Virus record (IMG/VR): IMGVR_UViG_3300029113_000006 | Span: 1 to 57,109 of that record | Source: a virus | Strand: one strand, 5' to 3' | Length of the DNA stretch: 57,109 nt | Part shown: in pieces, positions 1 through 57,109 of the stretch | Position numbering within the stretch: the first letter of the stretch is position 1 | Layout: each line of letters begins with the position of its first letter | Program-made: the position numbers and the translations under genes | The notes under the pieces: generated by a model | Told to the model about the DNA's origin: nothing | Database searches by the model: none | The model's input: the letters and a program-made list of their open reading frames with translations, nothing else

Positions 1-99
1 ATCTTATCCTGCGTGAAGTAGTCCATCATGCTGCGGAAGTTGGCGTTGCAGTTGTCCACGATGGCACGAGCGTTGTCTGCGATAGCCTGACGGGTAGCG
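1..99. repeat. Terminal overlap: 1-99 identical to 57011-57109 (circular assembly signature)
   Basis: Direct comparison of window ends; the minus-strand reading frame is preserved across the junction. Confidence 0.95.
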
Positions 100-686
100 C
101 AGTCCTGCTGTGCAATGGTGTACTTCAGGTCGCCGATGAGCTGCTTGTTTTCGCAGCAGCAAGATGCAAGCTGCGTCTGGATAGCGGTCTGACCCGCCTG
201 ACGTGCGTTGCCCTCCTGCATGATGGCAAGGCTGATGGCGTTGTCGCCGTTGGACACGCTGCGTTCCAGGCCGTTCACGAGCTGTGCGTTCTGGTAGCCA
301 AGCTGACAGATGGCGCTGTTCACGCCAGCAAAGCCGTTTGCAATGTTGGCGTTGAGGCCATTGATCTGTGCCAGCTGGTCATAGCCCAGAGAGCAGATAC
401 CGCTCTGAATGCCAGCCAGAGAACGGGAAGTGTCCTGCTGGTAGAAGCCCTCTGACAAAGCCGCACGAGTATCCGCGCCGCCCTGACCAGTTGCACCGGT
501 GCCCACCAGATAGGGGATGTAGCTGTTCATGCCGTTGTCACCGCCGTTCCGACCGTAGCCGTTTGTGCCCCAGCCGAAGATGATGGCGAGGATGATAACC
601 GCCCACAGACCTTCGTTGCCGAAGAATCCGCCGTTGTTATTGCCGCCGTCCTGCCCAGCCAGATAGCCAGTTGCAAAATCGTCCAT
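1..686 (-). CDS. Junction-spanning CDS, N-terminal 228 codons (ATG at 686; continues 57010->56827; 289 aa total): Gly/Asn-rich N-terminus, one TM helix, N/Q/A-rich region, CCC motif and C-terminal CCGC
   Basis: Hand translation MDDFATGYLAGQDGGNNNGGFFGNEGLWAVIILAIIFGWG...; AAAGGAG 7 nt upstream of the ATG; frame matches ORF 56827..57069 once the 99-bp overlap is removed. Confidence 0.7.
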   Translation of the reverse strand, partial: MDDFATGYLAGQDGGNNNGGFFGNEGLWAVIILAIIFGWGTNGYGRNGGDNGMNSYIPYLVGTGATGQGGADTRAALSEGFYQQDTSRSLAGIQSGICSLGYDQLAQINGLNANIANGFAGVNSAICQLGYQNAQLVNGLERSVSNGDNAISLAIMQEGNARQAGQTAIQTQLASCCCENKQLIGDLKYTIAQQDCATRQAIADNARAIVDNCNANFRSMMDYFTQDK

Positions 687-808
687 AACAAAACTCCTTT
701 CAGTTTTGCGTTATGCTATCCCACCGCCGTGTGCGATGGGCGAAGCCAAACAAAAGCGGTTTTTGTCAAGTCCGCAAAACTGAGAAGCGTTTCGCTTAGA
801 GGGATGCT

Positions 809-1060
809 TTATCGGGGCAGCGTCAGGTTCAGGGCGCTTGCCAGCTGGTTCAGGTCGATGCCGCGCTCTTTGGCGAGGTTCTGCGCCATCGTCCTGAGCT
901 GCGTTTCGTTTTTGCCCTGAATCAGGTTCAAGCCCTGCATGATAGGTGCGTTCTGCCCGCTCAACTGCTGGATAAGCCCCATTGGGTTCTGCCCCGCACG
1001 AGCAAGGTTTGCAAGCTGCATGATGGGACTATGCGTAATCACATCAAACGGAGAGGACAT
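809..1060 (-). CDS. Hypothetical 83-aa Q/N/L-rich protein (gene 2 of a five-gene accessory operon)
   Basis: ORF track; abuts the upstream gene (stop 1063, start 1060); no domain recognised. Confidence 0.6.
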   Translation of the reverse strand: MSSPFDVITHSPIMQLANLARAGQNPMGLIQQLSGQNAPIMQGLNLIQGKNETQLRTMAQNLAKERGIDLNQLASALNLTLPR

Positions 1061-1062
1061 TG

Positions 1063-1578
1063 TTATTCTCCTTTCTTCGCAGCGGCAGCGGGCTTAGAAA
1101 AGCTTTTCTGCCACTTTTCCAGTTCATCCAGCCTGTGGACGAGGGCGTTATACTCTTCAATGGGCACATACTGCTGTGTCGGTGCGGCGGTTTGCTGTGC
1201 CTGTTGTGCCTGCATCTGCCGCCACGCTTCCGGGCTGTAGAACTCCTGCACATAGGATTCGCAGGTGTCCGGGTTCAGCCGCTTGCAGTAGATCACACCG
1301 CTGCGCAAGTCTGGGCAGTAGGTCGGTCTACCGTACAGGTCAGACGGTATTGCAAGAAATTCCTCCCTGCTGGAAACAGGTCTGCCCAGCAGCCAACCGC
1401 CGTCCTGTACCGACTGCTGAACGGGCTGCTGCCCATTCATCGGCTGCGGACGCTGCTGTGCCTGCTGTATCTGCGTGTTCGGCAAGGGAGTTGCAAGCCC
1501 TACCGTGCCCATGCCACCGTACGGATTAACAGGCTGTTGCGGAACATAGGGCGCTCCGGGTGTCGGATAATAGCTCAT
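1063..1578 (-). CDS. Hypothetical 171-aa protein with Pro/Gln/Tyr-rich N-terminus and coiled-coil-like C-terminus (gene 1 of the five-gene operon)
   Basis: Start moved to ATG 1578, preceded by AAGGAGGG; MSYYPTPGAPYVPQQPVNPYGG... Confidence 0.65.
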   Translation of the reverse strand: MSYYPTPGAPYVPQQPVNPYGGMGTVGLATPLPNTQIQQAQQRPQPMNGQQPVQQSVQDGGWLLGRPVSSREEFLAIPSDLYGRPTYCPDLRSGVIYCKRLNPDTCESYVQEFYSPEAWRQMQAQQAQQTAAPTQQYVPIEEYNALVHRLDELEKWQKSFSKPAAAAKKGE

Positions 1579-1754
1579 AATACATCCCTCCTTGTGCATC
1601 CAGTGTACCGCATCAACAAAAAGCGAAGGACAACGAACGTCAAACGAAGGACAAAAAAGAAAAGCGCTTACACGGAAAAATCCGCATGAGCGCTTAAAGA
1701 TATAAATATACTTATATAAAATGATGCAAAAATAGAAAGTTTGAACGTTTTACT

Positions 1755-2057
1755 TTCAAAAAAATCCCCCCACTTTGCCTATAAAGTACCCCGCGTGAAA
1801 CGCAGGGCTTTGGCAAAGCAGGGGATTTTTTGTAAAATCAAGAGCGGAACCGCCCACAGGCAATGCCGCTCTCTACAAAGGCCGTAGCCTTTCAAGTCTA
1901 AAGGCGTCTCCCGCATGGTACGCACTATAAGTAGGCGGGCAGGAGACTGTTCAGCGCCGAATCTGGCGACTGCTTTTTTAATTCTCCGTTGAGCACGGAG
2001 TTAGCTCTTGGATGACCCGACCTAATGCGCATCGTTGAGAGGCCGGTCGGGTTTCCT
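1755..2057 (-). ncRNA. Candidate ~300-nt structured RNA or regulatory leader (promoter to intrinsic terminator) upstream of the five-gene operon
   Basis: Six or more GC-rich hairpins, mutually exclusive GCCUUU/AAAGGC/GCCUUU pairings, no ORF or RBS; bounded by an extended -10 and a T7-tailed hairpin. Confidence 0.4.
1758..1831. terminator. Long branched hairpin flanked by A7 and T7 runs (bidirectional intrinsic terminator)
   Basis: AAAAAAATCCCC...GGGGATTTTTT outer stem with nested CTTTGCC/GGCAAAG and CGCGT/ACGCAG stems. Confidence 0.6.
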
Positions 2058-2064
2058 TGGGTAT

Positions 2065-2073
2065 ATTATACCA
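2065..2073 (-). promoter_or_regulatory. Extended -10 promoter element TGGTATAAT (minus strand)
   Basis: Reverse complement of attataccа-region 'attatacca' reads TGGTATAAT; lies just downstream of the late-operon terminator. Confidence 0.45.
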
Positions 2074-2089
2074 CAAATCGTGTAAAAAG

Positions 2090-2121
2090 AAAAGCGGCAG
2101 ACCCGAAAGCCTGCCGCTTTT
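2090..2121. terminator. Intrinsic terminator ending the late/lysis/fibre operon
   Basis: AAAAGCGGCAG-acccgaaagc-CTGCCGCTTTT; T-run on the minus strand (ctgccgcttttcttttt). Confidence 0.7.
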
Positions 2122-2170
2122 GGATAACCAGAGCAAAAACTCCGACTAATCTCTAGACAAGATTAGTATA

Positions 2171-2404
2171 TCACGCATCCAGCATTTTGTAAATACCTTT
2201 CAGCCGGTAGCCTATCGCCGTCCGGCTGTAATGTGTCTGTGCTGCAATGTCCGGCAGCGGAAGCCGCTCAACGTACCGCAGTAAGGCTATCTTACGGTCT
2301 ACCCTCCCAAGCGGCGCACGTTTTATCACAGCTTTTATCTGTTCTGCATTAAGCCCTTGCAACGCTGGCGGAAAGACTACACGAGCCGCCGCCACAGGCA
2401 GCAC
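2171..2404 (-). CDS. Small HTH protein resembling sigma-70 region 4 / LuxR-type DNA-binding domain
   Basis: ...RKIALLRYVERLPLPDIAAQTHYSRTAIGYRLKGIYKMLDA; start uncertain because it overlaps the upstream ORF. Confidence 0.5.
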   Translation of the reverse strand: MLPVAAARVVFPPALQGLNAEQIKAVIKRAPLGRVDRKIALLRYVERLPLPDIAAQTHYSRTAIGYRLKGIYKMLDA

Positions 2405-2588
2405 CGAGCCAGAAGGGCTGCGGCAACTGTCCGGCGTTGCGCACCATTACGGTGACGTTACCGAGATGGTATGTTTTCGTGAGGTCGCGAAAACATGCGC
2501 AGACCATTTTCGTGACGTGCCGAAATTGCTCTTGTGCGGCGTACATTTTGTTGGTGTCAACAAAATGCTCGTATGTAGTGCTACTCAT
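2349..2588 (-). CDS. Hypothetical protein (C-terminal part may be out-of-frame overlap)
   Basis: ORF track; in an operon with flanking small genes. Confidence 0.4.
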   Translation of the reverse strand: MSSTTYEHFVDTNKMYAAQEQFRHVTKMVCACFRDLTKTYHLGNVTVMVRNAGQLPQPFWLGAACGGGSCSLSASVARA

Positions 2589-2592
2589 GGTT

Positions 2593-2799
2593 TTACTCCT
2601 TGCTATCCAAAACGATTACTGCGTACACGCGGAGGCTTTCCAGCTTTTTGATAACAGCCTTATAAGTTGCTTCCGTTGCGATGTGCGCGATGCGCTCCAG
2701 CTCGTTGTTCTCTTTTGATGCAGCGATAATTTCATCCGCAGATATGCGTTTCATGGATTCAATCAGATCGAGCAAATCTTCGATATTTACTGCGTTCAT
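2593..2799 (-). CDS. Hypothetical 68-aa protein
   Basis: ORF track, tightly packed. Confidence 0.5.
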   Translation of the reverse strand: MNAVNIEDLLDLIESMKRISADEIIAASKENNELERIAHIATEATYKAVIKKLESLRVYAVIVLDSKE

Positions 2800-2812
2800 G
2801 CGTTATGTCTCC

Positions 2813-3037
2813 TTACAGCGTGATTTCCTCAGCGTTTGCCTTGTCCTCCGCGTCCAGTGCGTCATAGTACGCCTGCGCAAGGGCTTCCACCTCTGCGATG
2901 TCATCTGCGGTCAGCAGTCCGTTGTCGTAGTGCATGTATGCTTTATCCAGCCAGAACGCAACATCGCGTCCTGCTGCAATTTCCCGCTTGATGGAGCGCA
3001 GAGTCAAATCGTGTCGGGCTTTGCCTTTGATTGCCAT
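2813..3037 (-). CDS. Hypothetical 74-aa protein downstream of the fibre gene
   Basis: ORF track; position typical of small fibre-associated proteins. Confidence 0.5.
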   Translation of the reverse strand: MAIKGKARHDLTLRSIKREIAAGRDVAFWLDKAYMHYDNGLLTADDIAEVEALAQAYYDALDAEDKANAEEITL

Positions 3038-3051
3038 ATGTATGTACCTCC

Positions 3052-5073
3052 TTATGTGTCGGTCATTGACGCTACTGCGTCCTCAAGGTCAGTAATGCGT
3101 TTGATGGGGTCTGCTCTGCCGGTAACGGTTGCACTGTTCGCGTCGGTCATCAGGGTGTTCACGCCGGGGAGGGCGGGGATAGGCTGTGCGCCTGTCGCGG
3201 TAAACGGCACCGGCTCTGCGAGCTTGTAGACGATTTGCACCGGAGTACCAGCGGCGTATTGAGCGGCGAGAAGCGCTTTCCACTCATCAAGTGCGTATTT
3301 TTTAGCCATTGCCGACCCAAGGTAGATATTGAAGGAGTCAACAAAAAGACTGTCACCACCATAATTGTAGCGATACAGAAAATGACTGCATACGCCATTT
3401 AACGGAATATTTATTTTAGTGGTTGCTCTGTCCAATACGATATAATTATCGTCTTTCTTCCAGTTTTCTTCTCCGGTTAATGTTAGGACATCGTATAGAT
3501 TTTGGCCCTCTCCCGTCACTGCGTCCACCTCGCCGCCGTAGATGGTGCGGGGCAGGGTCAGGATGGCGGTTTGGCCGGTGTAGGGGGTGTATTCGGTGGG
3601 GGCGGTGGTGCCAGGAACAACTTCGATTTGGAATTTGAAGTTGTTGAATACTGTATTTGCTCGCCAGCATTGCAGCATAAAAACAAGCTCGGTTTCTGCC
3701 AGCGCAGCATCGCTTGCAATATACGCATTAAGGTTTGTGCTGCGTGTATCACCACAGAAGTAACGATTATAATCCTGCGTGAACAGCGAATAGGCAAAAG
3801 TAATGCCGTCACCGCTTCCAAGAGAGGCACTGCCGCCCACCTTCTTGACGTACATGGTGTAGGTTTTTCCCGCAACCCAATGCAGCCGACACATTCCAAT
3901 TATGATATTGGCTTCGCGAGTTAATGCTCCGTTAAGCGTAATATTTTTTTCTGCGTCTACTGTTATTTTAACGCTTTCATGGGAATCATTTGTTCTTAAA
4001 AACTCAATAACATTCCCCCCGCACCGCTCCACGCTCACCGTCTCCCGCCCGGAAATAGGCCGGATATTGTCAGGGGACGGCTCACCGCTGCCATCCTGCG
4101 TCGGCTCCCAGCTCACCTTACAGCCCAGCGGATATCCCGCCACCGGGTAACACTGCACCGGGTTGCCGGTCTCGTCTAGCGGCGGGCAGAGCATATCCAC
4201 GATGTGCTTGCTACTCCATGCGTCGGTGCCGACTGTGGTGTCATCTATGACTGCTTTGGTCGCCAGCGCATCGCCGGTCACTTTAGCGTCAGCTGCCTTG
4301 CCGCTCTGGCTCAGGGTGTCGTCCACGGTGGCGTCTTTGCCGGGTGCGCCAGCAGGGCCCACCTCACCGGTCTCGCCCTTCTCGCCCTGCGGCCCCTGTT
4401 CACCACGAGGGCCAGTTTCACCCTGAGGGCCAGTGGATCCGGTAGCGCCTGTGGGGCCTTGTGGGCCTGTCTCACCCTGCGGGCCGATGGGGCCAGTGTC
4501 GCCTTTGTCACCCTTCTCGCCTTTGAAGTCACCAGCGGCAATGCCGTCCTTCAGCTCCTGTAAGCTGTCAGCGGCTTCCTGAGCGCTCTGAGCTGCATTG
4601 CCCGCACTGGTGGCTGCTTCACTGGCGGCGGTCTGCGCATTGGTCTTGGCCTGCTCTGCGGCGGTGGCATCTTTGTGCACGGCATCCATTAGCTGCTGCC
4701 ATGCAGGGGTGCCCGGTTCCGGCGTGGTGCCGTCCTCTGTGCCGCTGTTGGTGCTGACACGATACTGCAGGTCTGAGCTGGTCACGGTCTTGGTGCCGTC
4801 GCTTCCCTCAAAGGTGATGCACCCGGTGCCGGGCTGTGCGGTCACACTGGCTGGCACATCCAAATAACCGTCCACCACCAGCGAGGACGCCGGGTCTTTG
4901 CCGCCCGGGACGTGCCAGAAAGCCCGGATGGTCAGGCCCTCCCACTCGCCGGTGGCAGTGACGGAAAGGCGGTACACGCCCCGGTTTTTGGTGTAGCCAA
5001 AGCGCACCAGCTGCTCATAGCCCGGCACTTTGACGACGCCATTGGATGCGAGAGATACGCTTTGCTCGATCAT
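3052..5073 (-). CDS. Collagen-like tail fibre protein (673 aa)
   Basis: About 25 Gly-X-Y triplets ([28 protein letters not shown]...) followed by a globular C-terminal domain. Confidence 0.8.
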
Positions 5074-5076
5074 GGG

Positions 5077-5412
5077 TTACTCCTTGTTGATGGTAGGCTT
5101 CTTTTCTGCCAGTGCCTTCTTCATCAGGCTTACGGCCTTTTCAATCACCGCGTCAAGCACTTCATCCGTGATGATAGGCTTCAGCCATGCAGGGCAGGCC
5201 GCACGCAGCGCGTCAAAGACCTGCTTCTTTTTCTTTGCGCCCTGGCCGCTGCCCATGATGCTGTCCTCGGCCTTGCACACGAGGTCATAGGCCAGATCTT
5301 TGACAAGCTGCTTATAGCCCATGCGGATAGCGCCGACAGCCAAAGCCACAAAGCCGACGATAATAAGAACGATTGCGACGGGGGCGGGGATGAAATTAAG
5401 AATTGCTGCCAT
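5077..5412 (-). CDS. Holin (LL-H-like: N-terminal TM helix, charged C-terminus)
   Basis: MAAILNFIPAPVAIVLIIVGFVALAVGAI...; adjacent to the endolysin. Confidence 0.6.
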   Translation of the reverse strand: MAAILNFIPAPVAIVLIIVGFVALAVGAIRMGYKQLVKDLAYDLVCKAEDSIMGSGQGAKKKKQVFDALRAACPAWLKPIITDEVLDAVIEKAVSLMKKALAEKKPTINKE

Positions 5413-5785
5413 GTTTCGTTACTCCTTCTGTCAAATAGTTGTCAATTTCGGCCTTGCTTTTCTGCATGGCCTGAACGTTATTTCCGGTGAGCTGCGCTTC
5501 CAGCAAAGCACGCACGGCCTGCAGGGTTAGGCGGTTCACTTCGTCGATGTCTCCAAAGCGGCTCAAATCGCGGGAAAGTGCCGCTGTGTGCTGGGTATAG
5601 CCGGTTTCCAGTGCGCCAACACGCCGGTCAAGGTCGTCAAGGCGCTTGTTCTGCGCATCGTCGGGGGCCTGTGCCTTTTTGACGTACTTGTGGATGATGT
5701 CCAGCACCTTGTCGATGGTGATGGCCGCAGCGCACAGGCTGCCCAGGATGCCCAGCACCCACAGTAGAGCTTCTCTTTCGGTCAT
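5396..5785 (-). CDS. Membrane-anchored coiled-coil protein of the lysis cassette
   Basis: Start ATG 5785 overlaps the endolysin stop (ATGA); one TM helix (LLWVLGILGSLCAAAITI) followed by coiled coil. Confidence 0.5.
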   Translation of the reverse strand: MTEREALLWVLGILGSLCAAAITIDKVLDIIHKYVKKAQAPDDAQNKRLDDLDRRVGALETGYTQHTAALSRDLSRFGDIDEVNRLTLQAVRALLEAQLTGNNVQAMQKSKAEIDNYLTEGVTKHGSNS

Positions 5786-6468
5786 TTGCCCTCCCGGAGA
5801 CGGGTCAGGCCCTTCTTGCAAATGATCTTCGGGTAGTTGCGTGTGGTCACATTGAGGTCAACGTGACCGGAAATGCCCGGCACAGCGCCCTTGCTGGTGT
5901 GCTGGTGGGCGTTGTACTTAAAACTAACCTTGGGGGTCTTGCCGGTGTAGTCCGCCAGCCATACGTCCCACCGCCCTGCAAGCCTTGCCATGTCCAGATG
6001 GACGTTTGCGTAGCTCGTGTAGGTGTAGAGTTGGGCGAAGAAGCCCATCTTCTCAATCTGTTCCAGATGGTAGGCTGCCAGATTGGATAAGTTCCCATAG
6101 GGCATCCCGGCAAGAATCGGCGATTCCAGATCCACTGCCACCGGCATGGTCATCTCTTTCCCAACCAGGGTCTTCCGCAGCACGGCAAGCTCCCGGTTTG
6201 CCATCTCCTCACTGGTGGCGTTGGTGTAGTAGTATGCCCCCACATCCAGCCCAGCTGCCTTTGCGTTGGAATAGTTGCCCTCGAAGGTGGGGTCGATGTA
6301 GGGTACACCGTTGCGGCTCCCTACGGCCCGCAGCATCACGCCTTTGTAGCCTGCCGCTTTTACCTGCGCCCAGCCCTCCATTTTGATTTTTCCCTGCCAC
6401 CGGCTTACGTCGATGTAGCGGTAGGGCGGTGCTCCCGTCCACTCGGTCACCTCAGTCACAGATGCCAT
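5782..6468 (-). CDS. Endolysin, GH25 muramidase
   Basis: YIDVSRWQG..., VAVDLE, GAYYY motifs; AGGAGG precedes ATG 6468; the ORF stays open upstream to 6600. Confidence 0.85.
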   Translation of the reverse strand: MASVTEVTEWTGAPPYRYIDVSRWQGKIKMEGWAQVKAAGYKGVMLRAVGSRNGVPYIDPTFEGNYSNAKAAGLDVGAYYYTNATSEEMANRELAVLRKTLVGKEMTMPVAVDLESPILAGMPYGNLSNLAAYHLEQIEKMGFFAQLYTYTSYANVHLDMARLAGRWDVWLADYTGKTPKVSFKYNAHQHTSKGAVPGISGHVDLNVTTRNYPKIICKKGLTRLREGK

Positions 6469-6589
6469 TGTGTCCTCCTGTTCTGCCTGTTCTTCTGCCA
6501 AAGCGGCAAAGAACCGGCTCAAAAAGTTGAAAAGTGCGGTCAAAAATGTGTTGTTTATTGCGATCACCCCCAATGTCAAAGAGTAGGCA

Positions 6590-7660
6590 TTAAGTGCCAT
6601 GCGCGGCCTGGGTCTCGGTCAGCAGTTCGGCAAGGGTGGGATAGTGGTAGCCGGTGAATACAACCGATACAGTATTCATCGTATTGGTAAGGGTACATTC
6701 AAGACGTTTTTTGTCGGCCGAAAATAATACTGTGACCGTGAGACTTCCCGCGCTAGAAATGTGAGCTTCATATGTCATACCAGGGGTAAGATTAAAATCA
6801 GCTTCGTTTACGCGGAGGTTAACGTAATCTACACCGTCCTGAACGTTAATTGTCTCAGTTTTTCTCCTCCCAATCGTTGTTTTTCCGCTCCACACCAGCC
6901 GCGCCTCCGACTTTACCGCCACGGCGGCAGCGATCTTGTCATTGAGCGTTTTGGCGCTGAGGGTGCCGTCCGGGGCGATGTCCAGGTAGTCGCCCACCTT
7001 CACGCCGCCCAGCAAGGTAGCAGTGGCGGGGCGAAGGGGCATGTACTGCTCAAGCAGCTGCCTGATCTGGTTTTGCGTCAGGTAGTCTGACAGATCCACC
7101 TCTTTGCGGGTATCGACCCACGCGCCGGTGTCACCGTCCCACGTCCAAATGGTGTCCGTAGTACCAACGACTGCCCACCAGCCATTTTCGCCTATAGGAA
7201 CAGCGGCTTTCAGAGCTTCCGGCGTGGCGTACCACCCCTGTGCACCGATGGTGATGGTGCGGACCTGCTCAAAGTATTCTTTTGTGCCCTGCAAATAAAT
7301 AGCAGACTGAGATTCCGAACGCTTTGAATTGGTTTCGCTTGTCTTGGCAGCAGCAGCAGACAAAGCTGCATTTTCAGAGTCTGCTTTTACAATTGCAGAA
7401 ACGTCTTTTGCGGCATTTTTTGCAGCCTGTTCTGCTTTTGCACGTTCTTCCGCAGCGGAATTTGCCGCCGAAACGGCTTCCTCTTTTGCGTTGATGGCAC
7501 CTGCAACTGTACTCAGCTCATTTAAAGTGGATGCGTTGATTGGTGTGCCGTCCTTTATGGGCTCGTCGTTTCGGACGAGCGTTACAACTTCAGACGACCC
7601 ATCCTCATGGACTAACGTCCACCTGCCAGGATATTTTGATATGCGGTCTTCAAAAACCAT
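6590..7660 (-). CDS. Tail fibre / receptor-binding protein candidate
   Basis: 356 aa, Ala-rich coiled coil then beta-rich C-terminus; position after the tail-tip genes. Confidence 0.55.
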   Translation of the reverse strand: MVFEDRISKYPGRWTLVHEDGSSEVVTLVRNDEPIKDGTPINASTLNELSTVAGAINAKEEAVSAANSAAEERAKAEQAAKNAAKDVSAIVKADSENAALSAAAAKTSETNSKRSESQSAIYLQGTKEYFEQVRTITIGAQGWYATPEALKAAVPIGENGWWAVVGTTDTIWTWDGDTGAWVDTRKEVDLSDYLTQNQIRQLLEQYMPLRPATATLLGGVKVGDYLDIAPDGTLSAKTLNDKIAAAVAVKSEARLVWSGKTTIGRRKTETINVQDGVDYVNLRVNEADFNLTPGMTYEAHISSAGSLTVTVLFSADKKRLECTLTNTMNTVSVVFTGYHYPTLAELLTETQAAHGT

Positions 7661-8108
7661 ATTGGTCCTCCCCAGCCATGTATTCGCCAGAAAAAGTAAC
7701 GTAAGTTTTGGCGATCGATTCTATGTCTGACAAAATGCTTTCAAGTTGGTTCATTGTCTCGAATCCGAGCCTATCCATAGACGTCGGTGTCGGCGCAGTT
7801 TTGGCGTCTCCTGAGTTTTTAGAACGAATAGATTCGATATTTGACAGCCACCTAGCAGCATCCGACGTGGTAAGATACCCGTTTATGTTCCAGTCCGTCT
7901 TGACATCTACGTCCGCACCGAGAAGTGAAGCAAGCTCTGATATGCCGGTTTCTATTCTCGAAAAATCTCTGTAGTCAAGAGCCCCTTTCATACCGGAAAG
8001 CCACTCCGCTTTTTCCTCATCTGTCCAGGTCCCGTTCACGGCTTTGCCGTAAATGAACTTTAGGCGGTCAACATCGTCTTGGCTTCTGTCTGTAATCCAA
8101 ATCGCCAT
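7650..8108 (-). CDS. Tail-associated protein
   Basis: ORF track; lies between the tail-tip and fibre genes. Confidence 0.45.
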   Translation of the reverse strand: MAIWITDRSQDDVDRLKFIYGKAVNGTWTDEEKAEWLSGMKGALDYRDFSRIETGISELASLLGADVDVKTDWNINGYLTTSDAARWLSNIESIRSKNSGDAKTAPTPTSMDRLGFETMNQLESILSDIESIAKTYVTFSGEYMAGEDQYGF

Positions 8109-8117
8109 AGTCCCTCC

Positions 8118-10643
8118 TTAAAGCAAAATCTTTTTGCCGTTGCCGACTTTAGTCGTGGACGGAAGCGTGAAAGCAGGGCTGAACTTGTTAGAGCTCCAAG
8201 CATTGTACTGCTCTGTGAGGAAAAAAATCCTACCTGCACTAGACGTTCCAAGACTGTAAGTCCCAACGAGTTGGCCCACGATATGGTTTCCATCAAAATC
8301 TCGCAATGCAGGGGAACGTGACCATCTGCGGATAAGACGATTGACGGAATCATCATAAGACTGAACAAAAACATTTCGGGTTTGCTTTGGTAGTACAGAA
8401 CCTTCTTTTTTGAAAAATGGGTTACTGCCATTTACATAAACATCTGCGTTTTTGTCTTCCGGGTCAAACATCTCATAAATAGACGGGAGAAAAACACTGC
8501 GAGAAAGCGTTCTGATTTCCGTAGTGCTACCGCCTACCGTGTAATAGAAAGAGGTAAGTCCCATTGCGGACTTGACGGTATCGCTAAATCTGTTTGCGTA
8601 ATCTCCCTTCAACAGCCTGTCGATGGAGCTTCCGTCGTATGTATTGACGTGCGTCTGGTTCCACACTGTTTCAGCAAGAGGTTCTTTCCTGATAAGAAGT
8701 GTTCTTCCGGGACCATTTAAGCCAGGCTCATACTCATGTTTTGCAACAACAAACTCCACATCCGCACCACTTTCTTGAATGTAAACAGACGATCCTTCCG
8801 GCATATCCGACAAAGACGGAGCCTGACTGATAACGTTGCACTTTGCAGATACGGAAGATACGAAGGCTGTGACTACGGCATCTCCACTGGAAGCAAAAGA
8901 AATGTCGCAAGCAGAAACGCCGCCTTTATTGGAAACCACGGAAATGGAAACAACGCCGGGAGGAGATGCTTCCCATCCGATTGCTGGGGAATCCTCTGAG
9001 GAAGGAACAAGCGTTGCGGTTAGCCGAACGGTCTCTCCAGGAGCCACAAAAACGGAACCCTTGTCAAGTCTAAGGGCACTCGCGCTTTCCACCATATATC
9101 CTTCCATCGTCCCTTTAAAACAGCCATTAAATGTATACTTGGCATCCGTAACGAGAACGTTCGATGCATATCCAAACTGATGGTTTGCTCTAACAAAAGA
9201 CAACGCATCAATATGGGGGCTTGCACGAAATTCCAAGTTTACCTTTCTTCTGTTAGAAAGAAGTGCGTATGTTTCGGTCAACGCATTTTTTGCGCTAGAA
9301 GATACAGATTTCGATATAAGCGGATTGTTGATGCTTTGGGTCGCTCCGTTCCCACTAGATCCGGCTGGATAAAAAACGGATTCGCCGCCAACCTTGCACG
9401 ATACGTTTTTTATTTTTGTCGAAAACGTTATTTCTGGGTATTTAAAGCTATTCAAAAGCGATATTTCCTCGATACCAGACCTCGTGACTGGAACAAGAGG
9501 GACACGTTCAATGTGAATGACCCCATCTCTGGATTGGTAAAGAGCCATCCCGGCTGCGTTTGCGGCAAGCTGAAGGACGTCTGCGTTTTTGTAGGAAGAA
9601 GTATCGGAGGAAATGTCGCAAGAATAGTTCTTTAATTCTTCCGAAATTTCGTAAGATATTCCGGAAACATCCAGAAGTTCCAACGCATCAAAGCACATCT
9701 GATAAAGCGTTCCGCTCGTGTGCCCAGTATAGATGGAATCTTGGAGGAAAGACAAAGCGTCCCTGGCATCAAACGACGCCGTTATGCCATTTGCCGGAAT
9801 TGTCCATCCAGAAAGAAAGAACTTTCCTCCGTCAATCCATTCGATTGTATCGCCCATGTCCATGCCGTACTGAACCGAAATCTCTTGACGTTCATAAAGA
9901 TACTTGTAAAGTCCACCTGGATTCACGGGGTTCCAGCGTTGTTCGGAGTTGTCAACAGAAAACGAAACGGAATCTTTGGAAAGCTGCCCAGAAATCGGGT
10001 CGCGTTTTGATTCATGCGTATAAGAAAGCAAATCCGCTTTGCTAAATTGGACACGCAGACCAAATTCAACTTGTTCTACTCTAGCTCTACGGCCTTGGAT
10101 GCACCATTCCAAAATTTCAAGGGTAATTGAATCATACCCAGAAATCTCAAAATCTACAGAGGATTCAACCGACTGGTTATCGTCAACTTGTTTTGACGCA
10201 ACGAGCTCCTTTCCGCTATAAGCCGCCAACCTAAAAGATTTTGCAAATTCATTTAAAGCAGACGACCATATGATTGTAACCCCTGGGATTTTTTCAGAGT
10301 GCAGTTTGCTAAAAGAGAAAGTGATAATCGGATGGTTTGCATCAGAAACGCAATCCATGCTTACATATCCGGTATTCTCGTAAGGCTCCGAATCCGGGAC
10401 CAAAATCTTACTTCCATCAAGGAGCCATAAATTGGGTTCTCCGGTGGCATAGCAGCTGGAATGAGCAGAATCTAGGTTGGTGACTGACGAAGTGTCACTG
10501 AACAAAGCCTGGCTAGAGGAACTAGCGATTGCGTCCGTTTGTGCTTTATCGTCAGAAGCATGGTAAGTGATACGAACAAACATCTCAGGAACAAGCGTTT
10601 TGTTATACTCGTCAAGCCACTTGTCGGAAGGCTGAAAGTTCAT
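8118..10643 (-). CDS. Tail tip / Tal-like minor structural protein (841 aa)
   Basis: Size and position two genes after the tape measure; Ig-like segment near residue 550. Confidence 0.6.
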   Translation of the reverse strand: MNFQPSDKWLDEYNKTLVPEMFVRITYHASDDKAQTDAIASSSSQALFSDTSSVTNLDSAHSSCYATGEPNLWLLDGSKILVPDSEPYENTGYVSMDCVSDANHPIITFSFSKLHSEKIPGVTIIWSSALNEFAKSFRLAAYSGKELVASKQVDDNQSVESSVDFEISGYDSITLEILEWCIQGRRARVEQVEFGLRVQFSKADLLSYTHESKRDPISGQLSKDSVSFSVDNSEQRWNPVNPGGLYKYLYERQEISVQYGMDMGDTIEWIDGGKFFLSGWTIPANGITASFDARDALSFLQDSIYTGHTSGTLYQMCFDALELLDVSGISYEISEELKNYSCDISSDTSSYKNADVLQLAANAAGMALYQSRDGVIHIERVPLVPVTRSGIEEISLLNSFKYPEITFSTKIKNVSCKVGGESVFYPAGSSGNGATQSINNPLISKSVSSSAKNALTETYALLSNRRKVNLEFRASPHIDALSFVRANHQFGYASNVLVTDAKYTFNGCFKGTMEGYMVESASALRLDKGSVFVAPGETVRLTATLVPSSEDSPAIGWEASPPGVVSISVVSNKGGVSACDISFASSGDAVVTAFVSSVSAKCNVISQAPSLSDMPEGSSVYIQESGADVEFVVAKHEYEPGLNGPGRTLLIRKEPLAETVWNQTHVNTYDGSSIDRLLKGDYANRFSDTVKSAMGLTSFYYTVGGSTTEIRTLSRSVFLPSIYEMFDPEDKNADVYVNGSNPFFKKEGSVLPKQTRNVFVQSYDDSVNRLIRRWSRSPALRDFDGNHIVGQLVGTYSLGTSSAGRIFFLTEQYNAWSSNKFSPAFTLPSTTKVGNGKKILL

Positions 10644-10658
10644 GAATGACCACCTCTC

Positions 10659-11027
10659 TTAAACTTCAACGAGGCTGAGAGCTGCTCCTACCCACCCCAT
10701 AACGTTTCCGTTGGACGGAGACCTCCTCCACATTCCAGCAGTTCTATCGGAGACGTACATCTGCCTTGTCGTGTAACTTGCTGTCGCCTGGTTATAAAAC
10801 CGAACAGTGCAGTAAAAGTTTGTGGTGAACGGCCCGATAATGTCTGCCCACTGTCTTGCGGTAAGATAGTTCCATTTTAGGGAAATCTTCGCAACATCGT
10901 GCCGCACCACAGACCCAACGACTTTGCCTTGTACGTTTCGTCCAGAATCGACTATAGTGCTTGTTGTAGCGTCGTAGGAGGAAGGCTCAGGCAGCTCTCT
11001 GCCATTTACTGTGACGAGAGATTGCAT
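10659..11027 (-). CDS. Small distal tail protein candidate
   Basis: First gene after the tape measure. Confidence 0.45.
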   Translation of the reverse strand: MQSLVTVNGRELPEPSSYDATTSTIVDSGRNVQGKVVGSVVRHDVAKISLKWNYLTARQWADIIGPFTTNFYCTVRFYNQATASYTTRQMYVSDRTAGMWRRSPSNGNVMGWVGAALSLVEV

Positions 11028-11042
11028 AAAACGTAAACCTCC

Positions 11043-14000
11043 TTAGTAGCTGTAAACTTCGTTTCCCATAATCTGGAACCCACGCTCAGATTGCCGTTTC
11101 TCAACGGACGCAGTGATTTGCTTACCATCAAGGTAAATCTTGAGCTCTTTCCCTCCGGTAAGCTCGTCTCCGTACCGCTGGAAGATGTCAAGGAATGCGT
11201 TATAACACCCATCGTGGACGGCACTACGGAGTTCTGCGGAGCTCGCTCCGCTATTGGAAGAACTTGGGTAATAACTACCGGAAGATGTATTGGAGCCATT
11301 GGCGGAATCATAATCGCTCGTGCCAGGGTAGCTCGAGTAGTTATTGTCTACGGACGGGCTGGAGCTTGTTCCGTACTTTCCAACAAGCGTTCCGACAATT
11401 CCTGCGATGGCTGCTGCAATTGCAACGCCGCCAGCGATCATGATGACACCAGTTGGGATGCCAAGAGATGTCAAGACGCTGCCGATCGTCTGCAAGATGC
11501 CCATAAATGCAGCTCCAATTTGACCGATAAGCCCGGCAATGCCAGCGATGATAGACGGGAACTGACTTAAAACGCCAGAAGAAAGGCCAATACTAATCGC
11601 CTTGCCGGATGCCGAGATTGGTCCGATCAGAGAAGAAAACGAGGACGCAATTTTACTTCCGAGACCGACGACCTGCGTGGAGATTTCGCCAAACTTGGAT
11701 GTAATTCCATCCAAAATGTTCTTTCCGACGAGTTTTGCAGAAGAAAATACTTTGGAACCAACGGTTTTAAGAGCACTGGTGAGATTGGAAACCAAGTCGG
11801 AAGCATAAGACTTGACCTGTTTTCGGTTCTCTTCCCCCATTGCCTTCCAGATGATGGCAGCTGTGTTTTCGGCGACGGTTTGGATATCGCCTTTCTTGAC
11901 CGCATCAATCATGCCCTTAATCGTTCCGATAAAATCATTCTTCAGCCCGTTGTCGATTTCATTCCACTTTGCGTCGAACGTATTGACCATGTTATCAACA
12001 AAGCCATTCGCAACGTCTGCGCCATAGTCAATCATCTCGTTGCCCTTCTGCTGAACAGCGTTTGCCAGATTGGTCATAGCTTGTTCAACGTAAGGAAGTG
12101 CTGCAGTGATACCGTTTGCAAGACCTTGGTCGATAAATTCACCAAAGCGCTCAAATAGAGCGGAGGGAGAATGAATTTCAGTATCGGTCGTGAACTTGTC
12201 AATGATAGCTTTGGCAAGATTTGCCGCAGCGCCTTTTGCAGTTTCAATGCCGCTTTTGATACCATTTACGAGGCCCTGCCAAATGTTTTTGCCTGCTTCA
12301 AACATTTTGGAAGGAAGAGAAACAATAGCATTTGCAACGGCTGTTACCATATCGGAAGCAGCTTTTGCGGCATCTTTTGCCCACGTTTTGATATCATCGA
12401 TAAATCCACGAACAGCTCTCGCACCGTTTTCGACGTGTTCATCGAGATGTACGAACCATGTAACAACATCCTTTACCCAATTGATAAGGTCAGCAAAACC
12501 AAGAACCGCCTTTTCGATGAAGTTACCGTTCATTTGAATATCAAGACGGTCGGTTTCACTCACTCCATTGGTAATCCATCCGACAAACACTCCAACATCG
12601 TGAATCAGCTGAGCAATGCCCATGACGGCATTCTCGATGAAATTACCGTTCATCTGTAAGTCAAGCCTATCGGTTTCGGAAACACCGTTCTGAATCCATC
12701 CAATAAAAATTGCGAAATCATTGATAAGGTTTCCGATGGCTGTAATTGCGTTACCTACAAAATCAGCAACTTTTTCGCCCATAGACTTGAAAGCGTTGAA
12801 CCAGTCCGTTTCCATCTCAAAAGATTCTTTTTGGCTTTCGCTACCAAGGCCACGAACTGCAACAGTGATAGCTTCAAAACCAAGAACAGCAAGACCGGCT
12901 ACAGGATGGCCACTAACAATAAGACCGATGCCCATAAGTGTTGTGATTAAATCGCCAACATCAAGATCAAGGTCTTTTACAACGTCAGAGATTGTTTCGA
13001 ACGCAGAAGAAATGCCCTCCTGCCAACTTTCTGGAATGAGATTCCAGATTACTTGCTTTAAGTTGGAAAAAGACTCTTTCAGGTATTTGATGGATTCTCC
13101 GAGTTTTCCATCTGTAAGCGATATATTCCAACCCTGCCTAAGCCCTTCCGCAGCAAGGTAAATCATAGCTCGAACACGTTCAAGGCCTTTTCGGAACGCC
13201 TCACTGTTTTGGTATAGGTCAACAAAACGAGCGACCATGATGCCAACAGCGACAGCTGCTCCCATAATGGGAGACTTCCAAAGTTTGAGAATGCCCTCAA
13301 TCAAGGTTCCGTCGCCTTTGATTTTGCTAAGAGCATCCATCAAAGCGTTGCCAATAGCCCACGTTGCAAATCCGGCAGCGATACCAGCAACCAAAGGAGC
13401 CAACTTTTCCAATTTCGCTTTGACTTCATCAATCGTCGTACCGATGTAGTCCTTGAACATATCGTAGCCGGACAGGTCTACATCGCCTAAGATATTGCCA
13501 GCAGATGCACCGCCGCCAGAGCCGGAGCTTCCTTGCGTAGGGTCAATGATGTTGAGTTCATCAAAGCCCATCGTGTAGTCCTTGAGGGCTTTGGTAGCTT
13601 TCTTTGTCGAATCGGCCGTGTTATCCATTGCGTCACCGATGCCGCCAACGCTGTCAGCGCTTTTAGTGAAATCAGTAAACACGACCTTCACGCCCATTAG
13701 CTTTGCCACCCACTCAACAAACTCTCGAATGAGCTGAACAGCGGCAATCAGCGGGGGGAGAATGGCTTTCAGGGCAGGGTAGAGCAGAGATCCAACAGAC
13801 TTTGCCAGCATATCCAGCTGGGCTTTCAGAATCTTAATCTGGTTCGCAGGACTTTGGATGGTCTGTGCAAGGTTGCCCTGCACATTGGCAGTCTGCTTCA
13901 TAATGGCAATGTAACGCAGAACCGCTTTATCTGCCTGGGACAGGCTAGAGACTTGCTTGTTAAAGCCCAAGGCAAGAAGTTCCTGCTGCAACCGCGCCTG

Positions 14001-15077
14001 AGACAGGTCAACGCCAAGACGGCGAATAGGTTCAATCTCGCCAGAGATAGCAGAGGACATTGCGGTAAAGGTTTCGGCAACATCCTTGTTCCAATAAGAA
14101 CCCTCATCATAGGCAAGCTGGGTTAAATTCTTAGAAAGAACGTAAGCCTTGTCGCTAGCCAAACCAAACGAAGTGCCTAAGCTCTGGATGGTAGCCATGT
14201 AGGTCATCGCTTTGGTCGGGTCAACGCCAAGTAAGCCCTGCATCTTGCTAATGAGTGTATCGGCTTCACCGCTCAAATTGCCCATAGCATTATGAAACAG
14301 GTCTGTTGCTTCATAGAAGTCGTTGAACTTTGCAACAGCATTGCCAAGATACTCAGCAATAGCTTTCAGCGAAACCAGCTTTGCCATGTTTCGCATAAAA
14401 CCGCTCATCTGGTTAGACAGGCTGAGATAACTTTTTTTCTGCCGTTCGTTGGCAGCCGTCACACGGTTTGCCTGTGTGACCACTTTGCTCAACTGCGACG
14501 GCAGCTTTGCAAAGGCGTTGCCAACCTTGTCAAGCTGCGAAGCAAGCGGAGTGAGAGCAGTAGAGATTTTATTGCAGGAATCCGAGAAAGCATCAAGGTC
14601 AGCTGCTTTCAGCTTTTCGGACAGGTCAGGGATTTTCCCGATGGCGTTGACTGCGCTTCCGATCGCCTTCAGCCCGGAAGCGTCCAGAATGGACAGGGGA
14701 GCCATTGCGTTTGTCAGTTCAGTAATGCTGTCGGACATGGAGTAGAAGTCCACGCCATTCAAGCCGGACACGGCAGCAGGGATTTTCTTGATGGCGTTAA
14801 CAACGCTGTTAATGCTTTTCACACTGCCGGAAAAGTTTGCGTTGCCGATGCCATTCAGAAAATTCGTGATGTTGTCCAGCCCAGACAGGCCAGTGGATGC
14901 CTGTTTCAGCGCAGAAATGGAAGCGGACAGCTTGTCAAGGCTGTTCACAACCTTCGTGACGTTGCCCTTTGTACGCAAATTAGAAATGGCGGTAGCGAGC
15001 TTGTCGATATTAAGCTCCGCACCCTGCGATTCCGCAGAAATCTCTACGGATAAGCTCGTAATATCAACATCAGCCAT
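11043..15077 (-). CDS. Tape measure protein (about 1344 aa)
   Basis: Length, helical/TM-rich composition, position after the G/GT chaperones; ATG 15077 overlaps the GT stop. Confidence 0.9.
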   Translation of the reverse strand: MADVDITSLSVEISAESQGAELNIDKLATAISNLRTKGNVTKVVNSLDKLSASISALKQASTGLSGLDNITNFLNGIGNANFSGSVKSINSVVNAIKKIPAAVSGLNGVDFYSMSDSITELTNAMAPLSILDASGLKAIGSAVNAIGKIPDLSEKLKAADLDAFSDSCNKISTALTPLASQLDKVGNAFAKLPSQLSKVVTQANRVTAANERQKKSYLSLSNQMSGFMRNMAKLVSLKAIAEYLGNAVAKFNDFYEATDLFHNAMGNLSGEADTLISKMQGLLGVDPTKAMTYMATIQSLGTSFGLASDKAYVLSKNLTQLAYDEGSYWNKDVAETFTAMSSAISGEIEPIRRLGVDLSQARLQQELLALGFNKQVSSLSQADKAVLRYIAIMKQTANVQGNLAQTIQSPANQIKILKAQLDMLAKSVGSLLYPALKAILPPLIAAVQLIREFVEWVAKLMGVKVVFTDFTKSADSVGGIGDAMDNTADSTKKATKALKDYTMGFDELNIIDPTQGSSGSGGGASAGNILGDVDLSGYDMFKDYIGTTIDEVKAKLEKLAPLVAGIAAGFATWAIGNALMDALSKIKGDGTLIEGILKLWKSPIMGAAVAVGIMVARFVDLYQNSEAFRKGLERVRAMIYLAAEGLRQGWNISLTDGKLGESIKYLKESFSNLKQVIWNLIPESWQEGISSAFETISDVVKDLDLDVGDLITTLMGIGLIVSGHPVAGLAVLGFEAITVAVRGLGSESQKESFEMETDWFNAFKSMGEKVADFVGNAITAIGNLINDFAIFIGWIQNGVSETDRLDLQMNGNFIENAVMGIAQLIHDVGVFVGWITNGVSETDRLDIQMNGNFIEKAVLGFADLINWVKDVVTWFVHLDEHVENGARAVRGFIDDIKTWAKDAAKAASDMVTAVANAIVSLPSKMFEAGKNIWQGLVNGIKSGIETAKGAAANLAKAIIDKFTTDTEIHSPSALFERFGEFIDQGLANGITAALPYVEQAMTNLANAVQQKGNEMIDYGADVANGFVDNMVNTFDAKWNEIDNGLKNDFIGTIKGMIDAVKKGDIQTVAENTAAIIWKAMGEENRKQVKSYASDLVSNLTSALKTVGSKVFSSAKLVGKNILDGITSKFGEISTQVVGLGSKIASSFSSLIGPISASGKAISIGLSSGVLSQFPSIIAGIAGLIGQIGAAFMGILQTIGSVLTSLGIPTGVIMIAGGVAIAAAIAGIVGTLVGKYGTSSSPSVDNNYSSYPGTSDYDSANGSNTSSGSYYPSSSNSGASSAELRSAVHDGCYNAFLDIFQRYGDELTGGKELKIYLDGKQITASVEKRQSERGFQIMGNEVYSY
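12489..12728 (-). repeat. Tandem 2 x 120-bp (40-aa) duplication inside the tape measure gene
   Basis: ...FIGWIQNGVSETDRLDLQMNGNFIENAV... / ...FVGWITNGVSETDRLDIQMNGNFIEKAV... Confidence 0.8.
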
Positions 15078-15504
15078 CACTACCACCATCACTTTCCATC
15101 ATAGAGAACATCATTCTCTTGATTTGCTCCTGCGCCTCAACTGCGCGTTGGTATTCATACTCGTCTTTCTCCTTTTGAGTAAGGGGAAGCGGTCTATCCA
15201 TATACTTGATGGGCTTAGACCCTTTCTTACGGAACATATTGCCAACCGTAGAGGAAAGCGCAGATGCCATGTAAAAGCCGTTTCTCCACGCTTCTGTGTT
15301 GGCTCTGCGTTCCCGCAGCTCCTCTGCGTCACGGTAGACCTTCGCCAGCCAGACATCGCCGTACCAAAACTGGTCGTAGGTCATGCCGATGGAAATGTAA
15401 TAGGCTTCTACATCGTGGAACAGCTTAGAGAAAGAGAATGGCTCTTCCTCTCCGTCCGTTTCCTGAGATTGTGCGGTTACACAATCTCCCACGTTGCGTT
15501 TTTT
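15070..15504 (-). CDS. gpT-like extension reached by -1 frameshift (G-T fusion reads 15824->15070)
   Basis: After slipping at A_AAA_AAC the -1 frame reads ...AKKRNVGDCVTAQSQETDG..., which is the ORF 15070..15492 product. Confidence 0.6.
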   Translation of the reverse strand, partial: KKRNVGDCVTAQSQETDGEEEPFSFSKLFHDVEAYYISIGMTYDQFWYGDVWLAKVYRDAEELRERRANTEAWRNGFYMASALSSTVGNMFRKKGSKPIKYMDRPLPLTQKEKDEYEYQRAVEAQEQIKRMMFSMMESDGGSDG

Positions 15505-15824
15505 GCGGTCTTGTCCTCAGTGTCAGTTGCCAGCAGAGACTTGGAAGCGTCCATGAACATCTCAAGCAGCGCAGCCATCAGCTCTTCCTTCTCGTCGATG
15601 TGGGCAAACATTTCGTCCACGACTTTACGCTTGATGCCACGATTCCGGGCGATAAACGCGCCGTAGAACAGGGCGCGGGAGTTGGACAGCAGGTTGGTCA
15701 TCTGGGTGTACTGGCCAATCTGAAAGCCTGCACGTTCGGTAGCTTCCACGCTGTCACGGGTAAAAGTCAGTTCGTAAATATTCTTGCCATCGGGGGAATG
15801 AAAATTGATAACCTTTGCAGCCAT
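15477..15824 (-). CDS. Tail assembly chaperone (gpG-like)
   Basis: 115 aa between the major tail protein and tape measure; slippery site near its 3' end. Confidence 0.7.
   Translation of the reverse strand: MAAKVINFHSPDGKNIYELTFTRDSVEATERAGFQIGQYTQMTNLLSNSRALFYGAFIARNRGIKRKVVDEMFAHIDEKEELMAALLEMFMDASKSLLATDTEDKTAKNATWEIV
15498..15504 (-). promoter_or_regulatory. -1 programmed ribosomal frameshift heptamer A_AAA_AAC
   Basis: Zero-frame codons GCA AAA AAC lie 6 codons before the G stop; canonical X_XXY_YYZ pattern. Confidence 0.65.
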
Positions 15825-15848
15825 AATAAATGCTCTCCTTTATAAATA

Positions 15849-15882
15849 GGGGCAGAACCAAATCCGATGTTCAGTTCTGCCC
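15849..15882 (-). terminator. Intra-operon hairpin after the major tail gene (attenuator candidate)
   Basis: GGGGCAGAAC...GTTCTGCCC stem in the 84-bp gap. Confidence 0.4.
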
Positions 15883-15908
15883 GGTTTGATTGATTTGATT
15901 TTTGCGGT

Positions 15909-16346
15909 TTAGCCGCCGTTGACAGTCAGGGTCTCGCTGAACTCAGGCTTCTTTGTGAAGATGCAGTTGATGGTCATTTCCACAACCTCGTCCACGCCGA
16001 AGCCGGACAAACCAACCTGATGCATACCCTGCCAAGAAAAGCCGGAGCCGTCCTGCATTTTCAGGGCGTAATACTTCACAGTGTTGCTCTCGGAAGTCTC
16101 ATCGTAGCCAGCTTCCTTGACCTTCTTGTAGTCAGTCTTATTGTAGTTGGCAGTAAAGGACTTGGTGTCACTCTGGATAATGCCAAAGATGTTGACCTGC
16201 ATGGGGTCAGACAAGGTGGTGGCATCCAGAAGGTTTGGCTCAGAAATCAGGTCGGGCACATCCTTAATGTCGCACAGCTTCGTCAGAGCGGTTGCGCTGT
16301 CGCCACAGTACAGGGTGGTATTCAGACCGGAGATAGCAGTACTCAT
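15909..16346 (-). CDS. Major tail protein
   Basis: 145 aa, immediately upstream of the chaperone pair. Confidence 0.65.
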   Translation of the reverse strand: MSTAISGLNTTLYCGDSATALTKLCDIKDVPDLISEPNLLDATTLSDPMQVNIFGIIQSDTKSFTANYNKTDYKKVKEAGYDETSESNTVKYYALKMQDGSGFSWQGMHQVGLSGFGVDEVVEMTINCIFTKKPEFSETLTVNGG

Positions 16347-16361
16347 AGAATGTTTACCTCC

Positions 16362-16763
16362 TTAGTTTCGGTAAATCATTCCGTCCTCTCCGATTGTTGC
16401 CCCATAGCTGCAATCAATCCGATAGACGGAATTGTTGTACAGCCCATTCAACGGGGCAAACGATTTTCGATAGAAATTGAGCGGTTCCAATACAGAATCC
16501 ACGATTCCAACGATGGAACGTGCTTCTGCAATGCGTCCGCTGGTTTTGTTGGAATATACACGCACACGAATGGAAACAGCGGCGTACTTGCTTCGGCTGG
16601 CAGAATCACGATGAACCGGGAGGTTGCTGTTTTCCTCTATCAGCACACAGGGAAACTTTTTGACATTGCTGTCATTGATTTCACCAGTAACGAAAATGCC
16701 GGGCACTTGCTTTCGCAGTTCTTTGGCAACGGACGTGAAGATAGAATTGAAATAATCAATCAA
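16362..16763 (-). CDS. Tail completion / neck protein
   Basis: Gene order. Confidence 0.45.
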   Translation of the reverse strand: MIDYFNSIFTSVAKELRKQVPGIFVTGEINDSNVKKFPCVLIEENSNLPVHRDSASRSKYAAVSIRVRVYSNKTSGRIAEARSIVGIVDSVLEPLNFYRKSFAPLNGLYNNSVYRIDCSYGATIGEDGMIYRN

Positions 16764-17287
16764 CTATTCCATACCTCCCTCCACGTTGCTTCTACTTGAG
16801 AAGCCATTTCTTCAACAGCCCCCCACATAGCCATAGCCGGTTCGTTGCCGCTGGTGTAGTTCAACTGACCTTTGCCATCAACCTGCTTAACAGGCGTGCC
16901 AGCGTTGCCAGATTCGCCGTAGTAGTACCAACGCTTGTGTTGTCCGTTCCCCTTGCCGTATGTTCCGTGTTCGCCAACTCCATCAGGAAGTTCGCCGCCA
17001 TAAGCGGAATGAGATACGCCAGTACCGAACTCAATGAACGCAACCGCTTTCCCGTGAGCTACAATTGCAAAGCCATTAGATGTCTGTACAGGGTCACGCT
17101 CAACTGTGACATCGTTGTCGCCAGCGTACTGTGCATTAGCAAACCTAACTGTTGCAACGTCAATGCCCTTTTGAGCCAATGCCCGCGCAAACTCCTGTGC
17201 TTTTTGATTCAGGGTGGTCTTGTACTCCTGTATCTGACGTTCCGCATCACGAAGTCCGGCATCGCTCAACCTCACTTTAATTTTCAC
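16760..17287 (-). CDS. Head-tail joining protein (HK97 gp10-like)
   Basis: Gene order; MKIKVRLSDAGLRDAERQ... N-terminus typical of this class. Confidence 0.5.
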   Translation of the reverse strand: MKIKVRLSDAGLRDAERQIQEYKTTLNQKAQEFARALAQKGIDVATVRFANAQYAGDNDVTVERDPVQTSNGFAIVAHGKAVAFIEFGTGVSHSAYGGELPDGVGEHGTYGKGNGQHKRWYYYGESGNAGTPVKQVDGKGQLNYTSGNEPAMAMWGAVEEMASQVEATWREVWNS

Positions 17288-17651
17288 TTGCAGCCACCTC
17301 TTTCAGCGCATACAACGTGTCCGTGATATGCTCTGCGACCTTGACCACAATGTAATTGAAGGGCTTTGAAACGTCCGTCTGAAACCAGACGTGCGTACCT
17401 TCATAAAGCGGTGTGTTGCGCTTTTTGCTGGATGAGCTGACAACATAGCTGTAATCCGTGAACACCCCAAAAGGGCTTGCTTCCGCAGAACCAGTAGGCG
17501 GGCTGACGTTCAGAATCAGCTTTGCAGGGTCACTCCACGTCTGCGATGTCTCGCCAGTTTCGTTTCCCCATTCGTCCACAACAGGCGTTTTCTCGCCAAC
17601 AGGGTTCGAGTACCACAGCGGGCGCTTGTCCAGCGGGCTTCCATTGAACAT
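17277..17651 (-). CDS. Head closure protein
   Basis: Gene order; start overlaps the upstream stop. Confidence 0.45.
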   Translation of the reverse strand: MFNGSPLDKRPLWYSNPVGEKTPVVDEWGNETGETSQTWSDPAKLILNVSPPTGSAEASPFGVFTDYSYVVSSSSKKRNTPLYEGTHVWFQTDVSKPFNYIVVKVAEHITDTLYALKEVAASEN

Positions 17652-17995
17652 CAGCCGATAACACCTACTCTCGGAACAACTTCATTCAGCAGGGACTGCG
17701 CCACATCGGAGCTTTCCCACACACGAGTGATGCCGTTGTTGGTATAGCTCGTCTGTCCATTTGCGCCGATGTGGTTGTACAGTTCCGCTGCAATGCGTAT
17801 CTGCAACGACTGATACTGCAAGGGCAGCTCGTCCGGTCTGTTGCCGAAGGGGTAGCCCTGTGCAAATATCTTGTCTTTAGCGAAATCAAGCAGCAGGTCG
17901 AAAAGTGGGTAGTCTTCGTCCGTGATTTCACGGTCAAGTGCAGGAGCAATGTACTGCCCCAGCTTGACTGCCGCTTCAGAATACTGGTCTCCCAT
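17651..17995 (-). CDS. Head-tail connector (gp6-like)
   Basis: Start moved to ATG 17995; first gene after the capsid. Confidence 0.5.
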   Translation of the reverse strand: MGDQYSEAAVKLGQYIAPALDREITDEDYPLFDLLLDFAKDKIFAQGYPFGNRPDELPLQYQSLQIRIAAELYNHIGANGQTSYTNNGITRVWESSDVAQSLLNEVVPRVGVIG

Positions 17996-18023
17996 GCTGA
18001 TTTCTTCCTTTCCCATTAGTAGG

Positions 18024-19100
18024 TTAGTAAGCCTTGATGCAGTACACAGCGTCCATGCGCTCAAAGGACGGCAGGACGATTTCAGAAGCATAGACATTGG
18101 CATTGACCGGATGAACGGTCAGCTCGGTGGTAATGGCAACGCCGGTGTTCACGATGGACACGGATGCGCCAGACTGACCGGACAGCAGGTCGGCTTCCTC
18201 AGGGGTAGTGCCGTACCAAGTGCTGCCCAGAGCGCCGGAAGGAGCAACCACTACCATGCCATCGGGCAGATACTTCTCACTTGCGCTGTACTGGTCTGCC
18301 TTGAACATCTTGTCGTACAGATGAATGGTCAGCCCAGTTGCGGACTCGATAATCTGCCGTGCTTCGGCATCCAGCAGAACGGCATTTGCCTTTGCAGTGA
18401 CCGTCATGAACCGATTCTTCACCTCATCCGCAGCAATCATGTTGCGGAAGGTGGCGGTGTTCATGTACACCTCAGTTACGACCTCGCCAACGCTTGCCAG
18501 AACAGCGTCCTTTGCGGCGTTCAGGTCTGCAATGGGTGTGGCGGTGGTGACGTTCCACTTAGACTTTGCGGCAGAAACTTCCTTGTAGTTAGTAGACTTC
18601 CAAGTGCCGTCCGGGTCGTAATTGTAGGTGTAGTTCACGCCGTTTGCCTTGATGGTGATGCCGGGAACACCATTGATGGGAGCAAGCAGCTGCCAGATCA
18701 TGCGCTCAGGAACGATACGTGCGCCAGTGATAAGCTGCGCGGTGTCATCGTACAGACGGTTCATCACGTCACGAGCATAAGGGTCGTTGCTGTCCAGAAC
18801 ACGCAGGATTTCCTGACGGTCTTTCTCGCCCAGATGGTAGCCCTCACGGAAGAACGGCATCTCAGTCTCATCAAACTTGAAGCCCTCACGGATGCGGAAC
18901 GTAGCCTTTGCGTCAAATGCGCTGGGCATCAGGGAAACGCCAACGCCCTTGTGACCACGCAGCCACTTCAGGTCGAGACCCGCCTTCTTCTTTGCGGGGA
19001 ACAGTGCGTCAGATGCAAAAGGCATCGCATTGGTGGGGTCGTTCGTCCAATAGGCGGCAATCGCAGCCGGGGCAAAGACTTCCTTAAGATTCAGTGCCAT
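18024..19100 (-). CDS. Major capsid protein (lambda gpE-like family)
   Basis: 358 aa; MALNLKEVFAPAAIAAYW... pattern; strong AGGAGG; follows the scaffold and decoration genes. Confidence 0.8.
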   Translation of the reverse strand: MALNLKEVFAPAAIAAYWTNDPTNAMPFASDALFPAKKKAGLDLKWLRGHKGVGVSLMPSAFDAKATFRIREGFKFDETEMPFFREGYHLGEKDRQEILRVLDSNDPYARDVMNRLYDDTAQLITGARIVPERMIWQLLAPINGVPGITIKANGVNYTYNYDPDGTWKSTNYKEVSAAKSKWNVTTATPIADLNAAKDAVLASVGEVVTEVYMNTATFRNMIAADEVKNRFMTVTAKANAVLLDAEARQIIESATGLTIHLYDKMFKADQYSASEKYLPDGMVVVAPSGALGSTWYGTTPEEADLLSGQSGASVSIVNTGVAITTELTVHPVNANVYASEIVLPSFERMDAVYCIKAY

Positions 19101-19116
19101 GTTGTTTTACCTCCTA

Positions 19117-19485
19117 TTAAGCGTTCACGCTGATGTTGTCACGGCAGAAAATGCCGGGGACGGCGGTCTTAAGTGCCTTGATTGCGTCAGCGTCAAAGGT
19201 GAAGCTGGAACTTGCTGCCGCCTTCTTGGTGTCGATAACACCACGAATCAGCAGGGAAGCATTGGGGTTTTCTGCCGGGTCAACGTCATAAAGCAGAATG
19301 CCGTCAGCGTTGATGGTCTTAGAACCAGTTTCGCCAGCAGCAACAGCTTTCTTGCCAGCCAGCGTCATAGGATAGCCAGCCTTAACCGCAGCAGTTTCGG
19401 TCACGGTAAAGGGAATGGCGGTGTAGTCATTGGAAGCAAGGATGGTATCGTTGATTCCGTTGACCGTGTTTCGGGTAAACTTCAT
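19117..19485 (-). CDS. Head decoration-like protein
   Basis: Start moved to ATG 19485 (AAGGAGG); 122 aa between the scaffold and capsid genes. Confidence 0.45.
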   Translation of the reverse strand: MKFTRNTVNGINDTILASNDYTAIPFTVTETAAVKAGYPMTLAGKKAVAAGETGSKTINADGILLYDVDPAENPNASLLIRGVIDTKKAAASSSFTFDADAIKALKTAVPGIFCRDNISVNA

Positions 19486-19498
19486 GTTTTCCTCCTTA

Positions 19499-20080
19499 TT
19501 AATGGAAAGCACTCATTGCGTCACTCGATGCCTTAGAAGCATTGGCATTCTGCTGTGCAAGGCTCTTAGCAAACGCCACGCCTTCGCTGTCAGAATTGCC
19601 ACCGCCGTTTGCACCCGGAGGCGTGGGCATACCCTTCAGCAGGGAAGCCTTGTATGCGGTGTCATGGGCGGTCATAAACTCCGACTGGAACTTAAACACC
19701 TTGTCCATGTCGCCGTCTGCCAGTGCAGATGCAGCCTTGCCAGCCAGTTCAGCGTCATAACCCTGTGCAACGAACTTCTCACGGTAGGATGCAAGGGTCT
19801 TTTCCTTGACGAGGTTCTCCTTGTCAGCAGTCAGGGCTTCAATCTGCTTCTGCATCTCTGCCAGCTTGTCAGCCTGTTCCTGTGCGGCATTCTCGTCATC
19901 GGTGCGCTTTGCTTTGAGCTGCTTCTTGTACTCGGCAGCTTCGCCGTTGGCTTTCGTCACGGCGTTGCGCAGCTTCTCGACCTCTGCGTTGGGGTCTGCA
20001 ACCTTTTCCAGCGCAGAAATGATTTCATCGGCGGTCATGCCATCTTTGTAAGCATCACCAAGCAACACATTGAGTTTCAT
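19499..20080 (-). CDS. Scaffolding protein
   Basis: Start at ATG 20080 (AGGAGG); charged coiled coil. Confidence 0.65.
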   Translation of the reverse strand: MKLNVLLGDAYKDGMTADEIISALEKVADPNAEVEKLRNAVTKANGEAAEYKKQLKAKRTDDENAAQEQADKLAEMQKQIEALTADKENLVKEKTLASYREKFVAQGYDAELAGKAASALADGDMDKVFKFQSEFMTAHDTAYKASLLKGMPTPPGANGGGNSDSEGVAFAKSLAQQNANASKASSDAMSAFH

Positions 20081-20172
20081 ATCGTTAATTTCCTCCTGCG
20101 TTTTTTTACCGTTGCTTCCCTGCAACGCTGCGAAATTTGTATCCCGGCTTCCCTGCCGGAATATGCAAAGGG

Positions 20173-21681
20173 TTATTCACCCTCTGTTTCTTTATTGGTG
20201 CTGTCAGCCTGTCCGTCTAATGTTTTGTTGACGTTAACAACTTGTTCAGGCTTCGGCTTCTGTGGTTTCGGAGCTTTGCCGTCCTCACCCAGCTTGCCAG
20301 CGGCAATCAGGAAGGGCTTGCTCATTTCATAAGCAGCCTGCGGGTCAGGGAACAGACCGGGCGTAGTGAACGCCAACTGAGGGTCAATGCTCTGACTGAG
20401 CATCTGTGCAAAAATCTGAACCTTGCTTTGCTGATTGTCGTACTGACGGCGGGGCAGCTTGATGTTGATGTCACTTGCCATCAGCTTAGAACCAGCCGTA
20501 TCACGCAGGATTTTCAGCATCACAGACAGGCTTTGGCGTTCCGAGAACTTGAACATATTCTCGTACTGCTGCGCCCTTGCTTCAGTGTGATTCCAGCCGT
20601 TGCGGACGATAACTGCGCCCACGTTGTCAGACGTTGCGTTCTCACTGCCAGTTGCACTAGGCATGGCAGTCAGGCTACGGTACACGTTTAACATGGAATC
20701 AAGCAAGGTCTGGCTCTGCTGCTGGTCAAGCTCGTTTGCAATCTGTGAGACAGAAGCAGGCAGACCAGCGGTAGACTTCAGACACATTGCGCCCAGTTCC
20801 TTGACCTTGTTGAGCGCATCCTCGTCCACAAGGCAGTTCGTAAACACCATGATGGACTGGATGAACTGCGCCACACCGTCCAGACGATTGCTTTCCAGGT
20901 CGTTGATGGAATCCAGAACAGGGATAGCCGGTTCAAACAGACCCATACGCTCCGGGTTGAGCTTGTATTCGACCATCGGTAGCATTCCAAGGGAGTGGTT
21001 TTCCGATTTCGTAACCTTGCCATTGTCGATTTCAAAGTACTGGTTCGGCGTATACACGCAAATCAGGTCGTTCAGGTCATTCTGATAATTGCGTGGGATG
21101 TGCAGCACGTTGGCGATGGGCTTGTGCCCAATACCGGAGTTGTAAATCACATACGCCATATCCGGGTCGGGAACATCCACCAGCAGGGGCGTTTCGTCCG
21201 GGTAGTTGCCGTTGTACCCCTTGTCAGGAAGAACAATGCGGTATCCCTGTCCGCACTCTAACATCCACTGCCAGAGCCGCCGATCAAGCGCGTCCTTGCC
21301 CTCATACTGCAAAGCATTTGACAGGCGGGCGATTTCCTCACCGTCACCTATTGCCGTTTCAGACCGCACATAAGAGCAGGGAGTGCCACTCATGTAACCT
21401 GTGTAGAAACCCACGCATTCATTGGCATGGTTCTCTACAATGCGATTGGTGATTTCAGCGTGGTACTCCTTTGTGCGGAGGAGGACAGGCTGGCTACCCA
21501 AGTAGTAGTTGTGCAGAAAGCGAATCTCGTTCTTGTTCAGCAGATGAATAGGCTCTGCCTTGCCCATGACCACTTTCAGCACATTTGCTTGATTGATTTC
21601 TGTTTCCGGCGTTTCAATCGGTCTACGTCCGGTCAACGGCTCATTCAAAAAACCGTCAACAATCATCTGATACTCAGCCAT
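20173..21681 (-). CDS. Portal protein
   Basis: 502 aa from ATG 21681 (AAGGAGG); lies between the terminase region and scaffold. Confidence 0.8.
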   Translation of the reverse strand: MAEYQMIVDGFLNEPLTGRRPIETPETEINQANVLKVVMGKAEPIHLLNKNEIRFLHNYYLGSQPVLLRTKEYHAEITNRIVENHANECVGFYTGYMSGTPCSYVRSETAIGDGEEIARLSNALQYEGKDALDRRLWQWMLECGQGYRIVLPDKGYNGNYPDETPLLVDVPDPDMAYVIYNSGIGHKPIANVLHIPRNYQNDLNDLICVYTPNQYFEIDNGKVTKSENHSLGMLPMVEYKLNPERMGLFEPAIPVLDSINDLESNRLDGVAQFIQSIMVFTNCLVDEDALNKVKELGAMCLKSTAGLPASVSQIANELDQQQSQTLLDSMLNVYRSLTAMPSATGSENATSDNVGAVIVRNGWNHTEARAQQYENMFKFSERQSLSVMLKILRDTAGSKLMASDINIKLPRRQYDNQQSKVQIFAQMLSQSIDPQLAFTTPGLFPDPQAAYEMSKPFLIAAGKLGEDGKAPKPQKPKPEQVVNVNKTLDGQADSTNKETEGE

Positions 21682-21767
21682 GTGTTCCTCCTTTCCGGCA
21701 AAATAAAAAGCGCAGCAAGACAAACCTGTTAAGGTCTATCTCACTGCGCCAAAAGTGCGCCTTAAAC

Positions 21768-22133
21768 TTATTTTTGATATATGAAAATCGATTTAGGCTT
21801 CCACTGAGAAATTCTTTCAGATATATCTTTTACGTGAATATATCCCAAAGAAATCATTTTATTTTTGCTGTTTTCACCAGCGGTTAAAATTGATGCAAGA
21901 GCCAAATCCCCGTGTCCACAACAAGAATTTATTGTATTAACTCCCTTTGATTTTAAACTCAATAATTCATCTTCAAGACACAAATCGCAGCAAAACCCAT
22001 ATCGAGTTTTTACGCAACATTTATATTCTCCAATTTTTGAACTACCACAAAACTTTTTTGCGTTTTCTAAATCAAGAGAACTAATCTTTCCGCTTTCAAA
22101 AAGAGCAGTTATATTTTCTTCCAACACACACAT
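21768..22133 (-). CDS. Cys/His-rich 121-aa protein of unknown function in an AT-rich island
   Basis: KCCVKTRYGFCCDLC...NSCCGHG; local GC about 30% against about 50% for the genome. Confidence 0.5.
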   Translation of the reverse strand: MCVLEENITALFESGKISSLDLENAKKFCGSSKIGEYKCCVKTRYGFCCDLCLEDELLSLKSKGVNTINSCCGHGDLALASILTAGENSKNKMISLGYIHVKDISERISQWKPKSIFIYQK

Positions 22134-22147
22134 AACGTTGTCCTTTT

Positions 22148-22330
22148 TTACCTTTCAGGAGAATGAATTATTTTAACCCACCCTTCTTTTGTATCCCCTT
22201 CAATAACCCCCTTGCATCTGTCGCACTTGAAATGGTATCGTCCGTCTACTTCACCAAGATAGCGATTGCAGCGGACGTTCTTATAGATGGGATTCTGCCT
22301 GATACAAGGGCAACAGATTCTAACTAGCAT
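22148..22330 (-). CDS. Zinc-ribbon-like 60-aa protein in an AT-rich island
   Basis: CPC...CDRC pairs; AAAGGAG RBS. Confidence 0.5.
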   Translation of the reverse strand: MLVRICCPCIRQNPIYKNVRCNRYLGEVDGRYHFKCDRCKGVIEGDTKEGWVKIIHSPER

Positions 22331-22499
22331 GAGCGCTCCTTTCGCTGAATTTCTGGAAACAGGCTGTTGAGCACAGACCTGTCAGAAGCTACTGGGAAAC
22401 TATTCGCACTTCCAGCCGTGCTATTCTTCGCCCGAAGAAAACCATTGCAGCCTTTACATTCAGTTGTCGGACAGACGTAAAACGGGTAAGCTGCAATTT

Positions 22500-22577
22500 T
22501 GGTGCTGCATAATGGATTTGAACCAATGTATGCCCGGTTATGAGCCGGATGCTCTAGCCTGACTGAGCTAATGCAAC
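22500..22577 (-). tRNA. tRNA with CAT anticodon (Met/fMet or Ile2), CCA encoded
   Basis: Hand fold: GTTGCAT/ATGCAGC acceptor, TAGCTCAGTCAGGCTAGAGCA D-arm, TCCGG-CTCATAA-CCGGG, GGTTCAAATCC T-loop, ACCA. Confidence 0.8.
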
Positions 22578-22704
22578 ATAGAAGCCCGGCTTGATTGGTT
22601 AACCGCTGCTCTTTGCAATGTCATGCCTAAACATTACATTGAGAGCCGGGAATAGCGGTGGAGGTTTTGGAGAATAAGTCCATGCAAAGCTAGGTAGTTG
22701 GTTG

Positions 22705-22785
22705 TGCTGCGTAACGGAATCGAACCGTTGCTTGCCAGACGTGGGGGAGACAGACTGGCATTCCCCAAACAATTGGAAACGCAAC
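22705..22785 (-). tRNA. tRNA-like element with non-canonical anticodon arm (pseudo or atypical tRNA)
   Basis: Acceptor GTTGCGT/ACGCAGC and T-arm AACGG-TTCGATT-CCGTT are good, but GCCAG/CTGGC encloses a 16-nt loop and the D-arm is poor. Confidence 0.4.
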
Positions 22786-22930
22786 ATATAAAGCCCGGTG
22801 AAGGAAAAAGAGTGAGAAAGCCTCCACCGGTGAAAGGAGGAATATGCTTGTTGACACGCACGCGAGTAAAATGACAAAACCCCGCGTGCAAGCTATTCCT
22901 TTAAGGGAAGCTGCAAAACTTCCTGCGTAC

Positions 22931-22960
22931 ATTATAAGCCTTGTCAAGTGGTGAAATCAA
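22931..22960 (-). promoter_or_regulatory. Sigma-70-type promoter TTGATT-18-TATAAT driving the tRNA/RNA island
   Basis: Reverse complement of 22931..22960. Confidence 0.45.
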
Positions 22961-22999
22961 ATAAATAGACCCAGCGAACACAATATATTGTGTTTTTAA

Positions 23000-24667
23000 T
23001 CAAAAAGGCCTCTTGACAGGCTCAATTTTACTGATTCCGTTGTACAATTCATCGGCAAGCTGTGCCAGACTATCCGGTGCGTCATCGTGCGGAACTTTAC
23101 CAAGCTGCGTGAACATCGTTACCTGTTCCATGAATGCCTTGTACTCTTTCGACTGGTGCTTCTCGTCAAGGAAGTAGAACCGCTTGATGTCCGGCGCATA
23201 CTGGATGATTCTGGATAACTTGCTTTGACCACTTGGCGCACGTTGGCTGCGGACAGAGCAGTGATAGCCTTGCTGCCGGAGCTGGCTGTCTACCACGTCA
23301 CAATATTCATCGCCGCCGTTGTTGGCTTCGCCACGCACCACGTTGATTTTATGCTGGATGATTTTGCCCACGACTTCCGGTCTGGTCACGGTCTTGTCGC
23401 CGTTATTGAACACAAGGTCGGGGATGAACACAGCATCGCCGTACACATAAGCAATAGGACAGGCGGTGAAGTCCCCGCCACCCCATGCAATATCCATGAC
23501 CATGAGCTTGCGATCGGGTTCACCATCAGGCAGCACGCCGTTATAATACCATAGTTCATCGGCAGGGAACAGCAAGCCTTCACGCACATAAGGCTTGCCC
23601 ATGTACTTTGCCCACCATGTTGCATCGTCAATGCTGGCTTTCATGTCTGCATAGTAGGCATCGTCAAATCCCACGCCGTAGTCATAATTGAAATTGCTGT
23701 GTCCGTTCTCATCCACAGCGGGAATCACCCGGAATCTGTACTTTGGATTGTCTGCGTACTGGTTCTGGATGCGCCCCAAAGGGTCAAGCACGTTCCAGCG
23801 TGTGCCGACCATCAGCTCCAATGCGCCTTGCTTTTTACGGTCTTTTAGCTGGTTTAGGTAGGCATCGTACTTGTTGTTCAGACGCTCAACGTTCAGACTT
23901 TCTTCCAAATCCTCAATCAAGTCATCGCTGTACAGAACGCCGCCCTCGCCGATTTCAACAGCACCTGTCAGCGTACCGCCAATGGAGCGGCAAGTCAAAG
24001 TGGGAAAACGCTTTTTACGGTTCAGGTCAACGCTTTCGTCCTTTGCGCTCTTATCTACAAGCTGAACGTCAGGGAAGATTTTCCCCCAATTATAAGTCAC
24101 GGGGTCAGTGATGATAGACAGCACTTCGCCGTAGAAGCCGTTGGTCAGCTTGTCAGAATGTCCGCTCATAACCGATGCAACGTCAGGGCGGTTGCCCATC
24201 AGCCATGTGATAAAAAATATACAGAGCGTACTTTTTCCAGTTCTCGGGGGCTGGCTGACCCCAAGAAATTCTACACGATGGAAAAACAAGTCCTCTAGGT
24301 CACGAACCAACGTCAAAAGCACTTTTCTTCTCGGCTGATAGAACTTCTTTTCCGGCGCACGGTTCCATTCAAGGTAGATGCAATAGCTGTCAAATACATC
24401 CTTTGCTTCAAACAGGTACGTTCGGCTGATAATATCATAGACCTTTGCCACGTCCTCGCCTGTTTTCATCTTGCCCATCATGGCTGCACAGACAGAGCGC
24501 AGCTCCCCAGAGTATTTGTAGGTATCGAACCGCTTGTCTTGCGGCAGAGCATCTCTAAGGTTCACGACCGCCTGAAACCAGTCCTCATAGACCTGTGCTT
24601 CGGTCGGATTCTGCTTTGCATACGCTTTGATGCTGTCAATGATGGCGATACACTGTTTTGACTGCAT
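23000..24667 (-). CDS. terL: Terminase large subunit
   Basis: Walker A-like PPRTGKST, ATPase plus nuclease size; start ATG 24667 is preferred over the TTG at 24757. Confidence 0.9.
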   Translation of the reverse strand: MQSKQCIAIIDSIKAYAKQNPTEAQVYEDWFQAVVNLRDALPQDKRFDTYKYSGELRSVCAAMMGKMKTGEDVAKVYDIISRTYLFEAKDVFDSYCIYLEWNRAPEKKFYQPRRKVLLTLVRDLEDLFFHRVEFLGVSQPPRTGKSTLCIFFITWLMGNRPDVASVMSGHSDKLTNGFYGEVLSIITDPVTYNWGKIFPDVQLVDKSAKDESVDLNRKKRFPTLTCRSIGGTLTGAVEIGEGGVLYSDDLIEDLEESLNVERLNNKYDAYLNQLKDRKKQGALELMVGTRWNVLDPLGRIQNQYADNPKYRFRVIPAVDENGHSNFNYDYGVGFDDAYYADMKASIDDATWWAKYMGKPYVREGLLFPADELWYYNGVLPDGEPDRKLMVMDIAWGGGDFTACPIAYVYGDAVFIPDLVFNNGDKTVTRPEVVGKIIQHKINVVRGEANNGGDEYCDVVDSQLRQQGYHCSVRSQRAPSGQSKLSRIIQYAPDIKRFYFLDEKHQSKEYKAFMEQVTMFTQLGKVPHDDAPDSLAQLADELYNGISKIEPVKRPF

Positions 24668-24772
24668 AAAAAAATAGGCACCCCCTACCTGAAAATGTAA
24701 AGAGTGCCTACAACTGCACAAAAATTGAATATTCGGTTTTATTTTAGTTGCGGACAATGTCAGCTGAAAATA

Positions 24773-24880
24773 TCACATGACGCACCTCGCAACCACAACC
24801 ACAATGAAGAACCCGGTAAGCAGTCCAACGACTGCCCCCGCAAGCCAGTCATACGAGTTTCTGTTGTTCCACTTATCCAT
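24773..24880 (-). CDS. 35-aa single-TM peptide (below ORF-track cutoff)
   Basis: MDKWNNRNSYDWLAGAVVGLLTGFFIVVVVARCVM; GGAG RBS. Confidence 0.4.
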   Translation of the reverse strand: MDKWNNRNSYDWLAGAVVGLLTGFFIVVVVARCVM

Positions 24881-24936
24881 AGGCTCTTGCTCCTTTCGCC
24901 TGTTCTGTTCAGCAATCCGACACCATGTCTGGCGGG

Positions 24937-25326
24937 TCAAATAATGTTCGCTTGCTCATCAAGCCACGTTTCGCGGTCAAGTCTTTCCTTCTTTTCGATT
25001 AAGGTAGGAGTAAACGTTTTATCGCTCTTCCATCCAGCGTATTTCTTAAAATACGCAAGATAATCTTCTGCTATTGCGGGAATGCTTTCCAAAATAAATG
25101 TAAGAAGAGCAACTCTCATTTGCCGCTTAAACGTTTCGGAAGGGCCTTCTTTCTTGAAATCAAAAAATATGTTTTCATCATAAAACAAAACATTGCATTT
25201 CTTAGATTGGCATTCCAGCATAAAGGAAGTAAAATCTTTGCAGTTTACAAAATCGAAAACCGAACGAAATGTCAAATCTGCATCTTTTTTGATAAAATCC
25301 CAATAAAACGGTTTTTGCTTTTCCAT
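24937..25326 (-). CDS. Hypothetical 129-aa protein (AT-rich)
   Basis: ORF track; downstream of the resolvase. Confidence 0.5.
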   Translation of the reverse strand: MEKQKPFYWDFIKKDADLTFRSVFDFVNCKDFTSFMLECQSKKCNVLFYDENIFFDFKKEGPSETFKRQMRVALLTFILESIPAIAEDYLAYFKKYAGWKSDKTFTPTLIEKKERLDRETWLDEQANII

Positions 25327-25418
25327 GTTGTTCTCCTTTTCTCTTGCCTGTTGGAGAAAAAAATGGTATACTGTGGTTGCACCATTCTTTTTCCTGTTTT
25401 GATGAAGTTGGTGTACTC

Positions 25419-26075
25419 TTAGCGGTGGCTTGTGGTTGGGCTGCCGCTATTTTTATTTGCGTATCTTTCGACACGCTCATACCAAGTGGATTTCCCTATG
25501 CCAAGCTGCTTGCAGCACTCTTTTACAGTGATTTCGCCTTTTTTCTGTTGTTTTAATAGGCTTTCAAACTGCTGCTCGTCAACTTGCTTTTCCTGTCTTC
25601 CGAAGCTACGGCCTGTTCTGGCCGACACTCTCTTGCCATCAACAATAGGCATGGCAGCTATGCCCTCCGCCTGACGTTGCTTGGTTTTTTTGCGTTCCTG
25701 TTCAGCTACTGCGCCCAAAACCTCAATAAGGATGTTGTTTACCATTTCCAGCACCCACGTCTGGTCTTGGAAGTCAATAAGCGTGGTCGGAATGTCGAGA
25801 ATGCGAACAATCACGCCTTTTTCTTTGAACCATTGAAGTTCTCGCTTCATTTCGTCTTTGTCACGCCCGAATCGGTCAAATTCCTTGACGATGACTTCAT
25901 CCCCAGCCTTGACAGTCTCTTTCAATCGTTTATACTGCGGACGGTCAAAGCTGCTGCCTGTCATTTTATCACAAAATACGTTCTCGTCCGGGATGTCAAA
26001 CCGATCTCGTGCGATTTTAAGCTGTCTTGCAAGATTTTGCTCTTTGCTCGACACTCTCGCTAAGAAATAACGCAT
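25419..26075 (-). CDS. Small serine recombinase (resolvase/invertase family)
   Basis: MRYFLARVSSKEQNLARQ... catalytic Ser motif; C-terminal HTH (GKSTWYERV); about 218 aa. Confidence 0.85.
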   Translation of the reverse strand: MRYFLARVSSKEQNLARQLKIARDRFDIPDENVFCDKMTGSSFDRPQYKRLKETVKAGDEVIVKEFDRFGRDKDEMKRELQWFKEKGVIVRILDIPTTLIDFQDQTWVLEMVNNILIEVLGAVAEQERKKTKQRQAEGIAAMPIVDGKRVSARTGRSFGRQEKQVDEQQFESLLKQQKKGEITVKECCKQLGIGKSTWYERVERYANKNSGSPTTSHR

Positions 26076-26087
26076 TGCAATCACCCG

Positions 26088-26333
26088 TTACTTGTCAATT
26101 TTGATTTTATAAGAGTATTCATCCAGTTCCTTCGTGGTTTTCGGCCTAAGAATGACTTCGTAATCCAGTGCTTCTGCAAATTCGCATAATTTTTTCACAG
26201 ACATATTGTTGCCCTTCAAACGTTCTCCAACGCCAGAAGCAGACTTGTAACCCATATCGTTAGCAAGAACTTCCATCGTTTTAGGAGGGCGGCTCTTAAT
26301 CATAATGTCTTTAATGATTTCGGTGACAGTCAT
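26088..26333 (-). CDS. HTH (XRE/Cro-like) regulator upstream of the resolvase
   Basis: Start ATG 26333 lies downstream of the predicted promoter; MTVTEIIKDIMIKSRPPKTMEVLANDMGYKSASGV... Confidence 0.55.
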   Translation of the reverse strand: MTVTEIIKDIMIKSRPPKTMEVLANDMGYKSASGVGERLKGNNMSVKKLCEFAEALDYEVILRPKTTKELDEYSYKIKIDK

Positions 26334-26374
26334 TTTAATTTCCCCTTTCTTATAACGGCTCTTTTTCTGTATCC

Positions 26375-26403
26375 ATGTTACCATGTTTTCATGGAAATGT
26401 CAA
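26375..26403 (-). promoter_or_regulatory. Candidate promoter TTGACA-17-TAACAT for the HTH-resolvase operon
   Basis: Reverse complement of 26375..26403. Confidence 0.35.
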
Positions 26404-26431
26404 GCGTTTATTTTTATATATTATATAAATA

Positions 26432-26463
26432 TACTCTAGTATGTATAAATACATACTAGAGTA
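26432..26463. repeat. Perfect inverted repeat, 14-bp arms with a 4-nt spacer (TACTCTAGTATGTA taaa TACATACTAGAGTA)
   Basis: Read directly; sits between divergent promoters. Confidence 0.9.
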
Positions 26464-26560
26464 GTATAAAGGTGTTTACTTAGTTAATCACAATCGTGTA
26501 GAAAATTTTCTATAATAAGGAGTAATTCTGCCAAACTTTATTTCCATAAAACTTTGGGTA

Positions 26561-26589
26561 TTGACAAGAATATTTTCACGCTTTATACT
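26561..26589 (+). promoter_or_regulatory. Promoter TTGACA-17-TATACT
   Basis: Read directly; lies inside the ORF-track N-terminal extension of 26554..26796. Confidence 0.5.
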
Positions 26590-26616
26590 TGTTCCAGCGA
26601 AAGCGAGGTGATAGGC

Positions 26617-26796
26617 TTGGCAAGACGAGCAGAAACCTCGGAACGTGATAAGCTGCGCATGATAAGCACCCGGCTTACTGAGAGCCAGATCGCGAGCATG
26701 GAGAGCAGCGCAAAGGCATTGGGCATCTCAAAGGTCGATGTTATCCGCATGGGTATCGAGTGGGTGGCATCCTACGTTGAGAACATCAAGGCATAA
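26617..26796 (+). CDS. Ribbon-helix-helix (Arc/CopG-like) protein, 59 aa
   Basis: TTG start after GAGGTG; ...MISTRLTESQIASMESSAKALGISKVDVIRMGIEWV. Confidence 0.5.
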   Translation: MARRAETSERDKLRMISTRLTESQIASMESSAKALGISKVDVIRMGIEWVASYVENIKA

Positions 26797-26950
26797 AAAA
26801 ATAAGCTACCAGCGGAACTTTGGACGGCAACGCTGATAGCTTATCCACATCACGAAACGAGAACCTGCAACCACCAAGGGGGCAGTCTCCCTTTTCGGAA
26901 TCTATTATACCAAAAAGGGCTGCTCTCCGCAAGAGTTAGGAGCAAAAAAC

Positions 26951-27109
26951 ATGAACTTTCCCACGACAACCGAAGAATTTCTGAAAACTCTCGCCAACGG
27001 CAAAGAGCCGACCAGCGAGGACAGGGAGTACGCAGAAGCTCTGGGCAAGCTGTCCGAACTGAATTACCGGGCAGGGTACGAAGCTGGAGTGACCAAAAAT
27101 AATGGCTGA
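26951..27109 (+). CDS. 52-aa hypothetical protein (below ORF-track cutoff)
   Basis: AGGAG RBS; MNFPTTTEEFLKTLANGKEPTSEDREYAEALGKLSELNYRAGYEAGVTKNNG. Confidence 0.45.
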   Translation: MNFPTTTEEFLKTLANGKEPTSEDREYAEALGKLSELNYRAGYEAGVTKNNG

Positions 27110-27186
27110 GTTTTGTGCAAAACGTAGAAAGTGGTTTGTCAAGATGAACGAACACTAAATGTTGTGTTTCGTTGGTCTATTTCCGC

Positions 27187-27215
27187 TTGACTTTACTACA
27201 TTTTGCAATTACACT
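27187..27215 (+). promoter_or_regulatory. Candidate promoter TTGACT-17-TACACT
   Basis: Read directly. Confidence 0.4.
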
Positions 27216-27245
27216 TAATGCACCTCAAAGAAAGGAGATGAAAAC

Positions 27246-27419
27246 ATGGCAAGAAGTCCCTACATCGAAGCATACCGCCATCAGGTAGCCGTTGGCTTTA
27301 CTGATCGTCAGTATGAGTTGCTGGTGGAGCACTGCAAGAAGTGCCGCGTGTCACTGTCACAGGCCGTCCGCGATGCCTACCTTGAGAAGTACCCCATGCC
27401 CGATGAAAACGAAAAATGA
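27246..27419 (+). CDS. Second ribbon-helix-helix protein, 57 aa (below ORF-track cutoff)
   Basis: AAAGGAG RBS; MARSPYIEAYRHQVAVGFTDRQYELLVEHCKKCRVSLSQAVRDAYLEKY... Confidence 0.5.
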   Translation: MARSPYIEAYRHQVAVGFTDRQYELLVEHCKKCRVSLSQAVRDAYLEKYPMPDENEK

Positions 27420-27538
27420 TACGTCCGCTGCTGTCTGCAAACTTTAGCGAACGTATCATGTAAACCCTGAGAGAAGCATTCTCTCGCCGTTATTATAGCA
27501 GAAAATTGCTTCTCTCACAAGTGAAAAGGAGCTTTTTA

Positions 27539-28333
27539 ATGCAACTTTCTTTGTCTGAGAACATCAAAATCTTCAACAACGCCGAGTTTGGCGAAATCCG
27601 CGTCATGCTCATTGACGATGACCCTTGGTTTGTTGGCAAGGACATTGCCGCAGCACTTGGGTACGTCAACACGAAAGACGCTCTTGCAAAGCACGTTGAC
27701 GAGCAAGATAAGCGTCAGGGAGATGGGGTAGCGTTTTGCGACCCCATGGGTAGAGAACAGCATCCGACCATCATCAACGAATCCGGCCTATACAGTCTGA
27801 TTTTCAGTAGCAAGCTGGAAAGCGCACAGCGGTTCAAGCACTGGGTCACTCACGAGGTCTTGCCGTCCATTCGCAAGCATGGGATGTACATGACCGACAA
27901 CCTGTTGGAGACGGCTATTGCCAACCCGGACTTTGTGATCGGGCTGATTCAAAACATGAAGGCCGAGAAGGAAAAGAGTGCAGCATTGCAGATGCAGAAC
28001 AAGCAGCTCTACGAGAAGAACGAAGAGATGCAGCCTAAGGCGGACTACTTCGATGACCTTGTGGCATGGAACTTGGCTGTTTGTTTCCGTGGAACGGCAA
28101 AGGAACTGCGTATTCCTGAACGCAAGTTCATCCAATCGCTTATTGAAGATGGTTACATTTACCGTGACAAAAACAGAAATCTCCTGCCGAAAGCTGGCAA
28201 AGGTGACGAACTGTTTGTCGTTAAGGAATTTCTCAATCGGAAGAATAAGCATGGCGGTTTGCAGACCAGAGTAACGCCGAAAGGCCGTGAGACGTTCCGT
28301 CTGCTCTATGCAAGCATCCGCAAAAACGGATAA
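27539..28333 (+). CDS. Antirepressor (Bro-N domain plus KilAC-like C-terminus)
   Basis: FNNAEFGEIRVMLIDDDPWFVGKDIAAALGY... Bro-N signature; start ATG 27539 after AAAGGAG. Confidence 0.8.
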   Translation: MQLSLSENIKIFNNAEFGEIRVMLIDDDPWFVGKDIAAALGYVNTKDALAKHVDEQDKRQGDGVAFCDPMGREQHPTIINESGLYSLIFSSKLESAQRFKHWVTHEVLPSIRKHGMYMTDNLLETAIANPDFVIGLIQNMKAEKEKSAALQMQNKQLYEKNEEMQPKADYFDDLVAWNLAVCFRGTAKELRIPERKFIQSLIEDGYIYRDKNRNLLPKAGKGDELFVVKEFLNRKNKHGGLQTRVTPKGRETFRLLYASIRKNG

Positions 28334-28371
28334 GTAACGCTTTCTAAAAATTTAGAAAGCGAAAATAGAAA

Positions 28372-28408
28372 AGCCAGTGGTTAGAGAGCATCTAGCCGCT
28401 GGCTTTTT
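28372..28408. terminator. Bidirectional terminator between convergent genes
   Basis: AGCCAGTGG...CCGCTGGCTTTTT. Confidence 0.65.
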
Positions 28409-28419
28409 ATGTTATACGA

Positions 28420-29046
28420 TTATTCCTCTACGAGGTCTGCGTACTTGACTTCAATGCGGGGCAGTTCATCGGTGGTGCTGGTCAATGCTCTGGTGATTTT
28501 TTCAAGCCCGGTGAACTCACCATAGACGGTGATAATATCATCTTCCAGAATCTTCACAGCATCGCCGCCACGCTTATCCAGCATATAATACTCGTCATCG
28601 GCATAGAATCCGTATCCGCTGTTGTCGGTGTAGGTTCTCCATGCTTTTTCGCTGCCGGAGAAGTTTGCATCAATAATCTGCGAGACCTTTACCTTGACTA
28701 CAATCTTGGTGTCCTCATACTTTTCGGGATAGCGGCACAGCTCCTTATAGTCCACAGTCTGGCACTCTGCTTTGTAATCGTCCTCGCTGATTTCAGGTAC
28801 AACAGATGCAACGGAAGAAGCGGTCGATGCACTTGCCTTCGTTGCCTTACTGCTGCTTGCAGAGCTGTCAGAGCTACTACCAGAGCCGCCAATGGCAGAC
28901 AGAACAATCAGAACGATAATTGCGATGAACCACCAGCGCTTGTAGATGGGCGGCTTGTTTTTACCGCCACACTGAGGGCAGACCTTTGCACTTGCGGCAA
29001 TCTCTGCGCCACAGTGCTTACATGTTGTCATTTTATTTTTAGCCAT
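28420..29046 (-). CDS. Zinc-ribbon membrane protein with extracellular domain (superinfection-exclusion candidate)
   Basis: CKHCG...CPQCG, TM helix WWFIAIIVLIVLSAIG, Ser-rich linker. Confidence 0.65.
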   Translation of the reverse strand: MAKNKMTTCKHCGAEIAASAKVCPQCGGKNKPPIYKRWWFIAIIVLIVLSAIGGSGSSSDSSASSSKATKASASTASSVASVVPEISEDDYKAECQTVDYKELCRYPEKYEDTKIVVKVKVSQIIDANFSGSEKAWRTYTDNSGYGFYADDEYYMLDKRGGDAVKILEDDIITVYGEFTGLEKITRALTSTTDELPRIEVKYADLVEE

Positions 29047-29548
29047 TGTAGATTCCTCCCTTTCAAGGCTTGTAAGGCAAGTATAGCACAGAACACAGAC
29101 CCTTTGTAGGGGTCTTTTTGTTTTTGCGCGGAATTTTTGAGATTGACAATAGTGGGTGGGGGTGTTTTGTGCAGAAAAGAGGGGGTGGGCAGGAAGTAAA
29201 AACGCCTTTTTTATTTTGGAGATTTTTCGCGCTACTCACCGGGCGGGGCTGGGTGGCGGCTATATACCCCGCCGGTGGAGACCCCAGCGCCCCAGCGCAC
29301 CCGGACGGCCTGCACATCACAGGCAGCAGGGCAGGCCGTGCCAGAACCAGGGCAGACAAGTACCAGGGCATACCGCCGCCCAAACGCTGGACACGCTGCA
29401 CCGGTCTGCACTCGATACCAGACAGGCCACGCAGGGCAGATCGTAACGGTGCGGGACGTTGAAGAGCGTGGAGTGTGTCCGGCAAACTACACTTTTTCGG
29501 ATACAAAATATTTTCCACGCAAACGTGTATAAGTGTTGCCTGTGCAAC

Positions 29549-29576
29549 TTGACTTTTCCATGGATTCATGTATAAT
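29549..29576 (+). promoter_or_regulatory. Strong promoter TTGACT-16-TATAAT for the AT-rich cassette
   Basis: Read directly; overlaps the ORF-track start at 29568, arguing for the downstream ATG 29655. Confidence 0.6.
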
Positions 29577-29654
29577 ATAATCAGAACACGAAAACATGGA
29601 AACATGGAAACAAAATCAACCACAATACCGTTACAAAACAGGAGGATAAAAACC

Positions 29655-30269
29655 ATGAAAACCACAAACAACATTCTTTACCTTGAGTGCCGCGGCTGCT
29701 ACTTTTTTGCAAATGAGCCTAGCAACAATCTGTCCGACGTTGGTAACTACCGAGTGGGAGTATACAAGCACCGAATTGCAGCAAAAGACGGACGTTCTTA
29801 TATTTTGGAGTTTGGTGGCTATGACAGAAAAGAAATGCTGTATACATCACCGAAAACCGGAAAGCCCTTGAAGCGCCCCAAATACGAAGTAATAAAAAAT
29901 GCACTGCATATTAGCACAGAGTTTGAAACGCAAGAAAACGGCTATAAAACATCATGGAGAAATTGCAAGCTTGAAAAAGAAATGCACGACAAAAAAGCAT
30001 ATCTTTTCACAAAAGCCGATATTTTGAAGGCCGTAAACGATATTAGCATAAAGCAATATACCAAAATTGTGCTGCTGTCAAATGAAAGCATCGCCGACAG
30101 TCTGCCAGCAATTTATAAACTTGGCGGATACCGTGAAAAAGGCATCCTTGACAGCCTTGTTGAAGTAAAAACAAAGCAGTACACAAAAGATTATCATGTA
30201 TATACCTTTATCGCTGAAAACGGCGACACGTTCGACTATGAAGCACTTAGCAATAGAATAACAGGGTAA
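29655..30269 (+). CDS. Hypothetical 204-aa protein
   Basis: AGGAGG RBS; no motif recognised. Confidence 0.6.
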   Translation: MKTTNNILYLECRGCYFFANEPSNNLSDVGNYRVGVYKHRIAAKDGRSYILEFGGYDRKEMLYTSPKTGKPLKRPKYEVIKNALHISTEFETQENGYKTSWRNCKLEKEMHDKKAYLFTKADILKAVNDISIKQYTKIVLLSNESIADSLPAIYKLGGYREKGILDSLVEVKTKQYTKDYHVYTFIAENGDTFDYEALSNRITG

Positions 30270-30284
30270 CAGGAGGGCAAAACA

Positions 30285-30380
30285 ATGATTACTCTTGACT
30301 TTTCCCAGTGGGCCGCCCTCTGGTACGTTGGCGGCATGATCTCCGGCGCACTGGTTATGATCGTATTTCTTAACAGCTAA
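30285..30380 (+). CDS. 31-aa TM peptide (below ORF-track cutoff)
   Basis: AGGAGG RBS; MITLDFSQWAALWYVGGMISGALVMIVFLNS. Confidence 0.45.
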   Translation: MITLDFSQWAALWYVGGMISGALVMIVFLNS

Positions 30381-30396
30381 TAAGGAGGATAAAACA

Positions 30397-30660
30397 ATGA
30401 CTGAATTTGAAGAAAAGGTAAACGAATATCGCGAAAATAAGCGGCTTTTGGAAGAGCTGGAAGCAATGAACGAAAGCATTAAAGCAGATATTATCTGCAT
30501 GATGCAGGGCGCGCCTGAGATGGCGCAGGGTACAGCAAAAGCCATTTACAAGGATGTGCAAAGCGTACGGCTAGATAGCAAGCTTTTGAAGACGCTGCAC
30601 CCTGATGTGTATGCCGAATGCAGCAGCAAAACCACCTACAAGCGTTTTAGCGTGGTATAA
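30397..30660 (+). CDS. Hypothetical 87-aa protein
   Basis: AAGGAGG RBS; ORF track. Confidence 0.6.
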   Translation: MTEFEEKVNEYRENKRLLEELEAMNESIKADIICMMQGAPEMAQGTAKAIYKDVQSVRLDSKLLKTLHPDVYAECSSKTTYKRFSVV

Positions 30661-30886
30661 GGGGGTGCAAGCTGTGATACTATCCGCACTTCTGTTTTTC
30701 TTCTGGTTTTTCTCTGCACTTTTCAAGGCCAGTAAATGACCAGATCGGACACTTTAGCGGGGCTGCACCGTAAAGCAACCCCGCCCCAGCCCAAAAGGGC
30801 AAAAATATTTTTGCAAGTCCTGTTTTTGGGGCCTGCGATATGATATACTGTAAAAAAGGGCAAAAGCTCGGAAAGAAGATGGCAAA

Positions 30887-31336
30887 ATGACAAGATTTGA
30901 AATTGACCGCTTGGAAGAGGCTTTCCAATATCTTGAGGACAAACTTAATCACAGGTATGAATATTTGATCAAAAATGGCACGCCAGAGCAAAAAGAAATC
31001 GTAAAGAAAAAAATTAAAAGAGTTTTAATTGATTATAACGACGTGAAAAGGACGCTGAACAATTTTGGTTTCTTCACTGAGGACGAAAATAACACCACTT
31101 ATAATGAAAAATATTTCGCAGATCCTACGATTGACCACGTTTACACCTTCCGCGTTGTGTGGTCTGGTTTCGTAGAAAGCGAAGGCTTTCCCGGTGAAAA
31201 TGAGGAAAATTTTGTTCAGAACGGGCACACAAAAGAAGAAGCACAACATTTTTTAGAATCGCATCTTCTTTTTGAGCACTGCACCGACAAAAATTTCAAA
31301 ATCAAAGAAATTACTTTACTTTATCAAAATGCATAA
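30887..31336 (+). CDS. Hypothetical 149-aa protein
   Basis: ORF track; followed by a terminator. Confidence 0.55.
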   Translation: MTRFEIDRLEEAFQYLEDKLNHRYEYLIKNGTPEQKEIVKKKIKRVLIDYNDVKRTLNNFGFFTEDENNTTYNEKYFADPTIDHVYTFRVVWSGFVESEGFPGENEENFVQNGHTKEEAQHFLESHLLFEHCTDKNFKIKEITLLYQNA

Positions 31337-31343
31337 TTCTCAA

Positions 31344-31374
31344 CCCCGCCCACGCTGGCGGGGCTTTTCTTTTG
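31344..31374 (+). terminator. Intrinsic terminator of the cassette
   Basis: CCCCGCC-cacgct-GGCGGGGCTTTTCTTTT. Confidence 0.7.
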
Positions 31375-32806
31375 CCTTGTATCGACACGGTGCAGGGCTT
31401 TTATTTTTATCAGGCTACAATACAGCCGCATACAAGCGTTTACAGCGCGTTTTGTTCAGTTAATGCAGTTATACCACCAACACCGCAAAACAGCGCACAG
31501 GGCTTTACAGGTGCGTTTCCGGCAATTTGACCCATTCCACCGCATATAATACCAGACCGGCAAAAGCGGATATAACGCCGCCTGCGCCGTGCTGGAGCAC
31601 ATCACAGCGCTGCAGCACCTCCAGCGCATACCAGATACCAGACGCCGCGCCGGACGCTATACAGGTTATAATAAGGTATATAAGGGTGCAGCATACCGCA
31701 AACCATGCCAGCCCGGCGGGGTCAGCTCCTACCGTGTGCGGATCGCTGGCAAGTGCTGCACCCGGCGCACCTGCTGAGGGGTCAGCGCCTCCACCTGTAC
31801 CGGGTCAGCCCGGCGGCGGTCTCGATACTTCCCACGCCTGGCTAAATCCCTGGCGCCGGATTAGCCAGGCATTAGCCCGGCACACGTCCGGTATTATGTT
31901 TTCTTCCTGGCACGGGCGGCGCGGAACAACTGGCGGCTATCGCCGCATCTCTTTTCGGGCTTTCGCCCGATAACCAATAGAGGTCAGCAATAGTCGCAGC
32001 GTTCCGGCTGAGATAGTCGTAGCTAATAGTCGTAGTTTCTCCCGGCGGATAGTCGTGGAATAGTCGTAAAGTCGTCAGACGACCGCCGTTTGAAAGTCCT
32101 ATATATAGTATAACAACGAGCTGTTCGGTGATAGTCGCAGAGTAATAGTCGTAGCATTTTCTTGAGAATCATCGTCAAATAGTCGTGTATTTTTTGTGTG
32201 AAATAGTCGTTTGCCTTTTAGGAGAAGGGAGGTGCGATAGTCGCTAAGTCGTCCGACACCCCCAAAATCAATAGATGTCAAGACACCTGTCAATTTTAAT
32301 CCCAATCGCATTACCTCAAAATCTTTAACAATCGTACTTATTATAATAGTCGCAGACAATTACTCAATTTTTTTAACTATTATTCTGCTAAAATAGTCGT
32401 ATCATCCAATTCGGTTCGTTCTCCTCTGATTTAATTACCGACAGCCACAATCATATCATACCAATCAACTAGGATTATTCATTCGGCAAATACCTCAATG
32501 CTTTTAACTATCCAATAAGACTATCCGACTGGTCAGTCGCTTTTAATCTGTAATCAACCGCTCATACAGCTATGCAACATTTCTACATATTCAACCGACC
32601 ACAAAATGAAGTCAATTCTCCATGTCTGAAATAGTCGTAGACCATCCACCAGTCCGAATCTCACGCCAGTTCTTGCCTACGGTCTGCTCTGCTGGCTAAG
32701 GGTGTGGCTTTGGAGATAGAGGGTTGTAGGGGGGAAGAACCTTTGCAAAAAGCATTTAGTTGTCATTTTCAGTTGTCGCAGTTGTTGCACCATTTTGGCG
32801 TGGGGG

Positions 32807-32908
32807 CCTCAAACAATTTATTTGTTTGAGGGGGGGAGTTAGGGGGATTATAAGGGGTAATAGGGGTTGTAGGGGAAAGAGGGGGAAGAAAGGGGGGAAG
32901 ATTGGATG
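32807..32908 (+). other. 10-bp-stem hairpin followed by a C-free 94-nt tract with seven G4-G7 runs (G-quadruplex/R-loop-prone)
   Basis: CCTCAAACAA-tttat-TTGTTTGAGG, then GGGGGGGagttaGGGGG...GGGGGG; no C from 32815 to 32908. Confidence 0.85.
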
Positions 32909-32946
32909 CAAACGCATCATGTGCATCCATTCGCATGCAAACGCAT
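32906..32946. repeat. Two exact ATGCAAACGCAT boxes 29 bp apart, flanking GCATCCATTCGCAT (origin-like)
   Basis: Read directly; related boxes lie at 35423..35494. Confidence 0.8.
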
Positions 32947-33141
32947 CACGTTAATAGTCGTAGCCATATCAGCTCAAACGCCACTCGATCAAGACGGCTC
33001 CTACTCAAAATAAGACCTTGCCATTTTCTCCCGATAAATAACAAGAGAAAAAAGCACGGAATAGTCGCAGAGGGTAGTTTTACCACCTGATACCATTCCA
33101 TGCTTTCTAATACAGTAGTTTTGTAGCCGCACGAGCTAAGA

Positions 33142-33444
33142 TTAGATATTCTTGGCTTCTCTTGCCTTACGCAAACGCTCTGCCAGTGCTTCACGCTGCT
33201 CTTCGCTGATCTTACGAGTGACAGGTGACCGGAACTTCACAAGACGTTTCGGCATCGAATAGGTCTTGGATTCCTTGCACAGCTTGGCAGACAGATCCGC
33301 CATAAACTTGTATGTGTCTGGGAACTGCTCACAGAGCTTGTCCAGCTTGCGAATGTAAACCGGGTCTGCCGTGTAGATTTCTGCGGTATCTTCCGCTGCG
33401 TTGAAGTTGATGATAGTCTCACGTTCGATGTTGGTGAGTGCCAT
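33142..33444 (-). CDS. Hypothetical 100-aa protein (last gene of the early operon)
   Basis: ORF track. Confidence 0.55.
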   Translation of the reverse strand: MALTNIERETIINFNAAEDTAEIYTADPVYIRKLDKLCEQFPDTYKFMADLSAKLCKESKTYSMPKRLVKFRSPVTRKISEEQREALAERLRKAREAKNI

Positions 33445-33585
33445 AGTTGTTTTTCTCCTGTATTTTGTGTAGTGAAAAATATTTATGGGGTTCAGACGGT
33501 AACTTTATCGCCTAAACCCTGTTATCTGTTTTTCTTGCCTATTCTACTGTGACGATACGAGCGAAGAAGCGATGCTAGGCTACTA

Positions 33586-33861
33586 TCACTCAATCGCTTC
33601 GTATGTTTTCTCGAAAATGTCAGGTTTACACGGGTAGATTTCGCCATTTACACCACGAATGATATAATCGCCAGTCCTCGCAATCATAGTCCCTTCAAGC
33701 GTTTTAATCTCGCACCACGCAGGGTCATTGTGAAACTTTCCGAAGTCATGCGTAATAATATCATTGCTACTTACTGCATCCCAGAACCAATCTTCTCCAA
33801 CGAGACCTCGTGCATTGAGCTTGAATGCCTCGATAACAACTGGTTTCTTGCGATATTTCAT
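33586..33861 (-). CDS. Small conserved phage protein (PGDYG-like 'TGDYI' motif)
   Basis: Start ATG 33861 after GAGAGGAG; MKYRKKPVVIEAFKL... Confidence 0.5.
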   Translation of the reverse strand: MKYRKKPVVIEAFKLNARGLVGEDWFWDAVSSNDIITHDFGKFHNDPAWCEIKTLEGTMIARTGDYIIRGVNGEIYPCKPDIFEKTYEAIE

Positions 33862-33877
33862 GTTTATTCTCCTCTCG

Positions 33878-35101
33878 TTACATCCACACGCATTCTTTGA
33901 ACTGCTGTGTTTCCATCTGGAACGTAATGTCCAGTGACCCCACGTTGCCCTCTTTGTTCTTCTCAAGCGCAAAGTGATAATGCTGCTCTGGTCGTTTTTT
34001 CGTGGTCACGTTCTGTGCCAGCAGGATAATTGCATCTGCGTCCTGCTCGATCTGTCCGCTCTCTCGCAGGTCTGCGGCAGTCGGTGGGATACCCGCTCTT
34101 GCGGTTTCTCGATTGAGCTGCGCAAGAGCTACCACAAGCGTTCCTGTGGACTGTGCGAACTCATGCAGTGCCATGCTGATTTCTGTGACGGCACTGTATC
34201 GGTCTTTCGCTCCGGCTTGATGAATAAGCTGCAAATAGTCGATGAACACCACTTTTGCTTGCATCCTGATGGACTGCGTTCTAATCCATCCAACGCTCTT
34301 ACCAGCAGCGGAGCGAACGAACAGCGGATATTTCTTGATGGCTGCTAGTCGGTCAAGTTCGTTAATGCTGACGGTCTTGTTTTTGACCGTATGCAACGGT
34401 ACGCCTAGCTGGTTTGCTATGATACGAGCATAGAGTGTATCCGGGTCTGTCTCTAGGCTGAAATACGCCACCTTGCGTCCGTTCTTGGCTATTTCACAGG
34501 CAAGTTGCAGAGACAGAGCGGTCTTACCAGCAGACGGTCTTCCGCCGATCACAACGAAGTTTCCCGGCACAAGATGCAAGTTGTTATCCAGCACTCTGAG
34601 CCCTGTGCTGATATACTCCGGCTTATCATCCAGCTTGCGGATGTAATTGTCTATGCCATCGCACATCGGAATGAAATCGCTTCTCTCGTTGTGCAGGTTG
34701 ATGGCTTCGCCTAGCTGCTCATAGATGCCTGTCAGGTCTGCATACCTTGTCGAGCCATCAACGATTTTGAACGCAATCTCTCTGGCTCTGGATAACGCTG
34801 CCTGTTCCTTGACGATTCCAGCCCATCCAAGCATCATGTCATGGGTGACATTGCGGATGAACTCTGCGCCAAAGGCATCTAGGCATTCACCCATTGCTTT
34901 CTTGCAGTTATCGTACCGCCCCATGACTTCTACCGGGTTCCATTTGTCGTTGTGTTCCCAATAACCACGAATGGCAGCGAATGTATCACGCAGTTCTGGG
35001 CAAAAATCGTCGATTTTAAGGTCTTGTAGCACATCGGCGTATTCCGAGAACGTGAGGACTGCTCCCAGCAGGATGTATTGGGTTTGATTTTCAATATTCA
35101 C
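33878..35101 (-). CDS. dnaB: Replicative DNA helicase DnaB
   Basis: GGRPSAGKTALSLQLA Walker A, IDYLQLI, 407 aa. Confidence 0.9.
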   Translation of the reverse strand: MNIENQTQYILLGAVLTFSEYADVLQDLKIDDFCPELRDTFAAIRGYWEHNDKWNPVEVMGRYDNCKKAMGECLDAFGAEFIRNVTHDMMLGWAGIVKEQAALSRAREIAFKIVDGSTRYADLTGIYEQLGEAINLHNERSDFIPMCDGIDNYIRKLDDKPEYISTGLRVLDNNLHLVPGNFVVIGGRPSAGKTALSLQLACEIAKNGRKVAYFSLETDPDTLYARIIANQLGVPLHTVKNKTVSINELDRLAAIKKYPLFVRSAAGKSVGWIRTQSIRMQAKVVFIDYLQLIHQAGAKDRYSAVTEISMALHEFAQSTGTLVVALAQLNRETARAGIPPTAADLRESGQIEQDADAIILLAQNVTTKKRPEQHYHFALEKNKEGNVGSLDITFQMETQQFKECVWM

Positions 35102-35766
35102 CGCAGAAAGTCTCCCTCGTCAGGCAATTCAGCCATAGTTTGCTGATAGCCACCGTTCCAGTCCTTCACGTTGCGCATCCAGTTCCGTGCAGCAGCTTTC
35201 CAGTCTTTCATAGGCGACTTGCCGACTTTCCAGCCATTTGCCGTGAAGTGGTCAACAAACCGCTCTGCTTCCAGTCCGCCGTATCCCTTTTCGGAAAAGT
35301 AGGATTTGGCTTGCTCGATAGTCGGTGCCTTGAAGCGTTTGACTTCGTTGGTATTTTTCTTTTCACATTTTTCTTTTTTATCAGATTCAGATACAGAATC
35401 AGATACAGATAAGGCATCGTTCGCATCCATTTGCATATTTTTCATACCAGTGCATGCGTTTGCATCATTGGTATGCGTTTGTATGCATTTGCATTTTTCG
35501 TCGTTCCAACGCTTATTTGCACTCCGTCTGTTTTTCTTGATTCGCTCCTGTCTTTTCTGTGCATTCATATCATCGAACGCCTTAACAACTTTCCAGAGCA
35601 TCCGCATAGCACGGTCGTTGTCGTATGCTGGCTCAAGTCCAGTCTCAACGTAGTGTGCGTAGTTGCGGACGAATGCTCCAAATTCCTCGTCTGTCAGCTC
35701 GTTCATCGCATGGACGTGTTCCAGCAGAAGAATCATTGATGTTCTCGGCTTGCGTTCCTGCTCCAT
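35098..35766 (-). CDS. Replisome organizer / DnaD-like replication protein
   Basis: Start ATG 35766 (AAGAGGA); N-terminal organizer-like region and a C-terminal ...FVDHFTANGWKVGKSPMKDWKAAARNW motif; directly upstream of dnaB. Confidence 0.6.
   Translation of the reverse strand: MEQERKPRTSMILLLEHVHAMNELTDEEFGAFVRNYAHYVETGLEPAYDNDRAMRMLWKVVKAFDDMNAQKRQERIKKNRRSANKRWNDEKCKCIQTHTNDANACTGMKNMQMDANDALSVSDSVSESDKKEKCEKKNTNEVKRFKAPTIEQAKSYFSEKGYGGLEAERFVDHFTANGWKVGKSPMKDWKAAARNWMRNVKDWNGGYQQTMAELPDEGDFLR
35423..35494. repeat. Cluster of ATGC-N4-GCAT boxes inside the organizer gene (candidate lytic origin)
   Basis: GCATCCATTTGCAT, ATGCGTTTGCAT, ATGCGTTTGTAT, ATGCATTTGCAT. Confidence 0.6.
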
Positions 35767-35768
35767 AT

Positions 35769-35951
35769 TCAATCCTCTTTGTAGCGTTTGTTCCATGCTT
35801 CGACAGCTTTTTCCTTGCCAAATGTTGCAGAAGTACTCACCCCGCATTTTCCGCAGACTACCCAACTAGCCATGTCAACGTTAAGTGGATGAATCACTTT
35901 TACAGTCGGCGGTTCCGCACCGCAGAACGGGCATCTCTTGAGTTCTGTCAC
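35769..35951 (-). CDS. Lar-like restriction-alleviation zinc-ribbon protein
   Basis: CPFCG...CGKCG...AVEAWNKR pattern; GTG start. Confidence 0.5.
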   Translation of the reverse strand: MTELKRCPFCGAEPPTVKVIHPLNVDMASWVVCGKCGVSTSATFGKEKAVEAWNKRYKED

Positions 35952-36124
35952 TTTCTAAATCCCTCTCTCGTTCTCGTGATTCGCTTATGCGCCTTGATAG
36001 GCCTTGTGCCTTTGCCGTATACTGGGCGGATATGTTTTGCCTTGATGTACCCGCAAGGCGGCTTCGGCCCGAAGTCGAAAAGGCTCAAGTCCATAATGAT
36101 GATGCCAAACTTTTTGTTCGTCAT
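35948..36124 (-). CDS. 58-aa basic protein (below ORF-track cutoff)
   Basis: AAGGAGG RBS; MTNKKFGIIIMDLSLFDFGPKPPCGYIKAKH... Confidence 0.5.
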   Translation of the reverse strand: MTNKKFGIIIMDLSLFDFGPKPPCGYIKAKHIRPVYGKGTRPIKAHKRITRTREGFRK

Positions 36125-36126
36125 AC

Positions 36127-36378
36127 TTAGGCCTCCTTTGGTGGCTCTGGCATATACGCCCAGTGCGTCACTTGTGCGTACTTTTCGCCAAATTCGCTTT
36201 TCTCGAAATTGTAGTATCCTTCGTAGGTGTCAGTCCAGCATCGACCATTCCAAACCGCCTCAAACACTTCTGGCTTGTCTCCAATAAGGGTTTGCATAGA
36301 GACAAGCACCGCATCGCAATCGCTAGGTGGAAGTCCTTCTTTTTTAATGGAGTGCCAAACAACTTTGCTTTCGCTCAT
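36127..36378 (-). CDS. DUF551-like protein
   Basis: ...VTHWAYMPEPP C-terminal signature. Confidence 0.55.
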   Translation of the reverse strand: MSESKVVWHSIKKEGLPPSDCDAVLVSMQTLIGDKPEVFEAVWNGRCWTDTYEGYYNFEKSEFGEKYAQVTHWAYMPEPPKEA

Positions 36379-36387
36379 AGTGTTCTC

Positions 36388-36621
36388 CTATACCATCGGG
36401 AACGCCATCCAATCCGTCACTGTCACACCTTCCGGCAGTCTCTCGCCTATCTCGTCCCAGAACTGACCGTCTGCGTAACAGCCGAGAAAGTACGCTGTTG
36501 GCGAGATTCCTCGCAACATTTTTCCATCTTTATCACGCCACGTTGTCTTAGTCGCAAGCAACAAAGGCTGCGTCCGCTCTCGTGGCGGCTCGCTTGCTGG
36601 ATGCCAAAGTGTGTTAGCCAT
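36388..36621 (-). CDS. DUF551-like protein
   Basis: WHPASEPP...VTDWMAFP. Confidence 0.45.
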   Translation of the reverse strand: MANTLWHPASEPPRERTQPLLLATKTTWRDKDGKMLRGISPTAYFLGCYADGQFWDEIGERLPEGVTVTDWMAFPMV

Positions 36622-36636
36622 TATCCGATACCCCGC

Positions 36637-37020
36637 TTACGGATTGTAGGTGAGAACGAAGTTTTGTAACTGCTGCGGCAAGATGTTGATTTCGTAATGA
36701 TACTTGTCCACGTCAGAACCGCTCAAATCCTCCACAATGTACATTGTGTACTCGTTAAGATAGACGTAATGCTTTTTGTATGTGCCATCGGGCAATTCAA
36801 TAGTCACCACAAGTTCATTGTTGCTGTTATTGGAAATGTCCATGTTCCCGATTATTTCAAGCATCGGCGTATCAGTTCTTGCATTAACAACAGACAATCT
36901 GCGAGTGACGTTGAAATTCTTTGCCTGCTGCGAAATATTGTGATTCACACGAGATGCTTCTGTGCATCCGCACAATGCGATAGATGCCGCCAATGCTACA
37001 GATAAAATTGCTTTCTTCAT
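36637..37020 (-). CDS. Lipoprotein
   Basis: MKKAILSVALAASIALCGC lipobox. Confidence 0.7.
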   Translation of the reverse strand: MKKAILSVALAASIALCGCTEASRVNHNISQQAKNFNVTRRLSVVNARTDTPMLEIIGNMDISNNSNNELVVTIELPDGTYKKHYVYLNEYTMYIVEDLSGSDVDKYHYEINILPQQLQNFVLTYNP

Positions 37021-37496
37021 TGTTCTTTTCTCCCTTCAATCTCCTTACAAACCGCCTTGTAGAACGCATCCCACGTCTCATAGTCGCAGGAATCGCCAAA
37101 GTCAAAACCAGTCCGCTTTCGCTCTGCAATGTCACGCTCAAAGCAATCAAGCGTCTTGTCCGTCAGCTCCGGCAGAAGCGAGATGATATATCTGCATACA
37201 AGGCTAGGCATATATGACCGTCTGCCCAAGCAGTAGCGGACGGCGCAGTTGCAGACAGCTCCGAAGTCATCACTGGCGGGGTCTACCATACCTTTGGGAG
37301 CATCTGACCTCAAATCGTCCACACTGCATTCAAGAGCTTCTGCAAACTTTGCCAGCCGCGTTTCCTTCTTTACGCCACGCTTTTGCTTTTCAACGGCACT
37401 GACATACGCATTGGTTGTTCCAATCATCCTCGCAACGTCTTTTTGCTTGATGCCAAGTTCAAGCCTACGCTTCCTGATTTTTTCTCCTGCTGTCAT
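37017..37496 (-). CDS. XRE-family HTH protein with extra C-terminal domain
   Basis: IRKRRLELGIKQKDVARMIGTTNAYVSAVE... Confidence 0.7.
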   Translation of the reverse strand: MTAGEKIRKRRLELGIKQKDVARMIGTTNAYVSAVEKQKRGVKKETRLAKFAEALECSVDDLRSDAPKGMVDPASDDFGAVCNCAVRYCLGRRSYMPSLVCRYIISLLPELTDKTLDCFERDIAERKRTGFDFGDSCDYETWDAFYKAVCKEIEGRKEQ

Positions 37497-37498
37497 TT

Positions 37499-37723
37499 TT
37501 ATACCCCTGCCTTGTACATTGCATACAAGAACCCAAAACCAATCAAAAAAATGATGATATGGAGAACCGCATCTGCGAGAATCTTTTGCTTTTCACCGGA
37601 AATTTCTCGCAAAAAGCCATTCCATATAATAATGTTCTCAACAAGAAACACCATTCCGCATACAATCGTTCCGACCATGAAAGATGCTAAAACCACTATC
37701 ATCCCGTCTATGATATTGCCCAT
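37499..37723 (-). CDS. Small membrane protein (two TM helices)
   Basis: Start chosen at ATG 37723; hydrophobic segments. Confidence 0.4.
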   Translation of the reverse strand: MGNIIDGMIVVLASFMVGTIVCGMVFLVENIIIWNGFLREISGEKQKILADAVLHIIIFLIGFGFLYAMYKAGV

Positions 37724-37955
37724 TTTCCCTTTTCTCCCATTCTTTGCATCCACGTTCATCCCACACGAAGTCTGCAACGTGTTCTGACTGGTCGTTCACG
37801 CACACGCCCTCCGGTTCTGCGTACCATTTGCAAGAGCCACAGGACGGCTCAGATTTGTTCTTGCAGGATTCTGCTGTGCATCGGATAGCCTTACCAGCAA
37901 AGAACCGCTTGATGCCCATGCAAGAGCAATGTTCGGTGGTACAGTAGAAGTTCAT
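37638..37955 (-). CDS. Cys-rich protein
   Basis: MNFYCTTEHCSCMG...CGSCKW...; the 3' end overlaps the next ORF. Confidence 0.4.
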   Translation of the reverse strand: MNFYCTTEHCSCMGIKRFFAGKAIRCTAESCKNKSEPSCGSCKWYAEPEGVCVNDQSEHVADFVWDERGCKEWEKRENGQYHRRDDSGFSIFHGRNDCMRNGVSC

Positions 37956-38185
37956 TTCTCTATCTCCTTCCATCCGATAAACTCACATAAACCAACAGTG
38001 TTGTTGGCGCAACGATGAATGAGGACTTTATCGCTTATTTTGAATTTTTCGATAAACCCAATTTTACTTTCTTCCATTTCGTTTTCAAACATCCAATCAA
38101 CAATGTCTTTGTCGATTCTGACATCGCCTTCGTCCGTCATAGTCGCAAAGCACTGTTTGCATCTGTAAAGAGCACACTTTTTCAT
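37952..38185 (-). CDS. Hypothetical 77-aa protein
   Basis: ORF track. Confidence 0.45.
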   Translation of the reverse strand: MKKCALYRCKQCFATMTDEGDVRIDKDIVDWMFENEMEESKIGFIEKFKISDKVLIHRCANNTVGLCEFIGWKEIEK

Positions 38186-38394
38186 TATATCTGCCCTCTA
38201 TTTCTCCTTCTGTTGGCATTGAACCGCCCGATCACTCGTTTATATTCTTCATAGCACTCCGGGCATAGGTCTCCTGTGTCCCTGCGCCATGCCCAGTCCT
38301 TGAAGTATTCGTCAGGGTTCATCATCCTACAGCCCAGAACCGCTCCGCAGCGGTCGCATACTCGCTTGTGGTAGATTCCTCTGTCAGTCTGCAT
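38185..38394 (-). CDS. Zinc-ribbon protein
   Basis: CDRCG...CPEC. Confidence 0.45.
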   Translation of the reverse strand: MQTDRGIYHKRVCDRCGAVLGCRMMNPDEYFKDWAWRRDTGDLCPECYEEYKRVIGRFNANRRRNRGQI

Positions 38395-39179
38395 TATTCA
38401 TCCTCCCCTACGTCCTTAAACAGGACTTCTTTGTCTGCTTTCCAGTCTTTGATTTTGCACGGAATGTCCGTGCCGGGTACGGTCTTTTTCAGCCCGTCCA
38501 TCTGCCAGATGTTCCATGAGATGATAGCGGCCATGTTGCGAACCTTCCCAGCGTCAGGCTCTATGCCGAACAGCCACTTAAAGTTCTCTCGCCATGTCAG
38601 GAGCATATTTGCTCTTGCAAGCAACAGACTGTCACCCTGCCACTCATAGCCGTATGTAGTCGTCGCTGCGTCCTCTGCCACATCGTGCCATGTCCAGACA
38701 TTCCAATCAAACCAGTTGTTTACACATTTCAGTTTGCGGTCAAACAGTCCTTTCCGCCTTGGTACTGGAATTTTTTTGCCTGTTACCGTGTCGTATCGGT
38801 TCACAAGGAATGGTGCTTCTCCGCAGGTGATTTCAAGGACTGTCGAATGGATGTACTTGATAGGCTCTTTCTTCATATCGGGCATCGCACCGTTTTCTTC
38901 GCCCATGTCTATCATCTTTTCGCAGACATAAGAAGAAGTGAAAACCTCTGCTTTTGCTTTGGTTCTCTTCTTCTGCTCATCCAGACGCTTGAGAACTCGT
39001 GGCACTGGCGGGCATTTCTTGATTTGTTCTAACGTGATTTCATCCGCAAAGCCCGCACCCAGTTCAGGCGGTGGCTCTGTCGCCCAGATGATGTTTTTGC
39101 CGGTCGTACGGTCTTTCAGCAAGATAAACAGCGCCGCTGACAGAATCGGGTCGGAGAAATCAACCAACCGTTGTTTCAT
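38394..39179 (-). CDS. N6-methyltransferase-like protein without a recognisable catalytic (D/N)PP(Y/F) motif
   Basis: AEVFTSSYVCEKMID and VLEITCGEAPFLV resemble the TP..V / EP.CG.G.FL AdoMet-site motifs; no NPPY or DPPY seen. Confidence 0.4.
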   Translation of the reverse strand: MKQRLVDFSDPILSAALFILLKDRTTGKNIIWATEPPPELGAGFADEITLEQIKKCPPVPRVLKRLDEQKKRTKAKAEVFTSSYVCEKMIDMGEENGAMPDMKKEPIKYIHSTVLEITCGEAPFLVNRYDTVTGKKIPVPRRKGLFDRKLKCVNNWFDWNVWTWHDVAEDAATTTYGYEWQGDSLLLARANMLLTWRENFKWLFGIEPDAGKVRNMAAIISWNIWQMDGLKKTVPGTDIPCKIKDWKADKEVLFKDVGEDE

Positions 39180-39927
39180 TTTCCGCTACCTCTCTGTACT
39201 CCACGTCAATCCCCTTCGGCAAAGCCGTCTGGTACTTCTGGGCCAACTGCTCTGCGCTTTGGGCATCGCCCAACGGCTGCTCAGGCGGCGCAACGGTGAC
39301 TTCCACGTTGTCACGCATACCAAAGTAGTTCTTGGCTCGGAAAATCCATTCTGCCGGGTTCTCCTGACCGTACATACCGTTGTACGCCCACATGGACTGC
39401 ATTTGCAGAATTAGCTTCAAGATGTACTTCTGCTGCAAGCTGTCGTCACGGCGTTTGCCTGTCATAATCTGTCTCAGGCTAGGCCATTCGATGCCCAACA
39501 CCAGTGCAATCCATTCCACCACAGGGGAGATTCTGGCTTCGATGCAAGCGTCAAAAAAGAAGTCAAGACGTTGCTGCACTTCAATCGGGTTGTTCATGTC
39601 CACGCTCGGAAGGTCGCCAAAATATTTGGCCGCAATCATGCCGACAACTTTCTTGTCCTCTTCATCACCAATTCTTGACTGCAAATCTCCTGTGTTCATC
39701 ATCTTCAGCTTCTCGATAGCCAACTCCTGTTGTTCTTTCACTTTTTTACTCACCTGTGAGCGGATAGATTTCCGCTTGTTAAGCATCTGTTGCTTCTTCT
39801 TCTCTCGCTCTTTCTCACGCTTCGCAGCGGCTTGCTCTTTTGCCTTTTGCGCCCGCTTCTCACGCTTTTTCTTTTCAGCTTCGGTCAGCGGCGGTCTGCC
39901 ACGACCACGCTTCGGGGGTGTTGCCAA
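39160..39927 (-). CDS. Terminase small subunit-like protein
   Basis: KRGRGRPP N-terminus, ...FFFDACIEARISPVVEWIALVLGI... and ...WIFRAKNYFGMRDNVEV motifs typical of Firmicutes-phage terS; TTG start after GAGGTG. Confidence 0.5.
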   Translation of the reverse strand: MATPPKRGRGRPPLTEAEKKKREKRAQKAKEQAAAKREKEREKKKQQMLNKRKSIRSQVSKKVKEQQELAIEKLKMMNTGDLQSRIGDEEDKKVVGMIAAKYFGDLPSVDMNNPIEVQQRLDFFFDACIEARISPVVEWIALVLGIEWPSLRQIMTGKRRDDSLQQKYILKLILQMQSMWAYNGMYGQENPAEWIFRAKNYFGMRDNVEVTVAPPEQPLGDAQSAEQLAQKYQTALPKGIDVEYREVAENETTVG

Positions 39928-39933
39928 GAGTTA

Positions 39934-40098
39934 TCACCTCTTCATTTTCGTTTCGATTTTATCCAGCTCGGTTGCAATCCACCAGATAGAACAGCAGTTG
40001 TCCAACTGCCGCCACCAAGCGCACTTTTCTTTCTCGCATACGCACCGACCAAGCGGATTGCTGGTCATCTTCATCGGACAGTAAAGTTCATTATCCAT
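39934..40098 (-). CDS. 54-aa Cys/Trp-rich protein (below ORF-track cutoff)
   Basis: MDNELYCPMKMTSNPLGRCVCEKEKCAWWRQLDNCCSIWW... Confidence 0.45.
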   Translation of the reverse strand: MDNELYCPMKMTSNPLGRCVCEKEKCAWWRQLDNCCSIWWIATELDKIETKMKR

Positions 40099-40101
40099 TG
40101 G

Positions 40102-40293
40102 TTATTCCCCGTTCATTTCATAACATTTGCTTTCGTTATCGTTGAGTCCCAAACACCAAGCTAACTCGGAAGCAATTTTCTGATAAATGCCTTTGGCGTT
40201 AAGCTCAGTTTCGGATTTCGCACAGCCGCTATAAAGACCATACAGAAAAGCTAGTCTTTCACGCCCTACCATGTTAATTTCCTGAATCATCAT
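40102..40293 (-). CDS. Hypothetical protein
   Basis: Start moved to ATG 40293. Confidence 0.4.
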   Translation of the reverse strand: MMIQEINMVGRERLAFLYGLYSGCAKSETELNAKGIYQKIASELAWCLGLNDNESKCYEMNGE

Positions 40294-40472
40294 TTCCACC
40301 CCATCACAACAGCCGTACAAACAACCAGACACACGTTGATGAACGCCCATACGAGCATTGCTTGCTGTTTTTCAAACAGGTTGTCTACCATGTCCTTGAT
40401 TGTCCGTTCAGACTGAACCACTACCGCCAGCAGGACTAAGCAGACCAGCCAGCGGGTTACAAATTCAAACAT
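40290..40472 (-). CDS. Two-TM membrane protein
   Basis: ORF track; hydrophobic N- and C-termini. Confidence 0.45.
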   Translation of the reverse strand: MFEFVTRWLVCLVLLAVVVQSERTIKDMVDNLFEKQQAMLVWAFINVCLVVCTAVVMGWK

Positions 40473-40584
40473 TGTTATCCTCCATCAAATCGTCCATGCT
40501 CAACTGACCGCTGATGTTGTCGTCTTCCATCCACCAGTGAAAAACGTCCATTCCAGTTTACCGCACAGAGGGCAGTTCCCGAAT

Positions 40585-40905
40585 TTATTCATCCGACCGC
40601 TCCTTTGCTTCAAGGCGAGATAGCCAGCGGTCGAGCTTTTTTGTGATGGCAATTTGGTATTCTTCGTCAAGCTCCACGAGTTGGAACACGCCTTTATCAT
40701 CCCAAAGCTGGTCAAAGGCAACGTTAACGTCTGCCCATTCTTCGTGCAAATTCGCTTCGCATTCCGCAATGCTCTTCGGTGTCGGGTTCGTGCCATCCAG
40801 CGCCCGGCGCGGTTTCAACGCTGCCTGTGCCAGTTCGGATGCTTCTTCTGCCAACTGCGCCAAGATTTCGGTCTTGGGCAAAATGTCTGAAATTTTCTTA
40901 CTCAC
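40585..40905 (-). CDS. MazG-like nucleotide pyrophosphohydrolase domain protein
   Basis: GTG start after GGAG; ILAQLAEEASELAQAALK...EEWADV. Confidence 0.45.
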   Translation of the reverse strand: MSKKISDILPKTEILAQLAEEASELAQAALKPRRALDGTNPTPKSIAECEANLHEEWADVNVAFDQLWDDKGVFQLVELDEEYQIAITKKLDRWLSRLEAKERSDE

Positions 40906-40918
40906 TCCTGTTCTCCTT

Positions 40919-41287
40919 TCAGTCGATGTACCGCCATGCAACGATTTTGGAATCGCTTGCAACCCATTCTCCACTACTTTGAAACCAACGCTTGTCTGCG
41001 TACTTGCGATATGCAAGGTCAAGGTCGCCGTTTTCAAACTTTATTTCGACAGCTTCACCGCATTGCGGTTGAACATTCATGCTGTTCCACTCGTTTTTGT
41101 TTCCAGTGTCGGGCTTCTGTTCATTAGGTGTTAGCCAGTCGTTCAGCTTTGCCATGCAAGAGGGACAAAGAAGAATGTCCCACCCTTCTTCCCCGTTAAT
41201 TATTGGCCGAACTTCAATTTTCCTATTCATTTTGTTCCATTCTTCAAGCGTAAACGTTTCGCCACACCTATTGCATACCATTGCCAT
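40919..41287 (-). CDS. Zinc-ribbon protein
   Basis: CNRCG...CPSC. Confidence 0.45.
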   Translation of the reverse strand: MAMVCNRCGETFTLEEWNKMNRKIEVRPIINGEEGWDILLCPSCMAKLNDWLTPNEQKPDTGNKNEWNSMNVQPQCGEAVEIKFENGDLDLAYRKYADKRWFQSSGEWVASDSKIVAWRYID

Positions 41288-41804
41288 GCTCTTTCTCCAA
41301 TCTCTTCAGCAGCCCATCCACGTCATACCGCCAATGGACACGCAGCCTTTTTGCTTCGACCTCTATCCCCTCTTGCTCTGCCCACTGCCAAGGGATGCTC
41401 TTGCGGCTCTCGTTGTAGCGGAACGCCAGAACCTTGCTAGCAGGGATTGCAAAGGTGCGGTTGACCGCCCTGTAATTGACTATCACATGGGCGGTCTGAC
41501 CGCTGTACCCCATTGCTTCCACCATGTCAGTGATGTGCTTTTCCTTGCGGTATTTGCACTTTGCCTTGTCGTACTTGCCGAACACCTTTTCCAGAGGGAT
41601 AGAGGGCGTTTCGATTGTTTTCAGCTCAAACAGGTGGTTCATCGGGTATCGGTACACAAGGAAGTCGCAGATGTTGTCGATGGAAAAGGATAGGTTTTCG
41701 TTGCCGCCGTAGTAGGTTGCAGCACTGTCTTTCAGACGGTAGCACCACGCATCGGATGGAACGGACGCTTTGAAATCTGCTTCAAATTGCTTGCCGGTGT
41801 TCAT
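41268..41804 (-). CDS. RecU-like Holliday junction resolvase (PD-(D/E)xK)
   Basis: GKQFEADF...DFLVYRYPMNHLFELKT. Confidence 0.55.
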   Translation of the reverse strand: MNTGKQFEADFKASVPSDAWCYRLKDSAATYYGGNENLSFSIDNICDFLVYRYPMNHLFELKTIETPSIPLEKVFGKYDKAKCKYRKEKHITDMVEAMGYSGQTAHVIVNYRAVNRTFAIPASKVLAFRYNESRKSIPWQWAEQEGIEVEAKRLRVHWRYDVDGLLKRLEKEHGNGMQ

Positions 41805-41992
41805 GCGTTATCCTCGATTTTTTTGGCTTCTCTAATACGCAGCCGAGAAAGTTCGCTATTTGCATATCGCAGTTGCCAACTACCAAACCAGCCTTTGTGA
41901 ACAAGTTTTCCGGCGCAGTAAACAAACTCCTGCTTCATCAAATCATCAAGCGAAACGATGTAACAGCCCGGCTTGTACTTTCTTTTATTCAT
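41801..41992 (-). CDS. Hypothetical 63-aa protein
   Basis: ORF track. Confidence 0.4.
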   Translation of the reverse strand: MNKRKYKPGCYIVSLDDLMKQEFVYCAGKLVHKGWFGSWQLRYANSELSRLRIREAKKIEDNA

Positions 41993-42010
41993 CTTCGTTC
42001 ACTTCTAAAT

Positions 42011-42286
42011 TCATGGAATATGAGTTGCTTTGTCAGCAGGCTTTTCCATTTCCTTCATAATCCGTTTGTGTTCTTCAGTAGTCATGTTGTTTGGAAAGAA
42101 ACACCTGTCAACAATTTCAAACGGCTCAACATAATGGTCAAGGACATCTCTCGCTTCTTCTCGTGCCTTTTTAGCACACAGTTCGATGTAATCATCTTCC
42201 GTCATGTTGTAGTCGGTAATGCAATCAACAACCGAAGAAAACCGACACAGCAAGCCATTAGGCTGCCTTGCAATAAACGCTCCCAT
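42011..42286 (-). CDS. Hypothetical 91-aa protein
   Basis: ORF track. Confidence 0.45.
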   Translation of the reverse strand: MGAFIARQPNGLLCRFSSVVDCITDYNMTEDDYIELCAKKAREEARDVLDHYVEPFEIVDRCFFPNNMTTEEHKRIMKEMEKPADKATHIP

Positions 42287-42293
42287 TTATTCT

Positions 42294-42644
42294 TTACTCC
42301 TCATCATCGTTCGTAATTTTTGGAATCGGCATCCAGAGCCTAACCTTTCCACGGTTATTTTCTTCTGTCCACTTTCCATCCTTAAACTCCCTCGTTGAAA
42401 CACAATCGTTCCAACGCCAAAATTTGTATACGGCAAAGTAGATTCCGTCTTTTTGCGGTTGTGAATCTTTTACGCTAATCCATCTTTGAGATAGATTCAC
42501 TGTTGGTAGTTCTTTCAGATGTTCAAGCTCGCTTTTCCACGCATCAGCAGACGGAAACCGAATGCCAACTTCATCTCGCTTTGCCAGATTGATAAGCCTA
42601 GTTAGGTACTTTTCCAGCGGTTCGATGTCAACAAGCCTGCTCAT
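42294..42644 (-). CDS. DUF551-like protein
   Basis: WISVKDSQP...VRLWMPIPK. Confidence 0.5.
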   Translation of the reverse strand: MSRLVDIEPLEKYLTRLINLAKRDEVGIRFPSADAWKSELEHLKELPTVNLSQRWISVKDSQPQKDGIYFAVYKFWRWNDCVSTREFKDGKWTEENNRGKVRLWMPIPKITNDDEE

Positions 42645-42859
42645 TCTCTCTCACCTCTAAATTCGCTTCCGAGATACCGCTTCTTACCACGCTCCCGGTG
42701 CTTGTCCTCATAGTCACGGTGGTACACGCTCTGGCTGTGGTTCAGCTCATACACGAATGCTTTGCGCTCCTCGAGGTCTTTCTTCTCTGCCTTGTACTTC
42801 TCGCAAGTGTCGTGGCAAGCTGTGCAGCGTAATTTGCAGTTGAGACAACAGGTAATCAT
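42641..42859 (-). CDS. Cys-rich 72-aa protein
   Basis: Start at internal ATG 42859, overlapping the methyltransferase stop; MITCCLNCKLRCTACHDTCEKY... Confidence 0.45.
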   Translation of the reverse strand: MITCCLNCKLRCTACHDTCEKYKAEKKDLEERKAFVYELNHSQSVYHRDYEDKHRERGKKRYLGSEFRGERE

Positions 42860-44259
42860 TCTTCGCCGAATCTCCTTTTTGTAACGGCAATGGGAAACTC
42901 TTCGATTTCGGAAGCCCATCGTGCCGTACCGTTTCCATAGGTCTTTTGCCAGACAAGTGGGAAGCCGCCTATACCGTCGAACAGGCTTCCTAGCGTGGCA
43001 TTTGTACTTAAATAGGGCTTCATCTTCTGTGCAATCCAGAACCATTGCGGTAGAGCAATGCTGTTTCCGAGTGCCTTGTAACGTGGGCTGTCAGCATACT
43101 TATGCTTCTTGCCTTTGCTGTCCGTCCATTCTCCAATGTCCGTCCATCCGTCCGGGTAGCCTTGTAGCCGTTCGCATTCAACAGGTGTCAGACGGCGAAC
43201 AATCCAACGGATAGCTTTTTCTGCAATCAGACACTCGCTGCCATTGCCGATGTTCCCGGCTTTTGCTTTCAAGGTTGAGCATTTGTCGCTTTCTTTGTAG
43301 TGACTGAAAGACTGTTCATTAAAGGTTTCGCGTTCGATTGCAATGGCCGTGTAGTCTGTGATTCTGTTTTCGTGGTCGCCCGTAATTGTTGGCACTATTT
43401 TGCCATCGCCGTTTCCGCGAGCATCATAAACAACAGGCTGAAACAATGTCTGGTCTTGGAGTGTTGAAAGCGTTGCGCTTTTTTCGGTTTGTACCAGAGC
43501 ACCTTTACCACCACCGGCGCATCCACTACGGATTTTCAGGGTGTAGGCTGCAGGTTCTGTGCATCGAGTCGAAGTCTCTCGATGGTCTGACTCCAATACT
43601 CGTCCAATTCCTTCTCTTCCAGACCTTCTTGTTCCTTCACTTTCTGCACCACCTGTGACAGAGTTCCTGGATTCCACCATTCGATCATATCCAGCAACGC
43701 TTGCTTCAGGAGTTCGGGCAAAGGTTTTCCACGCCGGGATGCTCTCACAAGAATTCCCTGACATGCTCGTGCGCTCAAATAGAATTTCTGAGGCACGTTG
43801 TCCTCCAAAATCTGCGACAAGAGCGATTCTTTTACGGCGTTGGGGGACTCCCCAATATTGAGCGTCAAGCTGTCTCCATGCCAAAGACCATCCGTTTCCG
43901 GCGATTGCTCCGGATTTGCTCCATCTGCCCCCCCTACCCGAAGGTCGAGGAATTGAAGCATCTGGTTGTTCCACGCTGGCAAGTTCTTCCAGCACGGCTC
44001 TGAAATCTTCTCCTCCGTTGGAACTGAATGCTCCGGGCACGTTTTCCCAAACAGCGAAAGTTGGATACATTCCATTGGTGGCTGTCCTCATTTCCTTAAT
44101 GATTCTTGCGGCATCCAAAAACAGCACGGAACGGTTGTCGTCAAATCCAAGCCTTTTCCCCGCCATAGACAAGCCCTGGCAAGGACTGCCGAACGTAATG
44201 CAATCCACCGGCTCTATCTTGTCGCCGTGAATCTTTGTGATGTCGCCCAAGTGTTTCAT
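42856..44259 (-). CDS. DNA (cytosine-5)-methyltransferase, circularly permuted (motifs IV-X followed by I-II)
   Basis: GSPCQ (aa 24-28), ENV (72-74), QRR (140-142), RLTPVECERLQGYPDGW (356-372), GNS (398-400), then LFDGIGGF (426-433) and ASEIE (449-453) at the C-terminus. Confidence 0.85.
   Translation of the reverse strand: MKHLGDITKIHGDKIEPVDCITFGSPCQGLSMAGKRLGFDDNRSVLFLDAARIIKEMRTATNGMYPTFAVWENVPGAFSSNGGEDFRAVLEELASVEQPDASIPRPSGRGGRWSKSGAIAGNGWSLAWRQLDAQYWGVPQRRKRIALVADFGGQRASEILFERTSMSGNSCESIPAWKTFARTPEASVAGYDRMVESRNSVTGGAESEGTRRSGREGIGRVLESDHRETSTRCTEPAAYTLKIRSGCAGGGKGALVQTEKSATLSTLQDQTLFQPVVYDARGNGDGKIVPTITGDHENRITDYTAIAIERETFNEQSFSHYKESDKCSTLKAKAGNIGNGSECLIAEKAIRWIVRRLTPVECERLQGYPDGWTDIGEWTDSKGKKHKYADSPRYKALGNSIALPQWFWIAQKMKPYLSTNATLGSLFDGIGGFPLVWQKTYGNGTARWASEIEEFPIAVTKRRFGEE
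43536..44075 (-). other. 179-codon ORF in the +1 frame, wholly inside the methyltransferase gene (possible overlapping gene)
   Basis: Longest same-strand alternate-frame ORF in the window; the C-terminal half is protein-like (LSQILEDNVPQKFYLSARACQGILVRASRRGKPLPELLKQAL...). Confidence 0.3.
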
Positions 44260-44312
44260 CTTTCCAAACGCCCGTCCAGCCAGATAGCGCAGCTCTTATA
44301 TAAGGTAGGCGA

Positions 44313-44561
44313 TCAGTCCGTTTTGTCTTTGCAAGCTTGTTTACAGGCTTCGCATTTATGAAACGGCTTATCAAGCCAGCACTCAAACAAAAGACATTTA
44401 GGAAGGTCAAATTCCATAGGAGCCTTTCTTCCGTGTGTTCTGTTTCTTCGGACGTGATAATGGCAAGCCATTACATATCCATCAACATCCTCTCCGTATG
44501 CACAACTTGTTGCATCAGGTGAAACCATGTGCTTAACATTGATTTCGATTTCTTTTCTCAT
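44313..44561 (-). CDS. Cys-rich 82-aa protein
   Basis: ORF track. Confidence 0.45.
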   Translation of the reverse strand: MRKEIEINVKHMVSPDATSCAYGEDVDGYVMACHYHVRRNRTHGRKAPMEFDLPKCLLFECWLDKPFHKCEACKQACKDKTD

Positions 44562-44599
44562 CTTATCACTCTTTCTGAAATTTACGTTGATGCGTTATT

Positions 44600-45160
44600 T
44601 TAAAATGGCAAATCTTCACTGTCCTGAATTACGGCAAAGTCGCCGGTATCAGGCGAAGAACCAGACCCACCAGCCAGCGTTTTCTTCGGTCTGACCTCAT
44701 AGTCACCGGAACGAATCTTGTCAACACTGGTGAAACGGTCAACGACAAGCTTCGTCTTGATGTTCCCATCGTTACCCATGTATTCTTCCTCACGGAGAAC
44801 CACACCGACCAGCTTGCCACGCAGGGTCTTTTCATCGTTATTGAACTTATAACCGGGATTGGACTGCTCCACAGCGGTGATAAAGCCCTTGAAGAACGGC
44901 AGTGCCTTTTCCTTATAGCTCTTGATGGTCTTGCCGCCCCATGCCCACTCGCCCGGATTCAGCTTGCCACGCTCGATAAGGGAAGCGGTCTGCTCGCGCC
45001 AGTATCCCTTGAACTCGCCCTCTGCGACTTCCCACTCGATGTTCAGACGCTCCTTTGCGGATTCGTCCGTTGCCTTGCAGATACCGGCAACATAGCCGCC
45101 AACAGGCAAGTCACGGCGCTCGGTAGCTTCCTGTACGTCATTCCAGTTGATGTTCTTCAT
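44600..45160 (-). CDS. DUF669-like protein (partner of Sak4-type recombinases)
   Basis: Position next to the ATPase; MKNINWNDVQEA...GGYVAGI... Confidence 0.55.
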   Translation of the reverse strand: MKNINWNDVQEATERRDLPVGGYVAGICKATDESAKERLNIEWEVAEGEFKGYWREQTASLIERGKLNPGEWAWGGKTIKSYKEKALPFFKGFITAVEQSNPGYKFNNDEKTLRGKLVGVVLREEEYMGNDGNIKTKLVVDRFTSVDKIRSGDYEVRPKKTLAGGSGSSPDTGDFAVIQDSEDLPF

Positions 45161-45163
45161 CTG

Positions 45164-45796
45164 TTACTCTCCTTTGTTATCCGGCTGAACCGGGATGTTG
45201 TAATACTCACGGATGGTCTTGTCTACGACTGCGAGGTCGTTCTCGATCAGCGCATCGTTGAACATCCCCAAAGGGGTTTTCACGGTGTCCATCCCATCAT
45301 TGCGAGTGCTGAACAGGTATCGCCCATCCTGCACAACAGTTTTCAGAACGATGGTGAAGTACCCTTCCACGCAGACCTTTTCGTCCAACATTTTTCCGAC
45401 AGTTTTGAATTTGTCTCCACCATTTTCTCCGCATTCGCTGTGCCCGAAAAAGTAGACCACCACATCGTCCGGCAGCTCCTTCGCCCGCATCAGCAGGGCG
45501 TTGAAGTTGGCTGCCATGTCGGTGAACTTCTGGTATCCGGCGACCTTTGCGTTCCGCATGAACTCGCCGGTCATAAGGTAGGTGGCATCATCAATGACGA
45601 TGGACTTACGCTTGGTGCTGTGGATTGCGACATCAATCTTGCCGTAATCATTGGTAATGTACGTTTTCATGCTGCTTCGGAACGGCAGCGGCTTGCCAAG
45701 CACGTTGATAACCGCTACCTGTTCCGGGTCAAAGTTCCGAAGCGAAGCGGATTTTCCGCTGCCGGAATGACCATAGACCATTACTAATACTGCCAT
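45164..45796 (-). CDS. AAA/RecA-like ATPase (Sak4-like recombination protein)
   Basis: VMVYGHSGSGKS Walker A; about 210 aa. Confidence 0.7.
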   Translation of the reverse strand: MAVLVMVYGHSGSGKSASLRNFDPEQVAVINVLGKPLPFRSSMKTYITNDYGKIDVAIHSTKRKSIVIDDATYLMTGEFMRNAKVAGYQKFTDMAANFNALLMRAKELPDDVVVYFFGHSECGENGGDKFKTVGKMLDEKVCVEGYFTIVLKTVVQDGRYLFSTRNDGMDTVKTPLGMFNDALIENDLAVVDKTIREYYNIPVQPDNKGE

Positions 45797-45865
45797 TTTT
45801 CTTTCCTTTCTTCGGCTTTATTAGGCTTCATTGTTCTTACTTTGGCTTAATACGGCTGTACAAAA

Positions 45866-46060
45866 TCAACCAGCCATCAGTTCTGCCAACTGTGCACGGA
45901 GGTCTTTCAGCTCCGCTTCTCTGTCCTCAATCTCAGACTGCAAGTCCTCAATCGCTGCCAGCCGGTCAGCTTTTTTGGCTTCTGTCATCTGCTCGTTGGT
46001 CATAAAGTACACGCCGTCCTCCGGCTCTGTCACGCCACCGAATCTGTCAAGGTTAATCAT
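45866..46060 (-). CDS. 64-aa coiled-coil protein
   Basis: Start ATG 46060 after GAGGGAG. Confidence 0.4.
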   Translation of the reverse strand: MINLDRFGGVTEPEDGVYFMTNEQMTEAKKADRLAAIEDLQSEIEDREAELKDLRAQLAELMAG

Positions 46061-46247
46061 CTTTTGGTCTCCCTCTCTTGCGCTCCTCTTTGATTTGCAG
46101 TGCGCTGTACCACTGGTCTTTGTCAATCTCGATGGTAGACCACCGATGGTTACAGACAAGACACTTTTTTCTGCGAACGATACTGTCGTGGTCAGACCGG
46201 CTGTCAACCGTTGTAATGTTGTCACTACCGCACATCGGGCACTTCAT
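46053..46247 (-). CDS. NrdR-like zinc-ribbon protein lacking an ATP-cone
   Basis: MKCPMCGSDNITTVDSRSDHDSIVRRKKCLVCNHRWSTIE. Confidence 0.5.
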   Translation of the reverse strand: MKCPMCGSDNITTVDSRSDHDSIVRRKKCLVCNHRWSTIEIDKDQWYSALQIKEERKRGRPKDD

Positions 46248-46507
46248 CAAGCATCCCTCCACTCGTTCGTGTGGTTGGCAACACGCTTGATTTTCCGGGG
46301 CTCGCGTTCACTGCGTTCTTCCTCTTCGGCGCTAACAGCCAGCGCACACAGAACGATAGCCGTTGCCAGCAGACCGCAAGATACAATCACCCAGCCGAAC
46401 ATCTGCGCGGTGGTCTGACAGCCCTGAATCGTGTCACCGCACCCGACTGCTGCAATTGCCACGACAAGACCGATCATGGACAATGCTGTTCCTTTCAAAG
46501 TTTTCAT
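46247..46507 (-). CDS. Membrane protein
   Basis: Two hydrophobic segments. Confidence 0.45.
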   Translation of the reverse strand: MKTLKGTALSMIGLVVAIAAVGCGDTIQGCQTTAQMFGWVIVSCGLLATAIVLCALAVSAEEEERSEREPRKIKRVANHTNEWRDA

Positions 46508-46704
46508 TGGTTCTCCTTTTTGCTGCCAAAATTAAAAATCCATCCGGTTGCCATTACAGCGGCTGCCACAATGATTCCCCATGTACCTTTTGCTCCGACC
46601 AGTAGCTCAACAAGATGTACCAGCCACAGGTTCAAAAGGAACGCTGCAAGAATCAACGCCAGAACGATGCCCCAGATCAGGGCGATTTCCACGAAAATTT
46701 TCAT
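46504..46704 (-). CDS. Membrane protein
   Basis: Two hydrophobic segments. Confidence 0.45.
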   Translation of the reverse strand: MKIFVEIALIWGIVLALILAAFLLNLWLVHLVELLVGAKGTWGIIVAAAVMATGWIFNFGSKKENQ

Positions 46705-46781
46705 CTTTATCCTTTCTTCGAATGCGTTCCAGCCGTTCTTTCTCCCGGCTGTGCCATCTGATTTCTCGTTTGCCGTAGTAC

Positions 46782-47054
46782 TTACCGTTCATAGGTCAGC
46801 TCTCCTGACGCAAGCATCCGTGATACTTCGCCGTAGTGTTTGCCGAGCTTGTCAGCAAGCGCTTGAACTTCTCCGATAGACGGAAACGTCTTTTCTAGCT
46901 TCTTTTTTCCTTTCTGTTTGATTTTGCGCGCTGCCTTCTTGCGCTCCCTGTTACGCTCTTTGTCAACCTTGCGCTTGCATTCTGAACAGTACTTTCTTGT
47001 CGGTCTGACAACGCCAAGATACAGACCGCAGCGCTCACAGTACTTTTCTTCCAT
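46782..47054 (-). CDS. Zinc-ribbon / basic protein
   Basis: CERCG...CSECK. Confidence 0.5.
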   Translation of the reverse strand: MEEKYCERCGLYLGVVRPTRKYCSECKRKVDKERNRERKKAARKIKQKGKKKLEKTFPSIGEVQALADKLGKHYGEVSRMLASGELTYER

Positions 47055-47216
47055 GCTGCATCTCCTCTTTCAGTCTGGTTTCCCGATTGTGGCGTTCAAA
47101 GCACTGGTTGATAGATTTCTCCATCCACAGCACCTTGTTGGCATCGTTTCGTGACACGCCAGCTGCCATCGCCAGCTTCAGTCTGCGCTTGCGGCTTTGC
47201 GCCCTGCGAAAATTCG

Positions 47217-47609
47217 TCACCAGCACTCACCAGCCTTTTTGATGATGAACGCAGGCACGTCTTCGCCGGTAGTCCGGCACAGGCAGACACACTTGGCAAC
47301 CCAAGTATCAAAAGAAGCAGAAGGGATGCAGCACGTTGCATTTCTCTTAAAGCTTTCATTATCCGGTTTACTAAGCCAAACAGAAAGCGCCTTGTAGTCA
47401 TACGCTTCCGTGACTCTGCACCATTCGATGCTATACCCATCCAAACACAGTCGGTTCATAATACGCATTGCCGTAAGCTTTGCGCTGGCGAGTTCCGCTG
47501 CTGTCCACTTGAGTTTGTCCGCTTCGTAGGCCTTGACCGCCTCGTCAATGGCAAACTTCGCATCGTCCGGGCGCTCTAGGTCTACCTTTAAGGTGATAAT
47601 CTGTTCCAT
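47217..47609 (-). CDS. Hypothetical 130-aa protein
   Basis: ORF track. Confidence 0.5.
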   Translation of the reverse strand: MEQIITLKVDLERPDDAKFAIDEAVKAYEADKLKWTAAELASAKLTAMRIMNRLCLDGYSIEWCRVTEAYDYKALSVWLSKPDNESFKRNATCCIPSASFDTWVAKCVCLCRTTGEDVPAFIIKKAGECW

Positions 47610-47611
47610 GT

Positions 47612-48361
47612 TCAGTCCTCCGCTTTCTGGATTTTCTTTGCTTTCAAGAAGAGGTTTACGAAGTAGACTTGGCCGCGACCGGAAATCTTAGGAGTGCGGT
47701 TAATGGAAATGTGGTCGCTGTGTTGAATCGTGGTCTCTTTGATTTCAAACAGCCCCATCTCCATACTACGCTGCGTAGGCAAGTTGTAGTCGCTTCGTTT
47801 CGGGTCTTTAATGAGGTAGCCGTTCTTTCGCATCCAGTCGAACAAACGGTTCTGTCCGATGTTAATGCCATTTTGCGAAAGCAGCTTTGCAAGCTCACCA
47901 ACGAGAATGGATTTTTTGCTTGCTGAAACTGCGTCAGCGAAAAGCGCTTTCGGCTTCATGGTTTCAATCTGCTTGTCCTTCTCTTCCAGCTCTTCGTGCG
48001 CTGCGATCAGCGCAGTTGCAAGGAGATGCGAGCGGGTGAGCTGCGGCTGTTCTGTCAGTTTCTTTTCCATTTCGTTGAACGCTGCAATGTACTTGAGCTT
48101 CCACTCAAGAGCAGCCTTGCCGGTAAAGCCCATAGCCAGCAGGGTGAAACCGTCACGGTTCATCAGGTAAGCCCTCTGTTCCCTGCCGTAGCTGTCCGGC
48201 GCTGTGGTTTCAAAGAACATCTCCCCAAAATTGGGGACATCTTTTTTGATTGCATCGATGTCACGCATCACATGATCGTGACGCTTTTCAAAGTTCTCGG
48301 CAATCTGGCGGCTGGATGCTACCGGTTCGCCGCTTTGCATAGATAAGACAATGTCGCTCAT
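47612..48361 (-). CDS. Rha-family regulator fused to a KilAC-type antirepressor domain
   Basis: SSRQIAENFEKRHDHVMRDID... (Rha) and a C-terminal KilAC-like region. Confidence 0.7.
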   Translation of the reverse strand: MSDIVLSMQSGEPVASSRQIAENFEKRHDHVMRDIDAIKKDVPNFGEMFFETTAPDSYGREQRAYLMNRDGFTLLAMGFTGKAALEWKLKYIAAFNEMEKKLTEQPQLTRSHLLATALIAAHEELEEKDKQIETMKPKALFADAVSASKKSILVGELAKLLSQNGINIGQNRLFDWMRKNGYLIKDPKRSDYNLPTQRSMEMGLFEIKETTIQHSDHISINRTPKISGRGQVYFVNLFLKAKKIQKAED

Positions 48362-48555
48362 TTTCCCTCTCTTTCATTCAACAGCTCTTCCAGAGCTTCT
48401 CTCACCTTAGCTTCCGCATTTTTAGGCTCACGCTTACCGTTCAGGATTTTTCCCAAGTATTCCGGTGCGCATCCCATTTTTGCAGCAAGCTCTCTGATTT
48501 CGATGTTGTTAACGTGAAGCGTTCCCACAACATCGCCTGTCCACTTAGGAAGCAA
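48358..48555 (-). CDS. Cro-like HTH regulator, first gene of the early operon
   Basis: TTG start after AAAGGAG; divergent from the CI-like gene. Confidence 0.6.
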   Translation of the reverse strand: MLPKWTGDVVGTLHVNNIEIRELAAKMGCAPEYLGKILNGKREPKNAEAKVREALEELLNEREGK

Positions 48556-48572
48556 ATTTTTTCTCCTTTCTT

Positions 48573-48750
48573 GTTCTAGTACTTGAACTTTTTGAAAGAA
48601 TATGATAATATTATGGTGTCAAGCAAAAACATTATCGAACGTTCTTCTATTTGTTCAAAGCCTTTAATTTGTTCTACCGATTGAACTCGGTATCTTTATT
48701 AAAGCACAAGTGGTAGAACTTTTCAAGTGTTTTTGTTCAAGTGGTAGAAC
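48573..48750. promoter_or_regulatory. Genetic-switch region with four 16-bp operators GTTCTAnnnnTTGAAC
   Basis: 48573-88 GTTCTAGTACTTGAAC; 48671-86 GTTCTACCGATTGAAC; 48704-19 and 48735-50 inverted (..CAAGTGGTAGAAC); plus-strand promoter TTGAAC-17-TAATAT at 48583-48611. Confidence 0.6.
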
Positions 48751-48785
48751 TTTGTCATCTTGTACAAGCACTGGGGGTAAGTTTT

Positions 48786-49121
48786 GTGTTTTTTGACAAT
48801 TTCGTAAAACTATGCGAAGAAAAGGGAGTAAAGCCGTCTCGTGCTTTAACCGATGCAGGCGTTCCAAGATCTGCTTATAGCTATTGGAGAAGGGAAGCTG
48901 GCATCGGGAACGATGCAAAGCCGACAAACCAAAACGCCGTAAAGCTTGCTCAGTACTTTGACGTTACTGTGGATTACCTTCTCACTGGCGACCGAAAAGA
49001 AAACCCGCCTCAGCAGCCGCAAAGTGAAGTCGATGCAGCAGTGGAGCGGATTAGAAGAAAACTTGAATCTATGCCGACAGCGCAGCGTGAAGCGCTGATG
49101 AACCTGATCGAGAAGATGTGA
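48786..49121 (+). CDS. CI-like XRE-family repressor
   Basis: GTG 48786 is preferred because operator 4 covers the ORF-track start; ...SYWRREAG...AVKLAQYFDVTVDYLLTG. Confidence 0.65.
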   Translation: MFFDNFVKLCEEKGVKPSRALTDAGVPRSAYSYWRREAGIGNDAKPTNQNAVKLAQYFDVTVDYLLTGDRKENPPQQPQSEVDAAVERIRRKLESMPTAQREALMNLIEKM

Positions 49122-49274
49122 GGTAAGATTTTGTATTACTTGTTGTGCGGCTGTGCCTTTTGCTTTTGGTTCATGCAGGCCTTGTTAAAAGGCAATGACC
49201 GTGTACTATATGGAAACGGCAGAAAATATCGTTACCGTAAAAGAAAGAATCACTGGTTTTAAGCGAGGTGGAAG

Positions 49275-49748
49275 ATGAAAAAACACAGCAAAGAAGAGCT
49301 TCTTAACGATAAGAGCAGCCGCATGGGTGCAAGGTTTATGTACTCATTCGGAATGGCTTTCATTGTGTTTTCCTTTCTTCTCCTGATGTATTCAACCACT
49401 GCCTTTATCATTTGTATGGCGGTTGGTCTGTTTTTGTTCTTTAAGGGAAAAAAGGAATACAATCTTTTTCTGGAGAAAAATAAGCTAAAGCAGAAAATGC
49501 ACAAAACGCCTGTAAAAGCAAAGATTGTCGCTTCTGGGGTTAGTAAGAAAGCAGGAAGCGCTGCTGTTCGTACAGCGGTCGGCGGTGCTGTTGGTGGGCT
49601 TCCCGGAGCCATTTATGGCTCTGCTACTGCAAAATCTAAAGCCGACGTGACGTTCTATGTTACCTACGAGGACGGGCACAAGGCATCCGAAACCGTAAGC
49701 GTAAATTCTTCTAGGTTCAATGAGCTAATGAAAGTCTGTGAAGATTAA
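49275..49748 (+). CDS. Membrane protein co-transcribed with the repressor (exclusion candidate)
   Basis: Two TM helices; Gly/Ala-rich segment. Confidence 0.55.
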   Translation: MKKHSKEELLNDKSSRMGARFMYSFGMAFIVFSFLLLMYSTTAFIICMAVGLFLFFKGKKEYNLFLEKNKLKQKMHKTPVKAKIVASGVSKKAGSAAVRTAVGGAVGGLPGAIYGSATAKSKADVTFYVTYEDGHKASETVSVNSSRFNELMKVCED

Positions 49749-49762
49749 CCCGGTAAAATAAA

Positions 49763-49806
49763 AACCCCTTGTGCCGGGCTGGTGTAGCTCTGGGCAAGGG
49801 GTTTTC
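49763..49806. terminator. Bidirectional terminator
   Basis: AACCCCTTG...CAAGGGGTTTT. Confidence 0.7.
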
Positions 49807-49808
49807 TG

Positions 49809-49910
49809 TTATTCCAGGTCTAAGACTTGCTCCGCTACCGGAATCTTTTCAGGATGTTCTAGTAGCCATGCGATAAACCTGTCAATCTTAGCTCTTTCTT
49901 GTTCGCTCAT
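49809..49910 (-). CDS. 33-aa protein (below ORF-track cutoff)
   Basis: GGGAGGA RBS; MSEQERAKIDRFIAWLLEHPEKIPVAEQVLDLE; own promoter. Confidence 0.4.
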   Translation of the reverse strand: MSEQERAKIDRFIAWLLEHPEKIPVAEQVLDLE

Positions 49911-49957
49911 TGTAGCATATCCTCCCGATCAGTAAATACGAATGTTCATTTGATACG

Positions 49958-49985
49958 ATTATACATCTTCCAGTTGTACAGTCAA
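49958..49985 (-). promoter_or_regulatory. Promoter TTGACT-16-TATAAT
   Basis: Reverse complement of 49958..49985. Confidence 0.5.
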
Positions 49986-50101
49986 TACAATTTGAACAAC
50001 TTCGCAAAAATCGAACGTTTTCTTTGCATCCGTTACTTTGCATCGGGAAAGCCACGAGCGTTCAAGTCAAAAGGGACAACGCCTATCCATCTTTCCTCCA
50101 A

Positions 50102-50308
50102 TCACAGCTCTACGAGCTGCCCGTCAATGCGTTCGATGTTATCTGCCGGGTCGCGCCCATCGTCTAAAGCGGCTACGGCACGTTCTAGGATGCCTTTCAC
50201 TTCGAGGTAAGCATCTTTATCAGCTTCGTACCTAGAAAGGCTCAGGACAAGCTCCAGCGTCCGTCTACGAGCGTATGGAATAATCAGAGCATCTACGGTT
50301 CGGTTCAT
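50102..50308 (-). CDS. Hypothetical 68-aa protein
   Basis: ATG 50308 after GGAGG. Confidence 0.45.
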   Translation of the reverse strand: MNRTVDALIIPYARRRTLELVLSLSRYEADKDAYLEVKGILERAVAALDDGRDPADNIERIDGQLVEL

Positions 50309-50418
50309 TAGCTTTCCTCCCATGGTTCAGGTGTGTGTGGCTGCCCATCGGTAACGCTGGCAGGCATTCCATCGATGATTGGCATACGTTCATGGTTCCA
50401 GATTACAGTTTCTTTCAT
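50308..50418 (-). CDS. 36-aa protein
   Basis: MKETVIWNHERMPIIDG...; the stop overlaps the next start. Confidence 0.3.
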   Translation of the reverse strand: MKETVIWNHERMPIIDGMPASVTDGQPHTPEPWEES

Positions 50419-50560
50419 TTTGTGTTTCCTTTCTATTTGGAATTTTTTGACAATACAGTTATAACACAAGCTGCTGTTGGTTCTCCATAGCAGCTTTTTC
50501 CATTTTTTGGCTTGTCGAATCCGGCAGTTTTGCAGAATTTTGTTGAAAGGGCGTGAATTT

Positions 50561-51154
50561 ATGGATGAATATTTGGTAAGAACGGCCAAAGCATTAGAGA
50601 TGGCACGGATGCGTTCCGGCTTGAGCCAGCAGAAGTTGGCGGCAAAGATGGGTGTAAATCGTGGCACGATAGCAAATTGGGAGCAAGGTCTGGCAGCCAT
50701 CTCCCTGCCGATGGCTATGCGCTGGTTCACCTGCTGCGGCGTATCAGTGGCTCGATACATGGACGCTTGCGTTCATCCGGGACTACTTGAGCACCTTGAG
50801 GATGACCTTTCCGATTTGGAGAAACGGAAAATTCTCATAGATGCTATGATGGAGTGCTCCTCCTATGAGATAGATGCCTTACTGTACATCCGGTACGGTG
50901 ATCACGGTTCAGACCACATCGGTGTGTTGACGGAGATTCTGGCAAATCTTCACACGCCGTTGAAGGACAGGGTCGCTGTCTGCCGGATGGTGTCTGGTAG
51001 CTATGAGATGGCACAGGCTACCGGAACAGACCCAGACCCGAACGGAACCGCCCCAAAGATGGAAATTCTCTATCAGGCGCAGGATGCTGGAACGGAAGCT
51101 GCTATGAAGTCCAACGATTCCTATACTGTGAATCCAAATAATATAAGCGGCTGA
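50561..51154 (+). CDS. XRE-family HTH regulator with C-terminal domain, upstream of the plasmid-type origin
   Basis: SGLSQQKLAAKMGVNRGTIANWEQG. Confidence 0.65.
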   Translation: MDEYLVRTAKALEMARMRSGLSQQKLAAKMGVNRGTIANWEQGLAAISLPMAMRWFTCCGVSVARYMDACVHPGLLEHLEDDLSDLEKRKILIDAMMECSSYEIDALLYIRYGDHGSDHIGVLTEILANLHTPLKDRVAVCRMVSGSYEMAQATGTDPDPNGTAPKMEILYQAQDAGTEAAMKSNDSYTVNPNNISG

Positions 51155-51196
51155 TTGTCGAATTATCGAAGTTTTTGAGGTATACAGGGGGACGCG

Positions 51197-51740
51197 CTCC
51201 ACTTTTTGTACACAATAGACCTGTTATAAATATAGTTTTAGGTTGTCATTTTGTCCCCCATAGAATCGTAAATGGTGGATTTTTGCGGATGTAATTAACG
51301 GACTTTCGTAAAATTTTAGTTCATCAAAGAGTGACTTGTCAATTCGTCCCCTATTGGTGTAATTGCACTCCATTTTCTGTACACGATAGAACCGTCAGGT
51401 AGATTATAGGGCTTGATGGACGTTTCTTATTCAGCAAAAGATCAGCAAAAGAAGTTGTCGTTTTCCACAATCTGCCCGTTGAAGAGAAGAAATTGTTGAA
51501 AATGTATCGTCGCCACTATTTGATGATGATTATTTATCTCTTGTTTATCTCTTGTTTATATATATAGTAAGAACGTGTACAAAAAGTGGAGCATTGTGTA
51601 CATAAAGTGGAGTAACGTGTACAAGAAGTGGATGGTATCGTGTACAAAAAGTGGAGTAACGTGTACAGAATGTGGAAGTCGATTGTTGAAAAATAATTGT
51701 GTACAGAATCATTGACGTGTACACGATACAGTGGTATAAT
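51197..51740. repeat. Iteron origin: 5 direct 17-bp iterons (21-23 bp phasing), 2 degenerate copies, 2 inverted distal copies, AT-rich 11-bp tandem repeat
   Basis: GTGTACAAAAAGTGGAG at 51575 and 51640, variants at 51596, 51617, 51661, 51699, 51717; inverted at 51197 and 51368; TTATCTCTTGT x2 at 51534-55. Confidence 0.85.
51712..51740 (+). promoter_or_regulatory. rep promoter TTGACG-17-TATAAT overlapped by the last iteron
   Basis: Read directly. Confidence 0.55.
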
Positions 51741-51765
51741 AGGGTGGAAGAAATGAGGTGATGCA

Positions 51766-52860
51766 ATGCCAGAATTGACAGGAAACAACCTTGTCGAAAA
51801 GAGCAAGGCATTGGTTTGGGCGAAGTTTACGGACTACACAGCAGGCGAGCTTCGGCTGCTTGAGGTCTATCTGAGCCGTATCAATCCGAGAGACCCCGAA
51901 AGCTCCAACGTGTCGTTTACGCTGGCTGAATATTGCAAGCTGCTGGATTTGAAGCTCAATTCAAAGAACTTGAAGTCTCAGGTTAAGCACTTTTTGGGCA
52001 ACGTGGTTTCAGTGCCATTGAATGCAGATGGAACAGAATATGTGATGTATCCGCTGTTCACAAAGGCAGAGGTCAAATTCAATCGAGAATCCTTGTCCTA
52101 TGACGTTTCAATCAACTGTAATCCTGACTTGCGGCCTGTGTTTTTCGACATTGCAAGAAGCGGTTACGTCAAATACCGTCTGCGCTATACGATTGGGATG
52201 AAGCAGCAAGCATCTATTCTGATGTACAGCATGATTCGAGATTGGATGAATCGCTCTCTAACATCGAACAAGATTGGTTTGAAGCAGTTGCGTGACCACT
52301 TGGGGGCAAACGATGCAAGTTATGACGACTTCCGAGCTTTACGCCGCAGAGTTCTTGAACCAGCAGTGGAAGAGATCAGCAATGTTTCAGACATTGTCGT
52401 TGACTTTGAAAAGATTTGCACAGGGCGAAAGGTAGTAGCAGTTGAGTTCCGATTCGGGTACAAATCCAAGCAGCCCGTCATAGATGCCGATTCTAGCGAG
52501 GTTGATTGTGAGACGGCTAATTCCAAGCCGGAAATCAAAAAAGCTGCCAGAAAGCCCCGCACAAGCGGATACGAAGGGTACGACTGGTCTGTGTGCGATG
52601 CGCTGTCGGTTCAAGAGTGTATCGAGGTCGCAAAGGTAGTTGAGGTAAAGATGATGGAAGAGCATCCATCTATTAAGCTACCAAAGCGGAGAGATGCAGT
52701 CTACGACATTGTAAAGGCCGCGTGTGCAGATATTCTTTCAATCAACCGTGACCCTTGGCCTGACCATCCGAAGCGGTATCTGATTGGTAGCTTGAAGAAA
52801 GACGGCGCGATTGAAGAGTATCTTCCGGCATTTTATGAGATTGACGCACTGCAAAAGTAA
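51766..52860 (+). CDS. Plasmid-type replication initiator (Rep_3/RepB-like winged-helix family)
   Basis: NNLVEKSKALVWAKF..AGELRLLEVYLSRI... N-terminal pattern; iterons immediately upstream. Confidence 0.7.
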   Translation: MPELTGNNLVEKSKALVWAKFTDYTAGELRLLEVYLSRINPRDPESSNVSFTLAEYCKLLDLKLNSKNLKSQVKHFLGNVVSVPLNADGTEYVMYPLFTKAEVKFNRESLSYDVSINCNPDLRPVFFDIARSGYVKYRLRYTIGMKQQASILMYSMIRDWMNRSLTSNKIGLKQLRDHLGANDASYDDFRALRRRVLEPAVEEISNVSDIVVDFEKICTGRKVVAVEFRFGYKSKQPVIDADSSEVDCETANSKPEIKKAARKPRTSGYEGYDWSVCDALSVQECIEVAKVVEVKMMEEHPSIKLPKRRDAVYDIVKAACADILSINRDPWPDHPKRYLIGSLKKDGAIEEYLPAFYEIDALQK

Positions 52861-52893
52861 TCAGACATAGAAAATAAAAGAAAGAGTGATAAA

Positions 52894-53673
52894 ATGGCAA
52901 AAATTATAGCTGTCGCCAACCAGAAGGGCGGCACAGGAAAGACTACCACAAGCACCTGTCTGGCTGGTGCGTTGCAGTTGCTTGGCAAGAAAGTCCTGCT
53001 GGTGGACTGCGATGCCCAGTGCAACGCAACGGACACTTACGGCGCACAGACAGAGGATGTATGTACCCTGTTTGATGTGATGACCCGGCAGGGTACGGTA
53101 GAGGAAGGAATCCAGCACTGTGAAGCGGGTGACATTCTGCCGTCTGACAACGCATTGAAGGACATTGACGAGCAGCTTGTCCGGGACATGGGCAAGAACT
53201 TCCGGCTGCGAGAAGCTCTTGAAAGCGTGTCTGAGCAGTACGATTACATTGTGCTGGACACTCCCCCGCAGCTTGGTCTTGCGCTTGTGAACGCACTGAT
53301 CGCCGCCAACAGCATCATTGTGCCCATCACAGCAGACCGATACGCACTGGCTGGTTTGAGCCAGCTTTCGCAGACCATCGGCGATGTTCGCAGATATTTC
53401 AATCCGACTTTGAAGATTGAAGGTCTGCTTCTGAACCAGTACAAGAGCCGTGAGAACTTGTCCAAAGAGGTTGTGGAGCAGCTTCCTGTGATTGCACAGA
53501 GCATGGGAACAACCCTGCTGGATGTGAAGATTAGACCGTCTATGGGCGTTCGTAAGGCACAGGCAGAGCGCCACAGCCTGTTTAGTGGCGACACGGCAAA
53601 GAGTACCAGCGCAGAGGATTTCAAGGCTTTGGCGAAGATGATTGTGGAGGGTGACAACAATGAGAATGATTGA
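52894..53673 (+). CDS. parA: ParA/Soj-family partition ATPase
   Basis: Deviant Walker A: IAVANQKGGTGKTT. Confidence 0.9.
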   Translation: MAKIIAVANQKGGTGKTTTSTCLAGALQLLGKKVLLVDCDAQCNATDTYGAQTEDVCTLFDVMTRQGTVEEGIQHCEAGDILPSDNALKDIDEQLVRDMGKNFRLREALESVSEQYDYIVLDTPPQLGLALVNALIAANSIIVPITADRYALAGLSQLSQTIGDVRRYFNPTLKIEGLLLNQYKSRENLSKEVVEQLPVIAQSMGTTLLDVKIRPSMGVRKAQAERHSLFSGDTAKSTSAEDFKALAKMIVEGDNNEND

Positions 53674-53926
53674 TAAAGAAGCACTGCTAGAAAGGCTTGA
53701 TTTGTTTATTTGCGAGTATGACAGAATGGATCAAGAAGAAGCGATAGAAGCAATAAGAACCGTGATTAAAGCCGTCAAAATGATGCCAGAAACCCGGCAC
53801 TCAAAGTGGGTTAGAACAAAAAACTTGATTATATCTTACAAATGTTCTATTTGCGGATATGAAACAGAAGTTGCACAAATGAGATATTGCCCGAACTGTG
53901 GCGCACGGATGGAGAATGTGAAATGA
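53660..53926 (+). CDS. Zinc-ribbon protein
   Basis: CSICG...CPNCG. Confidence 0.45.
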   Translation: MRMIDKEALLERLDLFICEYDRMDQEEAIEAIRTVIKAVKMMPETRHSKWVRTKNLIISYKCSICGYETEVAQMRYCPNCGARMENVK

Positions 53927-54495
53927 AATCAACCAGCAAAAAATCCACAGGTTTGCTTGGCGGGTTTGATTTTCAGCCTATTTTTTCGGAACAGCAATTA
54001 AGCCGAAGTGAGCCAAAGGAAGAAGAAGTAAGCCAAACAAAGCCGAATAATGCCGAACGAGAGTTAATTAAGCCTAGTGATGCCAGAGACAGCCATGCAC
54101 AGCCGAGTGAAGCAGAATTAAGCAGTATTAAGCCGAAGCAAGCCAAAGACAGCGAAACACAGCCGAACAATGCCATAGTCAGCGAAAGTAAGCCAAAGAA
54201 GTTGAAACAGGCGAAAGAAGTTCAACGTCTTATCGAACAAGGCAATGTTCCCGGCGCACTAGCCGAAGCTGGTCTGACAAAGAAAAAAATCCCGATGCCG
54301 GAATCGCATCAAGGTGTTGCAAGTGGCGATGGCAAGCGTTCAAAGCGCATTACCATCCTTATGAGCGAGGAAGAGCGCAAGTACATCAACCGTGAAGCCA
54401 GACGGCATGGAATGACGATTGGACAGTTCGTGTACGCTCTGGCAGTTGCGGCGGCAGAGGGAAAGATTGAGTTGGAGGATTTCTTGGAGGATTGA
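53923..54495 (+). CDS. Repeat-rich protein with a C-terminal ribbon-helix-helix (ParG/omega-like centromere-binding candidate)
   Basis: KRITILMSEEERKYINREARRHGMTIGQFVYAL. Confidence 0.5.
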   Translation: MKSTSKKSTGLLGGFDFQPIFSEQQLSRSEPKEEEVSQTKPNNAERELIKPSDARDSHAQPSEAELSSIKPKQAKDSETQPNNAIVSESKPKKLKQAKEVQRLIEQGNVPGALAEAGLTKKKIPMPESHQGVASGDGKRSKRITILMSEEERKYINREARRHGMTIGQFVYALAVAAAEGKIELEDFLED

Positions 54496-54498
54496 CGT

Positions 54499-54996
54499 AT
54501 GATTGCTTATAGACCTTGTCGTGGTTCGTTGAAAAACGCTCTAAAAGAAACAAGAGTGTTTCGCAACGAATACCAAATGAAGCAGAGAATCGCAAATGAA
54601 TGGAACCTAACCTGTGGAAGAAAAGAATTGAATCCAGATAATATCATAATTTCACAAAACGAATATTCTGATTACAAGAGCGGGTGGCAGAGAGTTCGCG
54701 ATGTTTACATTACGAAAATCGGAAGTAGGAGCCTTATTGATGAGTTAGGAGCGGTACAATGCATTGGATATTGTTCGTATGATATTTCAAACGCCCCTAA
54801 AATTGGACAGTGGATAAACGTAAAGAACGAGATGCCAGACGAATATAATCCATACGTTATCGGATTTAGCCAAGACGAGTTTGACGTTGAGATTGTTGGA
54901 TACGAGCAGGATTTTGGCGAGTGGCGAGATAAAAGCGGAAAACCGCACAATGTTACATATTGGATGCCATTGCCTGAACCGCCTGTAAAATATTGA
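54499..54996 (+). CDS. DUF551-like C-terminal domain protein
   Basis: ...VTYWMPLPEPP. Confidence 0.5.
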   Translation: MIAYRPCRGSLKNALKETRVFRNEYQMKQRIANEWNLTCGRKELNPDNIIISQNEYSDYKSGWQRVRDVYITKIGSRSLIDELGAVQCIGYCSYDISNAPKIGQWINVKNEMPDEYNPYVIGFSQDEFDVEIVGYEQDFGEWRDKSGKPHNVTYWMPLPEPPVKY

Positions 54997-55015
54997 AATA
55001 ACAAAGGGGCAATAT

Positions 55016-55246
55016 ATGGAAAATTTCTATTGGGTCAAAATCCAGTACGATGATGACAAAAAATGCAGACACTTTCAAGCTCCGTTCGTGTTGTTTGCGA
55101 ACAGCAAAGAGGAAGCAAAAGCAAGAATTGAGAGAGAAGTTCCCGGCAAGTTTTCCATTGTCAGTGTGGTAGAACTCGACAAGAGCCTTGTAATCACTCC
55201 GCAAGATTTGTTTGACATGAGGTCAAAATCAACACTTTGGGAATGA
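55016..55246 (+). CDS. Hypothetical 76-aa protein
   Basis: ORF track plus RBS. Confidence 0.5.
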   Translation: MENFYWVKIQYDDDKKCRHFQAPFVLFANSKEEAKARIEREVPGKFSIVSVVELDKSLVITPQDLFDMRSKSTLWE

Positions 55247-55256
55247 GGAAAAGATT

Positions 55257-55670
55257 ATGCGCACATACAAGACACACAAGCGCAGGAGCAAAGAGGAGCA
55301 AGCTAAAATCGACGCAGAGGTAGCAAAACGGAAAGCGAAGCTGGCTGAAAAGTACAATACTGACACGCAGTATTACAAGGGTATTCCTGTTGAGCTGATT
55401 GTAAGAGAGGACTACGGTTGCTACAAAGCAAAGCGTTTCAAAATCAACGGTAGTAATCAAAACGTGTGGATTCCAAACTGCTATCTTGAAGATGACGGAA
55501 CAATTAAGACAAATATGAACATTGATTTTGTATTTCGTAAGTCTGTAAACCAGTTAAATAAAGCGGGAATCACGCAAGCGATTATTGGTATCAAACGTAA
55601 AATGCCGGAAGAAGATGTGCCAAATCTTAAAAGCACTATGCAAAAAATCGGAGATACCGGAACTTGCTAA
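55257..55670 (+). CDS. Hypothetical 137-aa basic protein
   Basis: ORF track plus RBS. Confidence 0.5.
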   Translation: MRTYKTHKRRSKEEQAKIDAEVAKRKAKLAEKYNTDTQYYKGIPVELIVREDYGCYKAKRFKINGSNQNVWIPNCYLEDDGTIKTNMNIDFVFRKSVNQLNKAGITQAIIGIKRKMPEEDVPNLKSTMQKIGDTGTC

Positions 55671-55676
55671 AGAACA

Positions 55677-55712
55677 AACCCCTGTGCAACCAATCAAGGC
55701 TGTACAGGGGTT
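55677..55712. terminator. Bidirectional terminator between convergent operons
   Basis: AACCCCTGT...ACAGGGGTT. Confidence 0.65.
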
Positions 55713-55717
55713 CTGTT

Positions 55718-56356
55718 TTACTTATCAGCAATGCAATCCCAGTAGAGATACGCCTTACCATCTGCGGCATCTGCGTCCTCAAGGAACGCCTTTGCCATGT
55801 CAGCGTAGAAGCCCGGGGTGTCAACGGACTGGCGCTTTGCGACCTGACAATAATCCGAGTACATCATGTTCATAACAGCCCAGAAATCGTTCGGGTCACA
55901 AGTGATATTACGCTGTTTGGCAACGTCCTGCGTCTGTTCCAGCGTCCAGTGACAGCCTTTCGTACCGTCAGCATTTACCATGCTGTCGCACCATTCCTCT
56001 GCTTCATCGTGGGTGAGGTGCTGGCGTGGCATCTTGATGGAGCGGCTGTCCGCACCGCCATGTTCGTACTGCCCAGACCGCTTGTCCCAGTCTCCGTTCT
56101 GCGAAAAGCCAATTTGCGGCATTCTGCGCCCATTCTCTACGTCAGGGTAGCGGGGGATAGGGTAGGGGTCAATGTAGCGGTTCTCCTCCTGCGGATAGTA
56201 AGGATGGCGGTCATTGCCGTTTTCCAGCTTACGCAGACGGCGTTCCAGCTCACGTTCCCTGCGGTCACGCTCTTCCTCAAGGCGGTCACGTTCCGGCTCA
56301 CGGTCTTTGTCGTGTTCACGGAGCATCATCATGCGGCGAAAATTGTTCTTGCCCAT
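55718..56356 (-). CDS. 212-aa protein with a hyper-charged R/E/D plus Tyr/Pro-rich N-half and a globular C-half (operon gene 5)
   Basis: AGGAGG RBS; ...DREPERDRLEEERDRRERELERRLRKL... Confidence 0.6.
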   Translation of the reverse strand: MGKNNFRRMMMLREHDKDREPERDRLEEERDRRERELERRLRKLENGNDRHPYYPQEENRYIDPYPIPRYPDVENGRRMPQIGFSQNGDWDKRSGQYEHGGADSRSIKMPRQHLTHDEAEEWCDSMVNADGTKGCHWTLEQTQDVAKQRNITCDPNDFWAVMNMMYSDYCQVAKRQSVDTPGFYADMAKAFLEDADAADGKAYLYWDCIADK

Positions 56357-56369
56357 AATCTATACCTCC

Positions 56370-56741
56370 TCAAGAAATGGACGCAGGCGCACCGGCGTGG
56401 GAGCGGCAGAAGCAGCCAAGATACTTGAACGTGCCGGTGCCGGTTGCGGACGTTGCCACACGGGTAGCGTAGCGGGTGCGGGTGTGGATACTCTCGGCGG
56501 TCGCCTGAGCGCAGTTGCAGTCGGTCAGAGGGTATGCGGTCGTGCCTGCACCGATGGTGATGACCACAGGTGCGTTGATGGTAGTCGTGTCCGGCAAGCT
56601 CTGGGCAACGACAATGCAATACTTTTCGCCGTTCTGGTATGCGCCAGCAGGGATGTTGATGGTCAGAGTATCGTCGGCAAACGTGACTGCCTGACTGATG
56701 ACCAAGTGCGGGCAGAGTTTGCAGCTTGTTTTGCAAGCCAT
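56370..56741 (-). CDS. 123-aa Cys-rich protein (operon gene 4)
   Basis: MACKTSCKLCPH...CNC...CFC; AGGAGG RBS. Confidence 0.6.
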   Translation of the reverse strand: MACKTSCKLCPHLVISQAVTFADDTLTINIPAGAYQNGEKYCIVVAQSLPDTTTINAPVVITIGAGTTAYPLTDCNCAQATAESIHTRTRYATRVATSATGTGTFKYLGCFCRSHAGAPASIS

Positions 56742-56753
56742 AGTGTTTTCCTC

Positions 56754-56791
56754 CTAAAAAATCAGGGGCAGAGGTGTCTTACCCCTGCCCC
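56754..56791 (-). terminator. Intra-operon intrinsic terminator or attenuator between genes 3 and 4
   Basis: GGGGCAG...CTGCCCC followed by a T6 run on the minus strand. Confidence 0.5.
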
Positions 56792-56826
56792 GATGGTTCA
56801 CCCGGTGTTATCGGGGAGTGTGTAGG

Positions 56827-57109
56827 TTAGCAGCCGCAGCAGTTCACGCCCACGTTGGGGTTTGCCACCTGATAAGCGGGAATCGGACGAGGATTGACCC
56901 GGTTCAGGATGGTATCGGTCTGCTGGGACATCACGGTGGTCAGAAGCGCATTCTGACGATCCTGAGAAGCGGCGAACTTCAGGCTCTGGTTCTCAGCGGT
57001 CAGAGTGGCAATCTTATCCTGCGTGAAGTAGTCCATCATGCTGCGGAAGTTGGCGTTGCAGTTGTCCACGATGGCACGAGCGTTGTCTGCGATAGCCTGA
57101 CGGGTAGCG
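56827..57109 (-). CDS. C-terminal part of the junction-spanning 289-aa CDS (same gene as 1..686; 57011-57109 duplicates 1-99)
   Basis: ORF 56827..57069 stays open upstream to the window end; ends ...NPNVGVNCCGC. Confidence 0.7.
   Translation of the reverse strand, partial: ATRQAIADNARAIVDNCNANFRSMMDYFTQDKIATLTAENQSLKFAASQDRQNALLTTVMSQQTDTILNRVNPRPIPAYQVANPNVGVNCCGC

Follow-up and report, generated by a model that had tools for sequence, protein, structure and literature searches.

The tRNA cluster of phage T4 also gives rise to non-decoding RNAs (species 1 and 2, RNA C/D) that are co-transcribed with the tRNAs and freed by the tRNA-processing machinery; we know of no function for these small stable RNAs. 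In the 3'ETS-leuZ spacer RNAs of E. coli and the TMERs of murine gammaherpesvirus 68, tRNA or tRNA-like units act as RNase P/Z signals that free regulatory RNAs. Reports on ROOL and GOLLD describe large ornate RNAs similar in size to the region analysed here, found in a phage context and next to tRNAs (PMC5737381, PMC12286853), and phage tRNAs have been found to counter tRNA-cleaving defences, some of them through changes in the anticodon loop (PMC10264068, PMC11464382, PMC11555353, PMC12445682).

The locus considered here lies on the minus strand, as do all its features, of a 57,109-nt viral stretch, analysed whole and called the window (IMG/VR record IMGVR_UViG_3300029113_000006). A non-coding gap at 22331-22999, conserved in more than 150 distinct relatives, is flanked upstream by terL (23000-24757) and downstream by an ORF for a 60-aa protein (22148-22330) that directly follows the RNA island in all cases; next come a 121-aa ORF and the portal gene (20173-21723). 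The first-pass annotation thus correctly placed the island in the terL-portal interval, but the island does not abut portal, from which the two ORFs separate it. Its description of the region as non-coding, highly structured and equipped with its own predicted promoter stands, with covariation seen in homologues, and the entries of the ORF track are indeed shadows: each is frameshifted or stop-broken in most of the 146 homologous islands, in which the gene that follows is free of stops over its first 15 codons. We discarded a plus-strand small ORF after a perfect AAAGGAGG, which is not conserved and whose ATG is missing from other types, and an 18-nt palindrome after terL, which is not conserved as an operator. 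The 60-aa protein carries six cysteines, with two CxxC pairs (CCPC, CDRC), and comes in two forms sharing 32% identity. It has no Pfam match and no convincing PHROG match (best E-values 0.17 and 0.22), and Mu Com, which we took to be a candidate relative of such a Cys-rich protein, was rejected on these grounds and for lack of BLAST similarity.

Like ROOL and GOLLD, the island is a long non-coding RNA region of Bacillota phages or prophages with tRNAs adjoining or inside it; unlike them, it is built of exchangeable modules with local helices rather than one conserved fold. Constant structured segments alternate with two cassette slots, the slot-1 and slot-2 types assort among relatives, and all helices are local except for one predicted leader-trailer pairing. 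The kinship with GOLLD and ROOL that had been raised for this region is not supported, since the island is modular and the Rfam covariance-model search returned, apart from noise at these permissive cut-offs, only tRNA at E<=10 over the 1.3-kb region 22000-23300, as it did for four related loci. The ROOL and GOLLD models themselves gave no match at the gathering threshold in the window, at E<=10 in 22000-23300 or at E<=1 in the related loci L006, L014, L127 and L203. No Y RNA or YrlA match was returned for the region either, among 4227 Rfam families that we assume to include such a model. Compared by description, the island resembles the T4 small stable RNAs in being phage-encoded non-decoding RNA beside a tRNA, whereas those of T4, a virulent phage of Proteobacteria, sit within a large tRNA cluster and the island occupies a terL-portal site and bears motifs resembling an anti-Shine-Dalgarno sequence. 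The 3'ETS-leuZ RNAs and the TMERs differ from it in organism and sequence, and processing in the island is a prediction. To judge from sequence, the island appears to match no described RNA family, and the functions proposed for it below are deduced in the same way.

A predicted sigma-70-type promoter (22931..22960) is found where it had been claimed, with the -35 hexamer TTGATT at 22960-22955, an 18-nt spacer and the -10 hexamer TATAAT at 22936-22931, and transcription is predicted to start near 22924. The pattern TTGATT-18-TATAAT has one match, which is the chance level (shuffle mean 1.3). The hexamers are kept as TTGATT or TTGACT and as TATAAT, TACAAT or TAAAAT, and in island types C, D and E and in L208 both are retained around a diverged spacer. 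No terminator was found from the promoter to the next gene. Leader hairpin P1 (GGAAGUU...AGCUUCC; 22906..22923) begins some 1-2 nt after the predicted 5' end and is 95% paired, its sequence being nearly invariant and hence without covariation. P2 (GCACGCGGG...CUCGCGUGC; 22858..22889) has changes on both sides in five of nine pairs and reads CCCA^AGCAAG/CUUGCUUGGG in another subtype. P3 (CCGGUGGAGG / CCUUCACCGG; 22795..22830), which has a pyrimidine-rich loop and ends 9 nt before the tRNA-like element, comprises helices 3 and 4, with both-side changes in 5/10 pairs and 95-100% pairing; its helix is found in all types, with differing sequences. Taken together, the leader hairpins noted in the first pass are 94.4% paired, against 44-53% in slid controls.

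Slot 1 holds an 81-nt tRNA-like element, TLE-1 (22785-22705), with cloverleaf covariation. Its acceptor stem has 7 bp (GUUGCGU/ACGCAGC) and is followed by discriminator A without an encoded CCA; the D arm and T arm are kept, the T loop of the window copy being UUCGAUU. The anticodon-arm position is taken by an imperfect stem, 8 bp long in the commonest variant and with one U-U mismatch in the window copy, where the 12-nt loop UGUCUCCCCCAC replaces the anticodon loop; across types this arm has a stem of 5-8 bp and a loop of 11-22 nt bearing a C-run. The cloverleaf, already suspected from the window alone, is 96.5% paired over 75 distinct variants, against 32-48% in slid controls. Covariation involves eight pairs (70 cells altered on both sides), a score reached by none of 500 shuffles, and the minimum free energy fold is the cloverleaf in four of the six variants tested (types B-E). 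With tRNA (RF00005) TLE-1 shares the four-arm cloverleaf, the 7-bp acceptor, the discriminator A, a T stem closing with G-C, the T loop UUCRANY and, in most types, the D-loop GG, and its 5' flank and acceptor sequence are near-identical to those of the adjacent tRNA(CAU); unlike a tRNA, it lacks the 7-nt anticodon loop, the two-base acceptor-D linker and an encoded CCA. It goes uncalled by ARAGORN, and searches with the Rfam tRNA model find no match to it, whether in the window (E<=10) or in L006, L014, L127 and L203 (E<=1). Because an oversized C-run loop sits where the anticodon belongs, TLE-1 is, on its sequence, unable to decode. An intron-bearing tRNA was considered and rejected, as relaxed ARAGORN searches gave anticodons inconsistent by type (Asp, Gly, Thr, Gln, Ile or Leu). 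The ARAGORN search for tmRNA was also negative, with no Rfam match, and the long arm of TLE-1 ends in the 12-nt loop.

The acceptor stem of TLE-1 is invariant in the TerL-selected relatives L001-L080 and also in L203 and L208, and is altered, compensatorily, in L207 only, unlike the acceptor stem of the adjoining true tRNA, which covaries; in L083-L200, retrieved by a pattern that fixes acceptor and T-loop bases, invariance is built in. The T loop is invariant and the C-run is maintained across eight divergent types. The position of the element is unchanged in the divergent relatives L203/L205, L207 and L208, found via the 60-aa protein (L204 and L206, found in the same way, are truncated upstream). 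Two inspected matches to the tRNA T-loop consensus GGTTCRANNCC outside the island look unlike tRNA, and a third lies within terL. As for the box reported before both tRNA-type elements, box plus acceptor 5' strand form a true direct repeat, but the box is not a free-standing motif: it consists of the 3' strand of the upstream helix and an A/U-rich linker, beside near-identical acceptor stems, a pattern that fits tandem duplication.

The spacer domain (22585..22650) is closed by the outer helix CCCGGCU/AGCCGGG, ends 7 nt before the tRNA and encloses CUC/GAG together with two hairpins, UGUAAUGU.../ACAUUGCA and a small one, GGUU/AACC. The nested stems first read here (CCCGGCT/AGCCGGG and inner CAATGT/ACATTG) prove to be 99.4% paired, against 26-43% in slid controls, with both-side changes in four pairs; L207 reads CCCAGCU/AGCUGGG. 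Slot 2 of the window contains the expected tRNA(CAU), a canonical cloverleaf with encoded CCA (22500..22577 by ARAGORN; 22503-22577 by Rfam, 57 bits), whose identity would be Met or lysidine-type Ile. AUA accounts for 105 of the 862 Ile codons, a count that says nothing on tRNA identity without the host. This tRNA represents cassette type 1; in relatives the slot is filled by three kinds of CAU tRNA, by UAU variants and by tRNA derivatives, among them one with a 3-nt anticodon loop (51.4 bits to the Rfam tRNA model, with the loop deleted), one with a GAAA-capped stem (type 5) and one with a loop enlarged by 10 nt. TLE-1 has a canonical T loop, as do the 3-nt-loop and +10-nt cassettes, whereas that of type 5 is non-canonical. 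Eight loci (L006, L007, L014, L027, L046, L050, L207 and L208) have no callable tRNA and retain the whole architecture. Since slot-2 cassettes are interchangeable and these tRNA-less loci are otherwise complete, it is the tRNA shape, not decoding, that is conserved, and decoding is an accessory role of slot 2.

Trailer hairpin T1 (AUUGCAGC...GCUGCAAU; 22444..22497) starts 3 nt past the tRNA CCA and shows AU<->UA and GC<->AU changes; other hairpins take its place with other slot-2 cassettes. T2 (UUCUUC GGGC GAAGAA; 22424..22439), with UA<->CG changes, precedes a near-invariant 5'-UTR element (22331..22422) made up of T3 (22416-22391), T4 (22387-22351) and the ribosome-binding site (RBS) GAAAGGAG (22343-22336). 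This element is conserved across all cassette combinations and also in L203, L207 and L208; 28 sequences have UA and 7 have CG at the T3 pair 96/117. Of the hairpins that had been traced up to the RBS of the next gene, T1, T2 and T3 are thus backed by compensatory pair changes, and comparison with related phages revealed such changes in every variable stem of the island.

Nearly every one of 149 islands, the most divergent among them, retains three single-stranded pyrimidine motifs, CCUCCUUUC, CUCCCCC and ACCUCC, each complementary to ribosome-binding sites of the GGAGG type. In the leader, CUCCUUUC (22832..22839, in the context UUCCUCCUUUCA) is predicted to be single-stranded, is retained in nearly all of the 149 islands and in every type, and is the exact complement of the usual RBS of the phage, GAAAGGAG. 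This is the sole sense-strand copy in the window; nine other copies are mostly apparent ribosome-binding sites by strand and position. The leader motif (CCUCCUUUC) resembles what we take to be the anti-Shine-Dalgarno tail at the 3' end of 16S rRNA. The C-run CUCCCCC (22749-22743) lies in the TLE-1 loop; the phage shows no excess of its complement GGGGGAG (4 sites, one of them the loop itself, where 4.4 are expected), and pairing of the C-run with phage targets was rejected accordingly. ACCUCC (22660..22665) lies in an unstructured, G-poor stretch of the spacer, and (A/U)CCUCC or a close variant occurs in most of the 149 islands, even in the distant L203, L207 and L208. In the consensus fold of the whole island, the leader sequence CAU...CUCCUUUC pairs with the trailer sequence GAAAGGAG...AUG; the RBS being invariant, this pairing is beyond the reach of a covariation test. 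L203 departs from the others at both the leader motif and the RBS, non-compensatorily, and its complementarity falls to 7 bp.

The reading that we favour, tentatively and at somewhat less than an even chance, is that the island is a tRNA-punctuated, self-promoted non-coding RNA operon that heads the portal/capsid block and whose freed RNAs modulate translation. Each of the two tRNA-shaped units, set off from a preceding covarying helix by an A/U-rich linker of 7-9 nt, would be cleaved on its 5' side by host RNase P and on its 3' side by RNase Z or by exonuclease trimming at an encoded CCA. A single transcript would then be divided into five: the leader RNA (~140 nt), which has terminal hairpins and the single-stranded CCUCCUUUC; the tRNA-like RNA (~81 nt), whose loop carries CUCCCCC; the spacer RNA (~125 nt), bearing ACCUCC; the tRNA itself; and the downstream mRNA, with a hairpin-capped new 5' end. 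Stable small RNAs would be expected from such cleavage. From this complementarity of the pyrimidine motifs to GGAGG-type sites we infer that the freed RNAs would modulate translation, either in cis, with the leader hiding the next gene's RBS and AUG until processing parts them, or in trans, on other messages; alternatively, the pieces may serve as tRNA decoys. Punctuation needs shape alone, yet the TLE-1 acceptor is invariant, which implies a sequence-specific partner that the processing model does not name.

Decoys would offer one, as the invariant acceptor is what a specific protein partner would require. On this account, anticodon-disabled tRNA shapes made in quantity would bind a host tRNA-recognising protein and resist inactivation, candidate targets being anticodon nucleases, acceptor-end-modifying toxins and other tRNA-targeting immunity. 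The anticodon loop has been disabled in several ways (3-nt loop, GAAA tetraloop, 10 added nucleotides, 11-22 nt loop) on stems that covary, the T loop remains canonical except in the GAAA type 5, and the cassettes are swapped rapidly, as in an arms race. Phage tRNAs are already known to act against tRNA-cleaving defences (PMC10264068, PMC11464382, PMC11555353, PMC12445682), with altered anticodon loops and a fast-turnover locus as in the island (PMC10264068, PMC11464382, PMC11555353). However, the tRNAs of the published cases still decode, whereas the anticodon loop of the island elements is abolished and neither a defence system nor a target has been linked to them; no tRNA-related enzyme was seen among the 20 phage proteins scanned, and the loop C-run, the anti-Shine-Dalgarno-like motifs and the conserved leader, spacer and UTR are left unexplained. 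We therefore consider decoys an unlikely explanation that deserves to be kept in mind, and one that could be compatible with processing. Somewhat less probable still is that the portal/capsid operon has in the whole island one long regulatory 5' UTR, in which the leader masks the RBS and start codon of the first gene, excision of the tRNA-shaped units lifts the masking, and the freed pieces have no function themselves. The leader-trailer pairing, the near-invariance of the final 90 nt before the gene in every cassette combination, the failure to find a terminator between promoter and gene and the one small gene family always next to the island agree with this, but the pairing amounts to just 8+3 bp over ~500 nt, where covariation is impossible, and drops to 7 bp in L203, and this model gives the second and third pyrimidine motifs no role.

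That some 630 nt fold and act together as one large RNA of the GOLLD/ROOL kind, with the tRNA embedded, seems improbable to us. Size, phage context and adjacent tRNAs are as in those RNAs (PMC5737381, PMC12286853), and covarying helices are many, but no Rfam family other than tRNA matched at E<=10, the segments recombine as independent modules and the helices are local apart from the leader-trailer pairing, which covariation cannot check. We also dropped the 13-nt long-range inverted repeat I1, whose halves lie in the 5' strand of P3 and in the spacer: on inspection by eye, representatives of types B, C, D and L208 do not show the complementarity. We give the least credence to a decaying tRNA array, in which the units would be pseudogenes of duplication or recombination and the hairpins ordinary intergenic structure. 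The flank, acceptor and T-arm sequence common to TLE-1 and the tRNA is consistent with duplication, and slot 2 shows several kinds of anticodon-loop damage; against this, every variable stem has compensatory substitutions, the T loop is invariant, the C-run is held in eight divergent types, the element keeps its position in L203/L205, L207 and L208, and the 96.5% pairing is not expected of pseudogenes.

At this island, tRNA finders report 'one tRNA' or 'no tRNA' and miss the conserved tRNA-derived RNA. The retention of the tRNA shape, with the anticodon lost in several ways, is a natural experiment on why phages carry tRNAs, and selection on the island is for something other than codon supply. 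Should the motifs target ribosome-binding sites, or the units serve as decoys, the island would exert translation control or counter-defence by RNA only. It is conceivable, if doubtful, that non-decoding tRNA-shaped RNAs, with an invariant acceptor stem and disabled anticodon loops, and flanking RNAs that carry look-alikes of the anti-Shine-Dalgarno tail form a new class of phage RNA effectors, serving as uncleavable immunity decoys or titrating ribosome-binding sites.

Viromes of the human gut very commonly contain this phage group; at least 588 TerL relatives were confirmed, and IMG/VR stretches with the element number at least 118. An RNA unit that goes unannotated in so common a group therefore affects many datasets. 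In GTDB genomes TerL had only two matches, both distant (62-66% identity): one in a Bacillota MAG where the locus has no called tRNA and the ORFs after terL are laid out differently, the other on a contig that ends within terL. The nearest cultured relative is Clostridium phage Maintenon (52% TerL identity), in which terL and portal are almost adjacent and the tRNAs lie elsewhere.

The gap that follows terL in the window (669 nt, 22331-22999, minus strand) holds a genuine RNA locus that is conserved among relatives and not previously described. Genes in this region are all encoded on the minus strand: a small serine recombinase (25419-26084) lies upstream of the terminase genes, and TerL (23000-24757) is separated from the SPP1-type portal (20173-21723) by the gap, a 60-aa ORF (22148-22330) and a 121-aa ORF, with the major capsid protein farther along. 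The genome, which also encodes a DnaB-like helicase (33878-35101, minus strand), two antirepressor-type proteins (27506-28333 and 47612-48361), a C5 DNA methylase (42856-44259) and a Rep3-type plasmid replication initiator (51766-52860, plus strand) adjoining a ParA-type ATPase (52894-53673, plus strand), looks like a phage-plasmid, not an integrating prophage.

A TerL search of IMG/VR yielded at least 588 confirmed relatives; in the best 80 of these, almost entirely from human-gut data, TerL is 96-99% identical, and the intergenic region is just 75-100% identical to the window. A pattern search for the tRNA-like element added at least 118 further stretches, nearly all on contigs of ~28-60 kb with a few shorter fragments, which are taken to belong to the same phage group. 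The resulting set comprised 146 distinct islands, whose identity to the window ranges from 57 to 100%, and four additional divergent ones (loci L203/L205, L207 and L208) were reached via the 60-aa protein. Among phages with TerL 50-66% identical, terL and portal are almost adjacent in Maintenon, where the gap itself was read, and no tRNA was called in loci L082 and L201.

The gene after the island always encodes this ~60-aa Cys-rich protein (22148-22330, minus strand, in the window; 6410-6598 in L004). The family has two forms, 32% identical, with the invariant core C-x-RYLG-x-V-x-G, and is limited to this phage group (21 clusters among 5.8 billion proteins); a Pfam search gave no match and a PHROG search no convincing one. 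At the usual place of terL upstream of the island, the gene called in L207 (1-2319) extends past the end of the locus and has a product of 889 aa, compared with 555-585 aa for TerL elsewhere; no Pfam match is on record for it, and it may be a fusion or bear an insertion.

The first-pass annotation had read the gap as non-coding and its ORF entries as shadows, and comparison demonstrates this non-coding status: in most of the 146 islands, every gap ORF of 36-92 aa is broken by stops or by length changes not divisible by three, and in none of the islands does a stop fall within codons 1-15 of the gene that comes next. The proposed minus-strand promoter (TTGATT-18-TATAAT, 22960..22931) remains a good candidate; its match count of one equals chance expectation, yet divergent island types retain both hexamers (TTGATT/TTGACT; TATAAT/TACAAT/TAAAAT) and the distance between them in spite of an altered spacer and altered flanks. 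No terminator-like site was found on the minus strand between the promoter and the next gene. A perfect 18-nt palindrome, AACACAATATATTGTGTT (22977-22994), lies 5 nt past the terL stop and immediately before the -35 hexamer; it occurs once in the window and is absent from other island types, and L203 carries a different palindrome, ACCGCTATATCTAGCGGT, at this position.

The structures proposed for the leader and spacer are also borne out. From its predicted 5' end, the leader comprises a hairpin, a second hairpin, single-stranded CUCCUUUC and a 10-11 bp hairpin that stops 9 nt short of the tRNA-like element; its helices are 94.4% paired, against 44-53% in controls with slid partners, with both-side changes in 10 pairs. 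The spacer begins with an unstructured, G-poor half holding ACCUCC and continues as a Y-shaped domain closed by CCCGGCU/AGCCGGG (99.4% paired versus 26-43%). The trailer starts with hairpins that vary with the slot-2 cassette, that is, the occupant of the tRNA position, and ends in a stretch of ~90 bases with hardly any variation, which holds two hairpins and the ribosome-binding site GAAAGGAG and is shared by all combinations. A 12-nt direct repeat on the minus strand (UUGCAGCUUCCC / UUGCAGCUUACC) occurs near the leader's predicted 5' end (22905-22916) and just past the tRNA 3' end (22485-22496). A 13-nt inverted repeat, 92% complementary, between the 5' strand of leader hairpin P3 (22817-22829) and spacer AAAACCUCCACCG (22656-22668) would enclose the tRNA-like element; no such complementarity was seen in the sequences read from types B, C and D and from L208.

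The tRNA-like element (22785-22705, minus strand; slot 1), represented by 75 distinct variants in five types and three further types from distant relatives, is a four-arm cloverleaf with acceptor GUUGCGU/ACGCAGC, discriminator A, a D stem directly abutting the acceptor stem, a 5-bp T stem and the T loop UUCRANY. When the variants are aligned simply with MAFFT, pairing holds in 96.5% of cells (32-48% for slid partners), both sides change in eight pairs (70 cells), and 0/500 shuffles reach the covariation score, confirming that the element is real. Compensatory variants occur in the T stem (AACGG/CCGUU, AGCGG/CCGCU, GGUGG/CCACC) and the D stem (UCCC/GGGA, UCUC/GAGA, UUUC/GAAA, UCCA/UGGA), and types B-E adopt the cloverleaf by minimum free energy alone. 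The anticodon arm is replaced by a covarying 5-8 bp stem (GCCAGCC/GGCUGGC, GCAAGCC/GGCUUGC, GCCAGAA/UUCUGGC, UCUGG/CCAGA) with a loop of 11-22 nt, which almost always contains a C-run; the form CUCCCCC occurs in about 125 of the 149 islands, among them L207, the most distant. ARAGORN, with relaxed thresholds and introns allowed, gives anticodons that differ from type to type; the element has no hidden anticodon. Its acceptor stem is invariant in relatives not picked by the pattern (L001-L080, L203 and L208) and altered in L207 only, compensatorily (C-G to U-A), unlike that of the neighbouring true tRNA, which does covary. The two units resemble each other over 14 nt spanning the 5' flank and acceptor (86%) and over 33 nt spanning the T arm and 3' acceptor (76%), a pattern that fits an origin of the pair by tandem duplication. 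The box CCGGGCTTyTATGT noted before both units survives as shared flank and acceptor but not as a free motif, being the 3' strand of the leader and spacer helices plus linker.

The only tRNA that ARAGORN calls in the window is Met/CAT, located at 22500-22577 (22503-22577 by Rfam; minus strand), and it occupies slot 2. Modularity is evident here: downstream of a constant AAGCCGGG plus linker, slot-2 contents vary among relatives, and slot-1 and slot-2 types assort. Besides the window's tRNA(CAU), the cassettes include two other CAU tRNAs, whose bodies probably resemble bacterial initiator tRNA on visual comparison with that of E. coli, and a UAU version of one of these (type-2, with TAT for CAT in L033, L060 and L197), which would fit an AUA-reading (Ile) role rather than Met. 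Further cassettes are tRNA derivatives with the anticodon loop reduced to 3 nt (51.4 bits with the Rfam tRNA model, loop positions deleted), with 10 extra loop bases (47.3 bits), or with a GAAA-capped 4-5 bp stem as anticodon arm; the last has no match to the Rfam tRNA model, and its stem covaries (ACGUC/GACGU in L014 versus AUACC/GGUAU in L208). Eight loci (L006, L007, L014, L027, L046, L050, L207 and L208) have no callable tRNA and keep the whole architecture; decoding is lost there, so what has been conserved is the shape of a tRNA and not its ability to decode. In L098 (~6615-6764, minus strand), slot 2 holds a hybrid tRNA whose type-1 5' half continues into a T arm and acceptor of another kind. 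One or more additional tRNA-like sequences (GTTCCCGTAGCTCAATTGGTA...) follow downstream, so some relatives carry a longer array.

Three pyrimidine motifs (that of the leader, the C-run in the loop of the slot-1 element, and the spacer ACCUCC) are kept in almost all 149 islands amid diverged surroundings. The leader CCUCCUUUC(U) equals what we take to be the 3' tail of 16S rRNA. Its core is exactly complementary to GAAAGGAG, an 8-mer with nine more copies in the window, mostly at sites read as ribosome-binding sites; in sense orientation the window has the leader copy only. The whole-island consensus fold pairs leader CAU...CUCCUUUC with trailer GAAAGGAG...AUG, the one other long-range contact being a 4-bp invariant helix; the predicted leader-trailer pairing is weaker in L203 and is one that covariation cannot test.

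We would class the island with tRNA-derived, tRNA-linked phage RNAs and propose the following mechanism. The promoter would drive one transcript across the island, from which RNase P and RNase Z would excise both tRNA-shaped units; the released hairpin-bounded pieces, their anti-SD-like motifs exposed, could act on ribosome-binding sites, and a hairpin would come to protect the 5' end of the downstream mRNA. The invariance of its acceptor stem speaks for a further, sequence-specific partner of the tRNA-like RNA, which keeps alive a decoy or anti-defence reading, with this RNA as a counter to tRNA-targeting immunity; phage tRNAs counter tRNA-cleaving immunity (PMC10264068, PMC11464382, PMC11555353, PMC12445682). 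The compensatory changes run counter to the idea of a tRNA array in simple decay. The suggested kinship with GOLLD or ROOL, whose genomic context has been described (PMC5737381, PMC12286853), found no support: a permissive Rfam scan (E<=10) of 22000-23300 gave no match to GOLLD, ROOL, tmRNA, T-box or Y-RNA, its extra matches being noise, and a single large RNA is improbable given slots that assort instead of forming one unit. The window also contains full-length Rfam matches to DUF3800-VIII RNA (1764-1827, minus strand; 70.4 bits, gathering score 40.2) and the RAGATH-5 motif (30745-30795, plus strand; 60.3 bits, gathering score 50).

Follow-up and report, generated by a model that had tools for sequence, protein, structure and literature searches.

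The heptad array and its surroundings

The window, meaning the whole 57,109-nt IMG/VR virus record that was analysed, is assembled as a circle; its terminal overlap of 99 bp shows circular assembly only. Its ORF-poor stretch of 1.8 kb, pointed out in an earlier note on this DNA, has just short or low-complexity ORFs (31337–33141). Within it, a recount bore out the 15 exact copies of ATAGTCG reported on the + strand of 31990–33067, with starts at 31990, 32013, 32026, 32049, 32060, 32131, 32145, 32179, 32203, 32237, 32346, 32393, 32631, 32954, and 33061; as was also said, the interval has no inverted copies. Counted over both strands of the whole window, the heptad occurs 21 times against a shuffle mean of 3.37 (maximum 9). 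The consensus proposed earlier, rATAGTCGyAG, holds as rATAGTCGy in 15/15 copies (5′ base A in 11, G in 4; 3′ base T in 10, C in 5), while the trailing AG is weaker (A 11/15, G 10/15). The close pairs 32013/32026, 32049/32060, and 32131/32145, which had been given as 11–14 bp apart, measure 13, 11, and 14 bp. Both degenerate variants named before are present, with AAGTCGTC starting at 32069 and 32246, one base earlier than reported; their heptads are AAAGTCG (32068–32074), which is the dominant variant in many other phages, and TAAGTCG (32245–32251).

Twelve of the 15 copies fall in a dense block, 31990–32399, which the earlier note had missed. The core of this block (31990..32254, + strand) carries 10 exact heptads and the two variants at spacings of 23, 13, 23, 11, 8–10, 71, 14, 34, 24, 34, and 8–10 bp, and each copy is exact in 42–55 of 55 family members. 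The block ends in A+T-rich, less conserved DNA (32346..32399, + strand), where the heptads at 32346 and 32393 are kept in 18/55 and 35/55 relatives, respectively. It is followed by a proximal tail (32631..33067, + strand) of isolated co-oriented heptads at 32631, 32954, and 33061, the first of them kept in 48/55 relatives, and by a distal tail (34235..38145, + strand), also overlooked before, with heptads at 34235 in dnaB, 35318 in the replisome organizer gene, 37080 in an HTH gene, and 38139. Markov models of order 1–3 predict 0.2–0.7 copies where these four distal ones are found, and the + strand has no further ATAGTCG elsewhere in the genome.

The left boundary of the array is formed by two conserved hairpins, GGCGGCTATCGCCGC then CGGGCTTTCGCCCG (31931..31980, + strand), with a terminator-like match on the + strand and 93% family identity in 31950–31999; no co-oriented heptads lie to the left of them. 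The adjoining GC-rich, ORF-less DNA (31440–31960) folds only slightly more stably than shuffles (z = -1.5 on the + strand and -2.1 on the - strand). A G-run tract (32720–32900) and GATGCAAACGCATCA boxes (32905–32948) fall inside the proximal-tail span and appear to be features separate from the heptads. The segment 32750–33150 is present in only about half of the 55 relatives, and it is here that the G-run tract breaks fall: the GenBank relatives MT839567 and MT836051 break near 32844–32886, that is, in the tract, and are uninformative on genome ends. Contig ends were likewise rejected as physical genome ends, as locus ranges end at arbitrary positions within contigs. A promoter cluster was rejected too, with one sigma-70-like site found against 4.0 expected from shuffles.

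Small terminase, large terminase, and portal genes

A TerS-like gene of the GP3_package superfamily, encoding 255 aa, lies at 39160–39927 on the - strand. This ORF is matched along its entire core by a profile of array-adjacent TerS proteins (E=2e-27), and membership of Pfam PF16677 is reached via intermediates: homologues P0033–P0039 carry PF16677, P0033 with 37% identity, 97% coverage, and E=2e-36. Searched directly, the window TerS gave no Pfam family at E≤0.01 and none in PHROGs. Its AlphaFold2 model has a mean pLDDT of 76.6; Foldseek of this model against PDB returned no match below E=1, the non-significant top ranks being 3p9a (P22 gp3; TM 0.55 normalised to target, 131 columns) and 2ao9. 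Among PDB sequences, the profiles found no terminase below E=0.1, with 2ao9 at E=0.11 for profile A2. The gene has the orientation conserved among relatives and sits mid early operon, far from terL, 6.1 kb from the last array copy and 6.8 kb from the end of the dense array.

The large terminase gene terL (23000–24757, - strand) is recognised by a weak Pfam match to the T7-terminase RNaseH-like nuclease domain (26.8 bits, where the cut-off is 27), and the packaging module that lies downstream of the array includes an SPP1-type portal gene at 20173..21723 (- strand; Pfam SPP1_portal, E=1e-55). In the compared phages, the genes that immediately precede terL are unrelated small accessory genes, and thus no other TerS candidate is seen in these phages.

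Association with terS in other phages

The short repeat accompanies a homologous terminase gene in well over a hundred other gut phages and prophages. A scan of IMG/VR for three close ATAGTCG copies yielded at least 119 loci. Among the matches listed, the array of 34 of the 61 loci dissimilar to the window lies 0–228 bp from the 3′ end of one gene family, which in these 34 diverse phages is always on the strand opposite to the array and matches Pfam GP3_package PF16677 (E=1e-12 and 2e-9), the P22-gp3-type small terminase. The reverse test started from 70 loci of bacterial genomes picked by TerS homology only (23–44% identity to the window protein). From -120 to +500 of the terS stop, CGACT reaches a density of 8.11/kb, compared with 0.33/kb in the opposite orientation and 0.12/kb at 1.5 kb further on. 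Four or more core copies stand near the terS stop in 45/70 loci and in the opposite orientation in 0/70; fewer than four are found by the stop of 25/70 TerS homologues and fewer than three by that of 22/70. The dominant heptads at these loci are CGACTAT, CGACTTT, and CGACTCT. No pattern of HTH-region residues distinguishes the TAT, TTT, and TCT classes, and different variants occur together in many arrays. AGTCG arrays are missing from a sub-clade of nine TerS proteins, in which the repeats upstream of terS occur in both orientations and do not look comparable to the arrays.

Where flanks are complete, a terL homologue is present in 25/25 arrayed loci, 2.7–8.4 kb beyond the array, a portal in 24/25, and a resolvase in 18/25. 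A resolvase target site was rejected because 7/25 of these loci are without resolvase; resolvase sites are, moreover, built of inverted half-sites, which also counts against such a target. Within 10 kb of the 45 arrayed loci, homologues of ParA, Rep_3, and the ribbon-helix-helix (RHH) protein number 0, DnaB is found in 1, and the replisome organizer in 4. The array is thus accompanied by terminase genes independently of other modules, the replication modules being variable. Its association with terS and terL is exclusive and its orientation fixed, always antisense to both in the compared loci.

In all lineages the array occupies the early/late junction. It directly follows the terS stop codon in most relatives; in the lineage of the window a DnaB/replisome-organizer block lies between the two, and terS, where found in window-like loci, is always 5.2–8.1 kb right of the array on the - strand. 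By their record titles, arrayed loci belong to Bacillota, Actinomycetota, Bacteroidota, and Gammaproteobacteria, although many are binned metagenome genomes; several loci are prophages in chromosomal contigs of 240–630 kb. The occurrence in several phyla speaks for a reader encoded by the phage and not by the host. The association could largely reflect shared synteny in one large phage supergroup. A search of viral contigs with the TerS alignment returned near-identical relatives only, with flanks too short to reach the array.

Conservation, polarity, and one-sided gradient

Conservation and orientation in related phages, a check proposed in the earlier note, support the motif: its columns are 92.5% conserved in 55 relatives vs 80.6% for the spacers. 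Copy number and spacing turn over between lineages and the core is kept, the commonest heptad spacing across arrays being 7 bp. Greater conservation of motif columns than of spacers suggests a protein-binding array of short direct repeats, as put forward before, and such an array would fit everything found here.

Between array and terS, 54 co-oriented vs 7 opposite copies were counted family-wide, and co-oriented density decays over 0–6 kb on the terS side. On the late-gene side of the arrays, 196 kb of summed sequence holds no co-oriented copy. Strict polarity and a one-sided gradient are seen in three data sets, as expected for a directional process.

A candidate pac-type recognition region

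The reading that we favour is that the ATAGTCG array is probably a pac-type recognition region for the P22-gp3-type TerS of this phage (39160–39927). A terS recognition array was the last role listed in the earlier note and is the sole one of its candidates with comparative support; from this support we infer TerS binding, cleavage, and a direction of packaging. The types of TerS and portal suggest that the phage packages by a headful mechanism. The heptads would form a polar set of short TerS sites with the core AGTCG, on whose dense block (31990–32400) TerS oligomers may load cooperatively, with the weaker dispersed co-oriented copies of the next 6 kb helping to capture TerS. TerS would then recruit TerL (23000–24757), the proposed nuclease and motor, and the first cut of the packaging series would be made in or beside the array. 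The direction of packaging would follow from the uniform orientation and the sharp, motif-free left boundary; as in P22 and SPP1, it probably runs leftwards into resolvase-terL-portal.

The fixed orientation expected of a pac site is found here, with 15 copies on one strand and no reversed arrays among the 70 TerS-picked loci. Characterised pac sites lie in or beside terS, and this counts against a pac role for the array of the window, which is distant from terS; the expected position is taken in the 34 IMG/VR loci and the 45 TerS-picked loci described above. Other points also stand against a pac site, among them the failure of direct Pfam, PHROGs, and fold searches to give a significant match for the window TerS, the 25/70 TerS homologues with fewer than four core copies, the possible shared synteny, and the HTH residues, which show no covariation with the heptad variant. 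The commonest spacing of 7 bp differs from the approximately 10–11 bp expected for one site per ring subunit per helical turn, and standard pac models do not account in detail for the one-sided enrichment and avoidance.

An extension of the pac-type reading, which we put forward tentatively and regard as rather doubtful, is that the dense array and its decaying co-oriented tail make up a polar guidance system for packaging, a KOPS-like code read by terminase. Isolated heptads over approximately 6 kb would catch TerS or the holoenzyme, fix its orientation, and channel it towards the dense block; cleavage would occur at the sharp motif-free boundary, and the DNA that is first to enter the capsid would have been cleared of co-oriented copies. 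If so, TerS specificity would be carried by a repeated 5–7-bp word and not by one long pac site.

Alternative readings

The best surviving alternative, although unlikely, keeps the TerS-like protein as the reader and gives the array a purpose other than the start of packaging, namely a boundary or roadblock that divides the early operon from the accessory and late genes, or a regulatory store of TerS. It draws on the position of the array at the early/late junction in all lineages, on the placement of terS within the early operon and away from terL in the window phage, and on the gradient, which looks more like a loading zone than a point site. Against these stand terL and portal as the only universal partners and the strict polarity, for which a simple roadblock has no obvious use. 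As these genomes offer no other TerS candidate, the TerS-like protein must also serve packaging.

That the heptads are iterons of a lytic origin, bound by the replisome organizer (35098–35865) or another initiator, with the A+T-rich DNA of 32260–32620 as the unwinding element, is improbable. The array does lie at the end of the replication module, beside A+T-rich DNA and repeat boxes, and origins at the end of the early region occur in siphoviruses of Bacillota, which counts for an origin. Iterons would, however, be tied to one initiator family, usually beside or within its gene, and the heptads are not tied to one family: the replication genes beside arrays belong to the unrelated families D5_N/Pox_D5, DUF927/Cch, and DnaB with DUF6291, and organizer and DnaB are as rare in arrayed loci as given above. 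The lytic-origin role suggested earlier is disfavoured because the heptad accompanies these three unrelated replication modules. The A+T-rich stretch has approximately 0.65 identity in the family, and A+T-richness alone is not diagnostic. It is a different box, GATGCAAACGCATCA, that is common to 32905–32948 and the inside of the organizer gene, the arrangement expected of organizer-type origins.

An action of the repeats as RNA is comparably improbable. The repeats, whose - strand reading CGACUAU would fall in the 3′ UTR of the terS or early-operon transcript, would serve to bind or titrate an RNA-binding protein, or else to stabilise the message. The terS stop on one side and a terminator-like hairpin with a T run (judged by eye) on the other enclose the array at many loci, so that it is probably transcribed; in the window no - strand terminator-like site separates the gene 33142–33444 from the array. 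Rfam searches over the window at gathering thresholds, and over 31300–33200 at E≤1, gave no match in the array, and a non-coding RNA was rejected on these searches. Copies inside unrelated coding genes and one-sided avoidance are hard to explain for a UTR element, and the protein family that goes with the arrays is a terminase subunit that binds DNA.

Slightly less credible still is a host enzyme as the reader, with the heptads as a polar signal of the Chi or KOPS kind, by which the DNA end would be protected or oriented after the packaging cut. Single orientation, a one-sided tail of several kb, and avoidance on the other side do resemble polar chromosomal motifs. The record titles of arrayed loci, however, cover several phyla with different recombination nucleases, and Chi sequences differ between bacterial groups, which counts against a host-read signal. 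The motif follows a phage protein family and not a host group, and tandem 7-bp packing is typical of protein-binding arrays.

Least credible of all is a centromere or copy-control locus of a plasmid state, in which the RHH protein (53887–54495) would act on the array for ParA (52894–53673): the genome does encode Rep_3, ParA, and an RHH-domain protein, and RHH-bound centromeres are arrays of short repeats, which speaks for a centromere, but ParA, Rep_3, and RHH are missing within 10 kb of all 45 arrayed loci, several of them prophages in large chromosomal contigs, and this contradicts the centromere for the ParA/RHH pair that the earlier note had listed first. A type Ib centromere would adjoin the par operon and be co-inherited with it, and the array, approximately 20 kb from parA, does neither; eleven AGCC in one 10-bp phase (53997–54204), immediately after parA, are a better centromere candidate. 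Copy control is unsupported because Rep_3 and ParA are missing from all other arrayed loci, and Rep_3 has iterons of its own, five copies of the 21-bp AACGTGTACAAAAAGTGGAGT at 51572–51676, to which the heptad is unrelated, as had been noted.

Comparison with known systems

In P1, many copies of a short oligonucleotide serve as the packaging signal: seven hexamers in two clusters on either side of the cut, regulated by Dam methylation and read by PacA/PacB. The array here resembles P1 pac in its many short copies and differs by its one-sided tail of several kb, which to our knowledge P1 pac does not have. In the omega heptads of pSM19035 and in ParG/parH of TP228, a small DNA-binding protein binds cooperatively to 7-bp units in tandem, and these arrays are operators or centromeres beside par genes, with direct and inverted units mixed. 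They share with the terS-linked arrays the commonest spacing of 7 bp, but the units here have one orientation and are tied to terS/terL, without ParA. Chi and the KOPS of FtsK are read by host motors and spread genome-wide. They act in an orientation-dependent way, and a strand skew extending over kilobases is seen here too; the copies here, in contrast, stay within approximately 6 kb beside a dense array and are tied to a phage protein family.

The candidate reader belongs to the same superfamily (GP3_package) as P22 gp3, and P22 pac is likewise asymmetric, with the site in or beside terS in most array relatives. Directional packaging from P22 pac is known from inserted pac sites (PMC11260489). 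P22 pac is one 17–22-bp site inside the small-terminase gene, AAGATTTATCTGAAGTC (PMC11260489 Table 1, PMC9611059), unlike the 5–17 short heptads at or after the terS 3′ end with a tail of several kb, and unlike the array of the window, 6 kb from terS. Sequence likeness to P22 pac, whose functional consensus is a single 17-nt bipartite site, was rejected, as only AGTC is common to both and is too short as evidence.

SPP1/SF6 pac (pacL-pacC-pacR; boxes A, B, and C) consists of direct repeats proposed to wrap around the TerS ring, in which helix-turn-helix motifs are about one DNA turn apart; sequence-specific binding by the SF6 DNA-binding domain could not be shown (PMC4737164). The likeness lies in a pac made from sets of direct repeats and in the SPP1-type portal of the window. 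SPP1 TerS is, however, of another family, and SPP1 pac lies over the terS promoter and 5′ end with few repeats per box, whereas here one exact heptad recurs in many copies and is kept across highly divergent TerS proteins.

Small-terminase recognition of viral DNA is an old open problem. According to reviews, attempts to reproduce the specific binding of TerS to pac in vitro have almost never succeeded, and TerS specificity is accounted for by neither the wrapping nor the threading model (PMC9611059, PMC4737164). Our literature search, of incomplete coverage and no proof of novelty, returned no paper on ATAGTCG or AGTCG arrays beside terS. If the pac-type reading is true, a single short word in many copies marks where packaging begins in a large and highly abundant set of gut phages and prophages, with thousands of sequences in the closest TerS clusters alone. 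This would provide a simple substrate for TerS binding and structural work, as well as a sequence rule for reading packaging starts and directions from genomes, which matters for lateral and generalized transduction in gut Bacillota, and the one-sided gradient and other-side avoidance would be a new feature to explain. The idea may be testable at the bench, since the record titles of arrayed loci include the apparently cultured Flavonifractor sp. An92, Dorea ammoniilytica, Catenibacterium mitsuokai DSM 15897, and Collinsella aerofaciens.

Array and its conservation

The heptad ATAGTCG occurs in 15 exact copies on the + strand at 31990-33067, with no inverted copy in this span, as the earlier note had described. 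A motif search of the window confirmed that the pattern is highly non-random: both strands together hold 21 matches, whereas dinucleotide-preserving shuffles give an expectation of 3.4 (maximum 9). The flanks rATAGTCGy fit all 15 copies, and the trailing AG of the originally proposed consensus rATAGTCGyAG is weaker. Twelve of the 15 copies form a dense block (31990-32399), which holds in addition the variant heptads AAAGTCG (32068) and TAAGTCG (32245). The block lies, as also reported earlier, in an ORF-poor gap of 1.8 kb; the gap is flanked by + strand genes that end at 31336 and by a - strand operon whose end is at 33142.

The motif is kept on the same strand in three GenBank contigs from human faeces having 73-85% identity, and conservation is selective. 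In an alignment with 55 distinct relatives, identity to the window is 92.5% in motif columns versus 80.6% in spacer columns, and the first ten copies are individually unchanged in 42-55 of the 55. The comparison with related phages proposed in the earlier note thus found both motif and orientation conserved.

Association with small terminase genes

The ATAGTCG array is not private to the window phage. Scanning IMG/VR for three closely spaced ATAGTCG gave at least 119 loci, and 119 listed loci, three GenBank relatives and the window were compared (123 sequences). Of these, 62 are window-like, and the other 61 differ strongly in array copy number and spacing. When the ORFs around these 61 arrays were clustered into protein families, one family was found at 34 (among the matches listed). 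Its gene is in every case on the other strand from the motif, and the stop codon either overlaps the array or is 0-228 bp away. This family matches Pfam GP3_package (PF16677), the small-terminase family of P22 gp3. Most of the remaining 27 loci lack sequence on the terS side or are seemingly unrelated (e.g., giant-virus tandem repeats). On the terS strand the order is primase/helicase, terS, array, variable accessory genes, serine recombinase, terL, and portal.

A profile of the array-adjacent TerS proteins matched exactly one window ORF, 39160-39927 (-), over the whole core (E = 2e-27). Database homologues of this ORF carry PF16677; Pfam and PHROGs searches with the window protein itself gave no match, and Foldseek with its AlphaFold2 model gave non-significant matches only, P22 gp3 and 2ao9, a Bacillus cereus prophage protein, being near the top. 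The gene order in the window is like that of the other arrayed phages, but a block of an HTH gene, the organizer gene, dnaB and small genes stands between terS and the array. Wherever a terS was found in a window-like locus, it is on the - strand and 5.2-8.1 kb rightward of the array.

To avoid the bias of motif-based selection, 70 loci in bacterial genome contigs were picked by TerS homology alone (identity with the window TerS, 23-44%). The groups most often named in the record titles of these loci are Oscillospiraceae, Ruminococcus, and other Clostridia; some titles name Collinsella, Olsenella, Bacteroidaceae, or Succinivibrionaceae. Near the terS stop (-120 to +500), the core in array orientation, CGACT, has a density of 8.11/kb, compared with 0.33/kb for the opposite orientation and 0.12/kb for CGACT 1.5 kb further on. 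At least four core copies are present at 45 of the 70 loci, and in the opposite orientation at none. The commonest heptads are CGACTAT, CGACTTT, and CGACTCT, often as perfect 7-bp tandems beginning within the last terS codons; neighbour spacing in 102 arrays peaks at 7 bp, followed by 11, 9, 8, 13, and 12 bp. A clear array is missing at 25 of the 70.

One TerS sub-clade without AGTCG arrays has other short repeats between the replication gene and terS (GGTAAC/GTTACC, GTAACC/GGTTAC, GGACAC/GTGTCC; loci L209, L226, L214, L251). These occur in both orientations and do not look analogous to the heptads; they may be origins or operators. Among the loci with a heptad array, that of Catenibacterium mitsuokai DSM 15897 (NZ_CAXVKN010000006.1, 44,021 bp; CGACTCT/CGACTAT) lies on a contig with a coverage of about 2480x according to the record title. 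This contig may represent a phage that replicates actively in a cultured strain, and would then be a convenient test system.

One-sided tail

Between the array and terS there are four extra co-oriented copies (34235, 35318, 37080, and 38139, +). They are not noise, the number expected in this interval from Markov models of order 1-3 being 0.2-0.7; the remaining 50 kb of the window has no other + strand ATAGTCG. Family-wide, the array-to-terS interval has 54 co-oriented versus 7 opposite copies, and the late-gene side has 0 versus 10 in 180 kb. Co-oriented density on the terS side falls over successive kb from the dense array (2.6, 1.0, 0.7, 0.4, 0.5, and 0.3 per kb), and no co-oriented copy was found in 196 kb of late-gene side summed. 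Since transcription runs in the same direction on both sides, the contrast is not explained by a bias of codons or transcription. A gradient of this shape is also seen in the genome loci selected by TerS and in the unrelated phages from IMG/VR; the three differently selected data sets agree, although the loci are mutually related and the copy counts are not independent events.

Partners of the array and alternative functions

Among the full-flank arrayed loci (n = 25), terL is present in 25 and a portal gene in 24. The replication proteins adjoining the arrays come from families with no relation to each other (D5_N/Pox_D5 primase-helicase, DUF927/Cch helicase, and, in the window, DnaB with DUF6291). 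The small genes immediately upstream of terL are unrelated accessory genes, and therefore offer no second TerS candidate. The terminase and portal genes are thus the only constant partners of the heptads, an exclusive and oriented association that argues against the centromere, copy-control, and origin functions considered in the earlier note. For two of these roles the window has better candidates in its GATGCAAACGCATCA boxes, AGCC repeat, and Rep_3 iterons.

As to a part in the lytic origin, the replication genes of the window include those for DnaB and a replisome-organizer-like protein (DUF6291), next to one for an HTH protein. Of the 45 arrayed loci, one has DnaB and four have the organizer within 10 kb. 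A candidate lytic origin is formed by GATGCAAACGCATCA boxes at 32905-32948 (+), beside the G-run tract (two copies with 0-1 mismatch, others degenerate), and at 35420-35500 inside the organizer gene 35098-35865 (about four degenerate, reverse-complement copies), as the pattern resembles an origin inside an initiator gene with a second site elsewhere. The recurrence in a 15-mer search by itself is not above chance.

The leading candidate of the earlier note was a ParA/RHH centromere. The window phage is a phage-plasmid (Rep_3, ParA, and RHH-domain protein all encoded), and its assembly is circular, about 57.0 kb long, with ends overlapping by 99 bp. Homologues of these three proteins occur within 10 kb at 0 of the 45 arrayed loci. 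The AGCC repeat at 53997-54204 (+), right after parA (52894-53673), is a candidate for this centromere by its sequence pattern: about 20 units of the 10-bp repeat nnnnAGCCnA, with 11/11 AGCC in the same phase modulo 10. It lies in the 5' half of ORF 53887-54495, a period of 10 bp does not correspond to whole codons, and the RHH domain is confined to the C-terminus; the true gene start may be further downstream. A copy-control locus is disfavoured by the same constant partners, the Rep_3 iterons being at 51572-51676.

Proposed role in packaging

On sequence comparison, the array seems reasonably likely to be a pac-type recognition region for packaging. This agrees with the last candidate of the earlier note, a terS recognition array, and with its general proposal of a protein-binding array. 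The heptads, as short words bound by TerS, would make up a polar array that has a sharp boundary. Terminase would cleave there and begin a headful packaging series, probably towards terL and the portal gene by analogy with P22 and SPP1. The distance of 6 kb between array and terS in the window phage, and the TerS homologues lacking a clear array, count against packaging. Further weak points are that the array is probably transcribed and that the 7-bp modal spacing does not suit a TerS ring with one site at every turn of the DNA; the array-terS association may also look stronger than it is through shared synteny.

The pac of P1 consists of clustered hexamers. P22, having a TerS of the same superfamily as here, uses a single 17-22-bp site inside gene 3 (PMC9611059; PMC11260489 Table 1); the AGTC it shares with the heptad is too short to be informative. 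The pac of SPP1/SF6 has direct-repeat sets, for which a wrapping model was proposed with specificity unproven (PMC4737164), and its TerS is of another family. The present arrays have 5-17 copies of one heptad on the 3' side of terS, and span TerS proteins of 16-30% identity and several record-named host groups. Literature searches found neither multi-heptad arrays on the 3' side of terS conserved across divergent TerS nor a one-sided tail of several kb. The result extends beyond the window phage to a group of phages that is very abundant, and is relevant to an unsolved problem, the way in which small terminases locate viral DNA.

Other elements

A C-5 cytosine DNA methylase gene (42856-44259, -) is in the same operon as terS, and the heptad core has a CpG; the P1 pac hexamers are methylated by Dam. 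Next to the array, a G+C-rich segment of 500 bp (31440-31970) lacks a convincing ORF on both strands, although relatives conserve its nucleotide sequence. Two hairpins, also conserved, close the segment where it meets the array. Its predicted folding is only marginally better than that of shuffled sequence (z = -1.5 and -2.1), and Rfam gave no match to it. The G-run tract at 32720-32900 (+), of TAGGGG / GGGGGAAG units, is carried by only about half of the family. The GenBank relatives MT839567 and MT836051 end or begin at it; these breaks could stem from a problem in sequencing or assembly, from variability of the region, or from a DNA end. Many IMG/VR relatives (e.g., L027, L037, L052, L094, L104, L117, L122) are contigs of about 29-32 kb in a family of 57-59-kb phages, some terminating near the array, which suggests that assembly breaks repeatedly at two places of variable or repetitive sequence.

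Besides TerL (23000-24757, -) and an SPP1-type portal (20173-21723, -), the window has a small serine recombinase of resolvase/DNA invertase type (25419-26084, -), upstream of terL with one small gene between. A homologue lies between array and terL at 18 of the 25 full-flank arrayed loci (among loci L203-L272); multimer resolution and inversion are possibilities. A tRNA-Met gene (anticodon CAT; 22500-22577, -) is between the portal and terL genes, and a DUF3800-VIII RNA motif is at 1764-1827 (-; Rfam 70.4 bits, gathering score 40.2). RAGATH-5, a ribozyme-class candidate RNA (30745-30795, +; 60.3 bits, gathering score 50), is directly downstream of an 87-aa gene (30397-30660), homologues of which are on the same array side in 12 clustered loci, window included.

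Follow-up and report, generated by a model that had tools for sequence, protein, structure and literature searches.

The 57,109-nt stretch of viral DNA analysed here (the window; positions 1 to 57,109 of IMG/VR record IMGVR_UViG_3300029113_000006) carries on its minus strand an ORF of 467 aa, read from 44259 to 42856 and referred to as frame A, which its sequence identifies as a C5-cytosine DNA methyltransferase (C5-MTase) with a circularly permuted motif order, III-IV-VI-VIII-TRD-IX-X-I-II (Table 1). A second ORF, ORF B, is nested within it in the +1 frame, and a G homopolymer lies inside both. Strand, nested ORF and variable G tract were all missing from an earlier note on this DNA, which had read an ORF at 42856-44259 from MKHLGDITK onwards; those coordinates are exact, and all strings quoted in it are present, among them RRLTPVECERLQGYPDGW in the motif IX region (aa 355-372), TLGSLFDGIGGF with motif I (aa 422-433) and ASEIE (aa 449-453). 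The junction between motifs X and I reads GNSIALP...PYLSTNA-TLGSLFDGIGGF, and the end of the chain comes after motif II.

Table 1. Features of the methyltransferase locus in the window.
Feature	Position	Strand	Remarks
Frame A: predicted circularly permuted C5-cytosine DNA methyltransferase, 467 aa	42856..44259	-	Stop codon counted in end coordinate
Motif III (LGDITK, aa 4-9), at N-terminus	44233..44250	-	Sequence; pairs with VKHLGNIQK, canonical Javan422 residues 46-54
Motif IV (FGSPCQ, aa 23-28), catalytic Cys27	44176..44193	-	P26, C27 and Q28 invariant (n = 79 sequences)
Motif VI (ENVPG, aa 72-76)	44032..44046	-	E72 and N73 invariant
Motif VIII (QRRKR, aa 140-144)	43828..43842	-	Q140, R141, R142 and R144 nearly invariant
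Frame A variable region	43219..43767	-	Unconstrained linker (aa 165-240) and target-recognition region (aa 241-347)
Motif IX (RRLTPVECERLQ, aa 355-366)	43162..43197	-	Sequence and BLASTP against Javan422
Motif X (GNSIALP, aa 398-404)	43048..43068	-	~20 residues separate motif X from motif I
Motif I (LFDGIGGF, aa 426-433), AdoMet loop, C-terminal	42961..42984	-	L426, F427, G429, G431, G432 and F433 invariant; pLDDT 96-98
Motif II (WASEIEEF, aa 448-455)	42895..42918	-	S450 and E451 invariant; pairs with WNSEVEPF of Javan422
ORF B, nested, +1 frame, 179 aa	43536..44075	-	Overlaps frame-A codons 62-241; reads 44075 to 43536
TGAGGA	44085..44090	-	TGA is the upstream frame-B stop; GAGGA is Shine-Dalgarno-like, 9 nt before the ORF B ATG
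Conserved ORF B tail (aa 84-127, SLLSQILEDNVPQKFYLSARACQGILVRASRRGKPLPELLKQAL)	43695..43826	-	Alignments; B-frame selection; part modelled as two-helix hairpin
G7 homopolymer (C7 on + strand), inside both ORFs	43928..43934	-	Frame-A codons 110-112
Downstream Cys-rich ORF, 72 aa	42641..42859	-	ATG overlaps the methyltransferase stop (ATGA)

Frame A contains the catalytic motifs IV (PCQ, with the Cys nucleophile), VI (ENV) and VIII (QxRxR) as well as the AdoMet motifs I (FxGxGG), II (acidic residue) and X. It matches PF00145 of Pfam with 123.4 bits (cut-off 22), residues 3-96 aligning to profile positions 46-133, and TIGR00675 with a score of 112.9 (threshold 100.65); the Pfam, TIGR00675 and PADLOC orphan-MTase profiles all begin at profile position ~46-48. 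Likewise, BLASTP against the canonical MTase of Streptococcus phage Javan422 aligns frame A residues 1-169 with Javan422 residues 46-210 (62% identity, E 2e-70), 354-413 with 381-471, and 422-466 with 3-45 (E 4e-7), wrapping around exactly at Javan422 residue 45/46. When the whole window was scanned in six frames, no second C5-MTase came to light and no long ORF had a further motif I; nor do the ORFs upstream of the MTase gene carry one. The earlier note had assigned the C5-MTase motifs, placed them in a permuted order broken between motifs II and III, and described the upstream DNA as free of motif I; the motif positions and the profile and pairwise alignments, in which a wrap-around match is found and the normal linear order I through X is excluded, bear this out on every point. 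Its statement that canonical phage enzymes open with motifs I-II directly before KHLGD also holds for the Javan422-type relatives.

C5-MTases are a textbook case of rigid motif order. The natural permutants described so far are all cut in the variable region, and a 2018 study asked why the topology cut between motifs II and III, the most active when engineered, is missing from nature (PMC5944983). In that work, the Type B permutant is defined by an N-terminus between motifs II and III and a native C-terminus linked to the native N-terminus; two of this type, cp62M.MpeI and cp58M.SssI, were the most active of ten topologies, the former with activity comparable to wild type, and M.HaeIII permutants obtained by directed evolution are discussed alongside (PMC5944983). 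Frame A has this very topology, with a new N-terminus between motifs II and III, the order III..X-I-II, and a nearly direct link from the native C-terminus (the motif X helix) to the native N-terminus (motif I). Unlike the engineered permutants, which are laboratory products derived from restriction-modification-type enzymes specific for CG or GGCC, it is natural, belongs to a phage orphan family and represents a type that has diversified into >100 clusters at 50% identity. With the natural Type H enzymes (M.BssHII, M.Alw26I, M2.Eco31I, M.Esp3I and M2.BsaI), it shares a natural origin and a motif X that precedes motif I. However, Type H enzymes, explained by a permutation-by-duplication model (PMC5944983), start in the variable region and run IX-X-I..VIII with both structural domains intact, whereas the break in frame A cuts the AdoMet-binding subdomain between motifs II and III; frame A does not belong to Type H, because its motifs III-VIII precede the variable region.

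The canonical orphan C5-MTases, such as Javan422, the C5 domain of P1 Dmt, Vibrio CP-T1 gp12 and PADLOC oMTase PDLC03715 (the best PADLOC model for frame A, E 3.5e-94), resemble frame A not only over motifs III-VIII, as in the Javan422 alignment above, but also in the stretch 'ASEILFE..G..GN' after motif VIII and in the nested +1 ORF with its tail. They differ in opening with motifs I-II (M.LGSLF.G.GG ... SE.E.F...VT...P.) directly before VKHLG; in ordinary enzymes these two motifs make up the first 45 residues, a segment that in frame A is C-terminal.

The permuted form is widespread. A protein identical to frame A was found on 51 contigs, and 120 relatives with 83-100% identity all begin with MKHLGD and end in motifs I and II; the contigs of the >100 close variants are 50-60 kb long and of phage origin. 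Among the best 150 representatives of 50%-identity clusters, at least 102 have the permuted topology. An assembly chimera or mis-joined tandem repeat, of which the earlier note had warned, can be dismissed for practical purposes: the same architecture recurs in >100 independent contigs, from independent ENA, JGI, Logan and NCBI assemblies and from IMG/VR, as well as in bacterial genomes (Gemmiger, Acutalibacter, Intestinibacillus and others) and in isolated Faecalibacterium phages. On a neighbour-joining tree, 102 of the 106 permuted sequences form one pure clade and the topology requires 2 parsimony state changes, which suggests that the permutation arose essentially once, inside the canonical family of orphan MTases of phages and mobile elements. 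Its likely origin would be a fusion of tandem copies, the ends of which were then trimmed, followed by diversification into a large clade. Such duplication-then-trimming, which the earlier note had proposed, fits the nearly direct joining of the native termini, the essentially single origin on the tree, and the existence of family members with other rearranged motif orders. In our literature searches, we found neither a natural Type B C5-MTase nor the nested ORF B described. The window shows that nature does have the Type B topology, which predominates in a large clade of methyltransferases from gut phages; this clade offers natural sequences for testing both the permutation-by-duplication model and the suggestion of the 2018 authors that AdoMet binding by enzymes of Type B may be weaker in vivo (PMC5944983).

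AlphaFold models most of aa 1-164 and 348-467 of frame A with pLDDT >90, the C-terminus forming a strand (423-426), a helix (432-441), a second strand (446-450) and a second helix (454-464); the variable region (aa 165-347) has pLDDT <50, and the small domain is modelled poorly. In relatives, this region carries insertions of 36 or 51 aa (the 503- and 518-aa variants). The top Foldseek matches are M.HhaI (E 2e-9, rmsd 1.2 A, 146 columns), M.MpeI and M.HaeIII, with DNMT1 also among the matches, and the model has the predicted two-domain MTase fold. The strand-helix-strand-helix segment of aa 421-467 would fold back beside the motif X helix and thereby complete the AdoMet-binding half of the Rossmann-like sheet. 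The earlier note had looked to structure prediction on this point: the segment is indeed confidently modelled, while its packing against motif X and the central sheet is suggested by confidence values, not by coordinates. Catalysis would proceed as usual via Cys27 (PCQ), Glu72 (ENV) and Arg141/Arg143 (QxRxR).

The gene, carried by a gut phage of ~57 kb that is a relative of the Faecalibacterium phages Toutatis and Lelie, very probably encodes a working, putatively orphan C5-MTase that is a natural circular permutant. That it is a dead remnant, or now serves some purpose that is not methylation, strikes us as highly improbable. Out-of-frame and split alleles are frequent, and the variable region is poorly modelled, but the catalytic and cofactor residues do not vary: those marked invariant in Table 1, together with G24, R355, T358 and E361, are the same in all 79 sequences of a clade reaching down to 48% identity. 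Over codons 1-60 and 241-467, relocated segment included, diversity at codon position 3 is 3-4 times that at positions 1 and 2. Frame-A-synonymous changes are seen at 73-86% of possible sites and non-synonymous ones at 16-34%, and the relocated motifs I and II are under strong purifying selection. Engineered enzymes with Type B topology are, moreover, active (PMC5944983). Activity need not mean necessity, since the gene is often broken in relatives (~14% of G-tract alleles out of frame, and frameshifting deletions in several lineages); the enzyme thus appears dispensable at least some of the time.

The DNA of frame A has a second layer of information. ORF B was found in 54 of 54 diverse bacterial relatives and also in P1 dmt, Vibrio CP-T1, Javan422 and NihilNomen. 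In the 54 relatives, the +1 ORF has a median of 141 codons, versus 29 for the remaining alternative frame (+2 or, equivalently, -1), which has stops in 51-52 of the genomes; the +1 frame is open for 107-199 codons in 52 and longer in the remaining two. Over frame-A codons 161-200, changes synonymous in frame B have occurred at 76% of possible sites, and B-non-synonymous changes, whether or not they alter frame A, at 42-43%. Collectively, these data indicate that ORF B is under purifying selection, and we infer that it is expressed. It is rather improbable that ORF B is untranslated and owes its conservation to constraint on frame A, to RNA or to chance. Its first ~80 residues, modelled as disordered, are largely dictated by frame-A motifs VI-VIII; yet in codons 161-195 variability follows frame B, being highest at frame-A position 1 (B position 3) and lowest at frame-A position 3 (B position 2), and translation of the same DNA from the 54 genomes, which differ greatly in GC content, gives 42% identity in frame B as opposed to 21% in frame A. 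The uninterrupted +1 frame in all 54 genomes also speaks against an untranslated ORF B, as does the fate of A-synonymous changes that create B stops: the N-terminal zone of B has them at 0 of its 3 possible sites, the DNA outside B at 27 of 32. So does the start region: the bases of TGAGGA also encode the nearly invariant E-M-R of frame A, and 'GAAATGAGG N9-10 ATG' is repeated in most of ~55 diverse relatives, placing a conserved GAGG 9-10 nt before an ATG that lies a few codons past the upstream B-frame stop.

As to what ORF B might be, searches of Pfam, NCBIfam, PADLOC and PDB sequences with the single sequence or a profile gave no match, nor did Foldseek, and it has no PF00145 match, no MTase motif and no match to an MTase in the PDB. 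The alignment and model of ORF B were built from database ORFs found by profile search; aa 101-130, the hairpin part, have pLDDT 87-89. Its sole match is PHROG 16143, labelled 'DNA methyltransferase', which probably consists of the same nested ORFs. Comparison of the tail with the Javan362 MTase by hhalign found nothing. There is a precedent in M.EcoHK31I, where a second ORF also lies wholly inside a C5-MTase gene in another frame (PMC2836561) and the nested product can do without its N-terminal 42 residues (PMC2836561; PMC3404938), in parallel with the disordered N-terminal part of ORF B. The likeness is incomplete: the beta polypeptide of M.EcoHK31I carries motif IX, which is missing from alpha, and is proven necessary, whereas here all ten motifs are in frame A and none in ORF B, so that no missing motif is supplied by the nested product. 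Our best guess, by analogy, is that ORF B encodes an accessory methyltransferase polypeptide resembling M.EcoHK31I beta. The out-of-frame HNH insertions in mycobacteriophage methylases (PMC11855218) are a different phenomenon.

This accessory role can be made more specific. The active enzyme could be a two-polypeptide complex, in which ORF B docks on the frame A protein and supplies the segment from motif VIII to the TRD in trans, a reading that we hold only tentatively and that extends, rather than excludes, the permuted enzyme. The retention of ORF B across the family and the selection on its frame are in keeping with a complex, and frame A over this DNA is a linker under no constraint, modelled with low confidence. 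The B tail, a confidently predicted helix hairpin that follows a disordered N-terminus, resembles a docking module rather than an autonomous domain. In natural variants (P0404, P0407, P0419, P0132 and locus L252), frame A terminates past motif VIII and B continues in frame into TRD-IX-X-I-II, although these could be null alleles from frameshifting deletions. An hhalign alignment puts ORF B residues 61-113 on residues 286-337 of E. coli Dcm, directly after motif VIII, but is not significant (E 0.033, probability 1.5%). The completeness of frame A, unlike M.EcoHK31I alpha, and the lack of a PF00145 or PDB MTase match to ORF B also weigh against the complex. The same coding evidence would serve a real protein whose job is unrelated to methylation chemistry, overprinted on the MTase gene and inherited with it; whether it regulates the expression or timing of the MTase, binds DNA or counters defence, such a role is a possibility of some standing, if still a doubtful one. 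Basic helix pairs often bind nucleic acid, and the B tail is basic (RRA..RGK); the lack of similarity to any Pfam, NCBIfam, PADLOC or PDB entry points the same way. Nevertheless, the phage records examined have ORF B nowhere but in this MTase subfamily (142 of the 1051 records carrying a C5-MTase N-terminal half), and, among the protein-database matches listed, all those with a Pfam domain are ORF B fused to MTase sequence. Given so strict a linkage, a shared function is the easier explanation.

Two ways of joining the frames into one product were considered. An A-to-B-to-A frameshift yielding one chain is rejected because the B tail and the motif VIII strand share the same nucleotides, and no stop interrupts frame A across the linker in any of the 54 genomes; B-to-A frameshifting where B ends is unlikely, since neither the distance from tail to stop nor the sequence is conserved. 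In some variants of the phage group (for example L252 and P0404), a split between motif VIII and the variable region leaves two ORFs that overlap; it falls at the position where the halves of M.AquI (alpha/beta) and of artificially split C5-MTases complement each other; unlike M.AquI, frame A in the window is a continuous chain.

The G7 tract differs in length among close relatives, as in bacterial phase-variable MTases, in which an in-ORF homopolymer moves the gene in and out of frame. In 80 contigs, the lengths were G7 (62), G8 (7), G6 (3), G9 (1), G10 (1) and G4 (3), with ~14% of alleles out of frame; among relatives as a whole the range is G4 to G14, and the cultured phages Toutatis (G9) and Lelie (G14) are both out of frame. 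Phasevarions, for example those with Type III mod genes containing simple-sequence repeats, mostly involve N6-adenine Type III or Type I enzymes on bacterial chromosomes. Here, by contrast, the gene is a putative phage orphan C5-MTase, and the tract lies in two overlapping frames, each length class giving a different product pair. Slippage at the tract would switch the full-length MTase frame on and off, and the tract is probably an on/off switch, its length classes presumably reflecting true phase switching. It is on the unlikely side that the differences are sequencing or assembly error, or simple decay, rather than a selected switch. The lengths do come from consensus assemblies only, G8 outnumbers G6 and G9 as unselected slippage predicts, and an estimated ~4-5 G7 runs are expected by chance in 57 kb at 49% GC, where 2 are seen. 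Error or decay is harder to reconcile with the retention of G7 in the majority of contigs despite synonymous alternatives and in a clade only ~82% identical locally, or with a length range that includes two separately sequenced isolates. Frameshifted products include P0297, P0298, P0308 and P0312; identical frameshifted proteins also recur on 7, 9 and 13 contigs, and in some lineages the run is interrupted by synonymous changes, indicating that escape from the tract is possible. The idea that the tract favours the B frame is rejected, as G8, which leads into the third frame, is the commonest out-of-frame class.

A joint reading of ORF B, permutation and G tract may be offered, with considerable reserve for all its parts together. 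ORF B would be an ancient, universally retained second product and a trans-acting piece of the enzyme, supplying the connector from motif VIII to the recognition domain that frame A gave up to a disordered linker, so that the two frames trade order and disorder over the same DNA. The gut-phage clade would have added the Type B permutation and a G tract in both frames, the length of which picks among three product pairs. The family so viewed is very large, is borne by phages, prophages and plasmids and takes in P1 Dmt, Vibrio, Streptococcus and Mycobacterium phages, and prophages of Clostridia. Although a side finding, ORF B may matter more than the permutation, as a conserved overlapping gene in an MTase family that is widespread and counts the long-studied P1 dmt among its members; if it is expressed, the annotation of the family's genes is incomplete, and experiments on 'the MTase' have co-expressed a second protein. 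The variable G tract, in turn, would make the gene one of few candidate phase-variable methyltransferases carried by phage, and a phage-borne candidate switch is relevant to the way gut phages deal with shifts in the restriction systems of their hosts.

The MTase gene lies within a phage replication/recombination module (AAA_24, DUF551, RecU-like), with small ORFs without Pfam matches also among its neighbours; a Pfam scan of the seven neighbouring ORFs found none resembling a restriction enzyme. The 72-aa Cys-rich ORF, also without a Pfam match, is found downstream of the MTase gene in relatives as well.

The cytosine-5 DNA methyltransferase (MTase) encoded by frame A, the 467-aa reading frame under study, is a natural Type B permutant, its new N-terminus lying between motifs II and III. 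Such a gene had been claimed in the earlier note, and ORF listing places it at exactly 42856..44259 on the minus strand, with every motif string quoted there present in the translation and in the same order. Pfam PF00145 (123 bits; cut-off 22) and TIGR00675 (112.9; cut-off 100.65) both match the protein, the N-terminus of which falls on profile position 46-48 rather than on position 1; the best PADLOC model, that of an orphan methyltransferase, is again matched from position 48. A wrap-around match, which the earlier note proposed to look for, was returned explicitly by BLASTP against the canonical-order MTase of Streptococcus phage Javan422: frame A residues 1-169 match Javan422 residues 46-210 (62% identity, E 2e-70), residues 354-413 match 381-471, and residues 422-466 match 3-45 (E 4e-7). 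The cut therefore falls exactly between Javan422 residues 45 and 46 (...NLPE / VKHLG...), i.e., at the break that had been placed between motifs II and III. The original observation is confirmed and its interpretation as a permuted C5-MTase is supported, and a six-frame scan of the window found no second motif I in any long ORF.

Features of the permuted methyltransferase gene, its nested ORF and its surroundings
Feature	Position	Strand	Remark
Motif III, LGDITK	aa 4-9		frame A
Motif IV, FGSPCQ	aa 23-28		frame A
Motif VI, ENVPG	aa 72-76		frame A
Motif VIII, QRRKR	aa 140-144		frame A; followed by long variable region
Motif IX, RRLTPVECERLQ	aa 355-366		frame A
Motif X, GNSIALP	aa 398-404		frame A
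Motif I, LFDGIGGF	aa 426-433		frame A
Motif II, WASEIEEF	aa 448-455		frame A
ORF B, 179 aa	44075 to 43536	minus	+1 frame, across frame A codons 62-241
G7 run	43928-43934	minus	in both frames; C7 on plus strand
AAA_24 ATPase and two small ORFs			upstream of MTase
72-aa Cys-rich ORF	42641-42859	minus	downstream of MTase; start overlaps MTase stop (ATGA, 42856-42859)
DUF551 protein and RecU-like resolvase			further downstream
B fusions to TRD-IX-X-I-II (P0404, P0407, P0419, P0132, P0238, P0421)	L252 2001-3140; L254 2001-3218		relative proteins and loci

The catalytic and cofactor residues of frame A do not vary across 79 aligned sequences, which reach down to 48% identity; these residues include P26, C27, Q28, E72, N73, L426, F427, G429, G431, G432, F433, S450, and E451. 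In the close group (90 distinct gene sequences), the third codon position is the most diverse throughout codons 1-60 and 241-467, the relocated segment included, and changes in frame A were seen at 73-86% of possible synonymous versus 16-34% of possible non-synonymous sites. The AlphaFold2 model built with the 79-sequence alignment has pLDDT >90 for most of residues 1-164 and 348-467, and <50 for the variable region (residues 165-347). Its C-terminus takes a strand-helix-strand-helix form in the model, the arrangement that beta1-alphaA-beta2-alphaB would have in the AdoMet subdomain, and the model confidence values suggest that this segment packs against motif X and the central sheet. Foldseek matched the model to M.HhaI (E 2e-9, rmsd 1.2 A over 146 columns) and further to M.MpeI, M.HaeIII, and DNMT enzymes. 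The viral predicted structure A0A8S5TG82 aligns with it over the full length; permuted relatives are therefore already in UniProt, under a generic name.

The C5-MTase itself is a well-known kind of enzyme, and what is new here is a natural Type B permutation carried by a large clade. Natural circular permutants include M.BssHII, M.Alw26I, M2.Eco31I, M.Esp3I, M2.BsaI, and 22 further REBASE entries (PMC5944983). Those named by Slaska-Kiss et al. 2018, who also engineered ten topologies, are all of Type H, with the order IX-X-I..VIII (PMC5944983). Whereas these enzymes of the M.BssHII group are cut in the variable region, frame A is cut between motifs II and III, and our literature search found no published description of a natural Type B C5-MTase. 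The 2018 study suggested that the Type B topology might come at a cost in AdoMet affinity.

The permuted frame A is neither an artefact nor rare. An identical protein is encoded on 51 contigs, and the 120 best-matching relatives in the databases (identity 83-100%; for the most part on 50-60 kb contigs from ENA, JGI, Logan, and NCBI) all open with MKHLGDITK and close with motifs I and II, a shared topology that argues against the assembly chimera considered in the earlier note. Relatives of 503 and 518 aa differ in length through variable-region insertions alone. The relatives P0032, P0103, and P0116 carry discrete insertions of 36 and 51 aa in the recognition region (window 43219-43767, minus strand), which suggests modular swapping of target specificity within the clade. 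In an exhaustive search, the permuted order was found in at least 102 of the best 150 50%-identity cluster representatives and the canonical order in 9. When 106 permuted and 40 canonical sequences, first rearranged to a common order, were placed in a neighbour-joining tree, 102 of the permuted ones fell into a single pure clade, and parsimony on this tree requires only two state changes to account for the distribution of the two orders. Permuted genes are also present in bacterial assemblies of Gemmiger, Acutalibacter, Intestinibacillus, and other Oscillospirales, as well as in two Faecalibacterium phage isolates, Toutatis and Lelie. We infer that the permutation arose by fusion of tandem copies followed by trimming; the native C-terminus is joined almost directly to the native N-terminus (…PYLSTNA-TLGSLFDG…). 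Another order within the same family, TRD-IX-X-I-II-III-IV-VI-VIII in P0200 (540 aa) and P0266 (344 aa), represents either a different permutation or a tandem-duplication intermediate. A close relative of 362 aa, P0124, is normal through motif IX (RLQGFP) and continues with unrelated sequence, which may be an element inserted inside the gene.

The frame A gene lies in a minus-strand early module. The 72-aa Cys-rich gene that it overlaps, without a match in Pfam, follows the MTase in relatives as well, and the ATGA overlap suggests that the two may be translationally coupled. Of the seven neighbouring ORFs that were scanned, none was recognised as a restriction enzyme, which fits a putative orphan, self-protective phage MTase.

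A conserved nested ORF and a G tract take the interest of this gene past the original permutation finding. The nested frame, ORF B, was found by tblastn in 142 phage records, and in every record checked (Javan422, P1 dmt, Vibrio CP-T1 gp12, and Mycobacterium phage NihilNomen) it again occupies the +1 frame of an MTase, which is intact in frame A except in NihilNomen, where it is fragmented. The counterparts lie at L001 2501-2878, L083 2225-2710, L084 1764-2222, and L085 1734-2213. In NihilNomen (L085 1565-2700), the MTase extends over three reading frames, is annotated as two CDS, and adjoins an HNH endonuclease gene; another record of this phage group carries the annotation 'coding region not determined'. 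Across motif VIII, the +1 frame is open in 54/54 diverse bacterial-genome homologues; its median ORF length is 141 codons, versus 29 for the remaining alternative frame (+2, or -1), and it ends with a shared tail, LSQILE..VP.KYYLS.KAC.GILRRA..RGK.LP..L..AL. At the start of ORF B stands a conserved 'GAAATGAGG N9-10 ATG'. At window 44085-44090, the codons of a nearly invariant frame A Glu-Met-Arg double as a frame B TGA stop and a GAGG Shine-Dalgarno site, and this double use may partly account for the conservation of the tripeptide.

Within a 40-codon stretch of the 54 bacterial genomes, identity is 21% in frame A versus 42% in frame B, with frame A free of stops in 54/54. In the close group, the third-position excess is lost from codon 61 onward and the pattern is reversed in codons 161-195, where variability is highest at frame A position 1 (B position 3) and lowest at frame A position 3 (B position 2). 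In codons 161-200, B-synonymous changes occur at 76% of possible sites versus 42-43% for B-non-synonymous ones, the latter figure being the same whether or not the change is A-synonymous. That ORF B is not translated seems to us very improbable. AlphaFold models its residues 1-84 as disordered and its tail as a short helix and a confident two-helix hairpin (pLDDT 87-89). In these models, the two frames would thus trade order and disorder, the disordered head of B lying over motifs VI-VIII of A and its structured tail over an unconstrained linker of A.

ORF B has no match in Pfam, NCBIfam, PADLOC, or PDB, and Foldseek found nothing for its model; a function unrelated to the chemistry of methylation is possible, if doubtful. 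That its product is an accessory subunit of the MTase we consider rather unlikely, although B is seen only inside this MTase subfamily, in 142 of the 1051 phage records carrying the C5-MTase N-terminal half. The closest precedent is M.EcoHK31I, the beta of which is coded wholly inside the alpha gene in another frame and is needed for activity (PMC2836561; PMC3404938). Furthermore, deletions in several phage lineages join B in frame to TRD-IX-X-I-II, with frame A ending after motif VIII; the split resembles that of M.AquI and lies where split C5-MTases complement. These lineages would have a split, overlapping two-ORF methyltransferase, but they could be null alleles, which would weigh against the subunit. 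The hhalign placement of B 61-113 on E. coli Dcm 286-337, just past motif VIII, is not significant (E 0.033, probability 1.5%), and frame A already has all ten motifs. Models of a single chain made by programmed frameshifting were rejected because one stretch of nucleotides encodes both the B tail and the strand of motif VIII, and because conservation does not extend to the end of B.

The G7 run is one of two G/C runs of at least 7 in the window, the other (32830-32836, plus strand) lying where no ORF is convincing. In 80 IMG/VR contigs that share the same flanking sequence, the tract is G7 in 62, G8 in 7, G6 in 3, G4 (in frame) in 3, G9 and G10 in 1 each, and interrupted in 3. The homologous run of the Toutatis clade is G7, G9 (Toutatis), G10, or G14 (Lelie, L256 about 1937-1950), and lengths among relatives range from G4 to G14. 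The G6 and G9 alleles join roughly the first 110 residues of frame A to the B tail, yielding products of 239-241 aa (P0297, P0298, P0308, and P0312, present on 1, 7, 9, and 13 contigs), while in G8 and G14 alleles frame A is cut short and the reading frame from the B start passes into frame A. The tract lengths do not favour the B frame (G8 > G6 > G9), so we read the tract as a putative on/off switch for the MTase. In both isolated Faecalibacterium phages, Toutatis (G9) and Lelie (G14), the MTase is out of frame, and it is because of this that the gene is annotated there as two CDS or as 'hypothetical protein'.

Follow-up and report, generated by a model that had tools for sequence, protein, structure and literature searches.

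Why would a gene for a DNA methyltransferase contain, shifted by one nucleotide, a second reading frame that stays open for 179 codons? The question arises in a viral DNA sequence of 57,109 nucleotides (IMG/VR record IMGVR_UViG_3300029113_000006), all of which we call the window. Frame A (42856..44259) is, from its ORF and translation, a C5 DNA methyltransferase gene that encodes a single chain of 467 amino acids and contains QYWGVPQRRKRIALVADFGG. Frame B (43536..44075) comprises 179 codons and a stop, lies in the +1 frame relative to A and wholly inside it, and its translation contains NIGESPNAVKESLLSQILED. The original prediction had presented this ORF within the methyltransferase gene as the longest alternate-frame ORF on the same strand. 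Both peptides that it quoted are in the sequence, and B is the sole same-strand nested ORF of at least 150 amino acids in the window. The strand, which had been left unstated, is minus for both frames and for all features described below.

Our answer is that B appears to be a gene kept by selection in the +1 frame and nested in a C5 methyltransferase gene. Taken as a whole, including the mechanism proposed below, we judge this statement somewhat more probable than its opposite.

Two proteins from one stretch of DNA

Frame A matches PF00145 (DNA_methylase) in Pfam with 123.4 bits (cut-off 22) and TIGR00675 with 112.9 bits (cut-off 100.65). It has the catalytic and AdoMet motifs I, IV, VI, VIII, IX and X. 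PCQ is found at residues 26-28, ENV (motif VI, 44038..44046) at 72-74, QRRKR (motif VIII, 43828..43842) at 140-144, RRLTPVE at 355-361, YKALGNS at about 394-400 and FDGIGG at 427-432. Motif IX is kept in frame A itself (RRLTPVECERLQGYPD). The motifs do not follow the canonical order from I to X. Instead they run III-IV-VI-VIII-TRD-IX-X-I-II, with motifs I (FDGIGG) and II (WASEIE; together 42901..42981) moved to the C-terminus. In BLASTP, residue 1 of frame A aligns with residue 51 of a canonical relative, and residues 419-464 align with residues 5-48 of that relative (E=6e-10). Motif order and alignment mark frame A as a circular permutant of "Type B", one that occurs naturally. It is uninterrupted through motif X in the window, where there is no split of the M.AquI type, and it looks complete as a single-chain enzyme. 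A protein 100% identical to it is encoded on 51 public contigs.

Residues 162-239 of A (43543..43776) form a linker that does not align to the canonical relative in BLASTP. Over this linker the C-terminal parts of B are read out of frame. A linker rich in S, G, E and R had been described at residues ~160-238 of A; we find one at ~162-239, where the identity of A is 0.26-0.30 and that of B 0.49-0.68. Likewise, B was said to stop just where A becomes ordered again, and alignable frame-A sequence does restart there, at '...AAYTLKIRSG'. The AlphaFold2 model of frame A has a mean pLDDT of 30 (from a shallow alignment of 30 sequences, at least 90% identical). Hence, it is the sequence that speaks for a permuted fold of A and for a disordered linker.

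The B protein has three parts. Residues 1-80 lie over motifs VI-VIII, where the original prediction saw low complexity, and are predicted to be disordered; this leader overlaps ENV, and B residues ~78-83 overlap QRRKR. The most conserved part of B is a module of residues 62-135 (TLNIGESPNAVKESLLSQILEDNVPQKFYLSARACQGILVRASRRGKPLPELLKQAL; 43671..43892) with the invariant residues L86, L90, A104, G107, R111, P120, L123 and L127. Within it, residues ~85-134 are the confident part of the AlphaFold2 model (predicted helical, pLDDT 80-89), in line with the claim that B is well formed opposite the linker of A. The last part, residues 136-179 (43539..43670), is a lineage-specific tail restricted to close relatives, with predicted helices at 139-150 and 155-174.

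Selection on frame B

To be a gene, B should be open in homologues of the methyltransferase. Among 167 loci that were picked by frame-A homology alone, 163 have an uninterrupted frame-B homologue in the +1 frame. The original prediction also called for homologues of B itself, and there are thousands. The hosts of frame B include Bacillota, Actinomycetota, Akkermansia and Planctomycetota. It also occurs in phages P1, Vibrio CP-T1, Morganella vB_Mm5, Mycobacterium NihilNomen and Streptococcus Javan422, and the module is present in 532 plasmids, mostly P1-like. In database searches B is known solely from inside methyltransferase genes.

Openness alone could be a by-product of the codons that A requires. 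According to this reading there is no second protein, and the conservation in the +1 frame comes from A, from an RNA or DNA element or from chance. The similarity of the B leader is indeed partly a shadow of the conserved ENVPG and QRRKR codons: A-frame periodicity dominates there, and the N-terminal 80 residues of B are weakly constrained beyond what frame A imposes. In addition, the +1 frame of the methyltransferase SPR holds faint echoes of B, such as 'T*LELEK'.

The rest of the evidence points the other way. Across 153 homologous loci, the median stop-to-stop ORF is 142 codons long in the +1 frame versus 29 in the +2 frame. We shuffled synonymous codons in 32 single-chain genes of less than 70% identity, preserving the A protein and its codon usage. 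This null model yields about 70 stops in the +1 frame (none are observed) and far lower B identity. The observed frame-B identity exceeds the null with z=9-68 across the B ORF and with z~0-3 elsewhere in the gene. Thus the suppression of synonymous variation in A that had been proposed as a check is there, as heavy constraint that coincides with the B ORF and is absent from the rest of the gene.

Over the module, B is better conserved than A. In the last 30 columns, B identity is 0.68/0.49 versus 0.30/0.26 for A. Over the module the codon periodicity changes from that of frame A to that of frame B, and it follows B through the C-terminal ~50 codons of B. Variability is highest at the third position of B (0.37-0.54), and conservation is highest (0.70) at its second position, where A has its wobble position. 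The same B-frame pattern is repeated in a second clade. An RNA or DNA element would not produce variability at the third position of B. The tests of constraint and periodicity cover single-chain genes and short B ORFs exclusively. Conservation spans Streptococcus to Mycobacterium, and the +1 frame is closed in the control C5-methyltransferases SPR and Matisse, in which an LxDILE..KYYL-like motif lies in frame. The shuffling, the periodicity and the split relatives (below) have effectively already refuted the idea that there is no second protein, and we give it next to no credence. On these sequence comparisons, B is almost certainly a selected coding sequence.

How would B be translated? Its start codon ATG (44073..44075) is formed from AAT-GGA (Asn-Gly) in A. 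The Shine-Dalgarno-like motif AAGGAAATGAGG (44086..44097) has the core GAGG at 44086-44089, 10 nt upstream of the ATG, and a frame-B TGA at 44088-44090 within the motif closes the +1 frame upstream. Most loci have GAAATGAGG ahead of the ATG. For the Arg in the K-E-M-R of A, 25 of 26 divergent genes use the codon AGG, versus 14% gene-wide, and the Shine-Dalgarno-like columns show excess nucleotide conservation (z=18 against the synonymous-shuffle null). The ATG itself keeps a fixed position, -29 nt relative to the Glu codon of ENV, in 113 of 153 loci. The A codon at the B start is NAT in 26 of 32 divergent genes, and all 26 yield ATG. B therefore appears to have translation start signals of its own (ATG and GAGG) that arise through biased synonymous choices in A. 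We consider translation of B from its own start in the window quite probable.

Split relatives and the role of B

We had considered that B is never used in phase with anything else, a view that is overturned by split relatives. In 19 of 153 loci frame A ends 31-109 codons after motif VIII, and frame B runs on for 195-465 codons, through RRLTPxECxRLQGFPD and YKALGNS. These loci seem to encode a split enzyme, in which alpha would carry motifs I-VIII, while beta would start with the leader of B and its module and go on with the target-recognition domain (TRD) and motifs IX-X. In the split family the beta ORF starts about 115 codons inside alpha, upstream of motif VI, and the long beta ORFs start with the same module. 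The split is stable in five loci of Anaerovorax, Tissierella and Schnuerera (four of the five from isolate genomes), where the A stop is always at +31. Of 5,167 cluster representatives, the best 150 include 58 proteins that begin with B and measure at least 280 aa, and none of these 58 contains alpha motifs. Because B of the split relatives continues into the TRD and motifs IX-X, B would be the leader and pre-TRD module of the small domain of the enzyme. The ..ILE..KYYLS.KAC.GIL.RA..RGK.LP.. pattern to which the original prediction likened B is real; it is found in frame-B products and in the long beta proteins.

The split relatives also open a different explanation: B might function only as the N-terminus of a long beta, with the short B persisting through frequent flips between split and fused forms. 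Close relatives do intersperse split and single-chain forms that differ by single bases in homopolymers, and long beta proteins are very common in databases. Yet most single-chain genes, including those of the window, Javan422, P1 dmt and the Vibrio and Morganella phages, have no homopolymer at the module end. Moreover, constraint and periodicity are very strong in single-chain genes with a short B. These genes keep the start codon, the Shine-Dalgarno-like motif and the open frame upstream, and in the clade of the window the short B has even gained a helical tail of 44 residues. We regard a mere spare part as unlikely, although the time that lineages spend split could account for part of the selection on B in single-chain genes.

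What moves relatives between these forms? A G7 tract (43928..43934; C7 on the plus strand) lies between motifs VI and VIII and is a first hotspot of frame switching. In near-identical relatives the tract is G6, which fuses the N-terminus of A to the C-terminus of B. Such fusions include P0028 and P0042, both of 240 aa, and P0042 is found on 24 contigs. Two loci with G6 (L167 and L168) have a B protein that is 100% identical over the shared region, four more (L169-172) also have G6, and FP_Toutatis has G9. Overall, the A-B fusions from G6 or G9, which belong to the clade of the window, are 201-241 aa long, combine PF00145 with B, and turn up in independent samples on dozens of contigs. Runs of at least seven G or C are 6-fold enriched in the B span. 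At the module end, G7 versus G8 distinguishes single-chain from split forms in three lineages. G/C tracts at both edges of the dual-coding segment thus seem to switch relatives between architectures. G7 is short for a classical phase-variable tract. We had also considered that the G tract is peculiar to the clade of the window, which is not the case, as tracts are found in other lineages as well.

The original prediction had offered two readings of B: either a true overlapping gene or a relic that frameshifts left in a mosaic methyltransferase. At the level of evolution the overlapping gene is strongly supported. From the relic, the frameshifts survive, in that relatives do differ by homopolymer frameshifts; the decay does not. 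The frameshift variants are alternative architectures, and B is intact in both.

Could the module be made mainly by slippage or +1 frameshifting from A, so that a fusion of truncated methyltransferase and B serves as a regulator or dominant-negative? Fusions of just this kind are encoded by the G6 and G9 variants that occur naturally. The G tract, however, is present in some lineages only. Expression by frameshifting also needs neither the ~70 stop-free +1 codons before the module nor a conserved ATG and Shine-Dalgarno-like motif. We consider it improbable.

Similarity searches place B outside described families. There is no family match in Pfam, NCBIfam or PADLOC; the best matches (Pfam E=0.0049, PADLOC E=0.00097) are to unrelated families and involve a single member each. 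In PHROGs, B matches phrog_16143 alone, which is annotated 'DNA methyltransferase' and appears to be made up of frame-B products. A sequence-profile search of the PDB with B gives one spurious match (E=0.64), and Foldseek with the B model against the PDB gives nothing below E=2. A role as a controller (C) protein of a restriction-modification system, or as another HTH protein, was rejected, since neither Pfam nor NCBIfam yields an HTH family and Foldseek gives no match with E<2. A Vsr-like role was dropped for lack of similarity. B is not a duplicated piece of A either, because hhalign of B versus A found no paralogy (probability 0.15%). For the module, hhalign against SPR residues 211-241 gives P=0.01 and a probability of 4%. 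This is no more than suggestive of homology between the module and the in-frame element that follows motif VIII in canonical methyltransferases.

Residues 5-9 of B, QLSLF (44049..44063), are an exact match to the beta-clamp-binding consensus QL[SD]LF. The motif Q[LIVM]x[LIMF][FYLW] occurs in 33 of 132 B proteins, always in the first ~15 residues, where shuffling predicts 0.6. N-terminal variants (QLTLFD, QVSLFD, QLDLF) have been gained in several lineages, at times via insertions in frame A. The motif is limited to some lineages and is not conserved family-wide, being absent from ~75% of B proteins. We find it doubtful that the N-terminal QLSLF binds the sliding clamp. These gains and the exact consensus in the window would also suit a B protein that acts independently of methylation, for example as a clamp binder that interferes with host replication or tethers to it and is nested only for co-expression. 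Three observations make this very unlikely: about three quarters of B proteins lack the motif, conservation in B is highest in the C-terminal module, which in split relatives is covalently part of the methyltransferase small domain, and B is found within methyltransferase genes only.

The mechanism that we propose for a selected, separately translated B is as follows. B would consist of a disordered leader and a small basic helical module (LSQILE..VP.KYYLS.KAC.GILRRA.KRGK.LP..L..AL). In the window, frame A would read through as a single chain, with the module region translated out of frame as a floppy linker. From the methyltransferase mRNA, ribosomes would also produce B as a protein of its own with 179 aa, using the Shine-Dalgarno-like motif and the ATG of B, and free B would then dock on the methyltransferase that encodes it. 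We infer this association from analogy and from the split relatives. The chances that B serves the enzyme as subunit or partner are about even. A one-base slip in the G7 tract would lead frame A into frame B and give a fusion of the methyltransferase N-terminus to B, which most likely switches methylation off.

A bolder version takes the locus as a two-frame gene. The tracts would reversibly re-partition it into three states, namely a single chain with free B, a split alpha/beta enzyme and an off-state fusion. The dual-coding segment would be ~130 codons long, and the quaternary structure of the enzyme would be phase variable, beyond a simple on/off switch. Free B would be an obligatory trans-acting part of the small domain, and in the lineages with QL[SD]LF the N-terminal motif would tether the enzyme to the clamp at replication forks, as a bacterial and phage counterpart to the coupling of DNMT1 and PCNA. 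We find this version rather improbable as a whole.

Relation to known systems

The literature that we searched does not describe this nested ORF. The ORF is unannotated or mis-annotated in well-studied genomes because standard annotation bars fully nested genes on the same strand. Hence, it was overlooked in phage P1 dmt, Streptococcus prophages and gut phages, despite ~5,000 product clusters in databases. Gene callers that choose B truncate the methyltransferase (as in Catenibacterium) or tag B as 'DNA methyltransferase' (PHROG 16143). If B is required or regulatory, then codon-optimised heterologous expression of phage or ICE methyltransferases would silently remove it, with consequences for methylome assignment, for phage engineering and for epigenetic tools. 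In addition, the family forms a natural series of an enzyme being split and re-joined by frameshift, with single-chain, split, fused-off and circularly permuted members. It also provides an overlapping gene of prokaryotes that is deeply conserved, has a plausible function and is open to testing.

Nesting as such is familiar from Rz/Rz1 of phage lambda, a same-strand pair embedded in the +1 frame whose products cooperate physically and whose nesting ensures co-inheritance. In contrast to B, these spanins have an unrelated function, and Rz1 is no detachable part of the Rz fold. Phasevarions are built on phase-variable DNA methyltransferases with homopolymeric tracts. Here, too, a coding G tract (G6, G7 or G9 among near-identical genomes) shifts the frame of a methyltransferase. 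Unlike in phasevarions, the alternative frame is coding, such that a slip gives a defined fusion or a split enzyme and not a simple truncation; the tract is short (7), and its variation is known from the genomes compared.

The two ORFs of M.AquI are said to overlap. The overlap is very long here, and in most members, the window included, the chain has been fused again into one, yet the nested ORF persists as a short gene of its own. The likeness lies in the 19 of 153 relatives that are split into an alpha with motifs I-VIII and a beta with the module, TRD and motifs IX-X, given that M.AquI is described as an alpha/beta split C5-methyltransferase (Karreman & de Waard 1990, as cited in PMC3404938).

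Along with M.AquI, M.EcoHK31I is the closest precedent, and its nested product is a part of the enzyme that has to associate with the large chain. According to PMC2836561, its beta chain lies wholly in another frame of alpha and is needed for activity, beta carries motif IX and alpha lacks it (Lee, Kam & Shaw 1995), and the N-terminal ~40 residues of beta can be spared for activity in vitro, although stepwise deletion weakens the association with alpha. Both systems have a small ORF wholly inside a methyltransferase ORF in another frame, and the ~40 N-terminal residues of beta resemble, by description, the disordered leader of B. They differ in that frame A keeps motif IX and looks like a complete single-chain enzyme in the window; B carries a pre-TRD module instead.

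The 'ShiLan domain', which is an HNH endonuclease read out of frame in mycobacteriophage methylase genes, is a mobile homing insertion (PMC11855218). It is patchy and uses the third frame, whereas B is ancient, vertically conserved and without nuclease motifs. Finally, "Type B" permutants have been engineered from M.MpeI and M.SssI, cp62M.MpeI being the most active, and no natural ones were found in REBASE (PMC5944983). Frame A appears to be such a natural permutant, whose viability the engineering predicted. Like cp62M.MpeI, it starts between motifs II and III and ends with I-II. Unlike the engineered enzymes, the permutant in the window is natural and abundant, the identical protein being found on 51 contigs.

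Two reading frames in the methyltransferase gene

Frame A, a C5 DNA methyltransferase (MTase) gene of 467 aa (42856..44259, minus strand), matches PF00145 (123 bits) and TIGR00675. Frame B (43536..44075, minus strand; 179 aa) lies wholly within it in phase +1, one base downstream. The original prediction proposed either an overlapping gene or a frameshift relic, and both peptides it cited are present in the window sequence. Nowhere in the window does another nested same-strand ORF reach 150 aa, and frame B matched no family among the Pfam, NCBIfam and PADLOC profiles. A 134-codon ORF (42641-43045, minus strand) overlaps the final ~190 nt of the MTase gene. Its counterpart in relatives is called as a gene of only 72 aa that starts at about the MTase stop (L167, 3900-4118), so the long version is probably not real.

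The window apparently represents a very common phage of the human gut, ~57-60 kb in size. Its intact 467-aa MTase is the commoner form, with the identical protein on 51 contigs; identical MTase proteins occur on dozens of contigs of 50-65 kb. By protein, the nearest named relative is Faecalibacterium phage FP_Toutatis, and for the 2-kb region tested the phage records in GenBank gave no more than ~84% DNA identity. A single tRNA-Met (CAT) gene lies at 22500-22577 (minus strand).

Frame A is a natural circular permutant: its N-terminus (MKHLGDITK...) falls between motifs II and III, and motifs I-II sit at its C-terminal end (...LGSLFDGIGGFPL...WASEIEEFPIAVTKRRFGEE; 42901-42981, minus strand), where a canonical relative aligns through its residues 5-48 with residues 419-464. 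Such an order of motifs is the 'Type B' topology, found to be most active when engineered and to be absent among natural C5-MTases in REBASE (Slaska-Kiss et al. 2018, PMC5944983); here it is natural. The topology is common to FP_Toutatis and many ~57-60 kb gut-phage contigs.

Conservation and initiation of frame B

To the 160 loci gathered from viral contigs and bacterial genomes, using only the frame-A protein alignment from motif IV to just past motif VIII as query, we added six annotated phage loci. By local tblastn, 163 of the 167 sequences have a homologue of frame B in phase +1 to A; of the other four, two have B fused in frame to the N-terminus of A, and the remaining two are truncated at a contig end. 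The match is also +1 relative to the deposited CDS, and open for 130-163 codons, in phage P1 dmt, Vibrio CP-T1, Morganella vB_Mm5, Mycobacterium NihilNomen and Streptococcus Javan422. Across 153 loci the median stop-to-stop ORF is 142 codons in +1 versus 29 in +2.

As a null model, synonymous codons were shuffled within each of 32 single-chain genes (<70% identity), preserving protein and codon usage. Over ~120 alignment columns the real genes have 0 stops in +1 versus ~70 in the shuffles. Pairwise identity of frame B lies z=9 to 68 above the null over exactly the B ORF, with z~0-3 in the rest of the gene. In the final 30 columns identity is 0.68/0.49 for B versus 0.30/0.26 for A. By codon position, the wobble base of A is the most variable in the B leader, the N-terminal part predicted to be disordered. 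Over the last ~40-50 B codons the third base of B becomes the most variable and the wobble base of A the most conserved (0.70). Neither an RNA or DNA element nor a passive shadow of frame A would give this switch in periodicity. As controls, the +1 frames of the SPR and Matisse C5-MTases are full of stops. Taken together, the comparison of homologues shows B to be a coding sequence under purifying selection.

Start signals point the same way. An ATG lies 29 nt before the Glu codon of ENV in 113/153 loci, preceded by a +1-frame TGA and the string GAAATGAGG, which frame A reads as (K)EMR. The Arg codon of this motif is AGG in 25 of 26 divergent genes (14% AGG gene-wide), and the Asn/Asp/His codon that forms the ATG of B ends in T in all 26 ATG-bearing cases. 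In the window the string AAGGAAATGAGG occupies 44086-44097 and the ATG 44073-44075 (both minus strand). From this ATG to the conserved module ~70 weakly conserved +1 codons are kept open, which favours independent initiation over entry via a frameshift. By these codon-level signatures, B is shown to have its own start signals.

A second C5-MTase clade (Javan159, phiCD508, IPP52; L176, L177, L182, L183-L262), with ~30% frame-A identity to the window, has a homologous +1 ORF too. It includes Streptococcus phages Javan159 and IPP52 and Clostridioides phage phiCD508. The ORF is open for 143-209 codons in 80/80 analysable loci (83 fetched) versus 19 in +2, and always ends 33-34 codons past the motif VIII Gln, with ...SE.PKTE..S.LSDILE.EVDEKYYLS.EK..IL. 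Its profile matches clade-1 B with a probability of 98.3% (E=1.7e-14), part of this similarity being necessarily inherited from frame-A homology, and the same codon-periodicity switch is present.

The B family comprises >5,900 proteins in a set of 5.8 billion sequences (5,167 representatives at 50% clustering). B turned up only within MTase genes, its module also occurs in 532 plasmids, mostly P1-like, and we found no paralogy between B and frame A. The 139-position family phrog_16143, labelled 'DNA methyltransferase', matches the conserved module in 14/23 diverse frame-B proteins (residues 64-109 of the window's B) and is probably a family of frame-B products, not of MTase domains.

For Catenibacterium mitsuokai (GCA_052117865.1; L173, 2167-4014) the deposited calls are frame B (130 aa, 'hypothetical protein') and a C-terminal MTase fragment of 373 aa, although frame A is intact over the full stretch as an ORF of 615 aa; the gene caller chose B over the N-terminal MTase half. 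For the Omegavirus methylase of NihilNomen (L006, genes 123-125) the annotation gives two CDSs and then an HNH endonuclease, and the Schatzie methylase carries the note 'coding region not determined'. In the gp69 methylase region of Mycobacterium phage Ovechkin (L178), the +1 frame of a 237-aa 'DNA methylase' CDS extends beyond the CDS end with repeated 'LPTP.A(S/R)..' motifs (SSSLPTPRAS..., LLPTPVARDFKGTG), which looks like a different out-of-frame or downstream-continuing arrangement.

Split relatives and a possible role for frame B

In 19 of the 153 loci frame A ends 31-109 codons past motif VIII and frame B stays open for another 195-465 codons, taking in the target-recognition region and both motif IX (RRLTPLECERLQGFPDGW) and motif X (YKALGNS). 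These genes thus encode a split enzyme, in which alpha comprises motifs I-VIII and beta the B leader, the module, the target-recognition domain (TRD) and motifs IX-X; the beta ORF starts ~115 codons inside alpha. Five loci of Anaerovorax, Tissierella and Schnuerera, four of which come from isolate genomes, invariably have the frame-A stop 31 codons past the motif VIII Gln, which indicates a stable architecture, not an error. Among the best 150 of the 5,167 representatives, 58 proteins of at least 280 aa have an N-terminal B, and none of the 58 contains PCQ or ENVPG. All five long B-headed proteins that we read continue into motifs IX and X; in two, the permuted P0354 and P0364, motifs I-II then follow at the C-terminus. 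Hence the small-domain subunit of split relatives has B as its front end, covalently joined to the rest.

In 120/153 relatives and the window, frame A reads through to motif X. Here the module nucleotides are translated out of frame as a poorly conserved linker (A residues 162-239), and B ends as a separate small ORF. Some of the constraint on B in single-chain genes may be a trace of periods that lineages passed in the split state.

An AlphaFold2 model of B, built on an alignment of 106 diverse homologues, predicts residues 1-80 to be disordered, residues 85-134 helical (pLDDT 80-89) and additional clade-specific helices to residue 174. Neither Foldseek against PDB nor a PDB sequence profile returned anything for B. 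The invariant or near-invariant residues fall within ...ES.LSQILE..VP.KYYLS.KAC.GILRRA.KRGK.LP..L..AL. SPR 211-241, with the in-frame, module-like element 'RLKDLLEEYVDEKYYLNEDK' ('VGDILEPDNDQYTISDRAWKG' in Matisse), is the best hhalign match to B, but only with P=0.01; it is a candidate homologue of the module.

The N-terminus of the window's B, MECIQLSLFGK, contains QLSLF, the consensus beta-clamp-binding pentapeptide, and is a lead for a predicted clamp-binding motif. Of 132 B proteins, 33 have a related motif at the very N-terminus versus 0.6 expected, in some lineages gained via insertions tolerated by frame A; the majority of B proteins are without one. NihilNomen frame B begins MTSDQLDLFP..., an exact match to the QLDLF clamp motif.

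Homopolymer tracts flank the module. Compared with the rest of these genes, the B span has six times the density of G/C runs of 7 or more (0.43 versus 0.07 per kb). The runs lie at two sites, one 83-126 nt past ENV and the other 160-198 nt past the motif VIII Gln, where the module ends. The window has G7 at the first site (43928-43934, minus strand). Relatives that match the window's B at 100% identity over the shared region have G6, not G7, and so encode 240-aa proteins in which the N-terminus of A is joined to the C-terminus of B. The G6/G7 pair recurs in a related clade, whose G6 protein P0042 was recovered from many samples, on 24 contigs in all. In FP_Toutatis the tract is G9, and the annotation lists two 'methyltransferase' CDSs. 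At the second site, G7 is single-chain and G8 split in three lineages (L080 vs L078/L086, L024/L027 vs L026, L035 vs L150). Very long G or C tracts within the dual-coding segment of several unrelated lineages (L160 G17, L124 G10, L030 G9 and C10, L087 G9, L043 C9, L078/L086 G8) cluster at two hotspots flanking the module. The variation in tract length that was seen is between genomes, and G7 is short for a classical contingency tract.

We propose that in the window B would be translated separately and dock on the single-chain enzyme, where it may supply or regulate the pre-TRD module. A slip from G7 to G6 would yield the fusion of the N-terminal MTase to B, with methylation probably switched off.

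Comparison with known systems

Nested or overlapping ORFs for pieces of C5-MTases are already known from two enzymes, M.EcoHK31I and M.AquI. The literature searched contained no description of a phage and ICE family, very widespread and with P1 dmt among its members, that is built with a nested ORF; of an apparently complete single-chain enzyme retaining the nested ORF as a short separate gene; of a nested product with a pre-TRD module instead of motif IX; or of homopolymer tracts at both edges of a dual-coding segment toggling the architecture. M.AquI is a natural alpha/beta enzyme (PMC3404938). The beta chain of M.EcoHK31I is encoded entirely in another frame of the alpha gene, binds alpha and is required for activity (PMC2836561). 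That nested product is reported to have motif IX, and the window's B carries the pre-TRD module; thus the window does not strictly have the M.EcoHK31I arrangement, the two being likened by arrangement, not by sequence.
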